Positions 1 through 64,000 of a stretch of 64,000 bases of DNA are shown here, piece by piece (position 1 is the first letter of the stretch; the number at the start of each line of letters is the position of its first letter). A program made the translations under genes and the position numbers. The notes beneath the pieces were generated by a model. It was not told where the DNA came from, made no database searches, and saw only the letters and a program-made list of their open reading frames with translations. The DNA comes from Alloascoidea hylecoeti (Eukaryota): assembly GCA_001600815.1 (NCBI GenBank), contig BCKZ01000011.1, positions 1 to 64,000 of the forward strand. The letters run 5' to 3'.

Positions 1-500
1 TTGCATTGGAGTTCCTGTACTTTTTGAAAAGAATTTTCATAAGCAGTATGATTTCTTGTAAAATTGTTTATAATTATTGCTCGAAATAGGACCATAAACT
101 TCAACAACTTTACCATTGGATTGATTAATAACAGCTCCAAATTCTGCTTTTGAAGAAACAATATCACCATCTTTTAAAGGTTCAGCACCAGGAGCCATAC
201 TAAAACAGTAAAACAAAATTTGATAACACACACATCTGTTTGGAAATAATGATTTAATAATTCATTTGCAACCAGCAACATTTTGAAAAATCCTTTGGAG
301 CAAAAGTNTCACCGATTCCCAACACTATGAATAAATTCAGCAATTTGTTGTTTTGTAATTTTAATCTTTTCTCCAATAATTGGTTTAATAACATTAATAT
401 TCAAATTAAATTTATCATCATTAACAAACNATAACTTCCAATAGAATTATTTAATTCGATCATTTCCACTTTCCATAACTTCAACAATTGGAGTCTATAA
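1..500 (-). pseudogene. FAS1: Decayed internal fragment of fatty acid synthase beta subunit (dehydratase region); runs off the left edge
   Basis: Manual minus-strand translation across frameshifts and stops gives TPIVEVMESGNDRIK*FYWKL..DDKFNLNINV..KITKQQIAEFIHSVGN..FAPKDF..IIKSLFP..MAPGAEPLKDGDIVSSKAEFGAVINQSNGKVVEVYG..YENSFQK. This is colinear with yeast Fas1 as I recall it (PISEVMEDRNQRIKEMYWKLW..FTHAVGN..LAPMDF..IIKAIFP..MIPGAKPLQVGDVVS..VVNQPTGKIVDVVG..FENTFQK). Confidence 0.85.
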
Positions 501-2187
501 TTATAAAATAATTCCAAATAAACAGGTTTATAATCAGCAGTTCTTAATTCATTTTGTTGTTTATTAACTTCTTTAGCTTATAAAACGTTTGTTAATTTTT
601 TATGTAATAATTGATTTNGATGAATCATCAACATTGTAGTATCTATAACTTCATTATTAAAATCATTTTCAATAATTAATCATCTCAAAAATGGTAGATT
701 CATTGCAAATATAGATAATTGGCAAAACAATTACATTCAATTATATTTGCTTTCAAAACATTTTCCTTCTCATTTGTAATTCCATTATCATTGTTATTGT
801 AATTAATATCAAAATCCCCTTTATAATCATCACCATTATAAATATTTATATCATCATCTTTGTTTGGAAACAACAATTAATTCTTCAATTAATTTTGGTT
901 GTTGTTGAAGAGTAATCATTATCATTTTTAGATTTTCTGAAANTATTTGCATTTGAATGAAAATTTGAAGTTGATTTCGATCTTGAATTTCGAGGAGAAT
1001 CAATATATCCTGTGAACCTTGATTGTTGTTTTCTTGAATCAAAACTATTCGTAGTTGCAATAGTTGTTAAATCATTATTTATATTCGATGTTGATTTTTA
1101 AATAGAACTAAAATGCTTTTTGTAGATGATCCTTCCTGGCCTCAACAACATATTCAGCGGGTAAATACGANTAAAAATCTACTGTTGATTCTTTACATCA
1201 AGTTATCAACAGCTAATCTTTAATCGTAAGCTTGAAGTTGAAGATAGATTTAAAGAGATGAAGTGCAATGGTGGTGATATTTTTGGTCAAACTGTTACAC
1301 CCGTACATTCGCAATATTTTTGGATTGCAATTACAAATAAACCCAACATTACGAACTTTGTTGATTTCTATTATTCAATATTTCCCCATAAGAAAAACTT
1401 CCACGGCCACTAGTTTATCGAACGCACCTCCAAGTAATACACGAACATGAACGTGATAAGGTGGTATTACATTCAGCATGATATTCGTTAGAATCGTTAC
1501 TGATTGCTCTGCATGAGATCATTGATAACTGTTATGTTCACTTACATAATCCGAAATGAGTATTTCCATTGTNATAAGGAGTAAAAAACCGTACTTAACA
1601 TTATAAAATCGGTTGTTTATAATTTTAATATAGTTGGATCATGTCATAATCACGGAAGTTTGGAATTGCAATTGATCTCTTAAACNCAAATGCTAATATG
1701 GTACTGGTATTCCCANAGGTTTCCTATAAGGCCTTATAATGAATCTGANATTATATTGATTTATTGATCAATTGATGAGCTTTGCATCTGTTGTTTTATT
1801 CATTTTTGTTCTATTCATCATGTGAATAGAATTATAGAAAGAAGTGTAGTCAGCTGAAACACCATATACCTCAATCAGTTCAAATTAAACATGCATCTTA
1901 ATTAAGTTATTCAATTCATTGTGTGGAAATTGCAATATTAATCAATTGGTTATAATTCAAAGTGAGGAAAAATCCACAATAAATGTTAATCTAAATTGTC
2001 CTATAATTATCACATCATCATCAGTTGCAATATTGAAAGGAATGGACAATGAAATTTTCATTTAGTTAACTGTTAATGCGTATGAATATATTATTTGGAA
2101 TATGTTTCTAGAGGACTATAAATGAGCTAAACATCCAAATGATTTTTNAATAATTGTTTTAATTATACAAATACTAATTATACAAAA

Positions 2188-2619
2188 ATGGCTGAATCAA
2201 ATTCTTTCTACAGTAATGATCAAAACGACCGTCACAACCAATATCAAGGATCCGGAAACAATGAAGGTAGTGGTGGAGAACGTGGCACTGGAGGTCTTAG
2301 CGGTGTAGTTGGAAAACTTGCAGTTCAAGCTGTATCTGGTTCTGGTTCTGGTTCTGGTTCTGGTGTAGGTGCTGGTGCTGGTGGTGCAACTAGTCAAATC
2401 AAGAATAAGCTCACCGGTGGTGGTCGTGATGATGACAGACGTAATGAACACCAAGGTGGTGGTCAAGGAGGATTCGGAGGTTCAGGAGGTCAAGAAGGCC
2501 AAGGCGGATTTGGTGGTCAAGAAGGTNGTCCAGCTNGCCAAGGATTTGGTGGTCGTCCAGAACGCCAAAGTGAAGGTGGCTATGGTGGTGATCAAAGTGG
2601 TCAAGATGTAAGTTGGTAA
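2188..2619 (+). CDS. Small Gly/Gln/Ser-rich hydrophilic protein (hydrophilin/stress-protein-like)
   Basis: 143-aa ORF with AAAATG context, an upstream TATAAA (~2117), strong GGT/GGA codon bias, GS repeats and QGGFGG repeats. Confidence 0.7.
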   Translation: MAESNSFYSNDQNDRHNQYQGSGNNEGSGGERGTGGLSGVVGKLAVQAVSGSGSGSGSGVGAGAGGATSQIKNKLTGGGRDDDRRNEHQGGGQGGFGGSGGQEGQGGFGGQEGXPAXQGFGGRPERQSEGGYGGDQSGQDVSW

Positions 2620-4362
2620 TTATTATGTTTTTATAGTTATTGTTACACGTTATAATACAATTATGTGATTACTATTAGAATGAAGTATTAAATTCAAAAT
2701 TACAATTGCAAGTATATCTCAATTCCAATCAATATTTAAATCCAACTAATTTTCAGGTAATATTAAGTGATGATTTCATGGAGTCTAGAATTAATTTTAT
2801 AAATGATGCTACATTACTTTGCGTGTAAATATCGACCACTCATTGACCTATATATTTGACCACATTTTCATGAAAATAAAAATATTTGCCGAGTTAAATT
2901 AATAATGCAGCCACATGATGCATAAACTAGTCGGTCACACTATGAAAGAATTATTCGCCTACATCACATATAAAGGTTCGACCACTTTACATACACACAC
3001 TTCCCTTGACAAGCTGCATATTTGTTTGACTAAATTNTCTTGACGAACAATTCTTTTACATTATCACCTTTATTTTACGATAATCAATTACTGAATAAAA
3101 AAATTTATTCGTCTCATGTGATTGTAGTCTAGTCGCTCTTGTTGATACCTTTGCTCAATTGAGGTGGGATGTTTTGAGTAATGCATTAGATTATATATCA
3201 AAGCAGCTACATTAGTATCTTTTTATTTAATTTACATAAATAAATCTTTAAGTTCATCAAGAGAATATTTATTTAATCAAATATTTTATTTGTTAAAACA
3301 GAGAGTTCTGTAGATTTATCAATGATTAGAAGTATATAGTTCTAGTTTTTATAAATTCATTATAAATATTTAGTATAATTCTCGTATAAACGAAATCATT
3401 CGCTATTTTTAATAATAGTAAGTTTAAAAATTTTATATTTACATACAATAAAATACCTTATTTTATTGGTTACTAAATTGTCTGTTGTATTCGCCTTATA
3501 CACAACAATTCTTCACAATTGCAAAAGTCAATAATCAATTGTGTTCTTATATTCTAAGATGTCAGACAAAAAAAACATGCATGGAGGATGCTAATATTGN
3601 CCCAGAATACCAACTTCATATCCAGGAACGTTGGTAGAGACACAAGAATTATACTTTTCATTCTATTATATCCACTTGAACGTTTTGAGCTTCTTCAAAA
3701 AAGTAACGGATTCTGTTTCAACCTTTGCATTATAATATATATAAACTCATCAGCATAGGTCAGAGTTTGATTCTTCTAATAATTAAGCTAACCATTTCCA
3801 TTCCACGATGCGCTTTCCTCAAACTTTTCATATTCCACCAGCCAAAAAATAAAATGGAGATTTCGGCTCAATCGTTGCTTTAAAAGTGATAAAAAGTGTA
3901 GATATTATGAATATAGACCCAACAGTCACAATCAGAAATATCTTTGAAAATAAAATTGACAAGAGTTTTAAAATCAGAAATACCCAGCATCGTGCTATAC
4001 ATCCCACATATAGTAATAGGTTGCAATTGGTTATATTTTGTTAGATATATTTAGTCAGACCATATCTCCGTAAGATCGGCATTACAGCATTTGTGAAGAG
4101 TAATGTATATGATGGAATGGTATCTTTGTAATCACACACACAAAGTAGTATGTAATTCGTGATTCTTGCTTATCGCTGTTATCAGGGCGATAACTACCCC
4201 GCATAATTCAAACTTGAATATATATAATACGCGTTTATCTTTGTTTTTGATATAAATGAAAATGATTTCCTCTCCATCCTTCATTCTTATGACTGACTCT
4301 ACACTAAAAAAATTCCATTAAAAAACATACACAAAACAAACTACCAATAAAAAACGATCAAC

Positions 4363-5578
4363 ATGGAGAAATCAGTTGACTCAACCTCAATTGATAAAAA
4401 GATCTCAAATTTTATTGACCAGTTATTAGAATTAATTGATAATCTGGGACCGAGTTTAATTGATCATAGTATCATAAACTTAATCGATAAAGGTGTCTCA
4501 AAAAGCATAATTGAATGGTTAATAAGAATAATTGATGCATTGGGCCCAAGCTTGATGACTAAAAGGGACCCAAAAGCCGTGATTAATAATAATAATAATG
4601 GGATAATCCCACTTTGTTTATGTATTTCTCAAAAACTTAATCAATCAATGTCACACATGCTTAACTGATGAACATCTCTCAGGTGTTATTGATGATTGGG
4701 GCTCAAGACACTCTACCTTACCGGATGGATATGTCACAAACTTAGTTAGTGATTGGAACTCTAAGCTAACCATTGACTCGGACACAATTGAAGAATGCAC
4801 CTCAACCTTAGATGAAGAATGTGAATATATTCAACCATTCTTCAGTATTGAAATTCCTAAAAATGAAAGTCTCAGTATATGCTTAAAAACAGATGCACTT
4901 GAAAAAAATGATGATGATGTTAGGAAAGCAGCACAGAACTTAAGGAGTGAGTTTAAAAACTTTTGTTTTTCTCTAAAACCAGATGATTTAGATGGGTTTG
5001 AAACTGAAAAATTAGCTAAATTTTATTGTTACTGTTATTTTACGGTTCAAAATGGGATTATAATTGCACCACAAAAGTCTAAGGGTCTTAAGGACAAAGA
5101 GACTGGTAATTCTAAAAAATTCACTTTAAAATGTTTTCGATGTAATGCGAAAGTCTATGGAGCCAGATATTTTGATAATCAGTGGGAACAAATAAGTTTT
5201 TATGAGCATAACTGCTGTGGGTCAGGAGCAGCTGAAGAAGCTGAATTACACACAATACAAGGTAAGCCTACACCTGAGAGAGAAAGATATCCATATATCG
5301 AAGAAATCATTGAGGTGTTGATTCAAAAATGGAAGAAGTGGTTTAAATTAAGCACTCGCGATTGGAGGTATTATAGGAAACTTATTATTTGTGCTACAAG
5401 CTTGGTTTTGCAAGACAATAAATACGGTTATGCCGCGAAAATTTCACAAGAAACTACGAAATTGGTAAAACTAGATGATAAACATTCTTATTTGGTACCA
5501 TATGAACGGGAAAATTTGCCTCAAGAATATTCAAAGTCTATAGCAAAATTGGAAAGTGTTGATTATATGCAGCTATAG
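4363..5578 (+). CDS. Split gene (probable intron 4622-4682, or +1 frameshift) encoding a protein with a Mutator/MuDR-type WRKY-GCM1-like zinc-finger motif
   Basis: ORF 4363-4668 overlaps an ATG-less open frame at 4607-5578 (323 codons). That frame contains FETEKLAKFYCYCYF..GIII..KS..FTLKCFRCNAKVYGARYFDNQWEQISFYEHNC. Removing GTATTT..CTGAT..CAG (4622-4682, 61 nt) joins the two frames. Confidence 0.6.
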
Positions 5579-6073
5579 GTAAAAAGTATTCAAAGTTAAT
5601 ACGTGCAACTGTTAGATTTGTTCATTGTTAGACATGAATCACATGATAGTGGTTACACAAATTAGTTGCTTTTTTTATTTATATAGCTTTTTCCACTCTA
5701 GTACACCAATATTGTTCATGGATCACGGTTTTTCTTAGCTTTTCCCGCGATTGATATGTAAAGTGGTTCAACTACTTACCTCGAATGAGCATGATCTACT
5801 ATTGGAAAGGAAAATACGTAAAATCGAAGGCTAACATCGATAAACAAATACATGTAGTAGTTTGAATTTATAATTTATACTAGTATGCATAATCCTTTCA
5901 TCATTTATTTGTCTCCAAAGTAAAGAAAAAACTGAAATTAACTACTGGTAGTATTATATTATTCTCGTCTAAAATCGTGCTACTAAATAATAGGTGGAAT
6001 TAATATAATATATATAACGGTTTTTTATAAAGATTTAAATACTATCTGTCTATATTTACAATTGTTTAATGTA

Positions 6074-7882
6074 CTAGTCTTCCATATCTTCCATTCTTAA
6101 TAAATTGGCAGCCTCAAGACTTGAGTCATCATGAATTCTAAAAGTATCATTGGAGTCAAATTCTTCCAGTGGAATAGCTTCTGGTTCTACTTCTTCATTT
6201 CTATAATTTTCCGAATTGTCTTCATCAGTATCCTTATCCCATAAGAACGAGAAANATATATAAACTAGAGGAAAAGAAAATAAAAATAGCAATAGATAAA
6301 AGCTTCTAGCACTGAATTTAACCAATATAGAATATATCAATAAAAATATAGCTCCAGATATAGTACCAACAACACTTGCTATTACTGATAAACCACCTTG
6401 TAATTCACCCACTCTATGCGATGGTGTATATTTTATGAATGCATTTTCAATACCTGGTCTTGAAAATGCAGCTAATGACGAAAACATAAATGTCCCCATA
6501 TATTGTTTAGTTGTCTTTGCAAAAAATAAACCAAGAGTTCCAAAAGTACCAATTATCGAACCAATTTGAAGTAAAGTAGTATCAATTCTATCAATATGAA
6601 TAGGATCAACAATAAATAAATAATTTAAAAGTTTTAAAAAAATTGGTAAAATAATCATTAANACAATTGCTGAAGAACCACCAATTAATGAAAAAAAATA
6701 ACCACCTTGAGAACTATCCCATTTAAAAACATAAGTTGGATATAATAATATAATAACTGCGAAACCAGAACCAACGATTGATCCAACTATGCTTATAATT
6801 AATAATTTTTTAAGAACTTTTCTTGATTTTTTTGATTTTAATTTTTCATTATTTTTAGATGAAAAAATATTTAATGGTTTTAAAAAAGTTTTTACAATTT
6901 TTTTAAGATATATTTTAAAAATTTTATCATTTGATTTAATTAAATTATTATTATGTTCATCATTTTCAATTCCAATTTCTAATATATTTAATTCTTTTGA
7001 TCTTCTCATTGAAGTTTTTGTCCTTGATTCATTAACTACAAATAAAAATAAAAATATGCAAATAATATCAGTTGTAAGTAATATATAAAGACCAAAGAAT
7101 CGATTATTTGATTTTTTAATNAAATACCCACCTACTAATGGACCAATAAATATACCTAGAAAGAAAACACCAAGCACAGTACTCATATATCTTGATCTAT
7201 CCTTTGGTGATATGGTATCAGCAATATATGATGTTGTTATTGGATTTAATAATCCTCCGTTTCCTTGTATGCCATCGAAGATCGAAGATATTATTAACCA
7301 ATATGGACTTATTTTTGCTTCAGATTTGACAAATGTAAGAAACACAATATTACTAACAAATGTTGCAATGATCACATGAATAAAGATTGGTTTCCTCCCT
7401 ATCCTATCGCTAAGTCTACTCAGTATAGCAGATACAACCAGACCAATTGCACCACCAACTAATGATTGTACTAGTTGAATTCTTGAGGTTGTAGCTTGAA
7501 CTGAAGGAGTGTAACAAACACTCGGAAGTGTTATATTTCTTGTTGATTCACCAGTGTTCCTTAATAATAATAAAGTATGATTACTGTTGTTATAACCATC
7601 GTTGTTAACTGAAGTGTTTGAGTTTCTACATACAAATTCCATGGTTAAAGTTATAAATGATGATAAGGCACAACCAGTACCTATGTGAAATATTATTAGA
7701 ACAACTATTAATATTTTAACATTTGGTTGTTTATACCAAGGCTTGAGTTGATGTTCCAAAATCGATTCATGATGTCTTCGTTCGTCTTCTGACATTTCAT
7801 CCTTATTCAGTTCAATATCAATATCGATATCATTATCATCACCAACTCTAGCTTCGAGGTTTTGACCATTGATGGCTGTCAT
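6074..7882 (-). CDS. MFS transporter (YJL163C/SLC46-like)
   Basis: 602 aa with about 12 hydrophobic segments, MFS motif A (LSRLSDRIGRKP), SYIAD..DRS and GELQG motifs. Confidence 0.9.
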   Translation of the reverse strand: MTAINGQNLEARVGDDNDIDIDIELNKDEMSEDERRHHESILEHQLKPWYKQPNVKILIVVLIIFHIGTGCALSSFITLTMEFVCRNSNTSVNNDGYNNSNHTLLLLRNTGESTRNITLPSVCYTPSVQATTSRIQLVQSLVGGAIGLVVSAILSRLSDRIGRKPIFIHVIIATFVSNIVFLTFVKSEAKISPYWLIISSIFDGIQGNGGLLNPITTSYIADTISPKDRSRYMSTVLGVFFLGIFIGPLVGGYXIKKSNNRFFGLYILLTTDIICIFLFLFVVNESRTKTSMRRSKELNILEIGIENDEHNNNLIKSNDKIFKIYLKKIVKTFLKPLNIFSSKNNEKLKSKKSRKVLKKLLIISIVGSIVGSGFAVIILLYPTYVFKWDSSQGGYFFSLIGGSSAIXLMIILPIFLKLLNYLFIVDPIHIDRIDTTLLQIGSIIGTFGTLGLFFAKTTKQYMGTFMFSSLAAFSRPGIENAFIKYTPSHRVGELQGGLSVIASVVGTISGAIFLLIYSILVKFSARSFYLLLFLFSFPLVYIXFSFLWDKDTDEDNSENYRNEEVEPEAIPLEEFDSNDTFRIHDDSSLEAANLLRMEDMED

Positions 7883-8269
7883 AATGTAAACCTCACGTTA
7901 CTTGTGTAATCGATTAATCAACAAGACACGTCAGATACTTATATCTAGGTGAGTTGGCAAATGAGTGAAATAAAAGATTCTAGGTATATAAAATGTTCAT
8001 TTGTGAAAGAGGCACTGTCAGATTTAAATAACTGTATTATTATAAAGGCTATCTATGAATTAAACATCCAAACATATGGATTTGATTATCTCTAGAAACA
8101 ATTAAACCTCCTTACATATGTGGCAAATAATGCTGGTCTCCGATGTCTCCGTGGAGGCAAATTATAAAATCATATCGTTAGCGTTTTCAATTCCATACTA
8201 TGTGATATTCATACATATCCTCATGAGTCATGACTAGTAACCAATGGAGTCAATTCAAGCCCGAAGTTA

Positions 8270-8440
8270 CGCTTTTTGGGGGTATTTAGAATTTGAATGA
8301 AACACAGGATGTGGTTTAACCAGATAGATCCCTGTTCTCTTTTATACTCCAAAAGACCTAAGACGCCTTGTAGAAAACGTGGACCTTCGTAGCCATGATT
8401 GAACTCTAACTTCTTACCCATTTTCCCTTCATTGACAAGC
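8270..8440 (-). mobile_element. Relic of a Ty3/gypsy integrase C-terminal GPY/F module
   Basis: GKKLEFNHGYEGPRFLQGVLGLLEYK is followed, after a frameshift, by KPHPVFHS. This resembles the KL..Y.GP....V.G...Y.L..HPVFH module. Confidence 0.45.
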
Positions 8441-8979
8441 CTGATCTTCTGAGTCGATTAGTATGTGTTTTAGATTTTCAATCATACAATTAATGTGAAC
8501 AGGTAGAAGCGACATGGGATGGCCCAATATTCAGTGTATCAAGTGGCCGATATCAAGTGAAATGAGTACTATGATAACAACTGATCATGATGTTAATAAT
8601 ATTCCATCAATTGCAAAGTCATTGATCTACACTTTTCTCTAAATTGATTCAAAAATAGACATCTATACTTTACTATGATGTTAATGTGTGTGTGTGAGAA
8701 GTATTGGTCGCTACATCCGACAATATTTCGGCCACTGTGATTCATAGTATGACTTCTAAGTTCTCACCGACACTTACTAAATTTGTTAATATTTTCTTAC
8801 GAAGAGTTTTCACAGTGAAGCTGTACACACACGGTAATAATATTTGGCCATCTTAGTCAAACTTTTGTTATATTTTACTGGGGATGCAGAATAAATCAAC
8901 TTTAAAATATATTGCTTTCCTTGGATACTGAATTGAACTTTATTTTTAAATTCATTTGGTATGTCAATTTTACTTCTAC

Positions 8980-11290
8980 ATCTTTAAAATCCTTAGAATA
9001 ATTACAAAACGCATCTATCGATAAACTCTAATTTCTAATATCTTGCAATGCGATACTAAAAAACTAAAGAAGCCAAACTCTACTATACTGAAAAATACCC
9101 AATATGCCAATTCTAAAGGGAAAAGAAGTCAAGGAGATAGTAGTATATGAAAGAAAGCAAAAAGGTACTCATAGTTTGTGAAACTTTTTAGATTTCAATT
9201 GGTTCGGTTCGTCTCTCTACTTGCATAATAAGATCTGTACCATTATTATTGTTAAAAGAATTTTGTACAAAAGAAAACCTTCAAATTTAATCAATCTAGA
9301 GGTAGTGTAACAACAATATGCATATGTAGGTTGAAACCTAAAGCCTTTACTGTTAAGAGTTATATCCTTAGATTATTATTCCCACAAATAATTGAGTGGT
9401 GTAAAAGAAAATAAATAGAGCAGTCAACTCCTTTTATAAATTAATATCAACGTGAATATAATTACATTTATACAAGAGTCCAGACTATACAAGGGAACTA
9501 AAGTAAAAGTAGTAACACTGTCACGGTACATATAGGTCTTTGTTATGAATTTTAACCATAAATTCAAAGCGAACTCTTCCAAAGATTGTATTGCTTCAAA
9601 TTGCAACTGATTGTAATAATATGTTCCAACTGAATTCTATAAATACCCAGTATAAATTAGCTGTAGATATCGAGTGCCACCATTTATATTTGAATTTGAA
9701 GATGGCAGCTGTGCCATTTAAACATATACTAGTTAATTACAGAATTTTTTTCATTAGAACCCTGGTGATAGAATTCTGATATCTATATCATATTACTATT
9801 AAAGCTTTAAAAACAACGAAACAACTTCTTATTAACAAACATTGACTTTAATATATACTTAGAAGGCTCCAATCCCATTTGGAAAGAGTTACGAGTATAA
9901 TATATATGACAAAAAATCGGGAAGGAGGGTCTGATTCACGACAATCAAGTTTTAAAAGCATATCAGCGTGGCGATGTTAATATTTTGGGCAAATATACTC
10001 TTTGATGGCTTCGTAGACAAGGAGACAGGGATTGAAAGAATACGAACTTGGTACTATAGGAAAGCTAAAAACTAGCGTTATCTTAGCACATAAATTGCCT
10101 TCAACTAATATAAAAGTCATATTGAAGTATAGTAAAGTTGAGGAAGTATTCTCAATAAGAGGGGAAACTTTTATCAATATATGAACAAGAGTTCTTCTAA
10201 TTCATAATTAGAAAAGATGAGAGTATATTTGTAAACGTACCTTAATTTTCACAATTCAATAAAATAGGTTACACCATTATAACTTGTTTGGTTATTCTAT
10301 AAAAAGCTAATCGACTCTTTAGTGAACTGTTCTAAGAGTGTAATATATAGAATATCCAACATAACTTATATCACATTTTTTGATAAATTGTATATTTTAA
10401 ACCATCAGCAACTATGTTAAATTTATTTCCCCTGAATTTATAATAATAATGCTTCTCCTGAACATTGATATTTAGTCATCGTTACGGAAATGAAAAAAAA
10501 AGTTAATTATAAATAACCCTTTTGGTAAATTAAATTAATTGAATAAAGTTTATCATCATTTGGTTAGGGAAAAAAAGAAAGTAAATATATGTATATTAAG
10601 TGTTTTGACACATTATTTCCCATAATGATTAACAAAAACTTAGAAAGAATTCGAAAGATGATAAAAGGAATACACACAGTTTTAATTAATTACTATGGAC
10701 AACCCAAATATTTTGAAGACATAGCTGGCGCAACTAGCTCTCACTTCCTTTATTTTGTGAAGGATCTGATTAAGGAATTAAAGTGTCCGATGGTTGACAT
10801 ATTGATTAATCCACCTATTCATAAGAACAAGGAGATCATACTTAAATGGAGATATCTACCTATAAAACTACTGCTTACTTTTAAACTTAAATTTGAAGAA
10901 GGTAACTGTACTCATTTAAACATGTTGGTTACACTTATAGCAAAGCTGGTTAATTATACAATTTTTTTTTTCATTAGAGCCTTGATAATGGAATTTTGAC
11001 ACCTATATAATCAAAATAATGATTTATGATACTCAAGTATTGAAATCATATCAATATGATAATATTGTGGGTGAATATTGATATCCTATTTGATGGCTTC
11101 ATTCAACTAAAAGATAAGGAGAGAGTGACTTGAAAAATATGAAAGCTGAAAACTAGACTGATCTTACCATATAAATCGTCTTAAATTAATATAAAAAGCA
11201 TGCTAAAGTATATGGATAGGAAAGTTGGGGAAGTATATTCAAAAATGTGCATATGAGTCTTATTCTGAAACCAAAGAAGGTTTAAAAAAA
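8980..11290 (+). pseudogene. Two diverged tandem copies of an unidentified decayed gene (~9.0-10.25 kb and ~10.4-11.3 kb)
   Basis: Colinear similarity: 9690-9790 vs 10885-11010 (LVNYRIFFIRTLVIEF* vs LVNYTIFFFIRALIMEF*) and 9980-10160 vs 11060-11245 (TTTGATGGCTTC..GAAAGCT.AAACTAG..AAAGTTG.GGAAGTAT). Both copies carry many stops. Confidence 0.55.
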
Positions 11291-11737
11291 AATCAACAAA
11301 AAAGAACCAACCTTTATAAGAACTACGGGAAGGTGGAAAAAAAAGTAGATCAACTTCAGGAATACTTTACAAGGCCCTCCGACATTTCCCAAATTTCTGC
11401 TGTGAAATTTTATCTCGACTCCTGGAGGTAATAAAGAGATCTGGATTATTTAGATTCGTACTATTTCTGGAGAATTGTATGTATATATAATAAAAATTCT
11501 AAAATTAAACAACTTCTATATTAAATTCTTTGAACTATATCCAGCTCATATATACGGTCTTTATCATCATAAAGTATCCTTCTTCCAAATAAAAAGAAAA
11601 AAATATATAAAAATATAACAAAATCAACTGCCGAAGCTTGGCAATTTTTCAAAAATTTATAATAAATAATTATATCACAAATGAAAATTGTTCCATAATC
11701 ACCAACAATATATTAATCCTCAATCACAAAACAACAA

Positions 11738-13585
11738 TTAATTTGAATTTTCCAATAATGGAGAGGTTTCTGAAACATTATGATTATCATTAATATTATT
11801 ATTTTGAGGTTCAAAGGTGAAATTATCAAATCCTTCAATATCATCAGATAAATCATCATGTTTAAAGAAAAAAGTTGCAATAAAAATTGGAGTCATAATT
11901 GAAACTAAAACTAAAAAGAAAATCCTTGGATTTGTTTTAACAGTTAATGAGTAAATATATAAGAAAATAGCAGGAGCTAAAGTTGAAGTAATATTGGTTA
12001 ATAAAGCTAAAGCACCTTGTAATTCACCAATTTTATGAGAAGGTGTATGTTTTATTAATGCGGATTGTAAAGCAGGACTTATAGTTGTACTTAATGCCAT
12101 ACAAGCAATAACAATTAAAAATTGAATACCTTTTTTGGAAAGAAATAAACCAATGTTACCAAAAAGTTCAACAATTATACCAATTCTCATCATTGTAATA
12201 TCAATCATATCTAAATTTATAGAATCAATTTTATAAATTTTTTTTAAAATTCTTAAAATTATTGGTAATAAAATTAATAAAGCAATACCTTTTGAAATAC
12301 CTAAAGTTGATATAAAAAAACTTGTTTGACTTGAATTCCATTGAAAAGCATAAGTAATATAAATTAATAAAACTGATGATATACCCATTGTACAACTTGT
12401 AAAAGAAATTTCCATAAATACTAACATTAACATATTATATTTTGATCTTGTTGATTTTAATTTTTTATTATTCCAAAAAAATATACCTAATGGTTCAATA
12501 AAATTTAATTGTTTAAAATATTCAATCCAATTTAATTTAATATTATTAATAATTTGAATTTCACTTAATCTTCTTTTTCTTTCAATTTTCAAAAAATGAA
12601 TTGATTTTGCTCTTTTTTTTGAATTTTTTGTTAATGATTCTGGTACAATTAATGATAATAAAATTAAATATAAAATATTACAACTAATTGCAAAATAAAT
12701 TGATCCAAATGGAGTACCAGTTAATTTTATTATATAACCACCAATTAATGGACCTAATCCAATACCTAATAACATAACAGCAATCATTCTACCAAAAAAT
12801 TTTGATCTATCTTTTGGTAATAAACAATCAGCAACATAACTATTACTCATTGCTAAACTTAATGACATACCACCAGATAATCCTTCAATAAAAGATAATA
12901 AAATTAAATAATATAATTTACTTTTTTCTTCATTCATTTTAATAATATAAATAAATAAAAAAGTATTTAAAAGACTTATAATTGCATTATAAAGCATAAT
13001 TGGTTTTCTACCAATTCTATCACTTAATGCACCTAATCTTGAAGCAACAATCATTCCAATTATACCAGAAATTAATTGTTTTTTTAATTGAACTCTTGAA
13101 GTTATTGATTGAACTGTTGGTGAATAACAAATGGATGGGATTTCATCAAATATTGAACCATTAATTGGAGTTAAATCACCAAAATTAATATTATCAGAGT
13201 GTTGACATACATAAATAATAGTTAAATTAATTAATGAAGATAATGAAGAACCATCACCAATGCATTGAATTAGCTTTATAAAAGCTAATAGAGATACCCT
13301 TGGTTTTTTATACCATTTCATATTGTTATGTTCATTTAACATATTTAAATGATGTTGATCACCATCATCATCATCATCATCAAAAACAGAATTATTATAA
13401 ATTGAATCATTATAATCAATTTGTTCAACATTAATAGTTGAGGTATTTTTCTTAGTATTTGTTGAAAAAGAAACTTGTCTTATCTGACGACCTGATACTT
13501 CGTTCTCAATGTTACCATTATTAACGTTGATGGTGGAATTGAGTCCAGCTGCAGATTCTTGCACAGAGTCTAAATTTTCGGCCAT
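11738..13585 (-). CDS. MFS transporter (YJL163C/SLC46-like), paralog of 6074-7882
   Basis: The first ATG is at 13585 (MAENL); the track start at 13606 is a TTG. Motifs GALSDRIGRKP, SYVAD..DRS and TPSHKIGELQGA, plus PSICYSPTVQ..TSRVQL shared with the neighbouring copy. Confidence 0.9.
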   Translation of the reverse strand: MAENLDSVQESAAGLNSTINVNNGNIENEVSGRQIRQVSFSTNTKKNTSTINVEQIDYNDSIYNNSVFDDDDDDGDQHHLNMLNEHNNMKWYKKPRVSLLAFIKLIQCIGDGSSLSSLINLTIIYVCQHSDNINFGDLTPINGSIFDEIPSICYSPTVQSITSRVQLKKQLISGIIGMIVASRLGALSDRIGRKPIMLYNAIISLLNTFLFIYIIKMNEEKSKLYYLILLSFIEGLSGGMSLSLAMSNSYVADCLLPKDRSKFFGRMIAVMLLGIGLGPLIGGYIIKLTGTPFGSIYFAISCNILYLILLSLIVPESLTKNSKKRAKSIHFLKIERKRRLSEIQIINNIKLNWIEYFKQLNFIEPLGIFFWNNKKLKSTRSKYNMLMLVFMEISFTSCTMGISSVLLIYITYAFQWNSSQTSFFISTLGISKGIALLILLPIILRILKKIYKIDSINLDMIDITMMRIGIIVELFGNIGLFLSKKGIQFLIVIACMALSTTISPALQSALIKHTPSHKIGELQGALALLTNITSTLAPAIFLYIYSLTVKTNPRIFFLVLVSIMTPIFIATFFFKHDDLSDDIEGFDNFTFEPQNNNINDNHNVSETSPLLENSN

Positions 13586-16500
13586 TGTAGAAGAAGTTGG
13601 ATGCAAAACTCGACCAGAGAAACAGCACTGTTATATCCAGACCTATGCTTTCGTCAGCAGAGGAAGAAGTACAAGTTGAAAGATAAAACTTGTTGGGAGT
13701 TAAGACAAAGCTTATCAATGAACATGCAGTATTAAAATAATGCCGTTCTTGCTAACCTCCGTAAACCCCGGAAAATTTTGGCAATCAGGGTAACCTGTCA
13801 AACTTACATTTTCCGCTAAATCCTTCATAAATATTCTCATGTTTATCTCAATTTGTTTATTTTTTGTTTGAGATGGACCTATACGTGTCTCTCAGGGCTT
13901 CTAGCTCTCAGAAGTGTTCTTCCAGTGTGTTTTTGCAATTAAATACGACCCTTAATTTTACGTTGTGATTAACCTCCAGACACATGTCACCACACATATT
14001 ATATTAATTATGTAGTGGCACTAGCGCTAACGTGGCCCCCTATTCGCGGCCGTGACTCACCATCCAGACTGCCCGATAATAGTTGGAAATGATTGCCTTT
14101 CTCACCCAACGAAATAGCCAAAAAAAATTATCCGCCTGAATCAGCTGGCTGTGTAGATTCTCTTTTACTACAACAATCATATATACATGCCAAACCTTCT
14201 CAGAGAGTCCCCTTTCCATTATTCTTTAAAAAATCTAAAGAGCGCTGATTATGAGTACCCGATATTATCATAGATTATTAAGATATACACAAACACTGAA
14301 TATATAGTAAGATGTTGAGCTCTTTGGTGTAAATCATATCTCTTCATGGTATTTTCACTTACCTACGTGCATGATGTGATTGCACACACCACACTAATTT
14401 TCGGCCATCTATGCCTATAAACGGAATATAAATGCTTGTATTATGACTATAATAAACTATAATATAAAAGGGTTCTACCTGCGATTGAGTTAACTGAGCT
14501 ATGCAAATGTATTAATATGCATTTGTTGAATGTCAGAATCAACAGAAAGTACCAAAGTAATAGTATAAGAATCAGATATACATATATATATGTTGATGAT
14601 AAAAACAATATAGGAAGCGGACTATATGTCTTTCTATGTTTAGAATTAGCTTTCAGATACCAATTGAAATCACTCTAAAACACAATGAAATTTAAATACC
14701 AACATAGTGAGGCACTCTTGAACTTCGTGATGGCCATGGCTTCCCCTTCCCAACAGCCAATCACTATAAGCTCCAAATGTGCCAATTGCAAGTATCTTGT
14801 GGATCTAAGTTTATTTATTTATTGGTTCAGAAATAAACCCGTAGTATTTGAAGTTTTCCCCTAAACTTCTCTGCAACAGACGAATATCCCGTGTTTATCA
14901 TCGAAAATTTTTGTAATTATTTTATTAGACCCATGCCATCTGGCAGAGATAATTTTTGTTTTCTGTAGTCCCAATGGATTTATGTGGTAAGTCGAACCAA
15001 TTACATTTCAAATCCATCCCTTGAATCGACTTCATTAACCCCTTGAGATAATATAATCCAACTAAAGACTATATTATCTTTTTTTCTTTTCCAAAGCTAT
15101 CAACTGTTTTTTATTGAAATCATGCTCATAAATATCATTATCATCATCTCCATCTCCGTTATTATGATTATTTCAATCTGGTGAAATCAGAAATATAACC
15201 ATCAAAGAGTATAGTATATCAAGATTATCATCTATAACATTAAAGCGATAATAAACACTTGAAAATCCTTTATACATATTTTTGACTTGATTTCTTTTAA
15301 TTCTTTAAATTTTCATTTAGTAAGACCAGGGGCGCTAATTGATATATTACCTAATGTGAAAAATTTATCTGTTTCATATATTACTGTTTCTCGAAAAGTT
15401 TTGATAATGTAAAGATCCTATTATAAAACTCATCTAGTAAAATGAGCCATAATAGTCTAAGAGAATGTTTAACATGATTCATTATCCCTTGTATTAGTAT
15501 AAGAATTTTATCTTCTTCCTTCTTCATTTAAAGACAGGGTATATCGGTCTAAGGTCCTGGTTGTCTACGCAATCACCAGCTGTTTCAACATATATCTATT
15601 ATATTTATATGCTTCTGTGGTGTTATATATAACTCTTTAACGCTTTCATCTTAATTTTTGTGTTCTAATGCGCCGTTGTACACTTATTGAGACATTGGCA
15701 TAGTGAATCCTTCTTAAACTGTAATAAAAATGTTAATAAACCTTTAAATCTTAAGATTCATTATTCTTTAAGTTATGGATTATAATTACTTTCAAATGAT
15801 TTAAATAATAACGTGACTAAATGGTTCTGAAGTGATAAATCGGTAATTTTTTTGATGATGAGTTTTATATATTTAACGTGGATTTCATTAATAAATTCCT
15901 TAATTTATATCTTAAATAAAGTATATTTAATGAATTGAATGATCTTGAGGTGGGCCACTTTTTCATATAAAAGTGATGTCCACAAAGTGTTGAAGGAGAT
16001 ATGGAAATACATACAAGTCTTTAACACTAGAAGCGTTAACTGTATATCTATTCGAATCTTCTATCTATGAGTAAATTGAGTAGCACAGGACCGTCTGGGA
16101 ACAATATATTTCTATATACCAAAACCCATAATCAATTAGATTATGTTTTAAATTTTGAATCATACATTATTAATGTGGACATTATGAAGTTATAGAAACT
16201 TATCGACATGTGGGTGGCCGATATTTTTATAGTCATAATGACCGAAACAAATTGCTTCATGTGGCCAATTATTAATTCTACTAAGTGAAGTGGTTGTATT
16301 ATAGCCAGATAATTAGTTTTCTATAATTTCAAAATATCCTTAAAATACTTAATAATTTTCTGTCAATCCTAGGGATTATATTCCAAATAATATGACATGT
16401 TAAGAGTAATATTTAGTGTTAGCGCCCTCAACATCATAAACGCTGTAGTGAATTCACAATCCCAAACATCCTGAAACGACTCAATCTATCTTTAGATGAT

Positions 16501-18563
16501 ATCTTTCTGTTCCTTTGATTCTTCATGTTCTGATAGCCCTTCACGTGCTGAAAATACTCCATATCCATGTTTTTTTGAAAAGGGTTCTTAGGTGGCAATT
16601 GGTCTTTGAAGTGCCTGAAACAAAGTGCTGTTTTGAACTTGAACGGGCTATAAGAATGTACGAATTTTGTATCTTTTCATAACAAACGTTATCTAAACAG
16701 TAGGCTGATTGTAAAGCGGATTAATTTGTACAGTATTCTTTTAATCTCAACAAACTGCAATTTGATTATGCAATTTTGCTATACACTTACTGATTTAATT
16801 GTATAATAGAATGTAAAGAACCATTTCTTGAACTATTCCAATAATATTAAGATTGTTAATTGTGCCTTGATAAACATTTATATATACATGTTTCGGAAAA
16901 ATTCGATGGTACATTATTGTTTTCTTCTTAAAACAACTAATATCTGTAGAGCTTTAAATCTTGCTTACCGGTACAGTTAGATATAACTTATAACATTATT
17001 GCATCATAATTTTGTGTTATGATTTATTAAGGCTGCCAATATGTTTGTATTAAATTCTCGGTTATAATATCTATGTAGCGGTTGCAATTGAGGTGTCTTG
17101 AAATTTCACTAGATCTTGTCTCTATAATTACAATATCATTCGTACGATTAACATACATGTATTCTAAGAATTCCTTGATGATCAATTAGCCATCTACATT
17201 ATATTAGTACAATTGCAAATTGCAAAGGTCAAGGATTTTGATACACAAGAATACCATTCTCTTGTTAATTTCAATCGTTCAATTCTATTATTGGATTTAT
17301 GGTTCTAGCTCCAACATACCCATAATCAGCTTCAGGTAACGGCTACAATACATGTGAAACATATTAATCAAAGTGCCAATTATTCTTCTAGAAGAGTATT
17401 TGTACAATGAGCAACCCCACAAGTTTTTGTCGGAACGCCAGCCATGCCTTCATAAATTATTCTATAACCATGACTAGAATTCAGATTTAAATGACACAGT
17501 TATGCTTTAAGGAAGAATAATAGAACTCTTTATACATTCAATATCATGATACATGATAAAATGCTTTATCCTGTAGTAAAATATTAATACAAAAATATCA
17601 TTTGATTTTTTTAGCACATTTACCAATTGCAAATTACAAATTACAAATAAAATAAGTCTAACCATGTGTTTGATACAGGATTCGAAGTCTCAAGATTAGA
17701 AACTTAAGCTCAACCTAAAAGACCAACAAATTTAGGATGTAAAGATAGGCGTCGCCGTTCTAAACTTGTAACATTTTTAGAGTAATGCATCATACCACAC
17801 AGGTCCGAAGCACGGAAAAGGTCTTAGTTTTGTGGTCATTTGGTGATGCTTTAATTCCGGCCACGTGAAACAAATTTATGACCCTCTGATTACAAATATT
17901 TAGTTATGGAGGTCGGGAAAATGATGGTGAAAAGAGGATGATATCATAGGAATCAGCAGACACTTTACTGTGGTTTGTAAAAATAATTGACATTTATAAG
18001 GTTACAATTATGCAGCTAGTGTCCGATGATCGGTTTACACAGGATATTCACATGTTTATGTAAAATTCCAACAACAAATGCCGATAAATAAAGATTTTAA
18101 ATTGACTAAAATTAATATTTGTCGAGATCCACCACAAATATCATATCCCGAATACATAAACTGGTATGCCGTATTTTAGTTAATAATCATACCAGTTAAT
18201 GGTTATAAATGTAGAAAGAGAAAAAGAATCAAATGCAGGTTTAGGTTAAGACACATTATTATGCATAAATACATGATATCGATATCTCACTTTGTAAATA
18301 ATAAACTTTTAAAATCCTCTAAATTTGAAAAATACACGGAACTCCTTCTTTTTTATATGAATTTGAAATCTGCTAATTTTCATTTTTCCATTTGAATTTT
18401 GTTTCTTAACTTCTATTAAATTAGTATGAAAGTATAAAAAGCTTTGAATTTCCATCGATTTTTCTAGTTTTGCCCCACTATACTTGCATTCCCCACTACT
18501 CTTGCATCTCATAATTTCATAAATAATAATTAATTATAACTTATAATTATAATTATATTAATC

Positions 18564-20324
18564 ATGAGTAACTTACAAACTTTACCTGATGAACTACTGG
18601 AAATCATCTTTCAAGATATTTCAATAATCGATTTATTTAATATTTCAATAACTTGTATTGAATTTTCAAAGTTTTTTTGGTCAACAAACTATGACACCCT
18701 AGTTAAAAAAGTATTATTAAAAACTGACCCATTTGTTCAATATAATAACAAGTCTAACAATTGGTTAAATATTGCTTTAAAATACCTAAGATTAAATAAT
18801 AATATTTCAAAAACAATAGATATATCAAATTTAAATTTATATTCAAAACCTTCAATTAAAGAATGGACTAAAAATAATATTAACATATCAAATTCTTTAA
18901 ATATAATTGATAGTTTATATTTATCAAATCTTAATAATTATGCTAAAAATAGGACAGGGCCTATTATTGATGAATCTGCAAGTTTAAACTCTCTATTATT
19001 TAATACATCAAATGAAATAGTTATTTATAATTTACCTTCTTCATCATCATCATCATCATCAAATAAAAATGCAACAAATCTAACAAAAAATAAAAAAGAT
19101 AAAGAAAGTTTATTAAAATTAATACCATTTGGTACAACAACAAGAAATTTATCATCTGAAAACATTGAAACAATAACAAATAAAAATAATAGTTTTTTGA
19201 TAACTTATGATAGTTATTATTTTGATTATTCAACTCCATTATCATTAAGTAGTTTAACATCAATAAAATCACCAACTAAAAATCATTGGAAATTTAATCC
19301 ACCATGCAATTATGAAGATATGAATATTTTATTTGGTATTAATAATGATTTAATTTACTTATTAAGTGAATCATTAATAAATAATAATATTTTTATTTCA
19401 TCATATCAAACAAATCATTTAAATTTAAAAAATCCATCAATTTTAAAATGGAAATTAAAATTAATTCCAAATTCAAAAGTTGTACCATCAAATATTTTTG
19501 TTAATGAAGAATTTATATTATTTACATTAGATTCATCAATTGGTTTAAATTTAAAACAAGATAAAATTTATTCTGAAAAAAATGAAAAACAACCACAATT
19601 AGTATTTGTTTTATCAACAAAAACAGGTAATTTAATCGGTGTTTACAAAAATCAACTTCAATGTTCAAATTATAGAATTATTAATTCAAATGTATTTTGT
19701 GATTATTCAAATAAAATTTATGGTGGTTATGGTTCAAATTTAAATGAAACTTATAAATTATTATCATTACCATTAATTGATTTTTTATCACAATTAGATA
19801 CAACTACATATAATGAACAATTTCATATTATTGATATTGATGATAAAAATAATGAAAATTCTTCATCTAAACAAATACAATTAAAAAATTCAAATTTAAA
19901 AATTGATATGTTAAATAAAACAAATTCAATCAAAAAGGATTGGAATATTGTTATTTCACTCAATGATATTTCAACAAATAATAAAATAACATGGTCACAA
20001 AATCAAAATTTTATATCTGTTCATAGATATAGTAATGATAATTCATCATTTAAAAAATCAAGTGAAAATTTATATAATTCATGGTATTCAAAATCATCTA
20101 ATCAAAATGATTTAAAAAATAATAAAGAATATTTATTTTTATATAATTTAGAAACAAATGAAAAGAAATATTATAACTTAATAAATGATAATGATGATGA
20201 TTGTGATGATAAGAAATTGAATCAATCAATAAATATATCAGAAGCTGGAAATTCAAAATATTTACTTATTGATGATTCTTTAAATTTTATTTCTTTAACT
20301 GATGGTTATGTTCAATCATTATAG
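18564..20324 (+). CDS. F-box protein, Asn-rich
   Basis: N-terminal F-box LQTLPDELLEIIFQDISIIDLFNISITCIEF in a 586-aa ORF. Confidence 0.8.
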   Translation: MSNLQTLPDELLEIIFQDISIIDLFNISITCIEFSKFFWSTNYDTLVKKVLLKTDPFVQYNNKSNNWLNIALKYLRLNNNISKTIDISNLNLYSKPSIKEWTKNNINISNSLNIIDSLYLSNLNNYAKNRTGPIIDESASLNSLLFNTSNEIVIYNLPSSSSSSSSNKNATNLTKNKKDKESLLKLIPFGTTTRNLSSENIETITNKNNSFLITYDSYYFDYSTPLSLSSLTSIKSPTKNHWKFNPPCNYEDMNILFGINNDLIYLLSESLINNNIFISSYQTNHLNLKNPSILKWKLKLIPNSKVVPSNIFVNEEFILFTLDSSIGLNLKQDKIYSEKNEKQPQLVFVLSTKTGNLIGVYKNQLQCSNYRIINSNVFCDYSNKIYGGYGSNLNETYKLLSLPLIDFLSQLDTTTYNEQFHIIDIDDKNNENSSSKQIQLKNSNLKIDMLNKTNSIKKDWNIVISLNDISTNNKITWSQNQNFISVHRYSNDNSSFKKSSENLYNSWYSKSSNQNDLKNNKEYLFLYNLETNEKKYYNLINDNDDDCDDKKLNQSINISEAGNSKYLLIDDSLNFISLTDGYVQSL

Positions 20325-22293
20325 ATAATTATTTTTTTTTTCATGAATTCATTTTGATTTTTACACATAAATATATAAAGGACTTACAGTTGATTTTACT
20401 TTGTTTTTTTTGCTTTTGGTCTATAAATTATTTTCATATTGTTTTCTTTTCATTATAATTACAATTTGATATGACGAATGTTTTTTTATATATATTGGGG
20501 TTTTAACCAACTTTTATCCTTTCGTTTTTGTAATTATATAGAATTCCTTTAGTTCTTTTTTTTTTTTTTTAATTTAGAATAGATTTAACGATAGATATGC
20601 ATTTGAACTTAAGATTAATCATTGAATATATTGATAAATTGTTATAGGAAAAAAAATAGCTATAGTAAGTTAACATAGACTAAAGGGCTAACTATGTGTA
20701 AAACTTCATATGAATGCATTAGTAGGTAGTAACAAGAAAAAGAAGCGATATTTCAAAAGAAAATAATACACAAATCGATAATTAATGATATTTTTAAAGG
20801 CCTTAATGAGGCTCACTGGTTGTAGACCCACCTTAGAAAGTTAGATCTAAATGAGATAAAGTAGGCTACCTTTCTATTTTACATTTCTTTTTTCCTTTAC
20901 TGATCTTTAAATGATTTATGATCATGTGTGGATGAATGAACAATTTTGAAAAGTTAGTCTATAAAATTTAAATAATGCCAATTAGATGGTTAATAATTTT
21001 CATCTGTTTATATTATAGTTAATAATTATATTTATATTAGTATATAATAATTAAGTCGTCGACGTCTGTCATTAGAGTATCCTATTACTGCAAAATTTCG
21101 AATATATCGATACTTAAAAAAAACATATAATATATCATTTTAACAGTTTTCATGTGTTTGTGGCACTGTACCAGTTATAAGTTCCTGGAGAAGGACATGT
21201 AGAGAGTGGAATTGAAATTGAGGTCAATATATTGGGAAGAGTTTCATATAGTTGAGATCCAATTCATATGCATTTCTCCACATGTACAAGGAAAAACCAG
21301 ATATATAAAATAAAAAGGTAAAACCTAAAGTTCAATCAATACTTTTAGAAATAAAACTTCAAGTCTTCGTTGAAATATAGATCAAGAGATATTACACTTT
21401 TTTTGTAAAAAGAAAAGATTCATCGTATAGTACGTACCATCTTTCAAATTATAAAAACATATCGATCAATATTAATATCAATATTATTATCAACGTTATA
21501 TATTCATCATGATTTCTACCTTTAAAAACATTAAGACTGAATCATTAATTTGGCATAATTTTTAAGTACCCATGGGGCAATAACTATTCAAAATCTTTCA
21601 CCTTGAAAATTGACCATTGTTTCTAATTATAACTATCCCAATATTCATGCCAACATTTTAAAGTATCCAAATATTTTAAATAAGAATTCCCAATCATTCA
21701 CCACGTCTTCAACTTTTTCTAATGCTCATGCTAAACCATTCAGTATTATTAATAATGTTTATACCTAATTACTCATAATTATTCATAAGTATCCCAATTT
21801 TCAGGCTGAATCATTCACGATAGCTTTAACATCTTTCAATACTTATGCCAAACTATTAACTGTTGATTCTAATATTAATTATTAGACTTCGTATGGATTT
21901 GATTAATGAAGAGCAGAGTCGAAATAGAGTATGAATATTTATATATTGTCATATATTAATGGGTGGTTTATTTTTCAATCAAACTTATTTCTGGGGTATA
22001 TGTTGTGAATTTAGTATGTGTTTATGTGACTTGTTTCACGAATGTATTAAGCTCGATAATAAAGAGTCGAGATATGTAATTCTTATAGGTTCGAGTTCAA
22101 AAGTACTATGATATGATGGATTTTTATATTGTGATTGATCTACATACAATAATCATGCGCTTACCAGTAGTACATATATGGCTTCGGAACAAAAAAGGAA
22201 AATAGGGCATATTTGTACAATTTATACCAACTAAGAAACAAAAATTAAAACAAGGTATTTATAACCATCAAAATACTTGATGTCGATAGTTTC

Positions 22294-23112
22294 TCAATCA
22301 GCAACTACTTCTTTCGTACTAACATTGTTACTATTTTTAACGCTCACTATTTGATCTGATCCACTACCATTTTCTAATTCTTCAATTTCTTGTATTTTTT
22401 TCTTTTCAATTTCTTCTTCTTCTGTATAACTTCCAAATATCCAATCGTTAGAATATTTATGAAATCTTATCATCCATATTATATGACTTAAAAAAATTCC
22501 AATTTCAGAGGCCATACAAACTAAATATAAAACCATACCCATAATATCAGATGTTGGATCATCAATAATTAATGATAAAAAACTAAAAAATGCACCCATT
22601 AAATCAGTAAATAAAAAAATAAAATTCATTCCAATAACTTTCCCATTTCTTTTAAATAATTCCAAATATGGTGGTAATAAACCAACGGCAAGTAATATTG
22701 AAGCAAATATACCAAATATTAAATTTGGCCATTTTTTACCATTTCTATAAGATGGTCTTAAACATAATATACTTGGAATTTCAATAGATAATCCAATAAT
22801 TAAAAAACAAATAACACATAGAACAACGTTCTTAATACCTAGTTTTATAGGTGGATAATAAAGAACTTGAGACCATGTTATTAATGCAAAACAACCAAAT
22901 AATTGTGGTTGAACTCTTAAAGGAATACTTGAATCTTGCATTATGAAATAAACTGAAAATGGTATAGCTGATAAAGCCCATGTTAACATCATTAGTTGAG
23001 GAAATCCTTCACAATTTTTTCTTTTATAATTGAAATAAATTTGAGGAAGTAATTGAATACACCAAAGAATAGTACCGATAGTCGCTAAGACATTTGAAGC
23101 TACTGAAACCAT
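22294..23112 (-). CDS. PQ-loop repeat membrane protein (YDR090C/ILT1-like)
   Basis: TIGTILWCIQLLPQIYFNYKRKNCEG and a second repeat LLAVGLLPPYLEL..G.VIGMNF.FL..D..GA; about 7 hydrophobic helices. Confidence 0.9.
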   Translation of the reverse strand: MVSVASNVLATIGTILWCIQLLPQIYFNYKRKNCEGFPQLMMLTWALSAIPFSVYFIMQDSSIPLRVQPQLFGCFALITWSQVLYYPPIKLGIKNVVLCVICFLIIGLSIEIPSILCLRPSYRNGKKWPNLIFGIFASILLAVGLLPPYLELFKRNGKVIGMNFIFLFTDLMGAFFSFLSLIIDDPTSDIMGMVLYLVCMASEIGIFLSHIIWMIRFHKYSNDWIFGSYTEEEEIEKKKIQEIEELENGSGSDQIVSVKNSNNVSTKEVVAD

Positions 23113-23412
23113 AATAGGTAGTTACAACTGCTTCTGTATCACTTTTTGATATTTAATGGATTAAAACAGATGTTTATTACTTCTATTAACTAATATTTTC
23201 TAAAATGATTCTGGTATAAGTTTACAAATTAAAGGATTAACGGGAGAGATGATAATAAGCTATTTCGCATATGCGGATTATGGAGTTCTGACTAATCAGA
23301 CATAACACCCGTACTCCCACCGCATTTTGCTCCCTAAAATCTTCTTCCACTCTTTCCGGGAAAGCCATTGAACTTATCTGAAAGTATATAAAAACAAACC
23401 TTCTTAAAAAAG

Positions 23413-26400
23413 ATGAATGATGATTTGGATGGAGTTATTCATCCATCTTTACACCGAGAATGTGGAAAAGGACCATTGATCAGTATAAATGAAGTCAATG
23501 AAACAGCAATGTCCTTAATAAAAGCAATTGAGTCATCCAATAATAATGGAAGAGAATCTGATCAAAACATTAATGCAACAAATTTAAATGTCGGTCATGA
23601 TAGTGCGTCTGCTATTGCATCTGCTGCTGTTGCTGCTGGTGTTAAAAGAGATTATTTGGATTTAGATGATCATGATAATGATAATAGACATATGAATAAT
23701 GGTGGTGGTGGAAAGGGGACAAAAAGGTCAAAATTACCAACTAATTATAGAAAGTTTATATCAAATCATAATATTTCTGTTCAATCTGGTAGAAAGAAAA
23801 ATTGGATTTATTTACATTATGAATTAGTTGGAGAAAAAGATAATGATTCAAATGACAACGAAATTGAAAATGGTAATGGAAATGATGATGATGATGAAAC
23901 CTCTGACCTTAAAGATGTTTTATGGATTTGTAAACATTGTGGTAGAACTGTTGGTAAAGAATCAACACGTTATGAAAATAATAGTAAATTAAGGAAACAT
24001 TTATCAACAAAAGGAAATCATGGTGATTATTATTGGGATAAAAAAGGCATTAAACAAATGTTAACATCTGATGATAAAAAAGGTTTAAAAGCGCAGAGAT
24101 CAAGAATGGTTTATTATGACAAAGAACCTCATTTTCCTGTTCAATCTTTATCTAAAAATTCAACTATTTCTTCAACTCCAACTTCGCCTCCTCTTATTTC
24201 TTCATCTTCCACTTCCAATTCACAAAATTTAAGAAGTGAAAAGGATTCAAATGATAATGATAATAAATCAAATAATAATCTTACAAGAGATCGTTTCTTT
24301 GCAAGAGTTTTAGGATTTATTGCATCAACAAATACATCTTTCAAAGATGTTTGTAATCAATCTTTTATTGATTTATTTAAAAAGTCAAATCAATTTATTG
24401 AATTACGTATTGATTCTTCAACAATATCAGAATATGCAAATGAAAGTTATTTATATTATAAAAATTCAATTAAATCACAATTATCATTATCAACATCATG
24501 TATTTCAATAATTTTAGAATATTGGAATGATGATAATAATAATTTAACTTTTGTTATATTATGTTCTTGGATTGATGATTCATTTAAACAAAATTTACAA
24601 ATTTTAGATACTATTCAAATTAAGATAAATTTTATTGATGATAAAAATACAGATGAGATAATAGTTGAAAAGTTTAATAGATTTTTTATTAAAACAATTG
24701 AATTTTATGAAATTAAAAATCGAATTTTAACAATTAATGGAAATCCAACAAATTTAATTAAACTAATTATAAAAAAAATTTATAACGAAAAAGATGATGC
24801 ATATTTATTTAAAAGAAATCAAAAATTAATTAAAGATTTACCATTATCTGTTGATTTTGGATTAATTGAAATTTATGATAAATTAACAGATTTAATATTT
24901 GATTCAGAAGAATCACCATATAAATCATTACTTTTAAAATTAAAAAAATTTTTATTAAAAGTTTCAAATGATGAATCAAATTGGATTAAATATATTGGTA
25001 ACAATCATGATGATAATTATACAAATTATTCATTATCTTATTCAATTGAAAATAATAATGAATCAACATCATCATCATCAATAAATAACAACAATGATAA
25101 TAATAATCATAATCACGGTAATAATATTCAATCATTGACAACAATCACAAATCCTTTCAATGAATTTTCAAATGTTAAAAATATTAAAAGAATTTTACCA
25201 CAATTATTTGAAATAATGAATTTATCAAAACCATTTATTCAACAATATTTAAATAATAACAATGAAAATGAAAATGAATCATTAATTTTAACAGATGATG
25301 AATGGCAATCATTTGAAAAAATTTATATTATATTAAGACCAATAAATCAAAGTATATTATTATTTTCAAATCAATTATCAAACATATCAATAATTTATAA
25401 TAATTTTGAATTATTATATAATCATTTGATTGAAATTAAATCAAGATTAGATAGAAGATTTTTAAATAATAATCAAGAAGATAATTATTTAATTCAAAAA
25501 GTTGAATTAATTTTTTTAAAATTTCAAAATTATTATTATGAAATTAATATTTCATCAATTTTTAGATTATCATCATTATTAAATCCTTTAAATGTTAAAA
25601 GAACATTACCTGAATTACAAAATGATCAAGAAGATTTTTTACAACCAATTATTAAATTATTAACAAAACATTTATCTACAAATTCAAAAGAAAAAAATTC
25701 GAATACTAATAATTCGAATGAAGGAGATACAACTATTGGTGAATTTTTAGATCCAGTACTTACTTCAGAATCCCACGATGATAATGCTAATAACAATGGT
25801 GAGAATACTAGTAATGAAAATAACAATGATCATAGTAATAATCATAAATCAGAAAATTTATCAGTAATGAATCAATTTACTTTATTCACAACTGATTTAT
25901 TAACATATATTGAATCATCTTCAGGAATTCAAACTGATAAAAATTTATTACAATGGTGGAATTTTGAAGGAAAATATTGGGGTAGTTTAAATACACTTGC
26001 AAAAGATTTTCTTTCAATTCCAATTTCTTCACATATTTCATTACATAATTATTTTATAAATGATTCAATTTATAGTAATAATTATTCATCATCATCACAT
26101 TTATCATTAAATAATTTAAATTCAATTACAACAAATCCAAATATTGGATCAATTAATACTTTTAATTTAAATCAAAGAGTTAATTTACTACAATCACAAT
26201 CAAATGATAATGGGGAAACATCATCATTAATAAATGGTGGTGGTTTAAATAATAATGAAACTATTTTAACTAATAATATTGGATTAAGTGGTCTTGATAT
26301 AAATTATAAAATGAGTTCAGATTCTTTAAAAGCATTAATTATGATTAAAAAATTTAATGGTGTTGATGCTGCCTGTACCAGATATTTACAAATTCAAGGG

Positions 26401-26415
26401 ATTTCTGAAATGTAA
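23413..26415 (+). CDS. Domesticated, catalytically inactive hAT transposase derivative (BED finger + RNase H-like fold + hAT dimerization domain; Vid22/Env11-like architecture)
   Basis: BED finger WIYLHY..WICKHCG..NSKLRKHL..H; SIILEYW; LTDDEWQSFEKIYIILRPI; LLNP; LLQWWN..WGSLNTLAKDFLSIPISS. Intact 1000-aa ORF packed closely between host genes. Confidence 0.85.
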   Translation: MNDDLDGVIHPSLHRECGKGPLISINEVNETAMSLIKAIESSNNNGRESDQNINATNLNVGHDSASAIASAAVAAGVKRDYLDLDDHDNDNRHMNNGGGGKGTKRSKLPTNYRKFISNHNISVQSGRKKNWIYLHYELVGEKDNDSNDNEIENGNGNDDDDETSDLKDVLWICKHCGRTVGKESTRYENNSKLRKHLSTKGNHGDYYWDKKGIKQMLTSDDKKGLKAQRSRMVYYDKEPHFPVQSLSKNSTISSTPTSPPLISSSSTSNSQNLRSEKDSNDNDNKSNNNLTRDRFFARVLGFIASTNTSFKDVCNQSFIDLFKKSNQFIELRIDSSTISEYANESYLYYKNSIKSQLSLSTSCISIILEYWNDDNNNLTFVILCSWIDDSFKQNLQILDTIQIKINFIDDKNTDEIIVEKFNRFFIKTIEFYEIKNRILTINGNPTNLIKLIIKKIYNEKDDAYLFKRNQKLIKDLPLSVDFGLIEIYDKLTDLIFDSEESPYKSLLLKLKKFLLKVSNDESNWIKYIGNNHDDNYTNYSLSYSIENNNESTSSSSINNNNDNNNHNHGNNIQSLTTITNPFNEFSNVKNIKRILPQLFEIMNLSKPFIQQYLNNNNENENESLILTDDEWQSFEKIYIILRPINQSILLFSNQLSNISIIYNNFELLYNHLIEIKSRLDRRFLNNNQEDNYLIQKVELIFLKFQNYYYEINISSIFRLSSLLNPLNVKRTLPELQNDQEDFLQPIIKLLTKHLSTNSKEKNSNTNNSNEGDTTIGEFLDPVLTSESHDDNANNNGENTSNENNNDHSNNHKSENLSVMNQFTLFTTDLLTYIESSSGIQTDKNLLQWWNFEGKYWGSLNTLAKDFLSIPISSHISLHNYFINDSIYSNNYSSSSHLSLNNLNSITTNPNIGSINTFNLNQRVNLLQSQSNDNGETSSLINGGGLNNNETILTNNIGLSGLDINYKMSSDSLKALIMIKKFNGVDAACTRYLQIQGISEM

Positions 26416-27037
26416 AAGATGGTGTATTATTTATATAAATTCTAAAGAATTGAAATAAGATGTTTCGTCTTTGATAAAAGTATAAGTTGTGTAACTATAA
26501 TAAGGTGATAGTATATAATGCATTAGAATCGTTAAAAATAATAAAAATAGTTGTAATTAATATACAAGTATGAATCATGATTTACCAGTATCTTTTTTGG
26601 CTTCATCCAGAAGTTTCTCGGATTGTTTCGCCTTTTCTGAAACTTGTTCCAACTGACTGTTCAATTCATTTAACTTGGTCATTGAATCACAAGAATTCAT
26701 TATACTTTCAATGTTCTTATCTAAATTATCCAACATTTTCTCCAGTTGCTTTATGGAGTATTAGTATACTTCACAAAAGTGTCATATTAAAACATATATA
26801 CATACCGCAGCAGCGACATCAGCATCGCACAGCTGTTTGTAAGTATCAGCAAAATCCCGTTTTTCTGAATTTGGTAACGTCATAATGAATTATAAAAATG
26901 GTGAAGGAGGTTTGGAAGACTGCTGAGAACACCCATTCACCCACCGATGTTTTGCTACGTTTCCTTTTCATTTTACATTTTTCAGTTTTGACCTCACCAA
27001 AACACATCAAAAATCCATGACAAACCTCATAAATCAA

Positions 27038-28574
27038 ATGAAATCTCCAATTTGGACGATATTCATAATTTTATCAATTTTTTCATCTGTTTTCATTGGA
27101 AAATCAATTGTTGTAAATGCTTCTCCTGTTGTTAATGGAAATACCCTGGTTTTATATGATTCTAAATTTTTAGATTTAAATGATTATTCACAATTCTTTT
27201 CAAGTTTAGAAGACCGACATCATAAATTGATTTATAAAAAAGTTGGAATTGATGAAGTTGAATTATTTGAATTTAATTATAGAATTTATCAAAACCTCAT
27301 TATTCTTCCTTCAAAGAAAAAGTGTATGTTATTCCACTAATCGTGAATGATTTGAGCGATACTAATATTAATATCAATTTTTAGCACTTGGCGATTCTTT
27401 AAATGCTGCTTCTCTTCTTAAATTTTTTAACGATGGTGGTAATATTTTATCAATAACTTCATCAAATGGTCCATCAAACAATGTTAAAATCTTTTATAAT
27501 GAACTTGGAATACATATCAGTCCAAAACCATACAAATTAATTGATCATTTTAATTATGAACCATCATTATCAAAATCTCATGATGTTGTTTTATTAAATT
27601 CTTCATTATTATTAAATGATTATGTTGCTTCTCAAAATGATATTGAAAATCCAATTCTTTATAAAGGTGCTGGTGCATTACTTGGAAATGGTCAATTAAT
27701 TGTACCAATTTTAAATGCTCCTCAATCAGCTTATGTTTATGATAAATCAGAAGATGGTACAAGTTTAAATGATCCATGGTCACTTGGTTCTCAATCTTAT
27801 CTTGTTGCTGGATTTCAAGGTAGAAATAATGCACGTGCAGTTTGGATTGGATCAATTGAACTTTTATCAAATGAATATTTTGATACAATTTTATCATCTG
27901 GTTTGAAAACAGGTAATAGAGAATTTTCAATTGAATTATCAAAATGGGTATTTAATGAAAAATCGGTTATAAAATCAACATTAATTGAACATAGTTTATC
28001 TGATTCAACAAATATTGTCAATTCTGAAATTTATAAAGTTAAAGATAATTTAACTTATTCAATTTTTATTTCTGAATGGAATGGTGAAAATTGGATACCA
28101 TTTGAAGTTCCATCAAATGATAAAATTCAATTAGAATTTACAATGTTAGATCCATATCATCGATTAAATCTTTCAAAAGGTCATACAACAGGTGTATCAC
28201 AAGAGTATAAAACTTCTTTTATTGTACCTGATCAACATGGTATTTTTACATTTTATACAAATTATAAAAGATCAGGTCTTAGTTTTATTGAAGAAAAACG
28301 TGTTGTTACAATAAGACATCTTGCAAATGATGAATATACAAGATCATGGGATATTTCAAATTCATGGGTTTATTTAACTGGTTCTATAGTTGTTATAATT
28401 GGATGGTTTATATTTACGATTTTATTTTTATTTACTGAAGATACAAAAGTAAAACAGACTACTAAAAAGGAAGAATCATTTACTCCTTCAGTTGTTGAAC
28501 AACCAAAGGAAACAATAATTATTGAAGAAAAGAAAACTGTTAAAATAACAAAAACAAGAAAATCTAAGAAATAA
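27038..28574 (+). CDS. WBP1: Oligosaccharyltransferase beta subunit; join(27038..27323,27385..28574); alternative ATG at 27017
   Basis: Signal peptide, YSQFFSSLEDR, FQGRNNARAVWIGS, QLEFTMLDPYHR, PDQHGIFTF, RHLANDEYTRSW, and a C-terminal TM helix. A 61-nt intron (GTATGT..TACTAAT..TAG, 27324-27384) restores the frame (KKKS-LGDSL). Confidence 0.95.
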
Positions 28575-28965
28575 ATTAAATTCCTTATCATCTTTAATAT
28601 TATTCAAAAATCAAAACATGTACCCTTAATACTATGTGGGAAAAAGTCAATACAAAAACTGTAAGTCTTAGTGGTAAATATTCTTGGTAATTTATATAAC
28701 GTATTATTAATTTAATTTATATTTTAGCTAGCTAGATTTATTATATGGTATATAATTATAAGTTAACCTCAAAAGATAAACAATCATAAATATGTAACTT
28801 ATGTCACCGAAAATACATCCAAAAAAATCATATGTTGTTATGTATAATTATAAAGGTAAATGCTTATTTAAAGAGTTAAAGAATGCAAATAAAAACTATT
28901 TATAAAGAAAAAAAAAGAATTGAATGAAGTTATTTAAAGAAAAGATGTTTCCTGAATAAATAGTT

Positions 28966-31900
28966 TTAACCATTTACAACATCATCTTTTAATTTTAACA
29001 TTCTTTCATAATCTTTCAATACATTCAAATGAGTTTCAGTTGCTTTATTCCATAATACCTTAACTTGTAAATCTAATTTAATAGCTTCAATATAAACCTG
29101 TAATGAATCATCATTTCCATTAATATTATTTGTTTGTGGATTCATATAATGCATAACTTCTAAAACATCCCTACTTGATCTATTTGTAAGATATTGAATT
29201 AATTGTTGTTGATAATTAAACCAATTAGACATATAATTTTCCATACTTGACATATATAAATTAAAACTTAACCAAAATTCTTCTTTTGTTTTAAATACTG
29301 ATATTGGTAAATTTGGTGGTGTTGGTGCAATTAATGAAAAGATCGTTGTATCAACATTTAATGATTTTAATGTTGTTCTTTGTGATCCTGATGTATTAAA
29401 ACTAACTGGTGTTTGATCGTTAAAAATTGATGATGATGGAATTGAAGTTGATGGAGTTTTATTATTATTAATAAATGGACTATTAATTGGATTATTATTA
29501 ACATTATTTTTAGTATCAGATCTTTTTGGTATTACAATTGGTTTTGGAACATTAACTCTTGGTAATGGTCTATTAACCGGTGTAAAAGTAGTTTCAAACA
29601 TATTACCTGTAGTTTTAAAAGCTTCTGATATATTTTCATTTTTATAACCATAATCTGTTTTAGGTGATGTTTTAATAGGTTCAACATTAATATCTGATGA
29701 TTTTAATGGTGAATCATCGGTTGGTGATGATAATGTATCAGCCATTGAATTAAAAATATCTTTCATATCAAAATTTCCAGTTGTTTCTGTAAAAGGTGGT
29801 ACATTTTTTAGATCAGAAAATGATGGTATTTCAATATTGATATTTTTTCTATCATCTTTATCATTCTTTTCTTTTGATTTTGAATCATTAATATCAAATG
29901 TTTTATTAACAATTGGAGGAGAAGAAAATGTAAATTCTGCTCTTAATTTTGAACCACCAATACCATATTTATCATCATCATCATCATCATCTCCAAAAAT
30001 ACTACCATTAATTTCTTTTTCTCTTGAGCTTGCTTTACTTGGTGAAATATATGAAGATGATACCCTGCTTGGACTTGGACTTCCATTACCTATATTTGTA
30101 TTATTACTATTAACCCTTCTTTGATTAACGCTACCTCTTCTTTTTGCAGACATGGATCTTCTTGGAACAGCACCTCCAGTTGTAGTTGTTGAATTCAAAA
30201 ATGGTTTAAATAATGGTGTTATATTTGATCCTTTAATACCACTTGGACTTGAAAAATTAAGATTTGGTCTATTTGATAAAGGAGAATTTAAATCATTTTC
30301 AACTTCATTATCATTTGTATTTGTTTGATTCATTTTTTTTTCTGGTGTTTGATTTGAATTTGAATTAAAAAAATTAGAAGTTTTAATATTAATATCATTT
30401 CTTGTTGGACTCATTAAATTATTAATTGCTTGTGTAAAACTTTCCGTATCTTGAAACCAAGAAGGAGATTTGACTTCAGTTTCATTTTCATTGTTATTAT
30501 TATTATTATTTTCAACATTATTATTTCTATTTAATGGGCTTGGATCATTCATACTTATATCTTCTTCAATTTCTTGATCAGATTCAATAATTGGCCCTTT
30601 CCTTTTTGAATCATTTCCACCATTGTTTGTTTTCTTTGGAGTTGTTGTTCCTGCATTACTTGTTGAATTCGAATTTAAAGCCGAACTGAAACCTGAATTT
30701 GTTGGAGATTTATTTACTTTTGGATCAAGATTATTATAATTTAAATTTAAATTATCAAAAGATTCATTTTTATAATTAGTTGATGCTGGATTTAAAGGTG
30801 ATGTTGAAAAAACATTATTTTTATTACTATTATTATTGAAAGATTCTTTTGTGGGACTTAAAATTGGAGATCCATTATTTTGTTGAAAATTTGAACTTGT
30901 ATGAGAATTTTTTGGATCTAATGAAATTGGAAAATCATCATCATCAATAATATCTTCATAATCATCATCATTATTAATATGTTCATTAATATTATTATCT
31001 TCATTTATATTAAACCCTTTTATATCAATATCAATATCAATATCAACATCTAATGCTGATTTAAAAGATTCATAACTTGTTGTATCTTTTGATTTATGTT
31101 TTGTTTTTGTGGAATTTAAATTTGGATTTAATTTATCTCCTTCTGAATGTGAATGATTAAAAATAGGACGATTTGTCTGTTGATTTAAATTTTGATTTAA
31201 ATTTTGATTTATTTGTGATTCAAATGATGCTTCAGTTTGTAATGGTGGTTTAAATAATGGTGATGAAAATTGAAATTTATCCGTTGATGATTTTGCAGAT
31301 TTATTTAAATTATTATTATGATTTTTTGAATTATTATTATAAGGATTTTGATTTTGATTTTGATTTTTTCTTGATGGTGAATCTGGCGATGAAAAATTAA
31401 AAGTTGAAGAAGTCGGTGTATTGAATTTATTGTTTATTGATGAAGGACTTGGATTTTTTGATTTTGAATTTGTTGGTACTACTTTTGGTACTTTTGGTGA
31501 TAATTTATCAAAATTTATATTTGCAAATATTGATGAAAAATCTTCATTATTAATATCATTATTATCATCATTTTTTAAAGAACTTTTTGAAGAATTTTGT
31601 CCTGGTGAATTATTATTATTTGAAGTTTCTGATGATGAATTCATTTTTGAATGATATCCTTTTGGTGATATAAAAACTCGATCTCTTCGATATTTAAATT
31701 TAGATTCTGTTGATTTTTCTTTCTTTTTAGGTGTTTTTTTATCATCATCTTCTTTATCTTTCATTTCATCGATATCTTTTTCTTTCTGTTTACTATAATT
31801 TTTTTCTTTTTTTTTATTATCATTATTTTTTGGTGGTGATGATGATGATGATGATGAAAAACTAAAAAATGATTGAAAACTATTTGGTCTATGTTTTTGA

Positions 31901-32775
31901 TCATTTTTATTATAATGATTTCCATTTTGATTTCCATTTTCTTGATCATAATTATTTGGTGATGAAGATGATGAATTTTCATTAGTTGATGATGGTGATT
32001 CATTTTGTTGATCAGGAACTTTTATATTTGGTATTTTACCAGGATATATTTTTTCTGAAGATCTATAAGCATAAGCAGTATTTGAATTTGTCCAATCTTC
32101 TGTATTTTTTGTACTTGAAACAAATGGTTTATTTGAACTTGAACTTGTAGAATTATGTGTATTAAATTGGCTATAAGCCGATTTTGGACTCGTTTTTGAT
32201 TTTGATTTTGATTTTGATTTAGTTTTTGATTTTGAACTTGAATCTGATGTAGATTCATTAAATTTCTTATCACTTTTAGAACCATAGTTTGAATCATATG
32301 GGAAAAAAGTATCATCGCTAAACTTTCTATGATAACCTTTATACTGAGGAGCTTTCCCGGATTTAAACTGTGGTTTTGGAAAATCAGGATCTTCATCCCA
32401 AGGAGGGCGAGTAGAAGAATTTCCATTTCCCCTATTGTTATAAAAAGAATTCCAATATCCATCAGTAAACGTAGAAGCTTTTGTTTTAGAATCTTTTCTA
32501 ACTTGTTCGGAAAATCTAGAAAAAGAACTTAAATTTGGTTTACTCGGTTTTCTTGTTCTGTCATATTCTCTTCTCTTTTTTTGATCAGAAAGAATTTGAT
32601 AAGCTTCAACGATAATTTTAAATCTTTCAGAACATTCAGGATCACTATTTTTATCAGGATGAAACTTCTTTGCTAGTTGATAATAAGCTTTTTTAATCTC
32701 ATCAGTTGAAGCAGTTGATGGTATATTTAATGTTAAATAAAAATCCTCCCGATTTTTCACTGGTGATAACGGCAT
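28966..32775 (-). CDS. JJJ2: Long J-domain protein (JJJ2-like): N-terminal J domain, low-complexity S/N/P middle, helical C-terminal domain
   Basis: FYLTLNIPSTASTDEIKKAYYQLAKKFHPDKN..AYQILSD..KRREYD with HPD intact. The JJJ2 assignment rests on domain architecture and is tentative. Confidence 0.7.
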   Translation of the reverse strand: MPLSPVKNREDFYLTLNIPSTASTDEIKKAYYQLAKKFHPDKNSDPECSERFKIIVEAYQILSDQKKRREYDRTRKPSKPNLSSFSRFSEQVRKDSKTKASTFTDGYWNSFYNNRGNGNSSTRPPWDEDPDFPKPQFKSGKAPQYKGYHRKFSDDTFFPYDSNYGSKSDKKFNESTSDSSSKSKTKSKSKSKSKTSPKSAYSQFNTHNSTSSSSNKPFVSSTKNTEDWTNSNTAYAYRSSEKIYPGKIPNIKVPDQQNESPSSTNENSSSSSPNNYDQENGNQNGNHYNKNDQKHRPNSFQSFFSFSSSSSSSPPKNNDNKKKEKNYSKQKEKDIDEMKDKEDDDKKTPKKKEKSTESKFKYRRDRVFISPKGYHSKMNSSSETSNNNNSPGQNSSKSSLKNDDNNDINNEDFSSIFANINFDKLSPKVPKVVPTNSKSKNPSPSSINNKFNTPTSSTFNFSSPDSPSRKNQNQNQNPYNNNSKNHNNNLNKSAKSSTDKFQFSSPLFKPPLQTEASFESQINQNLNQNLNQQTNRPIFNHSHSEGDKLNPNLNSTKTKHKSKDTTSYESFKSALDVDIDIDIDIKGFNINEDNNINEHINNDDDYEDIIDDDDFPISLDPKNSHTSSNFQQNNGSPILSPTKESFNNNSNKNNVFSTSPLNPASTNYKNESFDNLNLNYNNLDPKVNKSPTNSGFSSALNSNSTSNAGTTTPKKTNNGGNDSKRKGPIIESDQEIEEDISMNDPSPLNRNNNVENNNNNNNENETEVKSPSWFQDTESFTQAINNLMSPTRNDINIKTSNFFNSNSNQTPEKKMNQTNTNDNEVENDLNSPLSNRPNLNFSSPSGIKGSNITPLFKPFLNSTTTTGGAVPRRSMSAKRRGSVNQRRVNSNNTNIGNGSPSPSRVSSSYISPSKASSREKEINGSIFGDDDDDDDKYGIGGSKLRAEFTFSSPPIVNKTFDINDSKSKEKNDKDDRKNINIEIPSFSDLKNVPPFTETTGNFDMKDIFNSMADTLSSPTDDSPLKSSDINVEPIKTSPKTDYGYKNENISEAFKTTGNMFETTFTPVNRPLPRVNVPKPIVIPKRSDTKNNVNNNPINSPFINNNKTPSTSIPSSSIFNDQTPVSFNTSGSQRTTLKSLNVDTTIFSLIAPTPPNLPISVFKTKEEFWLSFNLYMSSMENYMSNWFNYQQQLIQYLTNRSSRDVLEVMHYMNPQTNNINGNDDSLQVYIEAIKLDLQVKVLWNKATETHLNVLKDYERMLKLKDDVVNG

Positions 32776-33141
32776 TCTTCACTCTTAAATTTAATACCAG
32801 GAACACGCAATGAAATGATACAAAACGAAATAATACCAAATAAAACCCCCAATTATATACTAAGAAGAAAAGATAGGAACAGACAAAAAAGGATGTGATG
32901 GAGAAAGTATTATTTGGATATAAACAGGTATATATAATACAGCCAGGAAATATGGAAGGGGTGAGTGTGTCCTCTGAAAAAATACAGTGGAGGGTTGTTG
33001 TGAACAATAGAAGGAGGTTCAGTCTAAAATAGGAAAAATAAAAATATAGGAAAAAATAAAATAAAGTAAACTTCTACAAAACTCTGTAAAATCATATCAA
33101 AATATCAATTGGAATCTAAATAAATATAAAATATTCTCTGT

Positions 33142-34281
33142 TTATTTTTTTTCTTCATTTTCACCTTTTGGTTCTTCTTTCAAAGGTTCATCTTGAGATT
33201 CCTCCTTAGATTCTACCTTGGGTTCAGATTCTTCTTTTGGGGCTGTAGAAACCTTGTCATCCTCCTTAACTTTTGACTCGCCTTCTTCTTTTTTATCTTC
33301 TTTTTTATCGTCAATATCAACTTCTTTAGGCTCGACTACAACAGTTTCCAACTCTTTAAACAACTTTTGAACTTTTTCCTCCGCCACTTCATTCCCTTCA
33401 TCCAAATTTAAAGCAGTTGTTTTGCCACCATATATAAATGGTACCCAGTCACCTAAATCGTTAACCAAGGTTTTCCCATCATATAAAACATGAAATTTAT
33501 TAATCGTTTCAGCTGATAGAAACAATTTCGTAAAACTAAACAATAAACTCATAAAATAATTAACATTAACAAAATATTTTGCACTTAAAACTTCTGGATA
33601 ATAAGATGAAAAAATATTAATAACATCTTTTGTTGCTGATTTAATAACTGGATCAACACGTAGCATACTAATGTTTTTATAATCATGGATTTGAACCATA
33701 TATGATGTATCATTATCATCTGAATCTAAATCTAATAACATCAATCCTTTTTCCATTAATCCAACTCTCCATCTTAAAAATTTCTCCTTATCTTCAAATA
33801 ACGTCTTAGGATCTTCTGCTGCTCCATAAATATTCCAAGTAACTGCTCTTTCTTTACCATTACTATCAAATGTTGATAAAAATCCAAATGATTTAAAAAT
33901 ATCATCATGAACTTCATCAATACATCCAATTGGATTAAAATCTCGTCTCCATTCCAACGTTTTAGTTAATTGTTCTTTAGCCTTAATTAAATCATTTTTA
34001 TTAGCCTTTAAATATTTATTTAAAATAACTTCTGTAACTTTATCTGAATATTTAAACCTCCTCGTAGTCTTTGTATCTTCAAAATCAGCCGGTTTAATGA
34101 GTGGATACCCCCATAATTCATTATAAGAAACTTTAGTTACAATTTCCGGGAGGAGTTTGGAAAATTGCTCCACAAGGGTTTCAACTATTGGTTCTGAAGG
34201 CTCGGCCTCGCTTACTTTATCAGGTTCAGTGGCTTCGGTGGCAATCACAACAGGAGCTGGAGTTGGAGTTTCGGAGGACAT
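33142..34281 (-). CDS. SFH5: Sec14-like CRAL-TRIO protein Sfh5
   Basis: YNELWGY, KYLKAN, LTKTLEWRRDF, TWNIYG, FLRWRVGLME, QIHDY, YYPEVLSAKYFVNV. Confidence 0.92.
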   Translation of the reverse strand: MSSETPTPAPVVIATEATEPDKVSEAEPSEPIVETLVEQFSKLLPEIVTKVSYNELWGYPLIKPADFEDTKTTRRFKYSDKVTEVILNKYLKANKNDLIKAKEQLTKTLEWRRDFNPIGCIDEVHDDIFKSFGFLSTFDSNGKERAVTWNIYGAAEDPKTLFEDKEKFLRWRVGLMEKGLMLLDLDSDDNDTSYMVQIHDYKNISMLRVDPVIKSATKDVINIFSSYYPEVLSAKYFVNVNYFMSLLFSFTKLFLSAETINKFHVLYDGKTLVNDLGDWVPFIYGGKTTALNLDEGNEVAEEKVQKLFKELETVVVEPKEVDIDDKKEDKKEEGESKVKEDDKVSTAPKEESEPKVESKEESQDEPLKEEPKGENEEKK

Positions 34282-34441
34282 TCTTTATTGTTTATACGAT
34301 ATAAATAAAAGAAAGAAATCATCCCTTAAATTCAAACCTATTTATAATTAAATATCAGACATAAACTTAACCACACTCACGTGTTGTGCATCTAGAATCG
34401 ATCTCCTTAACATAACATAAAAGTAAAATAAATCACTAAAA

Positions 34442-35473
<1,032 letters not shown>

Positions 35474-36253
35474 TTAATCTGAAGAACTAGAAAACTATGG
35501 GGAATAACAACTATTTAAGTAGTTTTTTTTTGAAGCTAAATCAAAGGTAGTATTAGACAAATGATCAATTGGTATCTCTTGATATACATGTATGATTACA
35601 ACTTCTATAGCCAATTATCGACAATTATCGATTTCAACAAAAACAACTTTATTAATGATTATAATTAAATGAGGGATTAATTAGTATGCAGATTCAATTA
35701 TCAGTTTCAATTTTAACTTCCCCTTCTAATCATAATCTCATCAGTTTGCTTTTTCTTTTATTCATTTCCATTATCTATAAAATAGAAACATATGATACCT
35801 ATAGAAGTGATATCTTTGATATGAAATCTATTTCCCAAACTTTTTTAAAAGCCGTGGATGCCCAATAGAATAAAATCAAGCAATTGAATAATGTAATTGC
35901 TAAAAAACTGAGTCAAAGATGATCCTCACTCAATTTCCTGGCTTAAAACGTTGAATCAAATCTCTAAAGTTAGCGAATCATAATTGATGATTCATAGTCA
36001 TTACATACATAAATTACTGCATTGGGTTAATAATTTCATGTTAACTGACTCAAAACTTTTTTCCTACCGGGCGTTACTTAGACAACAATAATTTTTGAAG
36101 CTTGTTGAATCATAAGTTGCGCATCCGTTACCGTATTAGGAAGTTCCCCTCTGAGTCAGAAGAGTCCATAATCGAAAATCGGCTTCTCATGATATACATG
36201 TATTATGCACTTATAATGAACTTTATAAGAAAAGAACCAATTGATCTTCATTA

Positions 36254-36410
36254 ACAGTCCTTTTAGGTGTTGGAATTGAAATGAGTATAATTAACTACCT
36301 TAACAAGGAATGATTGAAGGGCAAGTCTGGTGATAGCAGCCCCGATACCGGTAATTCCAGCTTGAGTAACGTTTATTAAAGTTGTTGCGATTAAAAAGCA
36401 TAGTTGATCT
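36254..36410 (+). pseudogene. Degenerate 18S rRNA fragment (conserved region around the 530 loop, just upstream of V4)
   Basis: AATTGAAATGAGTATAA..TACCTTAACAAGGAATGATTGAAGGGCAAGTCTGGTG..AGCAGCC..CGGTAATTCCAGCT..TATTAAAGTTGTTGC..TTAAAAAGC..TAGTTGA matches eukaryotic 18S (GGAATGAGTACAAT..AACGAGGAACAATTGGAGGGCAAGTCTGGTGCCAGCAGCCGCGGTAATTCCAGCTCC..), with substitutions and a short insertion. Confidence 0.9.
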
Positions 36411-36847
36411 GTTAATCATATTCATTAGCTTATAATTGTTGGGTAGTTTTATATACTACGATATTAGTAATAAATATGTGATGTTAGTGTTATAAATCTT
36501 ATTTACACTAATTGTGGTCACTTTTTAAACCAAATATGTTAATTAATATGTTAGAGTGATAATAACTATTGACCATGCGATCCTCTTTAGCTGTATCCAA
36601 CCATGTAATTGTCAAAATATTGAAATTTTGACTACTAATTATCCATCAATACCTTCCCTAACTTGTTGAACTCTATAGTTTTCTTTAGATTTTCAGCAAT
36701 GGATACATGTAAATCAAACCAACGATTAAATTGGGATTCATGAATATCGTTAAGCATTACCCAACCAGATTGTTATTTAGTTCTCATCAACCCTCCTTTG
36801 AATCGGTAAAAACAGTATATATTTGATTATAATTATCACCATTCATA

Positions 36848-37011
36848 ATGGGTGAAGAAAAGACACATATTAATGTCGTCTTCGTTGAACACGTCGATTC
36901 CAGTAAATATAAAAGCACTTGTCATATCATCTACATGTGTGATGGTATACCATTGAAAAGTTCGAGAAGGAAGCTGCCAAACTCGGTGGAGGTTCTTTCA
37001 AATACGCTTGG
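36848..37011 (+). pseudogene. TEF1: 5' fragment of translation elongation factor EF-1 alpha
   Basis: MGEEKTHINVVFVEHVDSSKYKSTCHIIYMCDG, a ~10-nt deletion, then TIEKFEKEAAKLGGGSFKYAW. The G1 P-loop (GHVDSGKS) is destroyed and similarity stops abruptly at 37011. Confidence 0.92.
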
Positions 37012-37439
37012 AGCTCAAGACGAAAGTTTAAACTTTCAAAACAGGAATAAAAAGAACAAATTTAATTTTTGGCGAGACGAAGGCGAGCAATGACGACTCT
37101 ACGAAACAGTAGATCAAGCTGCTCGTTCCCCAAATGTTGGCCTTCATAAACACTTTGGATCACAAACATTTTAGACAATACATGGTCTAATAAGCTCATA
37201 TGCTTTTATTATTAACTATAAACAAATTTAATGGCCCTTCATCTGTTCCTTCATCTATTCCTTCATCTGAAAAAATATTTGTTTTATTTGTTTGTAAGCC
37301 TCGAACTGTTATTTTGTTATATTCACTAAGTACGTATTGACCCTTTACTGTGATACATATTACAATTATAAAAGATCTCAGAATTCTTTAATTATGATCA
37401 CTTTCAATATTCCAGGATCTTATAGATCCAAATCCTCTA

Positions 37440-38395
37440 CTATAAGTAAGGTCTTATACCATTATGAATACAAATTCTACTGTAGTAGCTTTTACTTTAA
37501 AGCTGTGCTGTAAATCAAACTGTAGTTAATGTTCTAAATTATGAACACAAACTCCAACATAATCATAATTACAAGATACACTATAATCATTGCATAAAGT
37601 GACATTCCTCACAGCAATATTTGATAATACATAAGGACTAGTACTTTGTTGTCTTGGTATTATCAAACGATTTATTGGTTTAAAATCTAGTAATTTCCAA
37701 ATTATAAGTTACAAGAACCATCATTTGAAGAAGAAACCAAATAATTATACTATCCAAAGATCTAACATCCAAATGATATTTAAATCTAATATCGATATTT
37801 TTTGTTAATTCTGATATTTCAATATCTGAAAAATCAGGAATTAATTCACTTAATATTTTTGAATATATTAAAGGTGTCATTATCCAACTTCTTATTATAT
37901 TAATATTCTGAACCTGTAAAAATACATCCTTTAAAAAATTTAACTCAATTTGTTTTTATCAAAATGAAATATAATTAATTTATGCATATGCATATCTGGG
38001 GATATGGAAATATTAGAATTGACAAAAGGTACCAATATTAAATTTCATTTGGATCCGGATAGTGTTAGACTTTTGGATACCAATGAAAATCATCCGATTT
38101 CTTTTTTACACACACCATGAATTAGTTTCTGAATTATCATTAAAATTATTTCCAAAGATGTTGTTAAAACTTTAATCTCATTTTCAACTATGTTTCCATA
38201 AATTCGAAACTCTTCTATAAATGAGTAGAATTGTTGGTGGCAAATCTAAAAACATGATTTCAGATATTTCATCAGCTATAGGGGAGATAGGAAACAAAAT
38301 TGATTTTAGTCTGAAGATTTCTGAGTAAAGTACAGTTGTTTAAATGGTTGTTGTTCGATCAGTAATATTGTGGATTTTTCCAATAACAAAGGGTT
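37440..38395 (-). pseudogene. F-box gene pseudogene, copy 1
   Basis: The minus strand near 38290-38195 reads PIADEISEIMFLDLPPTILLIYRRVSNLW (F-box-like). The rest has stops; colinear with 40890-41402. Confidence 0.65.
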
Positions 38396-39374
38396 ACAAA
38401 TTTCACTTCCTACGAAATCTGGTGTGACGAATCTACTTGTTTGTGGGTAATCTCTATTTAGTTTTTTGCTCAATATAGCAACAACACTTAAACTAATATT
38501 CGGCCATACCGACTAAAATAATCTGCCACCTATACTTATGAACGAAATACTTTTTGATCGTATATTTACACATTAATATTCCTATTCACATACTAGAAAT
38601 TCATTGATAGTCAGCATAAAGTATATTTATCTCTATACTCTATAGCTATTTATTAACAACAATTTTTCTTTTTCGAAAGATTTGCAGATGAATTCACTAA
38701 AATGACAACACGCATATCAATGAGTTATAACTTATAGTTCAAATAATGAGAAGGCAGTTCCAGGATTTTTGACTCATGATGTTATTGAAAGTATGTATTT
38801 TTTTTTTTTTTTTTTTGGTCCACTTTATCCAACTTTTGGCAAACAGCACCGGTTCATCCCCAGAAATAACACCAATAACAGAGTTATTTACTGTAGGCAA
38901 AGTGTAAGCGGGTCAAAAATTAGTGTAAGATGGCTTATTACTTTAGTCGGCACCAGTATTAGATATCGATTAGGGTGTGGCCGAATATTTAATTCAAAAT
39001 GTAACATATAATAACCGTTAAGCGGCCGAATATTTAATGTTACGTAGTCCAATAATAAGCTAAAGCATTTTGATTCTCCATAAATAATTATCGGCCACAT
39101 TATTGCTGGTATGACGTGTAAATAGGCAGGGACATTGAATACCTTCGGATGCCAACCCCGGCCAAAATATTATGGTGTAAGTATCCGATAATTAGTACTC
39201 AACATGACCGATATTAAGTGAAATAACATTAAAATAGAGATTTTATAGAATTTAATTTTGTATTAAATTGAATTTCCAATTATTTTTGATAAGATTTCAA
39301 AATTGAAGTTACCGCTTACATTTTAAATTGAAACTTATAGGTAATGTTATTCAGATTATTTAAGACCATGTGAA

Positions 39375-40512
39375 GGTGGGCAACGACAATACTTGAATCA
39401 TCTTTTATTAAGCGATTAAGAACAGATTTAAAAATGGTTGGTGAACAATATTCTTGGACAGGTAGTGCATTTTATCTTGGTTATTTATTTTTTGAATTTC
39501 CTGCATCAATGTGTTTTACAAAAATTTCCAGTTATAAAAACTCTTAGTACATTCATTATAATTTAGGGTGCAATTCTTTGTTTACATGCTACACCAAATT
39601 ATGCTGGATTTGTTGCTCTAAGGACTCTTCTAGGAATGTTTGAATCTGCAGTTACACCAGCTTCCGTTTTAATTACAGCCCAATGGTATAAAAAGAAGAA
39701 CAATTTTTAAGAACTTCTATTTGGTTTGCATTCAATTGGAATAATAATGGGGCATCAATTGCCTACGGGTTAGCTATAAAAGCAGATGTATATTCTATTG
39801 AAGTTTAAAAAATCCTTTATATTGTTGCTGGACTTTATACAATTACACTTGGAATAATTCTTCTTTTTCATCTTCCTGATGTTCCTTCAAAAGCATGGTT
39901 TTTAACCGAGTTAGAAAGGAAACAGGTAATAGCTAGAATTAAATCAAATCAACAAGGATTTGGTAATACACATTTTAAAATTTATATCAATTTATTGAAG
40001 CATTTAAAGATATTAGAACATATTTAGTATTTATAGAAGCTATTACTGCGAATATTCTAAATGGAGTATTAACTAACTTCGGATCAATTCTTCTACAAGA
40101 TGATTTCGGATATGGTAAATTAGATGCATTATTAATGGGGATGCCTGCTGGAGCAGTTGAGTTAATAGGTTGTCCTTTATTTGGACTTTTATCATTATAG
40201 ATTCCACATCGATCAGGAATAGCAACATTTGTTATGTTGTTAACTGATGCATTATTTTGTGTATTTGCATTTTCTGGAAATAAAACTGCAAGATTAGCAC
40301 CGAATTATTCAGGAGCTAAAATTGCAATGATTGTTGGGAATTGTGCTACAGTTTGTATAATGGCTCTATATTTTTTGAATTGGAAAGACAATAAAAGAAG
40401 AGGTAGAGAAGAATAAATATTAACTAAGGAATTACATTTGGATCAAATTGAAAATATTGAATTTGCTGATTTAACTGATTTTGAGCATCCATACTTTAGA
40501 TATATTCTTTGA
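39375..40512 (+). pseudogene. DAL5: Allantoate permease (DAL5 family, anion:cation symporter MFS) pseudogene with internal deletion
   Basis: LRTDLKMVGEQYSWTGSAFYLGYLFFEFP..ALRTLLGMFESAVTP..TAQWYKK..LPDVPSKAWFLT..RIKSNQQGFGN..LTNFGSILL..ENIEFADLTDFEHPYFRYIL*. Several frameshifts and Trp-position stops; the N-terminus and part of the C-terminal half are missing. Confidence 0.9.
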
Positions 40513-40889
40513 ATATTAGAAATATATATTATGACATAACTCGAAATGTTTTCGTAGAAAAGTAATGTGTCGACCATATTGATTGTTTTTATTAATATTA
40601 ATTAATACAATTATTTTGATTTTTATCGTTTAACATTTGATCAGCCGTTTAGTTTGGCCATAGTTAATCAAGTCTCAGTCGTCATTTTCTCATGTTAACA
40701 CTTTACGTAAACGTTGCTTGCGCAAACTGATCGAGAGCTTTAATATGGTATACAGGGATCAAAGATTCCCGAATTGAAAGCTAGACATCGAGATTCTCAA
40801 TCAAAAAAAACTAAATTAAACTTATTGTAAGTTACATACAATTCATAAGTCATTATTAATTAATGTATTTTTCTTCTTCGTTAAACACA

Positions 40890-41402
40890 ACATTCAATGT
40901 ACCATTATGAATGCAAATACTACTATAGTAACCTTCTACTTTAAAAGTGTGCTGTAAATCCAACTGTTGTTGATGTTCTAAATTATATAGACTTGATTTC
41001 CAGACCCCATCATTACAAGATACAATATAATGATTGTATGAAACAACTTCCCTAGGAACAAGATTTGATACATAATACGTAATGATATAATACTTGTTTG
41101 TCTGCAATTGGTATTATCAAGACATTCATTTCATACTATATAAATTAGTTTCTGAATCATTATTCTAATTATTTCCAAGAGTTTTTGTTGTCAATTAAAA
41201 CTTTATTCTCATTTGATTCCATAATTCCGAATAAAGTTGTTAGTGGAAAATCTAAAAAGATTATTTCAGATATTTCATTAGCTAAAGTAAATCGATTGTA
41301 GTTTGAGATTAAATATTATTGAGCGAAGACATGTTGCAAATTTTTCAAATGGTTGTCGCGTGGTTATCAAAAATACTATGGTTTTTTCCAATAACAACAG
41401 GG
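40890..41402 (-). pseudogene. F-box gene pseudogene, copy 2 (internally deleted)
   Basis: Reads LANEISEIIFLDFPLTTLFGI. 40904-41120 aligns by eye to 37461-37670, and 41140-41402 to 38118-38395; about 450 bp of copy 1 is absent. Confidence 0.65.
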
Positions 41403-41914
41403 AATTCTAAGAAAAGAAATTTGTTCACTATTTCTGTAATGGATGTTACTAGATGTGTCTAGAGGGAGTAAGTGTGGAGTGTTTGGTCCGTATGAGCCCA
41501 CCTCACCCACTTATAATGATTTAGACCTACTGTTTTATTCCAATCTAATGGTTACATTCCTTGAACGAGTCTCTTTCTCTTATTATAATCAGATGTGAAA
41601 TGTAAATCTTCCCCTACTTTTTCTATAAAATTAAGGTGATAAAACTAGCAGTAATTATAATTATAAGGTTTGGGTTTAGGGTTTCATTACTAGAAATCTT
41701 GGATCCCGATCTATAATAAATGGGATAGATTTCTCATATACTTAATATACCACATCCTTTTTAACCCGTTTGTTCACATAACAATAAGTTGTCTGACCAA
41801 GAAAAAATCCACCTCCAAATTAAAATACGACGCGCAGAGCTTACTTTCTTTTTAAGCAGAACTACACAATGTAGTACGCATCACACTTAATATAATGATG
41901 TAACTATGTGTAGC

Positions 41915-42230
41915 TTAGCCCGACGCGACTTTATCCAACTTCACGCTGTTGTAGATGTCAATAACGAAATTAATGGCATTACAGAAGCAATCAATGTATC
42001 ACGTGCTTTTACTTAAACATCAGAAGGTTGCTTTCAAGCTCTGCAATGTTTACACTGCATATGTGGAGGAGATTCAGGTTGTGAGATTATCTGGAAGTTC
42101 AGGAAGGTGTTGGATCCAAATTAATTCCCATCTATTCCCCAATTGAGGGGAATGTTCCACTTGTGTTGAATTTGTTAATGCCATAAATGATTTAATTCCC
42201 CTTTTTATTTTTAAATCAAAGGGTATATAT
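41915..42230 (+). mobile_element. Relic of a pogo/Fot1-like (Tc1/mariner, DDE_1) transposase
   Basis: RRDFIQLH (cf. W..RF..RH), then in another frame NVYTAYVEEIQVVR..PN*GECSTCVEFVNAINDLIPLFIFKSK (cf. NIYN.DETGF..NRE..T.IECI.A.G..IPP.IIFKGK). Confidence 0.45.
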
Positions 42231-43610
42231 GAATTGTTACTCAATGTCGATAAAGCCTCCCGTGAAGAAAGCATTCGGTCAATTAGAGTACCTGTGATGT
42301 CAGTGAAAAAAGATGAGGCTACTAGAGCTCATGCCATGAAGCTGGTGGACATCCATATGAAGTACTCGCTTATACAGATAAGGGATTTATCTGTAAGTAT
42401 GAAAAGAAAACTCTACATATAAAGGTAATCATTAGAATTGTTCCTTGTATTACAGACTGAAGAAATAAAATGAATTTTAAAGCCAGAAAGGCCCATCGGG
42501 TTTTACTATAATAAAGCACTTGAGTTTTGAAGGCATTATCGTGTTATCCACTTGATCGTGACGATCTGTTAAAATATATATCACATATTAACGAAATCTC
42601 TCAGTCAAGTGAGTAGTAGTAGTATTTATTTTGGACCTTAGAAAGATATAATTATAAAAGGAGCCGAACTATCCTCTTTGTTTTGTGGAGGGTAGTGTAG
42701 CCGGTCTTCAATAGTTAGCGCTTCATTAGCGGCCCCACCGTTTGTTTGTGTACTCCGAACCTTAATTTTCTAAAATGACAACTACAAATATGAAAACACA
42801 ATATTAATCAAATGAAGATCTGTGTGTTTCTTCATGGTAAATTTCAACTTGATTGCTTTGATAAACTATTTATTCTTAAAAAAATATGCAAAATTTAAAT
42901 CCAAAAATATTGAAAATGAAAATGATAGGATCCTAAGACTAAACTCAAGCTTAATAACTCGGTCCGTCGTAGTATGAGAAACAGAGGCCAATGGAAATAA
43001 TGAATATATCCTCTTAATTAAATCTGAGAGGGAGGCTTTAAATATAAATTTATACATGAATAAATATATAATATAGGTTAAGTTATGAACCGCGACTTTA
43101 GACGACAAATGCATCGATATCTATAATCTTTTTATTCTCATGTGTTTCACCTAAGATGAGAGTATCTTCTATATAGGCAATGGATATATTTGTAAAATTT
43201 AACAAATATTATAGTTTTTGCGTTTCTTATGTTCTGAATTTGTAATTGGTGGCACACTCGCGGATCTTAATTATAACTAAGCTTATCCTACATAAATCTA
43301 AAGTTATCATTTCAAATATAGCAAAATATACATATAGTTAGTTAGTAATGAACTGAATATATAAGTGGAGGTGCTATATATATAGCTAGACACCGCGACA
43401 GATTCGCAAGTAGGTTTGACTAGTCATGCTCAAACCCACATGGAGACAGCTGGTTGCAGTTGCTGAATGCATATATTCATACTATAAAAGCTTGGCAATA
43501 TTAATAGATACATATCAATAGGGTTCATTATTTAGATATATAATAACTATAGTGATCTCTTTTGTTTCTTTTAATCAATTATACCAATTGATTTATCATT
43601 CTTTTTCATC

Positions 43611-46367
43611 ATGGTTAATATCAATATTTGTCACTCGTTTCTTTATTTATTTTATATTTCTTTGCAATTTATATCATTAGCAAATGCAGCAGGAGTTAGT
43701 TTTGATTTTTCAAGAGTAAAAATCTCAAAAGAAAATGAAATTTTACCAATTCATAATAACGCTCTTAATAAAAGGGCAAATGCATATCAAGAATATGTAC
43801 TTAAAAATGAGAAATCTTTCTATATGATTAATTTTACTCTTGGAACACCTGAACAAGATGTTATTGGTGTTCTTTTAGATACTGGTTCATCTGATTTATG
43901 GGTTTCATCTAAAAAAAATAAGTTATGTGAAGAAATTGGTTGTGAACGTTATGGAACATATGATCCAGATATTTCATCAACATGGAAATATAATAATTCA
44001 AAATTCTCTCTTACTTATGCTGATAAAACTTATGCAAAAGGTGATTGGGGTATGGATATAATCCATATTGGTGATATATCAATTCCAAATTTAAACTTTG
44101 CTGTTGCTTTGGATGCTACATCTGAATTTGGTGTTTTTGGTATTGGCTTTGATACTCTTGAATCTGCTCCTGAAAAATATATTAATTTCCCTGGTGCTTT
44201 AGTTATGAATGGTCTTATTAATTCACAAGCTTATTCGATTTTCTTAAATGATGCCAATGCTGATTCTGGATCTATATTATTTGGAGCAGTTGATCATTCC
44301 AAATATGTGGGAACTTTAAGTACTGTCCCTATTGTTAGCACTACCAGAACAGCTGTTCGTTTAACTGGATTTTCAGCAGAAGATAACGGTTGTGAGACAG
44401 ATGCATTCACACCTTACCACTGGTACTCAACAGCATGGGGACAATTAGGTCATCAAACCAGTGCTGGTCTTTTTGTTCTTCTTGATACCGGAACTACTCT
44501 TACAATGCTACCTAAAAGTTTTGTAGAGGGAATTGCAGAAGCTTTTAATGCAATATATGATAAGGAACAAGGTTATTATTTTCATTCATGTAATGGTGAT
44601 GGACTTAAAGTTAATTTCAAATTCTCTTGTGCAACAATCTCTGCTCCATTGAGTAATTTTCTTACTCCTAGTTATTATGAAGATGGTTCTCCAGTATATC
44701 TTCCTAATGGTGAACCTCAATGTTTTTTTGATTTTATTACAACGAGTGATATTCCAATTTTAGGAGAATCCTTTCTAAGATCTGCCTATGTTGTGATGGA
44801 TTTGGATAATAAACAAGCTTCTTTGGCTCAAGCCAAGAGTGACCCTTCTGCTACTAGTGAAATCGAAGAGATTCAAATTGGCCCTGATGGTATTCCTAGA
44901 GATAGTACAGCAGTTTGTAAGGCAGCTAAATATTCTTCTTGTCAACCTTCTCCTCGCACTAGTTCCTCCAGTTCAACCTCTTCCGTTCCTACATCATCTA
45001 ATATTAGTCCTTCTGATATTTCTTCAGTTCTCTCATCGAGCTCCTCTATTATTAGTACCGTGTCCAGTACAAGTACTGAAGAAGCTCATTCAACTCCATC
45101 TACGGTTATTTCATCTTATTTCACTTCCAGATCAGCTATTACCAGCAGTAGCTTTATTGCAAGTAACTCTGAGGAAGCTCACTCAAATATGAATGTAGTC
45201 AGTTCTTCTCTTCCTTCTACTACGGCTCCTACAACATCATCAGCACCCAAAAGTGTTCATTCAAGTATTTTATCAGCTTCAACCTCAGATGCTACCTCAG
45301 ATGCTACTAGTGCTATTCCAATTTCTATTTCTGCTGTGTCAAGACATTCACTATTAGCTGTGGTCAGTTCTTCTTCTTCTGTAACTTCTCATACTCAGCC
45401 AATGGTTACTTTAGATTCTATAAGCTCTTACTCTACTCCTACATCATTGGTATCTTATAGTCATGACTCTAACACTTTGGGTCTTAGTAGTGGCATTTCA
45501 GAAGTACAATCACAACCATCTACAACCGCAATTGCAATTTCGAGCGTTGAATTATCTGAGGCTATAGAACCCATTGAAGTTATTGAGACTAGTTCTTACA
45601 CAACGGAGACGTTTACTTCTTGTGAAACTATTATAAATAGTGATACTACTGGAATTGTTACACTAACTTATACCACTGTTGTCCCCTGTCCAACTATAGT
45701 AGCTGACTCAACTTTTGAAGCAACAACAGAAATGGTTGATACTCCTCTTTACATAACAGAGACTACTATTTCTTATGAAACTATTATTAATAATGACACT
45801 ACTGAAGTTATCACACTAACATACACCACTGCTGTTCCTTGCCCTTCACAATCACTAGTAACTGACTCAACTTTTGAAGTAACAACAGAAATTGTTGGTA
45901 CTCCTCTTTACATAACAGAGACGACTATTTCTTGCGAAACTATCATTAATAATGACACTACTGAAGTTATCACACAAATTTACACCACTGTTGTTCCCTG
46001 TTCAACTACAGTACATGGTGACCCAGATTTTGAAGAAACAACACCAACAGTGCAATTGGCACCAACAGTAATTATTGAAACTACTATAGATATTGAAACT
46101 ACTGTTACACCAACTTACAAAACTGTTGTCACACATTCAACTACAATCCCTGCTTTTAAAGTAACACCAGAAACATTGCAATTGAAACCATGGTCAGCAG
46201 TAATTACAAACACTCCATCTCTTTTGAATACCATAGCAAGTGTAAGTTCAAACCTTTCAACGATAACACCAATAACAAATATTGAACCAAATTTTGCAAG
46301 TCTGATTAGGCCATATATGCCAATATTTATTTGTATGGTTATATCATATTCCTTATTTTTCTTTTAA
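43611..46367 (+). CDS. Secreted, probably GPI-anchored aspartyl protease (yapsin/SAP/Bar1 family) with a Ser/Thr stalk
   Basis: Signal peptide, pro-region ending NKR, catalytic LLDTGSSDLWV and LLDTGTT, GSILFGAVDHSKY, ILGESFLRSAYVVMD, an S/T-rich tail and a hydrophobic C-terminus. Confidence 0.93.
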   Translation: MVNINICHSFLYLFYISLQFISLANAAGVSFDFSRVKISKENEILPIHNNALNKRANAYQEYVLKNEKSFYMINFTLGTPEQDVIGVLLDTGSSDLWVSSKKNKLCEEIGCERYGTYDPDISSTWKYNNSKFSLTYADKTYAKGDWGMDIIHIGDISIPNLNFAVALDATSEFGVFGIGFDTLESAPEKYINFPGALVMNGLINSQAYSIFLNDANADSGSILFGAVDHSKYVGTLSTVPIVSTTRTAVRLTGFSAEDNGCETDAFTPYHWYSTAWGQLGHQTSAGLFVLLDTGTTLTMLPKSFVEGIAEAFNAIYDKEQGYYFHSCNGDGLKVNFKFSCATISAPLSNFLTPSYYEDGSPVYLPNGEPQCFFDFITTSDIPILGESFLRSAYVVMDLDNKQASLAQAKSDPSATSEIEEIQIGPDGIPRDSTAVCKAAKYSSCQPSPRTSSSSSTSSVPTSSNISPSDISSVLSSSSSIISTVSSTSTEEAHSTPSTVISSYFTSRSAITSSSFIASNSEEAHSNMNVVSSSLPSTTAPTTSSAPKSVHSSILSASTSDATSDATSAIPISISAVSRHSLLAVVSSSSSVTSHTQPMVTLDSISSYSTPTSLVSYSHDSNTLGLSSGISEVQSQPSTTAIAISSVELSEAIEPIEVIETSSYTTETFTSCETIINSDTTGIVTLTYTTVVPCPTIVADSTFEATTEMVDTPLYITETTISYETIINNDTTEVITLTYTTAVPCPSQSLVTDSTFEVTTEIVGTPLYITETTISCETIINNDTTEVITQIYTTVVPCSTTVHGDPDFEETTPTVQLAPTVIIETTIDIETTVTPTYKTVVTHSTTIPAFKVTPETLQLKPWSAVITNTPSLLNTIASVSSNLSTITPITNIEPNFASLIRPYMPIFICMVISYSLFFF
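45585..46005 (+). repeat. Intragenic tandem repeat, about 2.7 units of 153-159 nt (51-53 aa, Thr-rich, Cys-containing)
   Basis: Y.TET..SCETIIN.DTT.V.T.TYTT.VPC recurs with unit anchors at ~45594, 45747 and 45906. Confidence 0.9.
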
Positions 46368-46960
46368 TATGTTAATCCATTTTTTATATACCTGTATAAC
46401 TTATAATATATGCTTGTAATTTAATTTCTGTTTCTACACCATTCCAGCTCCGCCATATATAAAAAAAACGCGTCTTTGTATCTAAAAATCTTAGAGGTCA
46501 TAAACGCGAATATTACTAATCGTACATGAGAAGATTCAGAAATGCTTATTGTTCATAACCATTAGCTAGCTAGCAACCGATTAAGTTAGTGCTCAATTAA
46601 AACTTAAGCTTATTTCATCTTTTCTGAAAAAGTTGCGTAGATTCTCATTCTATAAGAAACACTTCATTATTTAATAAAGAATATTTTTTTAATAAAATTA
46701 TACTTTAGGCAAATGACAAATAGACGTTAAAAGAGTTTTGGCTCATTTTATAGCTAGATATATTATTGTAATTTAACAGCTTCGCAATTGTATAACTTTT
46801 GGATCTTTTACATCTAGAGGATTTAATTTCTTAATTATTGTTTTCAAAACTTCTATTATTCAAATATCCATAGCTTTAAAAACTTAAAGGGAGCTGAACA
46901 TTGTTTTAACTCCTGAGTATAATCCATGATTCGCAGTAATTAATACATTGTACGAGCACT

Positions 46961-46989
46961 CAAATTGACCACAAATTGACCACAAATTG
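46961..46989. repeat. 11-nt tandem repeat (CAAATTGACCA) x2.6
   Basis: CAAATTGACCA CAAATTGACCA CAAATTG is directly visible. Confidence 0.85.
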
Positions 46990-47673
46990 TAAAAGAGAAT
47001 TTTTGATCACCATGAATGTATGCGAAATCGTACATATTGTCGTATAAGGAATTATATCAGCTCCATGTACATGTGCCTATCTAAATATGGTAACTGCTGC
47101 CAATTTTTCCACCGTATCTCTTTCGTATGGCGTGCGAAATCCTGAGGCCTGAATAGTGAAGAAATAGAGTCAGAAAATTTAACAAAGAAGGGTAAAAATT
47201 ATTTTGAAACTACAAGATTTGCGATTTATCCTTTCATCTTTTTATTCAAAATATCATATTTAGCGCCAAGCGCCCTTAAATTTCTTTGATTTTCCTAAAC
47301 CTTGGTCAAATTTAGTGATGCACACCATAGTAACAAAAACTCTTTACACAGTGATGATAGTTTATTTAAGATCTAGATCTTAAACCTGAAAAATATAAAG
47401 GGAGAACTAAACACAAAATTTGATTGATAATGATATTACACCCTATAATATATAAAGATTAGACATTATAATTGACGGGTTACTTCAAATATAAACAATA
47501 ACATGTACAAATATAAACACAAGAATTAAACCGCCAAAAAAATAAATAAAATACAAGAAAAAATATAAATTAGCGAGAGAAAAAATGATGTGGGTATTGA
47601 GAAGATGATGTATAGATATAAAAAGTATTAGGAATAAAAATAGAAATCAGATGATGGTAATTATTATATATTA

Positions 47674-49224
47674 TTAATCATTATATTTTCCATATCGTTG
47701 TTCCCAAACAAGCAATTTTCTAGTTAAACCATCCATCATTTGTGAAGTACCATCATATTTTTCAAATAAAGCATCAAATATTTGACTAGAATTATTTTTT
47801 AACTTTCCCATATTAGGTTCATTAATAGAATTATTCTCAACATTAAGTGTATCATCATTATTATTATTAATTCTTGTTGAAAACTCTTTTCTAAAAATTG
47901 AGGTTTCTGCAAAATCTCGCCTATTTTGTTGTTCAGCAGCAAGTTCTATTTGTGTTCGACCAATAAATTCTAATATTGCTGCTACTCTTTTTCGCATATC
48001 TGATAAAGTGGCACGAGCTTGTGGAATACGAGGTTTCGTAGGTTTATTTTCTGTATATGCTGATCGTGGTTTGCCACCTCTTGCCTTAGCAGGACTTGTT
48101 GAAAATTGTGCTTTGGTCGTCTTTCTTTGTCTTTTAGGCCTAGTTGCTGATGATTGTAATATTTGAGATCTCATTGGTTTTTCAATAGCAGAATCTGAAG
48201 CTATATCAGGTGAAGATAATCCGTGCATTGTTGTTGATGTATTTTGAATAGAATTATTTACTGTTTCAGACTGGTTATGTTTATTGGAATCTAGTTCCGG
48301 TGGACCGTTGAGATATCGGCTGGGTTCTCCATGTGCAACGTTATTACTTCGTTTTCGTTTATGTGAACGTCTACTTCTAGATTTACCTTCTTCTTCCCAT
48401 CCACTTTCTGTGACGTTTGATTTTTTGTTATTTTTATTCTCTGCAGCGGGACTACTGTTATCGAATCTTCTTGAACTTCGCGATGTTTCTTCATCTTGAG
48501 AATTAGCTTTTGCACCTTCTTGTATCGTCGATAATTTTTTCTTGTTTCTTGATCCTTCGGTAGAATTAGGAGTAGCTGCATTCGTCGAACTACTTGACGT
48601 ATCCGACTCATTGTTACCAGGCGTATCTTTTACAGATTCTTGTAGGGCTCGCTGCAGATCATCATATGCACTAGAATTCATCGTTCTTCGTTTAGTAGAT
48701 GTCGGTTTTGATGATTCATATGGTGATAGTGATTCCTCTTCATGAGATGATTTTGTTGATTTATGACTTTTTGTTCTCTTCAATGGAGGTTTTTCTTGAA
48801 CTTTCTTTTGAACAGGTAAATATTTTGTTGTTTTCCCATGTGGTTTAACAATAATCATATGAAGGTCAGGACGACATTGTTCACACCAGTAATGGCCTGT
48901 TACATTCTCTACAATACCCACACAATGACCATGTTGCCAAACGGAACATTTATCACATTGTATAAATAAACCATAATCAATTTCATCATCTTCATCATCT
49001 TGTTGTTCTTGTAATTCCTCATTACCACAAATACATCGAGTAACATCTCCTGTAAATTGTTCATCTTGTTCTGGATCTTCTTCAATGTCGTTCATTTTAA
49101 CATCATCATCTTCAAAATCACCCATTGATTCTTTAAAGTTTTTAACCTCGGGTCTTGTACGTCTTAGTCTTCGAGGTAACTCATCCTGTTCTTCTTTAAT
49201 GACAGGTTCATTATTATTATCATT

Positions 49225-49313
<89 letters not shown>

Positions 49314-49536
49314 TGTCGTCGTTATCGTTGTGTTCATCTGTGTTAGTGTCATTATGACCATTTTCTGAGACCTTTTCTATTTCATTAGATGTAAAAGTAT
49401 CATCAATCTCCCGTTCATTCGTTTCGGAGACAGAATCAGAGTTTTGATGTTTATGGTCGTCATTTGATTCAACTGAGCGATGAATCCCGTTGGTATTGAC
49501 GGACGATCGAGACCGTGAAGAACGAGCTGATGCCAT
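47674..49536 (-). CDS. CTI6: PHD-finger protein of the Rpd3L complex
   Basis: PHD finger [41 protein letters not shown], and the C-terminal [44 protein letters not shown]. Confidence 0.9.
49226..49312. repeat. (TCA)n microsatellite encoding about 29 Asp residues in CTI6
   Basis: Pure TCA repeat, read as GAT on the coding strand. Confidence 0.95.
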
Positions 49537-49901
49537 CTAAAAATTCAATATAAATAAAAAAGAAAACAGAAAACTATTCAAGATAATTGTGAGAAATATT
49601 AAGATATACCAAAAGAAATGCTTTTTTTTAATTATAGCAGGATTTAAAAATTGAAATGATTAATATTGAAGATCTGGAAACGGAGAAGATAAATTCTTAG
49701 TTTGTTAGTGTTGAGATATACGCGGGTTGTTCTACTATGTGCACGCTTAAATCTTTCATAATTTATAAATTGTTTTATATTATAAATTTATGATGTTATA
49801 GTCAATTACAACTTTTATATTTATACTAATACATCATATATACATTTAAATAATAGCAAATGCTATAATAAAGAAAGTCAATTTGTACTGATTTTGAGTT
49901 T

Positions 49902-51608
49902 TCAACCCTGTTTAACCCGATTTCCTATCCTCCTCATTGCCTTTTTCAACTTCCTTTCATCCAACGGTTTTAATAATTCGAAACTACATAATAATTCTTT
50001 ATTAACACTCATAACCGCACCCCAATTATCAAATTCTCCACAATAATTTGGAGCTGAAAAAACAGTTACCAAACGTCTTTTATTGAAAAATTCATAACCA
50101 TCTTGAACAACCATATGAGCTCTACAAACTAGATCAAATTTGAATTCTTTACAGAATTTTGAAACTACTTTTGTACCAAAGCAATAGGAAACACCTCTAT
50201 CATTTTCAGACCATTCCACTGTATTTGCATCAGGATCGGACCATAATAAATCACTAACTAGACCAACGTCAGGAATATCCGTAGGTCGTGAAGTATTTCT
50301 AATTAGATTCAAATCAGTTAATGATGGAGATAATCCACCATGAACACAAAAGATCTTACCTCCAATAGTAGCTGCTAAAGGTAAAGTATTGAAAACATCA
50401 ACAAAGGATTTCCATACTTTAACAGAAGCTCTTCTTTTACATTCTTCATAAAATCCATAAATTTTTGTAACAGAAGCACATTCATGATTACCTCTTAACA
50501 TGAAAAAATTTTCTGGATATTTCACTTTAAAACATAACAATAATAATAATGTTTCAATAGATTGTCTACCTCTATCAACATAATCCCCCAAAAATAAATA
50601 ATTTGATTTTGGTGGCATACCACAAAGCATAAACATTCTAATTAAATCATAAAATTGACCATGAATATCACCAACTACTTTAACAGGAGATCCTAATTCT
50701 AATAAAGTTGGTTGAGATAAAAAAACTTCAATTGCTTGCTGACAAATCATCATGATTTCGTGGTGATCAAGGCACAATTTTTCAGAATAATGACCAGATA
50801 AGCCACGTTCTAATAATTTCTCAATGGCAGAATCAATATTAGCTAATTTTTTGTTCTTCTTTGATTTGGATTGAGATTTAGATTTTAAAAATGATGATGA
50901 CGACGATGTCGAAGAAGTTGAAGGCGAGATTCCTCTGGAATTTTGATGAGGAGAAAGATGGTGTCCAAATCTAATAGCATTTGCGGGGCTTTGAGACTTT
51001 CCTGTATCTTTCATCAAACTTGGCTTGAGACATGTAACTGTGTTTTGAGATGAATCTGTAAAGCATCGTTTCAATGATTCTTCCGCCGATTCGTTAATAA
51101 CGTCCAATCCGCTGGTAATTACAGCAGGCGGAGTCTCCGAGTACTGGCTTGAAACTGTTGAATAACTACCGATTCCATTGGCTAGGCTAAACATAGAATT
51201 TGCAGAACTTACAGAGCTTGGTGAACCTTGATTTAGTGTCATGTCATAAACTGATGGGTTTTTCTGAACATTGCTAACATTCACTTTAGGTGTCGAAGAA
51301 TAACGCGGTTCGATTGCTGATTCATTATGATAGTGAGGTTGTTGTTGTTTTACATCTAAACCATGATTAATATTTTGATTTTGGCTTTTACTGCCAATTT
51401 TTTGATTTTTTATTTGATTTTTTTGATTTTGATTTTGATTTTGATTTTGATTTTGATTACCTATATAACCACTACAACCACTACTACCACCTTCGTCGTC
51501 GTCCGCAGCACTTCCAGCAGAAGTGGAGGCTGAAGAAGACGAGGTCAAGGGTCCAGATGTTATTGAATCGCTGGCGGAGGAGGCATCTCGAGACGGGGTG
51601 TTTCCCAT
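49902..51608 (-). CDS. PPQ1: PPZ/PPQ-type Ser/Thr protein phosphatase
   Basis: [55 protein letters not shown] and WSENDRG favour Ppq1 over Ppz1, as does the position beside CBC2. The MGNTPS start resembles an N-myristoylation signal. Confidence 0.85.
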
Positions 51609-51868
51609 GGGAAAATAGCAGAAAAATATAAGTTAGGTAGAAAAAGAGTAAGAAAAGAAGAAGGAACTCCGAAGAAAGCGGGCAAATCCAAATGCGGCAG
51701 TGATTCTTCCATGCCAAGATGTACGCCCTGTTTATTGCTATTCCGTGTACAATTTATCATGGCACACCCACACACCTCTTTTTGCTTCACTTCTAGATAA
51801 CTCCATATCGACTGAATATTTTCACTATTCTGTCAATTTATATTTAATTCCGCTGGTTGACGTTAACT

Positions 51869-52873
51869 ATGATGTATGATAGTGAGCCATTGAAAGAGTT
51901 TCTTCACTCGGCCGTCCGGCTTGATGTCCCTAGTGCATATCTCCTCAGGAAAGCAGTATGTTAGTTATCCCTGATATTTATCTATTTCTAATTCCAATTG
52001 CTAATTCCTGTTTTAGAGAAAATCAAAACAAGGTGCTTCAGATTTAGAAAAAGTTGGAACCTCCTCTACAGTGTATGTGGGAAATTTGTAAGTACAATTC
52101 AGATTTTATTTATTTTTTCATCTATGAAACTACTAACTAACATTTTTAGATCTTTTTACACTACCGAAGAACAAATACATGAGTTGTTTGCAAAGTGTGT
52201 ATATTTTCATGAATATAAACCGCAAAGGGATAATTTCTAACATCAAATTATTAGATGTGGTGAATTAAAACAAGTCATCATGGGCTTAGATAGGTTCCAA
52301 AAAACTCCTTGTGGTTTTTGTTTTGTTGAATATAGTAATCATACTGGTGCATTGGCTGCAGTGAAATATCTCAATGGTACAAAATTAGATGATAGAGAAT
52401 TACAAATTGATTTGGACCCAGGATTTGTTGATGGTAGACAATATGGTCGTGGTGCAAGTGGTGGACAAGTCCATGATGAGTATAGATTTGAATTCGATGC
52501 ATACAGAGGGGGTTTTTCAAGAGGTGTTTCAGATAATCAATCAAAACCTCCTCCACATAATGTTGGAGATGAGACTAGTTCAAGTATATCAAATCCAAAT
52601 ATTAGTGGCGATGTGCCTCCTTTTATGCCCATGTTGACTCCTGCTCAGCTTAGTATGATGGCAGAGGCTGTAAATCAGGGTTATTTAAATGGACCAAATA
52701 ACATGATGATGAATTTTGCAAATAATTTAACGGTTATGCCTCCATCTACGACACCTTTAAACAATGTTACTGTTAATCCTCATATTACAAAAAATAACGA
52801 AGAACACAAAACAGAGGATCCACCACAACCACCTACAACTGATGTTGATGCTGATATGGTTATTGAAAATTAA
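51869..52873 (+). CDS. CBC2: Nuclear cap-binding complex small subunit; join(51869..51955,52017..52087,52150..52194,52255..52873)
   Basis: The spliced product is [98 protein letters not shown]. Introns are 61, 62 and 60 nt with GTATGT, GTAAGT and GTGTGT donors and CTAAY branch points. Confidence 0.95.
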
Positions 52874-55800
52874 TTAATAATTTTGACTTTGTATATTTAC
52901 GGTGCATAAATTTCGGAAAATTTTCGCTGACATCCCTGAGCTTTTTGACTATATTCAGTTATTGGATTGTATACTCATCACTAGTCAATTGCAATAGCCA
53001 TTGATGTTGTTTATATTTATTCTTAATTGTATTTTATAAGGTTACAACAATAGGCTGGTTAACTAGTACTCATTCACATTCATAATATCCGATAAGAACA
53101 ACTTACAATAACAATGAATTAAATAATTCGTATATAAGCCTTATAGCCCATAAAAATGATATTATTATAATAAACATACGCGTGTTGGTAAAGCCAGAAA
53201 TACATATTTAAAAAGAATTGATATTGTATTACAAATATCACTACATCTGAATAGTTGTGAAGAAAAATATTAAAATCGAGCCATTCGAAACTTTGCATTA
53301 GTAATATAGTATATCCTCGATTTAAGAAATACAAATATTTCGCCCTAAAGCTGAGATATAATGGATTCTGGAATGAAATAAGACACGTATAATATTCCAT
53401 CAGCTAATGAATCATATGAATCGGGCATAAACATTACAAAATATTTGGATTCATTTAATTTTGGGGTCGCGATTGAACCACTTTGGTATTAAGTTTCTCT
53501 TAAATTAAGAGTATCTCCATAAAGTGAGACCTAACATTGTATCCTGAAATGGTATTTCGCAATTGTAGTTGTACAATTGCAGCACCATTACAATTAATTC
53601 CATTAATATTAATCCTCACTAGTACATGTATATTAATTATATCAACTGTTTCAAATGCTGTTGATAAATAGCACACTTTAAAACTAATAATCATAGGAAT
53701 CGTTTTATATTGTTCCGTTTTGACGAAAATAATTATATCATATGAAGTTCAGCTATAGCAATTCAAAGTAACTTTATGTAACTGTGGATCTTAACCTTTT
53801 TGTACGCTACCTTAAACCTTAACATTTCATAACGTAACCTTATTTATACACATTACATATTCATACATATTTGTGTATATTGTGTGGGGACTTCCAAATT
53901 GCCCTTGCTTAAGAAACTGAAAGTGAATATCGTTAATATTGTTGGAAATACAGTACGCACTATCGAATCAGTCAACAAGAGGTCATATGGCTTTTTGGTG
54001 CAACTGGTTCGACAATCTCTATTGAATATGTCTGTCATAGTGTAACTACTGTATCTAGCTCCGCAGAGTCTGCACAGTGATGTTTTGAGCATCCCAAGTA
54101 TATTTGAATCTGTGCTGTAGATTACTTTATATAGAATATTGTCTTTAACAAAACATCTAGATTTTATAGGTTTTGTTATACAAACATTATTGTGTTACCT
54201 TGTGTTACAATATTTCCGTCTCCTCCACAGTGTGTCACGTTAGTCCAGTATTCCTTAGTGAATTCGAAGCTAACTATAATACAATTTATATTAAGATACA
54301 TCAAAAAGCTACAAATAAACTTTTGCAACAGTGCAGATACCGTATAGGAGAATATATTATCCACATTGCATACACTGTTATTACAAGCTAAGAATTTACT
54401 CCAGAAATAACACAATTTTCACATGGTTAAGAATTCAAATACAAAACTTTCAGATTATATGTATGAATGAGTTATCACCTAATTAGGTAATTTGGGCCGA
54501 AATTATACATAACTACTGTATATAGGTGTTGGGATCCATATTTGAATACCCATCCAAGCCTCAACACATACCAATGAAAACAAAATAAGGAACACAAAAT
54601 AAGGAAAACATAAATTCTATTTGGTATTTATCTATTGTATATGGCTTTTAATAAGTCATTTAATGTTAATGTTGGTGGTTGGTGCATTGAATTCCAAAAA
54701 AAGGTAGGGAAAACCTCTATGCACGGAGAATTAAGTTGTCCGTACCACCATGATTAAATAGTACTCATATAATACTTGTCCATTTTATAAGGAACTCCAT
54801 GAATAAGTTAATCTTAACAATTTATAATCAGGTTAGGATGAGGTTGGGCCTGTGATATTAATTTACAAACATGAATAATAAAACTAGATCTAGTTCTCGC
54901 TAATTTTAGTTTAATAAAATTAAGACGGCTGAGATCCATGTTATATCTCATAAATTATAGCTATTTAGATTGTTGTATTTGGAATTGATATTTATAATTA
55001 CAATATAGCATGACCAGGAGGTGTAGTATGTGAGCTCGAATGTTACTGTTTAAGATAGTTTCTGTGAAATGGTCAATTCAAAATATTCCATGAAGTTTTA
55101 TCTACTGTTTTTAGTTATATAATTCATGCCTCTATACTCTCTAGTATAATACAATTGATGTATTATCTTTATACTATATAATTATCATGCGTAATATAAT
55201 TAACGTTTGATGTATACGCACATTTGCATTTTTACACTTCCTTACTTTAATCTAAATTTCGATTTTAATCCAATTCATAATTTGGTAATTATATTATAAT
55301 GATTTTAAGATAAATACAACAATTATACCATTAAAGTACTATAGTCCACACTAATCAGAACTGTTAATCGAATATTTAATCATTTAAACGGCTGTGGGAA
55401 TATGTGCAATCGCTCCTGATTCACCCCAAATGACAATACGTTTTTGTTCCAGGCTTAATATATAGATTCTTAACATATAATGGTAAATCCAGATCAACTT
55501 CCTGTACATATTATGGCTTCAGATATAATATGATCAGTTTTAGAAAATTAGATTAGATGGCTGCCCAATAGTGCGATATCCAACATATACTACAAGGAAA
55601 CTGTAAAAGGTTTTATGTTAGTATGTGCATTGTACACTCTTGAGCACTAAGCAGTTGATAAGTGGCCGTGCGAATTTTTGGCGTAACTGATTCTAACACT
55701 TTATATTAGTAAAGTTTATATACCTTGTTTTTTTTCTCTTGAACACAAATAGCTGTTGTTGCATAGATAGAAAATTGCTACATATAAAGCATATGTAAGG

Positions 55801-56837
55801 ATTTCATATCACCTTACAGTATAGATCTAGATTATTTACTTGGAGAGTCATTCGAGTCATAAGAGACGGATAATTGTAATCCTTAATTTCATCTTTCAAT
55901 CCAAGATTTCATGAATATTAATCAAGTAAAACATAAATCCAATATTAATTGCTTGCAGATGTTATTAATCCTACAATTTTTATAATAGCTGTAACTATAT
56001 GCATCGTATCTTTTGACTGCGTCATGTTTATATTACAATTAGCTGGCATATATTTAAAATGATTGATGTGTTTTTGTTTTCGTCTTTATTTACTTGCTGG
56101 AACTATAATCCCCATCGATAGGTTATATGTACAAACAAAAAAAGTTCCGAGGAAATAATATACTATAATTTTAATATTTAGCTAATAGCTCGCAATTGTG
56201 ATTGTGATTGAAATTTATAAAGGATAATAACCACATCATTTTTTCATATGACTAATATAAAAGTTCAAAATTTAATAGGATAAACCAGCTTCATATATAA
56301 GTATACAGTAATAGTTAAAAATTTTCTATATGATTACCACAGGCCAAGATTTCTATGACACGAGCTTAAACTTAAGTTTAAGACTAATTATTAAGTCTAT
56401 ATGCCAAGAAGCTCCAACGGTAAACTTATTTTATACAATCAGATATCTTTCTGTTTATATTTCTAAATTTTAAATGGGGGCTACATTAAACTATAATTCT
56501 TAACCGTTCAGATTTAAGCATTACTTTTGAGGCTGATAACATTTAATAAGATGCAGATTGGAAACTAAATAAGGGGCACAACATGCCGTAAGGCTACGAA
56601 AAATGTATATATTCAGAGAATCGTGATAAGAAATAAGGTTTAAATGAGCCGGTGGTGCTCGTTTATATCATAAATATTATTATAGACTATTGAGAAATGT
56701 TAAGAATTTGGGTTGGCCTGTTCTTAAATTGAGCAACCTCATAATGTTAGAATAAAACTACGGGAACAACGGACTGAGATATGGACCTTAAACAGTTCCA
56801 GTTGTCTATATTAGCGCTATAGCTGATCAGGCACATA

Positions 56838-56860
56838 CATATATATATATATATATATAT
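56838..56860. repeat. (AT)n microsatellite
   Basis: About 11 AT units. Confidence 0.9.
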
Positions 56861-59159
56861 GTGAGCAGCTTATAACAAGAAAATAACAAAGAAATGGGAG
56901 ATTATGTGACTCGATTTCAAATCTAACGTCTTTAGTTAAAGCATTGACTTCTTCTTGATCAAAGGTATCCCATTTTACTTGTATTATAGAATTTGTCTCA
57001 ATAGGAGGTCTTTTATTGCCTTCTTCCTGTTCTTCAATATCTTTACTTGGTCAGTTTTGAAGGCTTATTCATTTTGTGCCTGATGCACGCAGGAACGCGT
57101 ACGCCAAAGGGAAGCATAATTAGGTGTAAGCAACATCATGATCATCCCAAACCTGAAAAGTAATATCATCGATCCTGCGAGTAATATTCACTTATATATT
57201 ACAGCCAAATCCTCGTAATTTCAGGGCGGGTTTTTGTCCAAAGCCCTTCAGGTAGTGCCCATCAAATCTTGATTAAACTTTTTTTCATTACCTGCATGAT
57301 CACCAGGATCTGTTGTAGTTTACCCGAAAATCATAATACAACAACACAAATCATTAAACAAAAAAACTCGCCAACATCATCAAAATGAATTTATAAGGGG
57401 TAATAGTCAAACAAATCTAAACCATTTTTAAGATTTTAATACTTTTCTATTTATTACTTTCAATTACAATGTCTGAACTCGAGATCTCATGGAAAATAAC
57501 AATATGTTTCTCAACTATAACTACTCATAAGGTAAAATTATAATAAGCTCCTAAATGCTATTCTTCAACTTCTATAGTACAAACTGATGAACTAAAAAGC
57601 TGCAGAAAAGAAGCTAGATTAATATCACAACGACTTTTCCAACTGCCCAACCACCATTACATTTATAGCATAAATCCTAAAGACTAACAAATCAAAGTAC
57701 AGTTTTTAATGTACTATACCCGATTAAGAAGTATGTAATGATGCATATATAGAAGAATATAAATTAGCGATGATGATTATCTAAATTAAAGCGTAAAACG
57801 AAAGACTGAAAAAGAATTATAATACCTAAATTTTCCCAATAGAAAAGAAGTTTTTTATTAAACTATTTAAAGGTTTGACATATCAATAAATAGAATATAT
57901 TAATAATCGATATCAATCCCCGTCATTTACGTATAATCTAAATCATTCTTTTATGATCGATTAGTACTCAATTTAATAATTTATCTGTGGACTTCGGATG
58001 AGATTAATGTATCCACATGATAGATTTTGCATATAACAATATGCAATGCATATGCTTAAATAAATGACATCTCAATTAATCTTCCATTAAATATCCAATC
58101 ACGTGTATACCTTTTTCCGTTTCTTCTCTTTCATTATTATAACATTAAAGTTTTGTGACAGTTAGTTTGCAATTGAAATGTTAACTATAAATTAGGATTA
58201 GAAAAATATCAATACCTTTTTCCGACATTTCTCCGTTTTTGACTTTGTTTTTGTTTAACTGGCATGAACATGCATGTATTGTATTAAATTGGAATATTTT
58301 AATGCAATGTAAGTTACTCTTAATTAAAGTTGGGTTGATAGCTATCAAACAAACAGATCTGTCATTGTTATTAAAAACTTAATTGGAATAAGAAAATACA
58401 TGAAGATTATTTCGAATTAAAAGCCCCATATTACGGCTTAGATATATATACGCATATACTTTTATAATTCTGGATGAATTTTGAGGAGATTATTTAAAAG
58501 AATCCCTTGACCACATAGGATTATAGATCAATATTGCAATTGATTGATTGAATTCCATAGTACCTATTTCAATGATTAGCTATTGTTAATGATATTTAAT
58601 ATTATTGATAGATATACAGATTAATTAAAATATATAATAGTAATTCTTTTATGTGTTTTTTCTTCTTCTTCAATATTTTATCAGTATTGAAAGAAGAAAA
58701 AAATAAAATCATAAAATTCAAAAGATGCACAATTAATTACAAAATCAATAGCAAGCAAAAGGCAGTTGCATAGAAAAGAAATAAATAACAAGTTTCAACA
58801 ATTTGCAAACAAACAAATTTAAAGCAAACGCAAAAGCAAAGTAAACAAACCACAGTGTAGAACAAAGAAACAAATATATGATGAATTTAAAAAAAGAACA
58901 AAATAAATTAACAACTTTCCAGAAAGTATTGAGAGAACTATAATGTTAAAAAAAAAAGTGTAATGGACATGAATGATAAAACCTCCTCAAATGTAGTGAG
59001 TAAATAGGTAAGAAATGTGGATTGCAAAACATCTATAAATAAAACTAATAATAAAAAAATGAGATATAATCAAATATAATGAAATAAAATAAAAAGAGCA
59101 ATATTTTTGTGTATATGATGATGATAATACCTAACTCAAGTTTAAGGTATAATAACTTT

Positions 59160-60257
59160 CTATGTTCTATGTTGATGTGAATTAGAAGAACTTGTTTCAT
59201 CATTATCAACCAAATCATGTATTGATTTAACTTCTCCATAAGGACCAGAATTATTAGATCTTCTTCTACCATCATCCAATTGATTACGATCTGGACTACT
59301 TAAAGCACTACCTGTTTCACTCCTAGATCTTTGTCGTGACTGTTGTAAATGCTGTTGTTGAAGTAAACCAACTACTTTTCTTCTCCTCGCATTGATAAAC
59401 CAATTTGAAATTTGGCTTGCAGTAAGTCCTGTATGTCTCATTAAATGAGCTTTTTCTTCATCAGTTGGATAAGGATGACTTAAATGATCACTAAACCATT
59501 TCATTAAATAATTTGTGACTGGTTTTGGGAGATTTGATCTTCGCTTCTTAGCAACAGGTTGTAACTCCGGAGTCTGGATTGGTTGTTGATAAACCGGATA
59601 TGATAGAGCGTAGCCTTGAGGAGGATTTGAAGGACTTACCATGAAATTATAGTATTGTGGTTGAACCATTAATGGGGATTCACTTCCAGGACCAGAAGTT
59701 GGACCAGAAGGACCATTTTGATAAGGATAACGACTAAGAGGGGGAGTTGGAATTGAATTGACATAAGGAGACACTTGATTAGGAGCCGATTCGTGTCTCA
59801 CGTAATAGCCAGAGTATTGTTGGGGCTGCTGCTGTTCATTGGTATTGTAACAGGCAGGTACAGGGGTCTGAGAATGGGTGGCAGACAAAGGAGAAGGTTG
59901 TTGCAATTGGGTATGTGGGATGATATTCTGTAGAGGCAGACAGGTTGCGGATCGGGAGCGGGATTTCATATCAGGTAGCAGTTCAGATATTGGTGGGAGC
60001 AGGACAGTTGATTTGGTGTTATGCGAGGTGAGAGGATGGTTGCGATGATCGCGATCACGAGCGCTTGTACTTGTGCTGGACAGAGGAGACAGGCTTGGGC
60101 TCCTTTGTCGACCGGAGGAGTAGACGGGATGGGAAGTGTTGATTGGAGGAACTTGTCGCACATCGGCAGTAGGCTTTGACGATATTCTGTCTACATCTGA
60201 GTTTTGAATTGAAGAGAAAGATGGGTACATGTTGGGGGACGAGGCATATAAAAGCAT
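59160..60257 (-). CDS. CUP9: TALE-class homeodomain transcription factor (Cup9/Tos8)
   Basis: KKRRSNLPKPVTNYLMKWFSDHLSHPYPTDEEK..QISNWFINARRRKV and LLPPISELL. The first ATG is at 60257 (the track start 60290 is GTG); the gene is convergent with CBC2. Confidence 0.9.
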   Translation of the reverse strand: MLLYASSPNMYPSFSSIQNSDVDRISSKPTADVRQVPPINTSHPVYSSGRQRSPSLSPLSSTSTSARDRDHRNHPLTSHNTKSTVLLPPISELLPDMKSRSRSATCLPLQNIIPHTQLQQPSPLSATHSQTPVPACYNTNEQQQPQQYSGYYVRHESAPNQVSPYVNSIPTPPLSRYPYQNGPSGPTSGPGSESPLMVQPQYYNFMVSPSNPPQGYALSYPVYQQPIQTPELQPVAKKRRSNLPKPVTNYLMKWFSDHLSHPYPTDEEKAHLMRHTGLTASQISNWFINARRRKVVGLLQQQHLQQSRQRSRSETGSALSSPDRNQLDDGRRRSNNSGPYGEVKSIHDLVDNDETSSSNSHQHRT

Positions 60258-60409
60258 AGTTGTCTGACCAGTAATTGTTGGTGAGGACACACACAGCAGT
60301 GGTTTGGAGTAAAAGCCAAAGAGAAACTTAAAGCTTTAAAGAAGTTGAGATGCAAAAATGCAGGAATATATAGATCCACAGTAATATTAGAAAAGCGGAG
60401 GAAGGAGAT

Positions 60410-60416
60410 TTTATAT
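60410..60416 (-). promoter_or_regulatory. Candidate TATA box of CUP9
   Basis: TATAAAA on the minus strand, about 155 nt upstream of the ATG and followed by a pyrimidine-rich leader. Confidence 0.5.
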
Positions 60417-63400
60417 TCCTCTGGCACCCCAGGCGTGCCTGTAGCCATATAAGCTTTTACAGTTAACATTTGGCTTGTACACCTGCACCAAAGCTTAAGC
60501 CGGTAGAGCGCAGCGCAGTACGTCCACGTCAATGGCTGCTGGGACCGGGCTCCAGTGGCCTTCCAGGGCTCCCAGGTCCCAGATCTTTGCCAGAACTGCC
60601 ATGATTCCCAGGGCTTCCCGGGGCAGATCGATGCCGACTGTTACCAATGCCATGACACATGGAGTTTGCTATATAATTATGCACTGCAGTCAAACATCTA
60701 AACCAAAAATACCTAAACAGAGTGTATCTGCATATGCATCTGTGTATGTACTGGTACAGCTGCCCGCATATGCAGTCGGCCTACGTGAACCTTAATCATG
60801 GAAATAATATATTATTTTCCATACATGACCGTTTCAGCTCATACCTTTCATTCCACATGCATATCCTATCCTACGATTTCTACCTCTTAATATTTATATT
60901 CATATTCATATCCTTCACAATAAATTATATGTTTACTAATCCTAGAGCAACATGTATGTGTCTTAGTAATCTTCTGTATATGGGAGATGGGACATGAATT
61001 GTCCAAGGTAGTCACCTGTTTGCATTACAATTACATATATTTTAAAGTGTGTTACAGTGACAACTTACAAGGGACAAATGAAATATCTCTAAAATGTTAT
61101 ATTCTATATAAACAATATTTATATGGATTCATGTGTTTGTTGATATGACAACTCTTTACGCTTTATTTCTAAATAATCATGATCAGATCTTCGAGCTGTC
61201 AATTGTTCATTGTCTTTACTTAAATTATTAAACACTTACAATATTACCAATCTTCAACCCTTCTCATACATCTGCCATGTTAGGATTTCTTTTCTTGCGA
61301 CTTTTAGAGTTTGATTGAGTAATATATATCCGTTTGTGATATACAATCCTTACCTCATGTCGATCTTTCTCTACTTAATAATCATCTTTATCCCGAATGT
61401 TGACAATCATTTTTTGACACTACGACATCCATTATGACAGGACTCATTGACCATGGAAAATAATGTTAATTTTATGATTTGACATTTACTATTGATACAC
61501 AGATTATTATTATTACAAACCTCGTTGCATATAATGCTAGTAACAATTATAATGGTACTATGCGTATACACAAGTTTTCTCCTTAATAGAAACATTCACT
61601 TTTATAATTAATATTGATTTATTTCATTTTTGTTTTTTGTTTGAAGTATATAATTATATATAAACAAAGTACTAGTGAATCCATATATCCTTATAAACAT
61701 AGATAAACAAAAACAAGCCTCTTTCTAACAAATGATCATGATAAGTATTTGTATATCTATGATTTATTTTAAATAATAAAGTGATTGCATATATTACTAA
61801 GTATTAATATAGTTCTATCTTTTCTTTTTATTTATTATCAATCTTATAAAATATATATAACATTATATTATACGTACACATTAATTATGCAATATTTTTA
61901 AAAAAATAGTAATCAAAAAAAGACAAATATTATGTGTATAAATATTTAAATGTTATAATATTTATTCATAATATATGTTTGTGGATTAAATAAGGAAACA
62001 AATTGCAAACAATTAAACAAAAATGATAATTAATTCCTATCTGATACTATAATTAATTTTGTTTAAAAGATAATCCTTGATCATTCGTAAACATAACCTT
62101 AAAATATAGTAATCATCCTTTCAATTAAGGCTTTAAAATTATCACTTTCGGGAAGTTATTATACATGATGAATTAACCATTCATATGGAAGATCCGAAAC
62201 ATTTAAATATTGGTACATAATTTATAAAAAAACAATTAATTATATTCTAATACGGCTCAGGAACAAATCAAAATTTAAAATTTTAGAAATAAAATCTTTG
62301 TATCAATCAATTTATTATTATTATTATCATTATTATTATTGCAACTGATTCATAAATTCTAGATATTGATAGATCGATTCTTTAATAATAAAGATTCTCT
62401 ATTAACTAAGTAAATGTAATTGTTTTGATTCATAAGTTCTTAATTGATAAAGTTTTAGGCGACTGGTGTAATATCAATACATTTCATAATTAATTAATAT
62501 ATGAAGAATCGAGACCAATCTTTTTAAAAAATTGCCTCCTTGTTTTATTATTATTACTATCATGATACTAAATAATTAAATACACAATCTTAAGCTTAAA
62601 CTTATAGTAGAGGAATATTGAATATCTAGGATTCAATTTACAAGGTCTTGATAACATATTAATTATTATTGATACAGCTGCAAATTTTTTAAAAGTTAAA
62701 CAGCTAGGAACTATCGCCATTCACGATAATCTAACTCTAGCGGGATCAAATTTGATGTGACTCTATACGTTATATAGGAAGATCCATCATCTATGTCCAA
62801 ATATATTGGCCTAGATATGACTCCAGCTATAGTTAGATCTATAGCTACTAAAGCTGAGCTAGTTATATTTTCAGATAGATACAGTTTAGCTTCAGTTCTT
62901 TAAAATTGACCTAGCTATATAGAAGAACCAGTAAATATTATATATTTCAAAATGAAGATTATGTAATTATAAGATCTTTCTTAATTATAAGCTTAATTAT
63001 GGCATGGTGATTACGTGTGTCATCTAATACTGATATATACTCCTTTCAATCACATATAACCCATATTTTACTTTGAAATTTGAATTAACATAAAAATTAA
63101 TTATAAAAATCCTTACTTTTCCAAGAAATCAGAGAATCAGATCTAGAGAATCATAGAAGCAAATGAATAAATTGATGTACCGCACCTACTAGTGGTACTA
63201 AATATTAATACATCTGAAATTTTAAACCATATATGACATGTTTATTATATGGATTTTAAATTACATGTATTTTAAAGCAGATATACTATGATTAATATAC
63301 TGCCTTCATTAAACTTCGGTCTTATAATTACTTATAATTGGTACGTTTTATGACATAAGTTATCATAATTATAACGTTGGATAATTGTTAACGTTGATAT

Positions 63401-64000
63401 AATGATATGTATTACTTAACAAAACATCCAAGCATATATTATTTTATAATATTATTTTTCGATTACAGTAATATCAAGGATTAAGTAAAAAATAATTAAA
63501 CAATTGCAAATCAAAACAATTTTTAATTAAAATATTTATTTTTCTATGCATAATATTTTCATACTTGTTGGATTCACTGAGACATAATTTGCATATAACA
63601 AGTCGATCTCCAATATATCTTTTTGTGGTTAATTAGACCGGGTTTGGATATATTGGACAATAGATTGAAATGTGCTTCATGGGTTCACTGTTCAGGTCCT
63701 TAATAAGAAATTAAAAATTCACTTATAATTATATAAAATAATATATTTCAAAATAAACAAATCTTTAAAAAATGATTGCAGATTTAATTAATATAAATTT
63801 GTAATTGTAAGATAAAAAAATAAGGAGCAAATCATAATATAATTAAGAATATTTAGAATTTACGAATAATAATAATTTATTATGTTATTGAATTGTCATA
63901 TTGTTAAGTATATTTAATTAATATAATATACATGTCATCAAACTTAATTACACGGCCTTTGTGTAACATATGGGAAATAAACAAATTAAACAATATCCAT

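Follow-up and report, generated by a model that had tools for sequence, protein, structure and literature searches.

Short arrays of a 13-bp GC-rich motif in a 22-24 bp register as candidate protein recognition sites in AT-rich yeast DNA

The stretch of DNA analysed here (hereinafter designated the window) is 64 kb long with ~30% G+C, and all results come from this one window. It carries yeast-type genes, some with short introns. Pfam annotates two paralogous MFS transporters on the minus strand (6074-7882 and 11738-13585; 35% identical), an F-box ORF (18564-20324), a PQ-loop gene, a hAT-like ORF (23413-26415), OST48/WBP1, DnaJ and CRAL-TRIO genes, Thi4 (34442-35437, minus strand), an aspartyl protease with a Ser/Thr-rich tail (43611-46367), and PHD, PP1-type phosphatase, RRM and TALE-homeobox genes; no gene with a GCR1_C domain, the kind of protein that binds a Hot1-type element, was detected. 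Four long stretches are free of ORFs: 7.9-11.7, 13.6-18.5, 35.5-43.6 and 52.9-59.1 kb. Over the whole window a tRNA scan and an Rfam search at gathering score each return zero hits, and the motif described below has no identity with a known RNA gene or Pol III element.

The 8 kb between 35.5 and 43.6 kb, which surround a motif cluster reported in an earlier note on this DNA, contain no intact gene and several relics, including a truncated MFS transporter, an eEF1A fragment and the two copies of a direct repeat (Table 1). An intact relative of the truncated transporter (P0024, 514 aa) aligns with the pseudogene by tblastn over residues 89-514 only and is 82% identical to a 73-aa fragment; a search of the whole window to E 1 yields no match to P0024 residues 1-95. 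The alignment also shows in-frame stops, a ~57-residue gap and, near 39985, a frame shift. Because it is 5'-truncated beside the cluster, the cluster is not the promoter of that gene. A suspected pogo/Fot relic at about 41955-42419, suggested by its sequence pattern, is negative in Pfam.

Within this AT-rich DNA a 13-bp GC-rich motif with the consensus RTGGCCGAWWWTT is conspicuous. All 12 strings cited in the earlier note read as given there and at the coordinates given, six of them within 38495-39215 and the others at 8543, 8722, 14396, 16214, 17851 and 54494. That note had named a lack of enrichment over shuffled controls as grounds for refutation, and the comparison bears out the excess: GGCCGAWWATT occurs six times exactly against a mean of 0.05, a count reached in 0 of 100 dinucleotide shuffles, and 14 times with one mismatch against 2.62 (shuffle maximum 6). 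The pattern [AG]TGGCCGA[AT][AT][AT]T occurs six times against 0.07 (maximum 1 in 200 shuffles). An unbiased word count places GTGGCCGA (5 against 0.36) and CGGCCAC (8 against 0.99) among the most over-represented non-repeat words, and, read by eye, ~11 of the 23 GGCCG occurrences (both strands, palindromes counted twice) lie in a motif context. The loosest pattern tried, TG[GA]CC[GAC]A[AT][AT][AT]T, shows no enrichment, with 12 occurrences against 3.69 and as many as 13 in a shuffle, so the weakest copies listed earlier, at 39159 and 39205, are credible through their spacing and not through their sequence.

Conservation stops at the edges of the motif. In 14 aligned non-coding copies the conserved span is 13 positions, and only positions -4 to +3, +7 and +8 rise above the 99.9% null. 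The 22 and 26 flanking positions are at background, a weak A at -6 being the sole exception within 30 bp on either side; since the copies were selected by their core columns, the independent information is limited to these flat flanks. TGGCC is invariant or nearly so, and the least conserved core base is the G of CCG (11 of 14 copies). Eight copies start with GTGGCC and five with ATGGCC, on both strands, and a uORF or start-codon context was rejected on these counts. A sensitive self-BLAST (word 9, E 1e-4) detects, among the matches listed, no island-to-island similarity beyond the core.

The copies fall into seven islands at 2.8, 8.5-8.85, 14.1-14.4, 16.2, 17.9, 38.5-39.2 and 54.5 kb, hereinafter designated Z, A, B, C, D and E for the first six; the seventh is a single weak copy (Table 1). 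Island Z is an addition to those listed earlier, and its array is decayed and seemingly dead.

Table 1 Motif copies, arrays and neighbouring relics in the window. Coordinates are window positions.
Feature	Position	Strand	Description
Array Z	2827-2985	-	~7 degenerate units at 23-27 bp, local variant GTGGTCGA; 3' of glycine-rich ORF 2143-2619
Island A, left	8519-8555	+	ATGGCCCAATATT and GTGGCCGATATCA, 24 bp apart; 640-670 bp upstream of MFS gene 6074-7882 (-)
Island A, right	8723-8851	-	GTGGCCGAAATAT 8723-8735 and ATGGCCAAATATT 8839-8851, no copies between; opposite orientation to left pair
Coding copy of ATGGCCGAAAATT	13573-13585	-	start codon and first codons (M-A-E-N) of MFS gene; excluded from element count
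Island B	14032-14408		strong copy ATGGCCGAAAATT 14396-14408 (-); 450-820 bp upstream of MFS gene 11738-13585 (-)
Island B, weak copies	anchors 14036, 14049, 14073, 14134, 14259		
Array C	16214-16273	+	GTGGCCGATATTT, ATGACCGAAACAA and GTGGCCAATTATT at 24 and 23 bp; middle of 4.9-kb ORF-free stretch
Island D	17852-17864	-	GTGGCCGGAATTA, overlaps CACGTG; ~700 bp upstream of F-box ORF 18564-20324 (+)
Island D, weak copies	anchors 18023, 18081		
eEF1A pseudogene fragment	36833-37090		E 7.5e-8 to eEF1A residues 1-38
Direct repeat X	left 37457-38410, right 40900-41420		~70-75% identical; brackets cluster and pseudogene
Array E1	38495-38529	-	two copies 22 bp apart; left arm of inverted duplication
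E1 copies	38495-38507; 38517-38529	-	ATGGCCGAATATT, PWM 18.5; GTGGCAGATTATT, PWM 14.5
Array E2	38928-39034	+	GTGGCCGAATATT 38977-38989, decayed GTAACATATAATA 39001-39013, GCGGCCGAATATT 39022-39034
E2, weaker upstream unit	38930-38942	+	part of right arm of inverted duplication
TAGGG of the earlier note	38971		within the E2 span
Single strong copy GTGGCCGATAATT	39086-39098	-	PWM 21.4; 68 bp from both + strand neighbours
Array E3	39158-39216	+	weak CCGGCCAAAATAT, GTATCCGATAATT and ATGACCGATATTA; PWM 6.4, 9.5 and 10.7; spacing 23 and 23 bp
MFS transporter pseudogene	39374-40512	+	5'-truncated; directly right of island E cluster
Isolated weak copy TGGGCCGAAATTA	54493-54505	+	PWM 10.2

Fifteen sites in the window are strong (PWM score of at least 12), and 11 of them have a neighbour within 150 bp, which none of 5000 random placements in non-coding DNA reproduces. 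The cluster reported earlier stands, with five strong sites in less than 700 bp at 38.5-39.1 kb (P about 0.001). Of the 15 strong sites 14 are non-coding, as the note had described the other copies that it listed, and one previously unlisted copy at 13573-13585 is coding; one coding site of 15 compares with a window that is 41% coding (P = 0.004). Between 17.9 and 38.5 kb, the span that includes the hAT-like gene, no copy reaches a PWM score of 12. For about three of the seven islands an ORF starts no more than 1 kb downstream, as it does for ~40% of non-coding DNA, so that by this estimate their placement relative to genes is no better than chance.

In addition to what had been noted before, we observe that the copies form short same-strand arrays with a register of 22-24 bp. 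The 78 PWM hits scoring at least 5, a number similar to that in shuffles, contain ten same-strand pairs 22-24 bp apart, compared with a mean of 0.2 and a maximum of 2 in 200 dinucleotide shuffles. A second peak comprises five same-strand pairs 45-48 bp apart (shuffle mean 0.23, maximum 2), and all 15 register pairs are confined to islands Z, A, C and E. Arrays Z, A, C, E1, E2 and E3 are tandem repeats, with head-to-tail copies at a constant period of 22-24 bp. Their spacers of 9-11 bp vary within and between arrays, with a tendency to T at the start and TCAW near the end. None of the 148 rows returned by Tandem Repeats Finder falls on the arrays, as they are too degenerate for it. Some arrays are arranged as inverted pairs. 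In island A, 14-nt arms at 8518-8531 and 8839-8852 are 93% complementary; in island E, the 37-nt arms of E1 and the left part of E2 (38495-38531 and 38928-38989) are 83-94% complementary, one arm carrying a 24-nt insert, and their pairing dominates the structure when 38480-39005 is folded as DNA (z = -3.65; none of 100 shuffles folds as well).

We tentatively favour the reading, quite possible if short of probable, that the arrays are clustered recognition sites of one putative sequence-specific DNA-binding protein, multiplied by local duplication. The consensus RTGGCCGAWWWTT would be the site recognized by that protein, set in homotypic clusters along long non-coding stretches, and the clusters may have grown by local tandem duplication of a ~24 bp unit and, at least once, by inverted duplication. 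Since successive same-strand sites are 22-24 bp apart, several protein molecules, or one multimer, could load side by side. For the host, the sites might regulate the two MFS paralogues and the F-box gene from upstream, as modules, or they might have a boundary or architectural role in chromatin. We infer that protein binds here and that its binding serves the host from features read directly off the sequence: the motif itself, its enrichment, the confinement of conservation to 13 positions, and the clustered, regularly spaced arrangement of the copies. The bias towards non-coding DNA also speaks for recognition sites, as do the copies upstream of both MFS paralogues (0.45-1 kb, islands A and B); the F-box ORF starts 0.7 kb downstream of island D. 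Within one array, perfect cores at 38977 and 39022 flank the heavily decayed unit at 39001, which fits selection on some sites better than uniform decay.

Other observations weigh against recognition sites. Proximity to genes is at chance level, and the densest and best-kept cluster lies in a stretch devoid of intact genes and beside a 5'-truncated pseudogene, so that it cannot serve there as an ordinary promoter module. The upstream regions of the two MFS genes align best on the motif plus a GTGTGTG run, with a score of 26 that is not significant against shuffles (25.0, sd 2.1). Array Z has decayed, and inverted pairs and dispersal are expected of transposon ends as well.

If one protein reads the sites, the motif would define a system of regulation or architecture within a yeast lineage that is isolated and little known, and the strict register would point to cooperative, side-by-side loading. 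The register is also a simple and specific signature by which every array could be located genome-wide. Should the arrays be remnants of transposons or telomeres, they would be useful markers of past insertions or breaks.

Three kinds of protein are candidate binders by resemblance: a Hot1/Gcr1-type factor, a protein with a BED finger (for example the hAT-derived product at 23.4 kb), and a zinc-cluster protein. The last corresponds to the Zn2Cys6 CGG sites offered earlier as an alternative, and the conservation profile speaks against it: the invariant part is TGGCC and not the CCG triplet (G in 11 of 14 copies), which makes a classical zinc-cluster site unlikely, and mostly no second CGG lies at a fixed distance.

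The nearest functional precedent that we found is the HoRE of S. cerevisiae STL1, an MFS gene. HoRE consists of direct CATTTGGC repeats at about -650, is bound by Hot1, and loses activity only when several repeats are mutated (PMC4462951). Like the present arrays, it is made of direct repeats of a short TGGC-containing motif, at a long distance upstream of a gene for an MFS transporter. The opposite strand of the HoRE repeat reads GCCAAATG, which matches A-variant copies here (GGCCAAAT, 8839-8851); on the reverse strand our A/T-variant copies read ATTTGGCC and the main consensus ATTCGGCC, the main consensus differing from CATTTGGC at two of eight positions. The primer table of the same source also contains GGTGGCCGAAAAAG at about -583 to -564 of STL1, ~60 bp downstream of HoRE, identical to the core over its first 11 bases (PMC4462951). 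HoRE, however, has 8 bp repeats at 9-bp spacing and occupies one promoter of its genome, compared with 13 bp at 24 bp and seven islands in 64 kb here. The likeness is post hoc and partial, having been found by text search.

The earlier note had placed the motif in a transposon setting, and part of that setting is confirmed. The gene at 23413-26415 is hAT-derived, as claimed, with weak matches to Dimer_Tnp_hAT (E 4.5e-4) and zf-BED (E 0.2), the predicted BED domain covering about residues 160-205 of a 1000-aa protein. A search of 1.8 billion representatives to E 1e-3 finds only five relatives, all distant, of which two have DUF659 (one also Dimer_Tnp_hAT) and one a weak zf-BED. A PDB search with the protein returns no transposase match, and the gene is packed between host genes. 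The copies themselves do not behave as hAT or MITE ends. The proposed TAGGG-type terminal inverted repeat (TIR), TAGGGTGTGGCC, occurs once, has no inverted mate, and with up to three mismatches gives four matches where 9.57 are expected. That no target-site duplication (TSD) is seen is borne out: by eye, no 8-bp, 3-bp or TA duplication flanks the candidate pairs 8518/8852, 38495/38989 and 38977/39098. Inverted-repeat scans of six islands find only pairs formed by the motif itself and no outer TIR. The note had named a lack of shared flanking sequence as grounds for abandoning eroded hAT/MITE ends; because the copies share nothing past the 13-bp core, that reading falls, and with it the TAGGG-type TIR. 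The broader idea of repeated binding sites for one protein, present in the note among its alternatives (Zn2Cys6 or a general regulatory factor), survives as a candidate. The repeats occur in both polarities, and a 22-24 bp register is atypical for hAT subterminal repeats; in a looser form, repeats that bind a transposase-derived protein stay a candidate.

Such a looser form would be eroded non-autonomous DNA transposons whose subterminal or foldback-type terminal repeats were once bound by transposase, an origin that we regard as unlikely, though as the most probable of the rivals. The repeats might even still be bound by a transposase-derived host protein, for example the product of the hAT/BED gene at 23413-26415. 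An origin in transposons would account for copies that are dispersed, in both orientations and partly in inverted pairs (island A reads + + ... - -), for the complementary, folding arms of E1 and E2, and for the position of island E amid relics (the eEF1A fragment, the truncated transporter and the X repeats), and a hAT-derived gene is present in the window. There is also a precedent, since Kat1 of K. lactis acts on a fossil element of 385 bp at the MATa locus, which carries TGAATT subterminal repeats of opposite polarity at its two ends (PMC4763223). The islands share with that element a short motif repeated many times in a few hundred base pairs with opposite polarity on two sides, and the window shares with the Kat1 system a hAT-derived host gene with a BED-like finger. 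Kat1, however, needs GTATAC-led TIRs (PMC4763223), and here no TIR lies outside the arrays, no TSD flanks any island, no single target locus exists, and a 13 bp motif in a strict 22-24 bp register takes the place of motifs of 4-6 bp. GTGGC was once proposed as the Hermes/hobo subterminal repeat, and AAGT, now favoured, occurs in Hermes at irregular sites (PMC10368747), unlike the regular register here. Further against a transposon origin, no self-BLAST HSP joins two islands among the matches listed (18 of 27 HSPs, of at least 60 bp), and 111 of 131 ORFs of at least 45 aa from gene-free stretches (the set leaving out 20 from 1-1100 and 3.5-4.1 kb) contain no Pfam transposase or reverse-transcriptase relic. 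The hAT-like gene is not flanked by motif copies, and islands that point inward (A, E2/39094) and outward (E1/E2, D) leave no consistent end polarity.

A bolder and improbable version takes the arrays as docking platforms for a transposase-derived host protein, from the hAT/BED gene 15 kb away or another BED/Myb protein, thereby extending the 'fossil imprint' logic of Kat1 genome-wide. On this view a domesticated DNA-binding module was recruited along with a family of 24-bp phased arrays, perhaps into boundary or architectural elements by which a budding yeast marks its gene-poor and rapidly changing regions. In Drosophila, BEAF-32 and DREF use BED fingers to bind clusters of CGATA at insulators and promoters. 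Like those sites, the copies here combine a GC core with an AT flank (several read CCGATA) and are clustered, intergenic and in either orientation; the Drosophila sites, however, are read by animal proteins and are a 5-bp motif in no fixed register, and a boundary role is here only a candidate.

Of comparably low probability is a neutral, dispersed minisatellite family, in which the core would be a remnant of common descent or a duplication-prone sequence with neither partner nor function. Tandem and inverted duplication alone could build the arrays, and decay of array Z, chance-level positions of the islands relative to genes and the location of the densest cluster in junk DNA are all in keeping with neutrality. 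Left unexplained are the same 13 bp at unrelated loci with no common spacer or flank, and the perfect cores beside decayed units. Tandem repeats in yeast promoters are known to tune expression and are mostly AT-rich, low-complexity and locus-specific. The arrays here resemble them in being short, non-coding, tandem and close to genes, and in changing as units are gained or lost; they differ in that one GC-rich core is common to many loci.

Interstitial telomere-like repeats are less probable still, and we consider them very unlikely. Units of ~24 bp templated by telomerase would have been added at healed breaks and then decayed. Budding yeasts have long-unit telomeric repeats of about 23-25 bp and interstitial copies of them, and 22-24 bp is within the length range of the long repeats of many species. 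The arrays resemble these in unit length and in being short (2-7 units), dispersed, in either orientation and devoid of TIR or TSD, and TTAGGGTGTGG adjoins one copy. A templated repeat, however, should keep its whole unit, whereas here 13 of ~24 positions are conserved and the 9-11 bp spacers vary; the local variant GTGGTCGA of array Z points to local duplication and not to a single template. A literature text search yields, among the matches listed, no yeast telomeric repeat that contains the core. Replication origin or centromere elements are scarcely credible: the sites lie in non-coding, AT-rich surroundings and the CCGAA core is reminiscent of the CDEIII core of point centromeres, but a density of seven islands per 64 kb, with four inside 10 kb, far exceeds that of origins and rules out a centromere, and nothing else in the islands seems to resemble an origin consensus.

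Several further candidates were set aside. A literature search with 8-mers of the core gave nothing relevant among the matches listed; its plant AP2/ERF-DREB matches, judged by title, we take to reflect the DRE/CRT element TGGCCGAC, and AP2/ERF factors are not known from yeasts. The consensus sequences of Rpn4 PACE, Ume6 URS1, Crz1 CDRE, the RFX half-site, the CCAAT box, Mcm1/MADS, HSF/Skn7, Rgt1, the tRNA B box and retrotransposon primer-binding sites do not match. Tc1/mimp-type TIR ends were rejected because TA flanks are lacking and termini would not occur as tandem copies. Pack-type gene capture was dropped because only a sub-threshold inverted copy lies near 40655-40664.

Neither the MFS nor the hAT-like proteins have relatives above about 33% identity in very large protein databases, and a protein search with the second MFS paralogue likewise finds none above 33%. 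A metagenome scan with both MFS paralogues retrieves 80 loci, all distant (22-44% identity, partial matches) and none fit for promoter comparison. The coding copy at the start of the second MFS gene may be coincidental, or it may reflect a partial duplication with the copy at 14396. In each of the two MFS upstream regions GTAAGTG lies 40-75 bp past one motif copy, an arrangement that raises the idea of a 5'-UTR intron.

The densest group of 13-bp motif copies (the motif cluster, 38.5-39.2 kb) and a disabled MFS transporter copy are both flanked by the two copies of a direct repeat, designated repeat X. Its left copy (37457-38410) is interrupted by an insert of some 430 bp, within which lies an inverted duplication (37767-37826 / 38001-38054). 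Short reading frames on the minus strand are alike in both copies, and these frames have no Pfam match. The intact blocks of the MFS pseudogene are about 82-91% identical to P0024, an intact MFS transporter protein of 514 aa, and because of this identity the pseudogene sequence suggests a fairly recent partial duplication. Its sequence motifs would tentatively place the pseudogene in the allantoate-permease (Dal5) group.

Features of the window outside the intact transporter genes
Feature	Position	Strand	Remarks
Glycine-rich, hydrophilin-like ORF	2143-2619	+	MAESNSFYSNDQ..., GG/GS/GQ repeats
Old tandem duplication, about 1.1-1.2 kb	9683-10158 and 10880-11245		68% identical
eEF1A (translation elongation factor) pseudogene fragment	36833-37090	+	second frame 36943-37047
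Direct repeat X	37457-38410 and 40900-41420		two copies about 70-75% identical
Disabled MFS transporter copy, 5'-truncated	39374-40512	+	compared with intact P0024
Putative pogo/Fot-type transposase DDE region	about 41955-42419	+	two adjoining frames
Tandem repeats, 153-159 bp unit	45544-46190		about three copies, 79-83% matches

The eEF1A fragment starts from Met1, comprises only the first ~70 codons with a frame shift inside, and matches residues 1-38 of PDB eEF1A with an E value of 7.5e-8. The two frames of the putative transposase relic show a pattern that may be that of a pogo/Fot-type DDE region (...ECSTCVEFVNA...IPLFIFKSKG); a Pfam search with these frames gave no match.

Where the second MFS gene starts, its sequence (ATGGCCGAAAATTTAG, 13573-13585) is nearly identical across 15-16 bases to a copy upstream of the gene (ATGGCCGAAAATTAG, 14396-14408), and both are followed by ...TGTGCAA. 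This resemblance may reflect partial duplication of the gene's 5' end or an alternative first exon. GTAAGTG occurs ~40 bp past the upstream copy. The old tandem duplication lies in gene-free DNA upstream of the first MFS gene (6074-7882), and a 143-aa frame inside it has no Pfam match. Single N bases number 17 and are confined to 308-7121, inside the window's first 7.1 kb; three of them fall inside the first MFS ORF and are translated as X.

The glycine-rich ORF has no Pfam match, and about 200 bp past its stop begins array Z, a run of degenerate units of the 13-bp motif. The tandem repeats at 45544-46190 lie in the C-terminal, Ser/Thr-rich half of an aspartyl protease ORF, a trait typical of cell-surface proteins.

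CAATTGCA, mostly YCAATTGCAA, is a second motif in strong excess in the window, with 20 sites (for example 8608, 17083, 17210, 17624, 52986, 58168 and 58535) and a word count on both strands of 20 versus 3.5 expected. Its copies occur in coding and non-coding DNA alike, one of them in the middle of island A, a group of 13-bp motif copies at 8519-8851. CAATTGCAA is counted 16 times on both strands of the whole window (1.2 expected). The palindrome (A)TACATGTA(T) is also in excess (sites 5849, 17154, 35585, 36195, 36704, 53623 and 63262; TACATGTA count on both strands 14 versus 2.5 expected), as is GCATATGC, with five sites and a count of 10 versus 0.6 expected.
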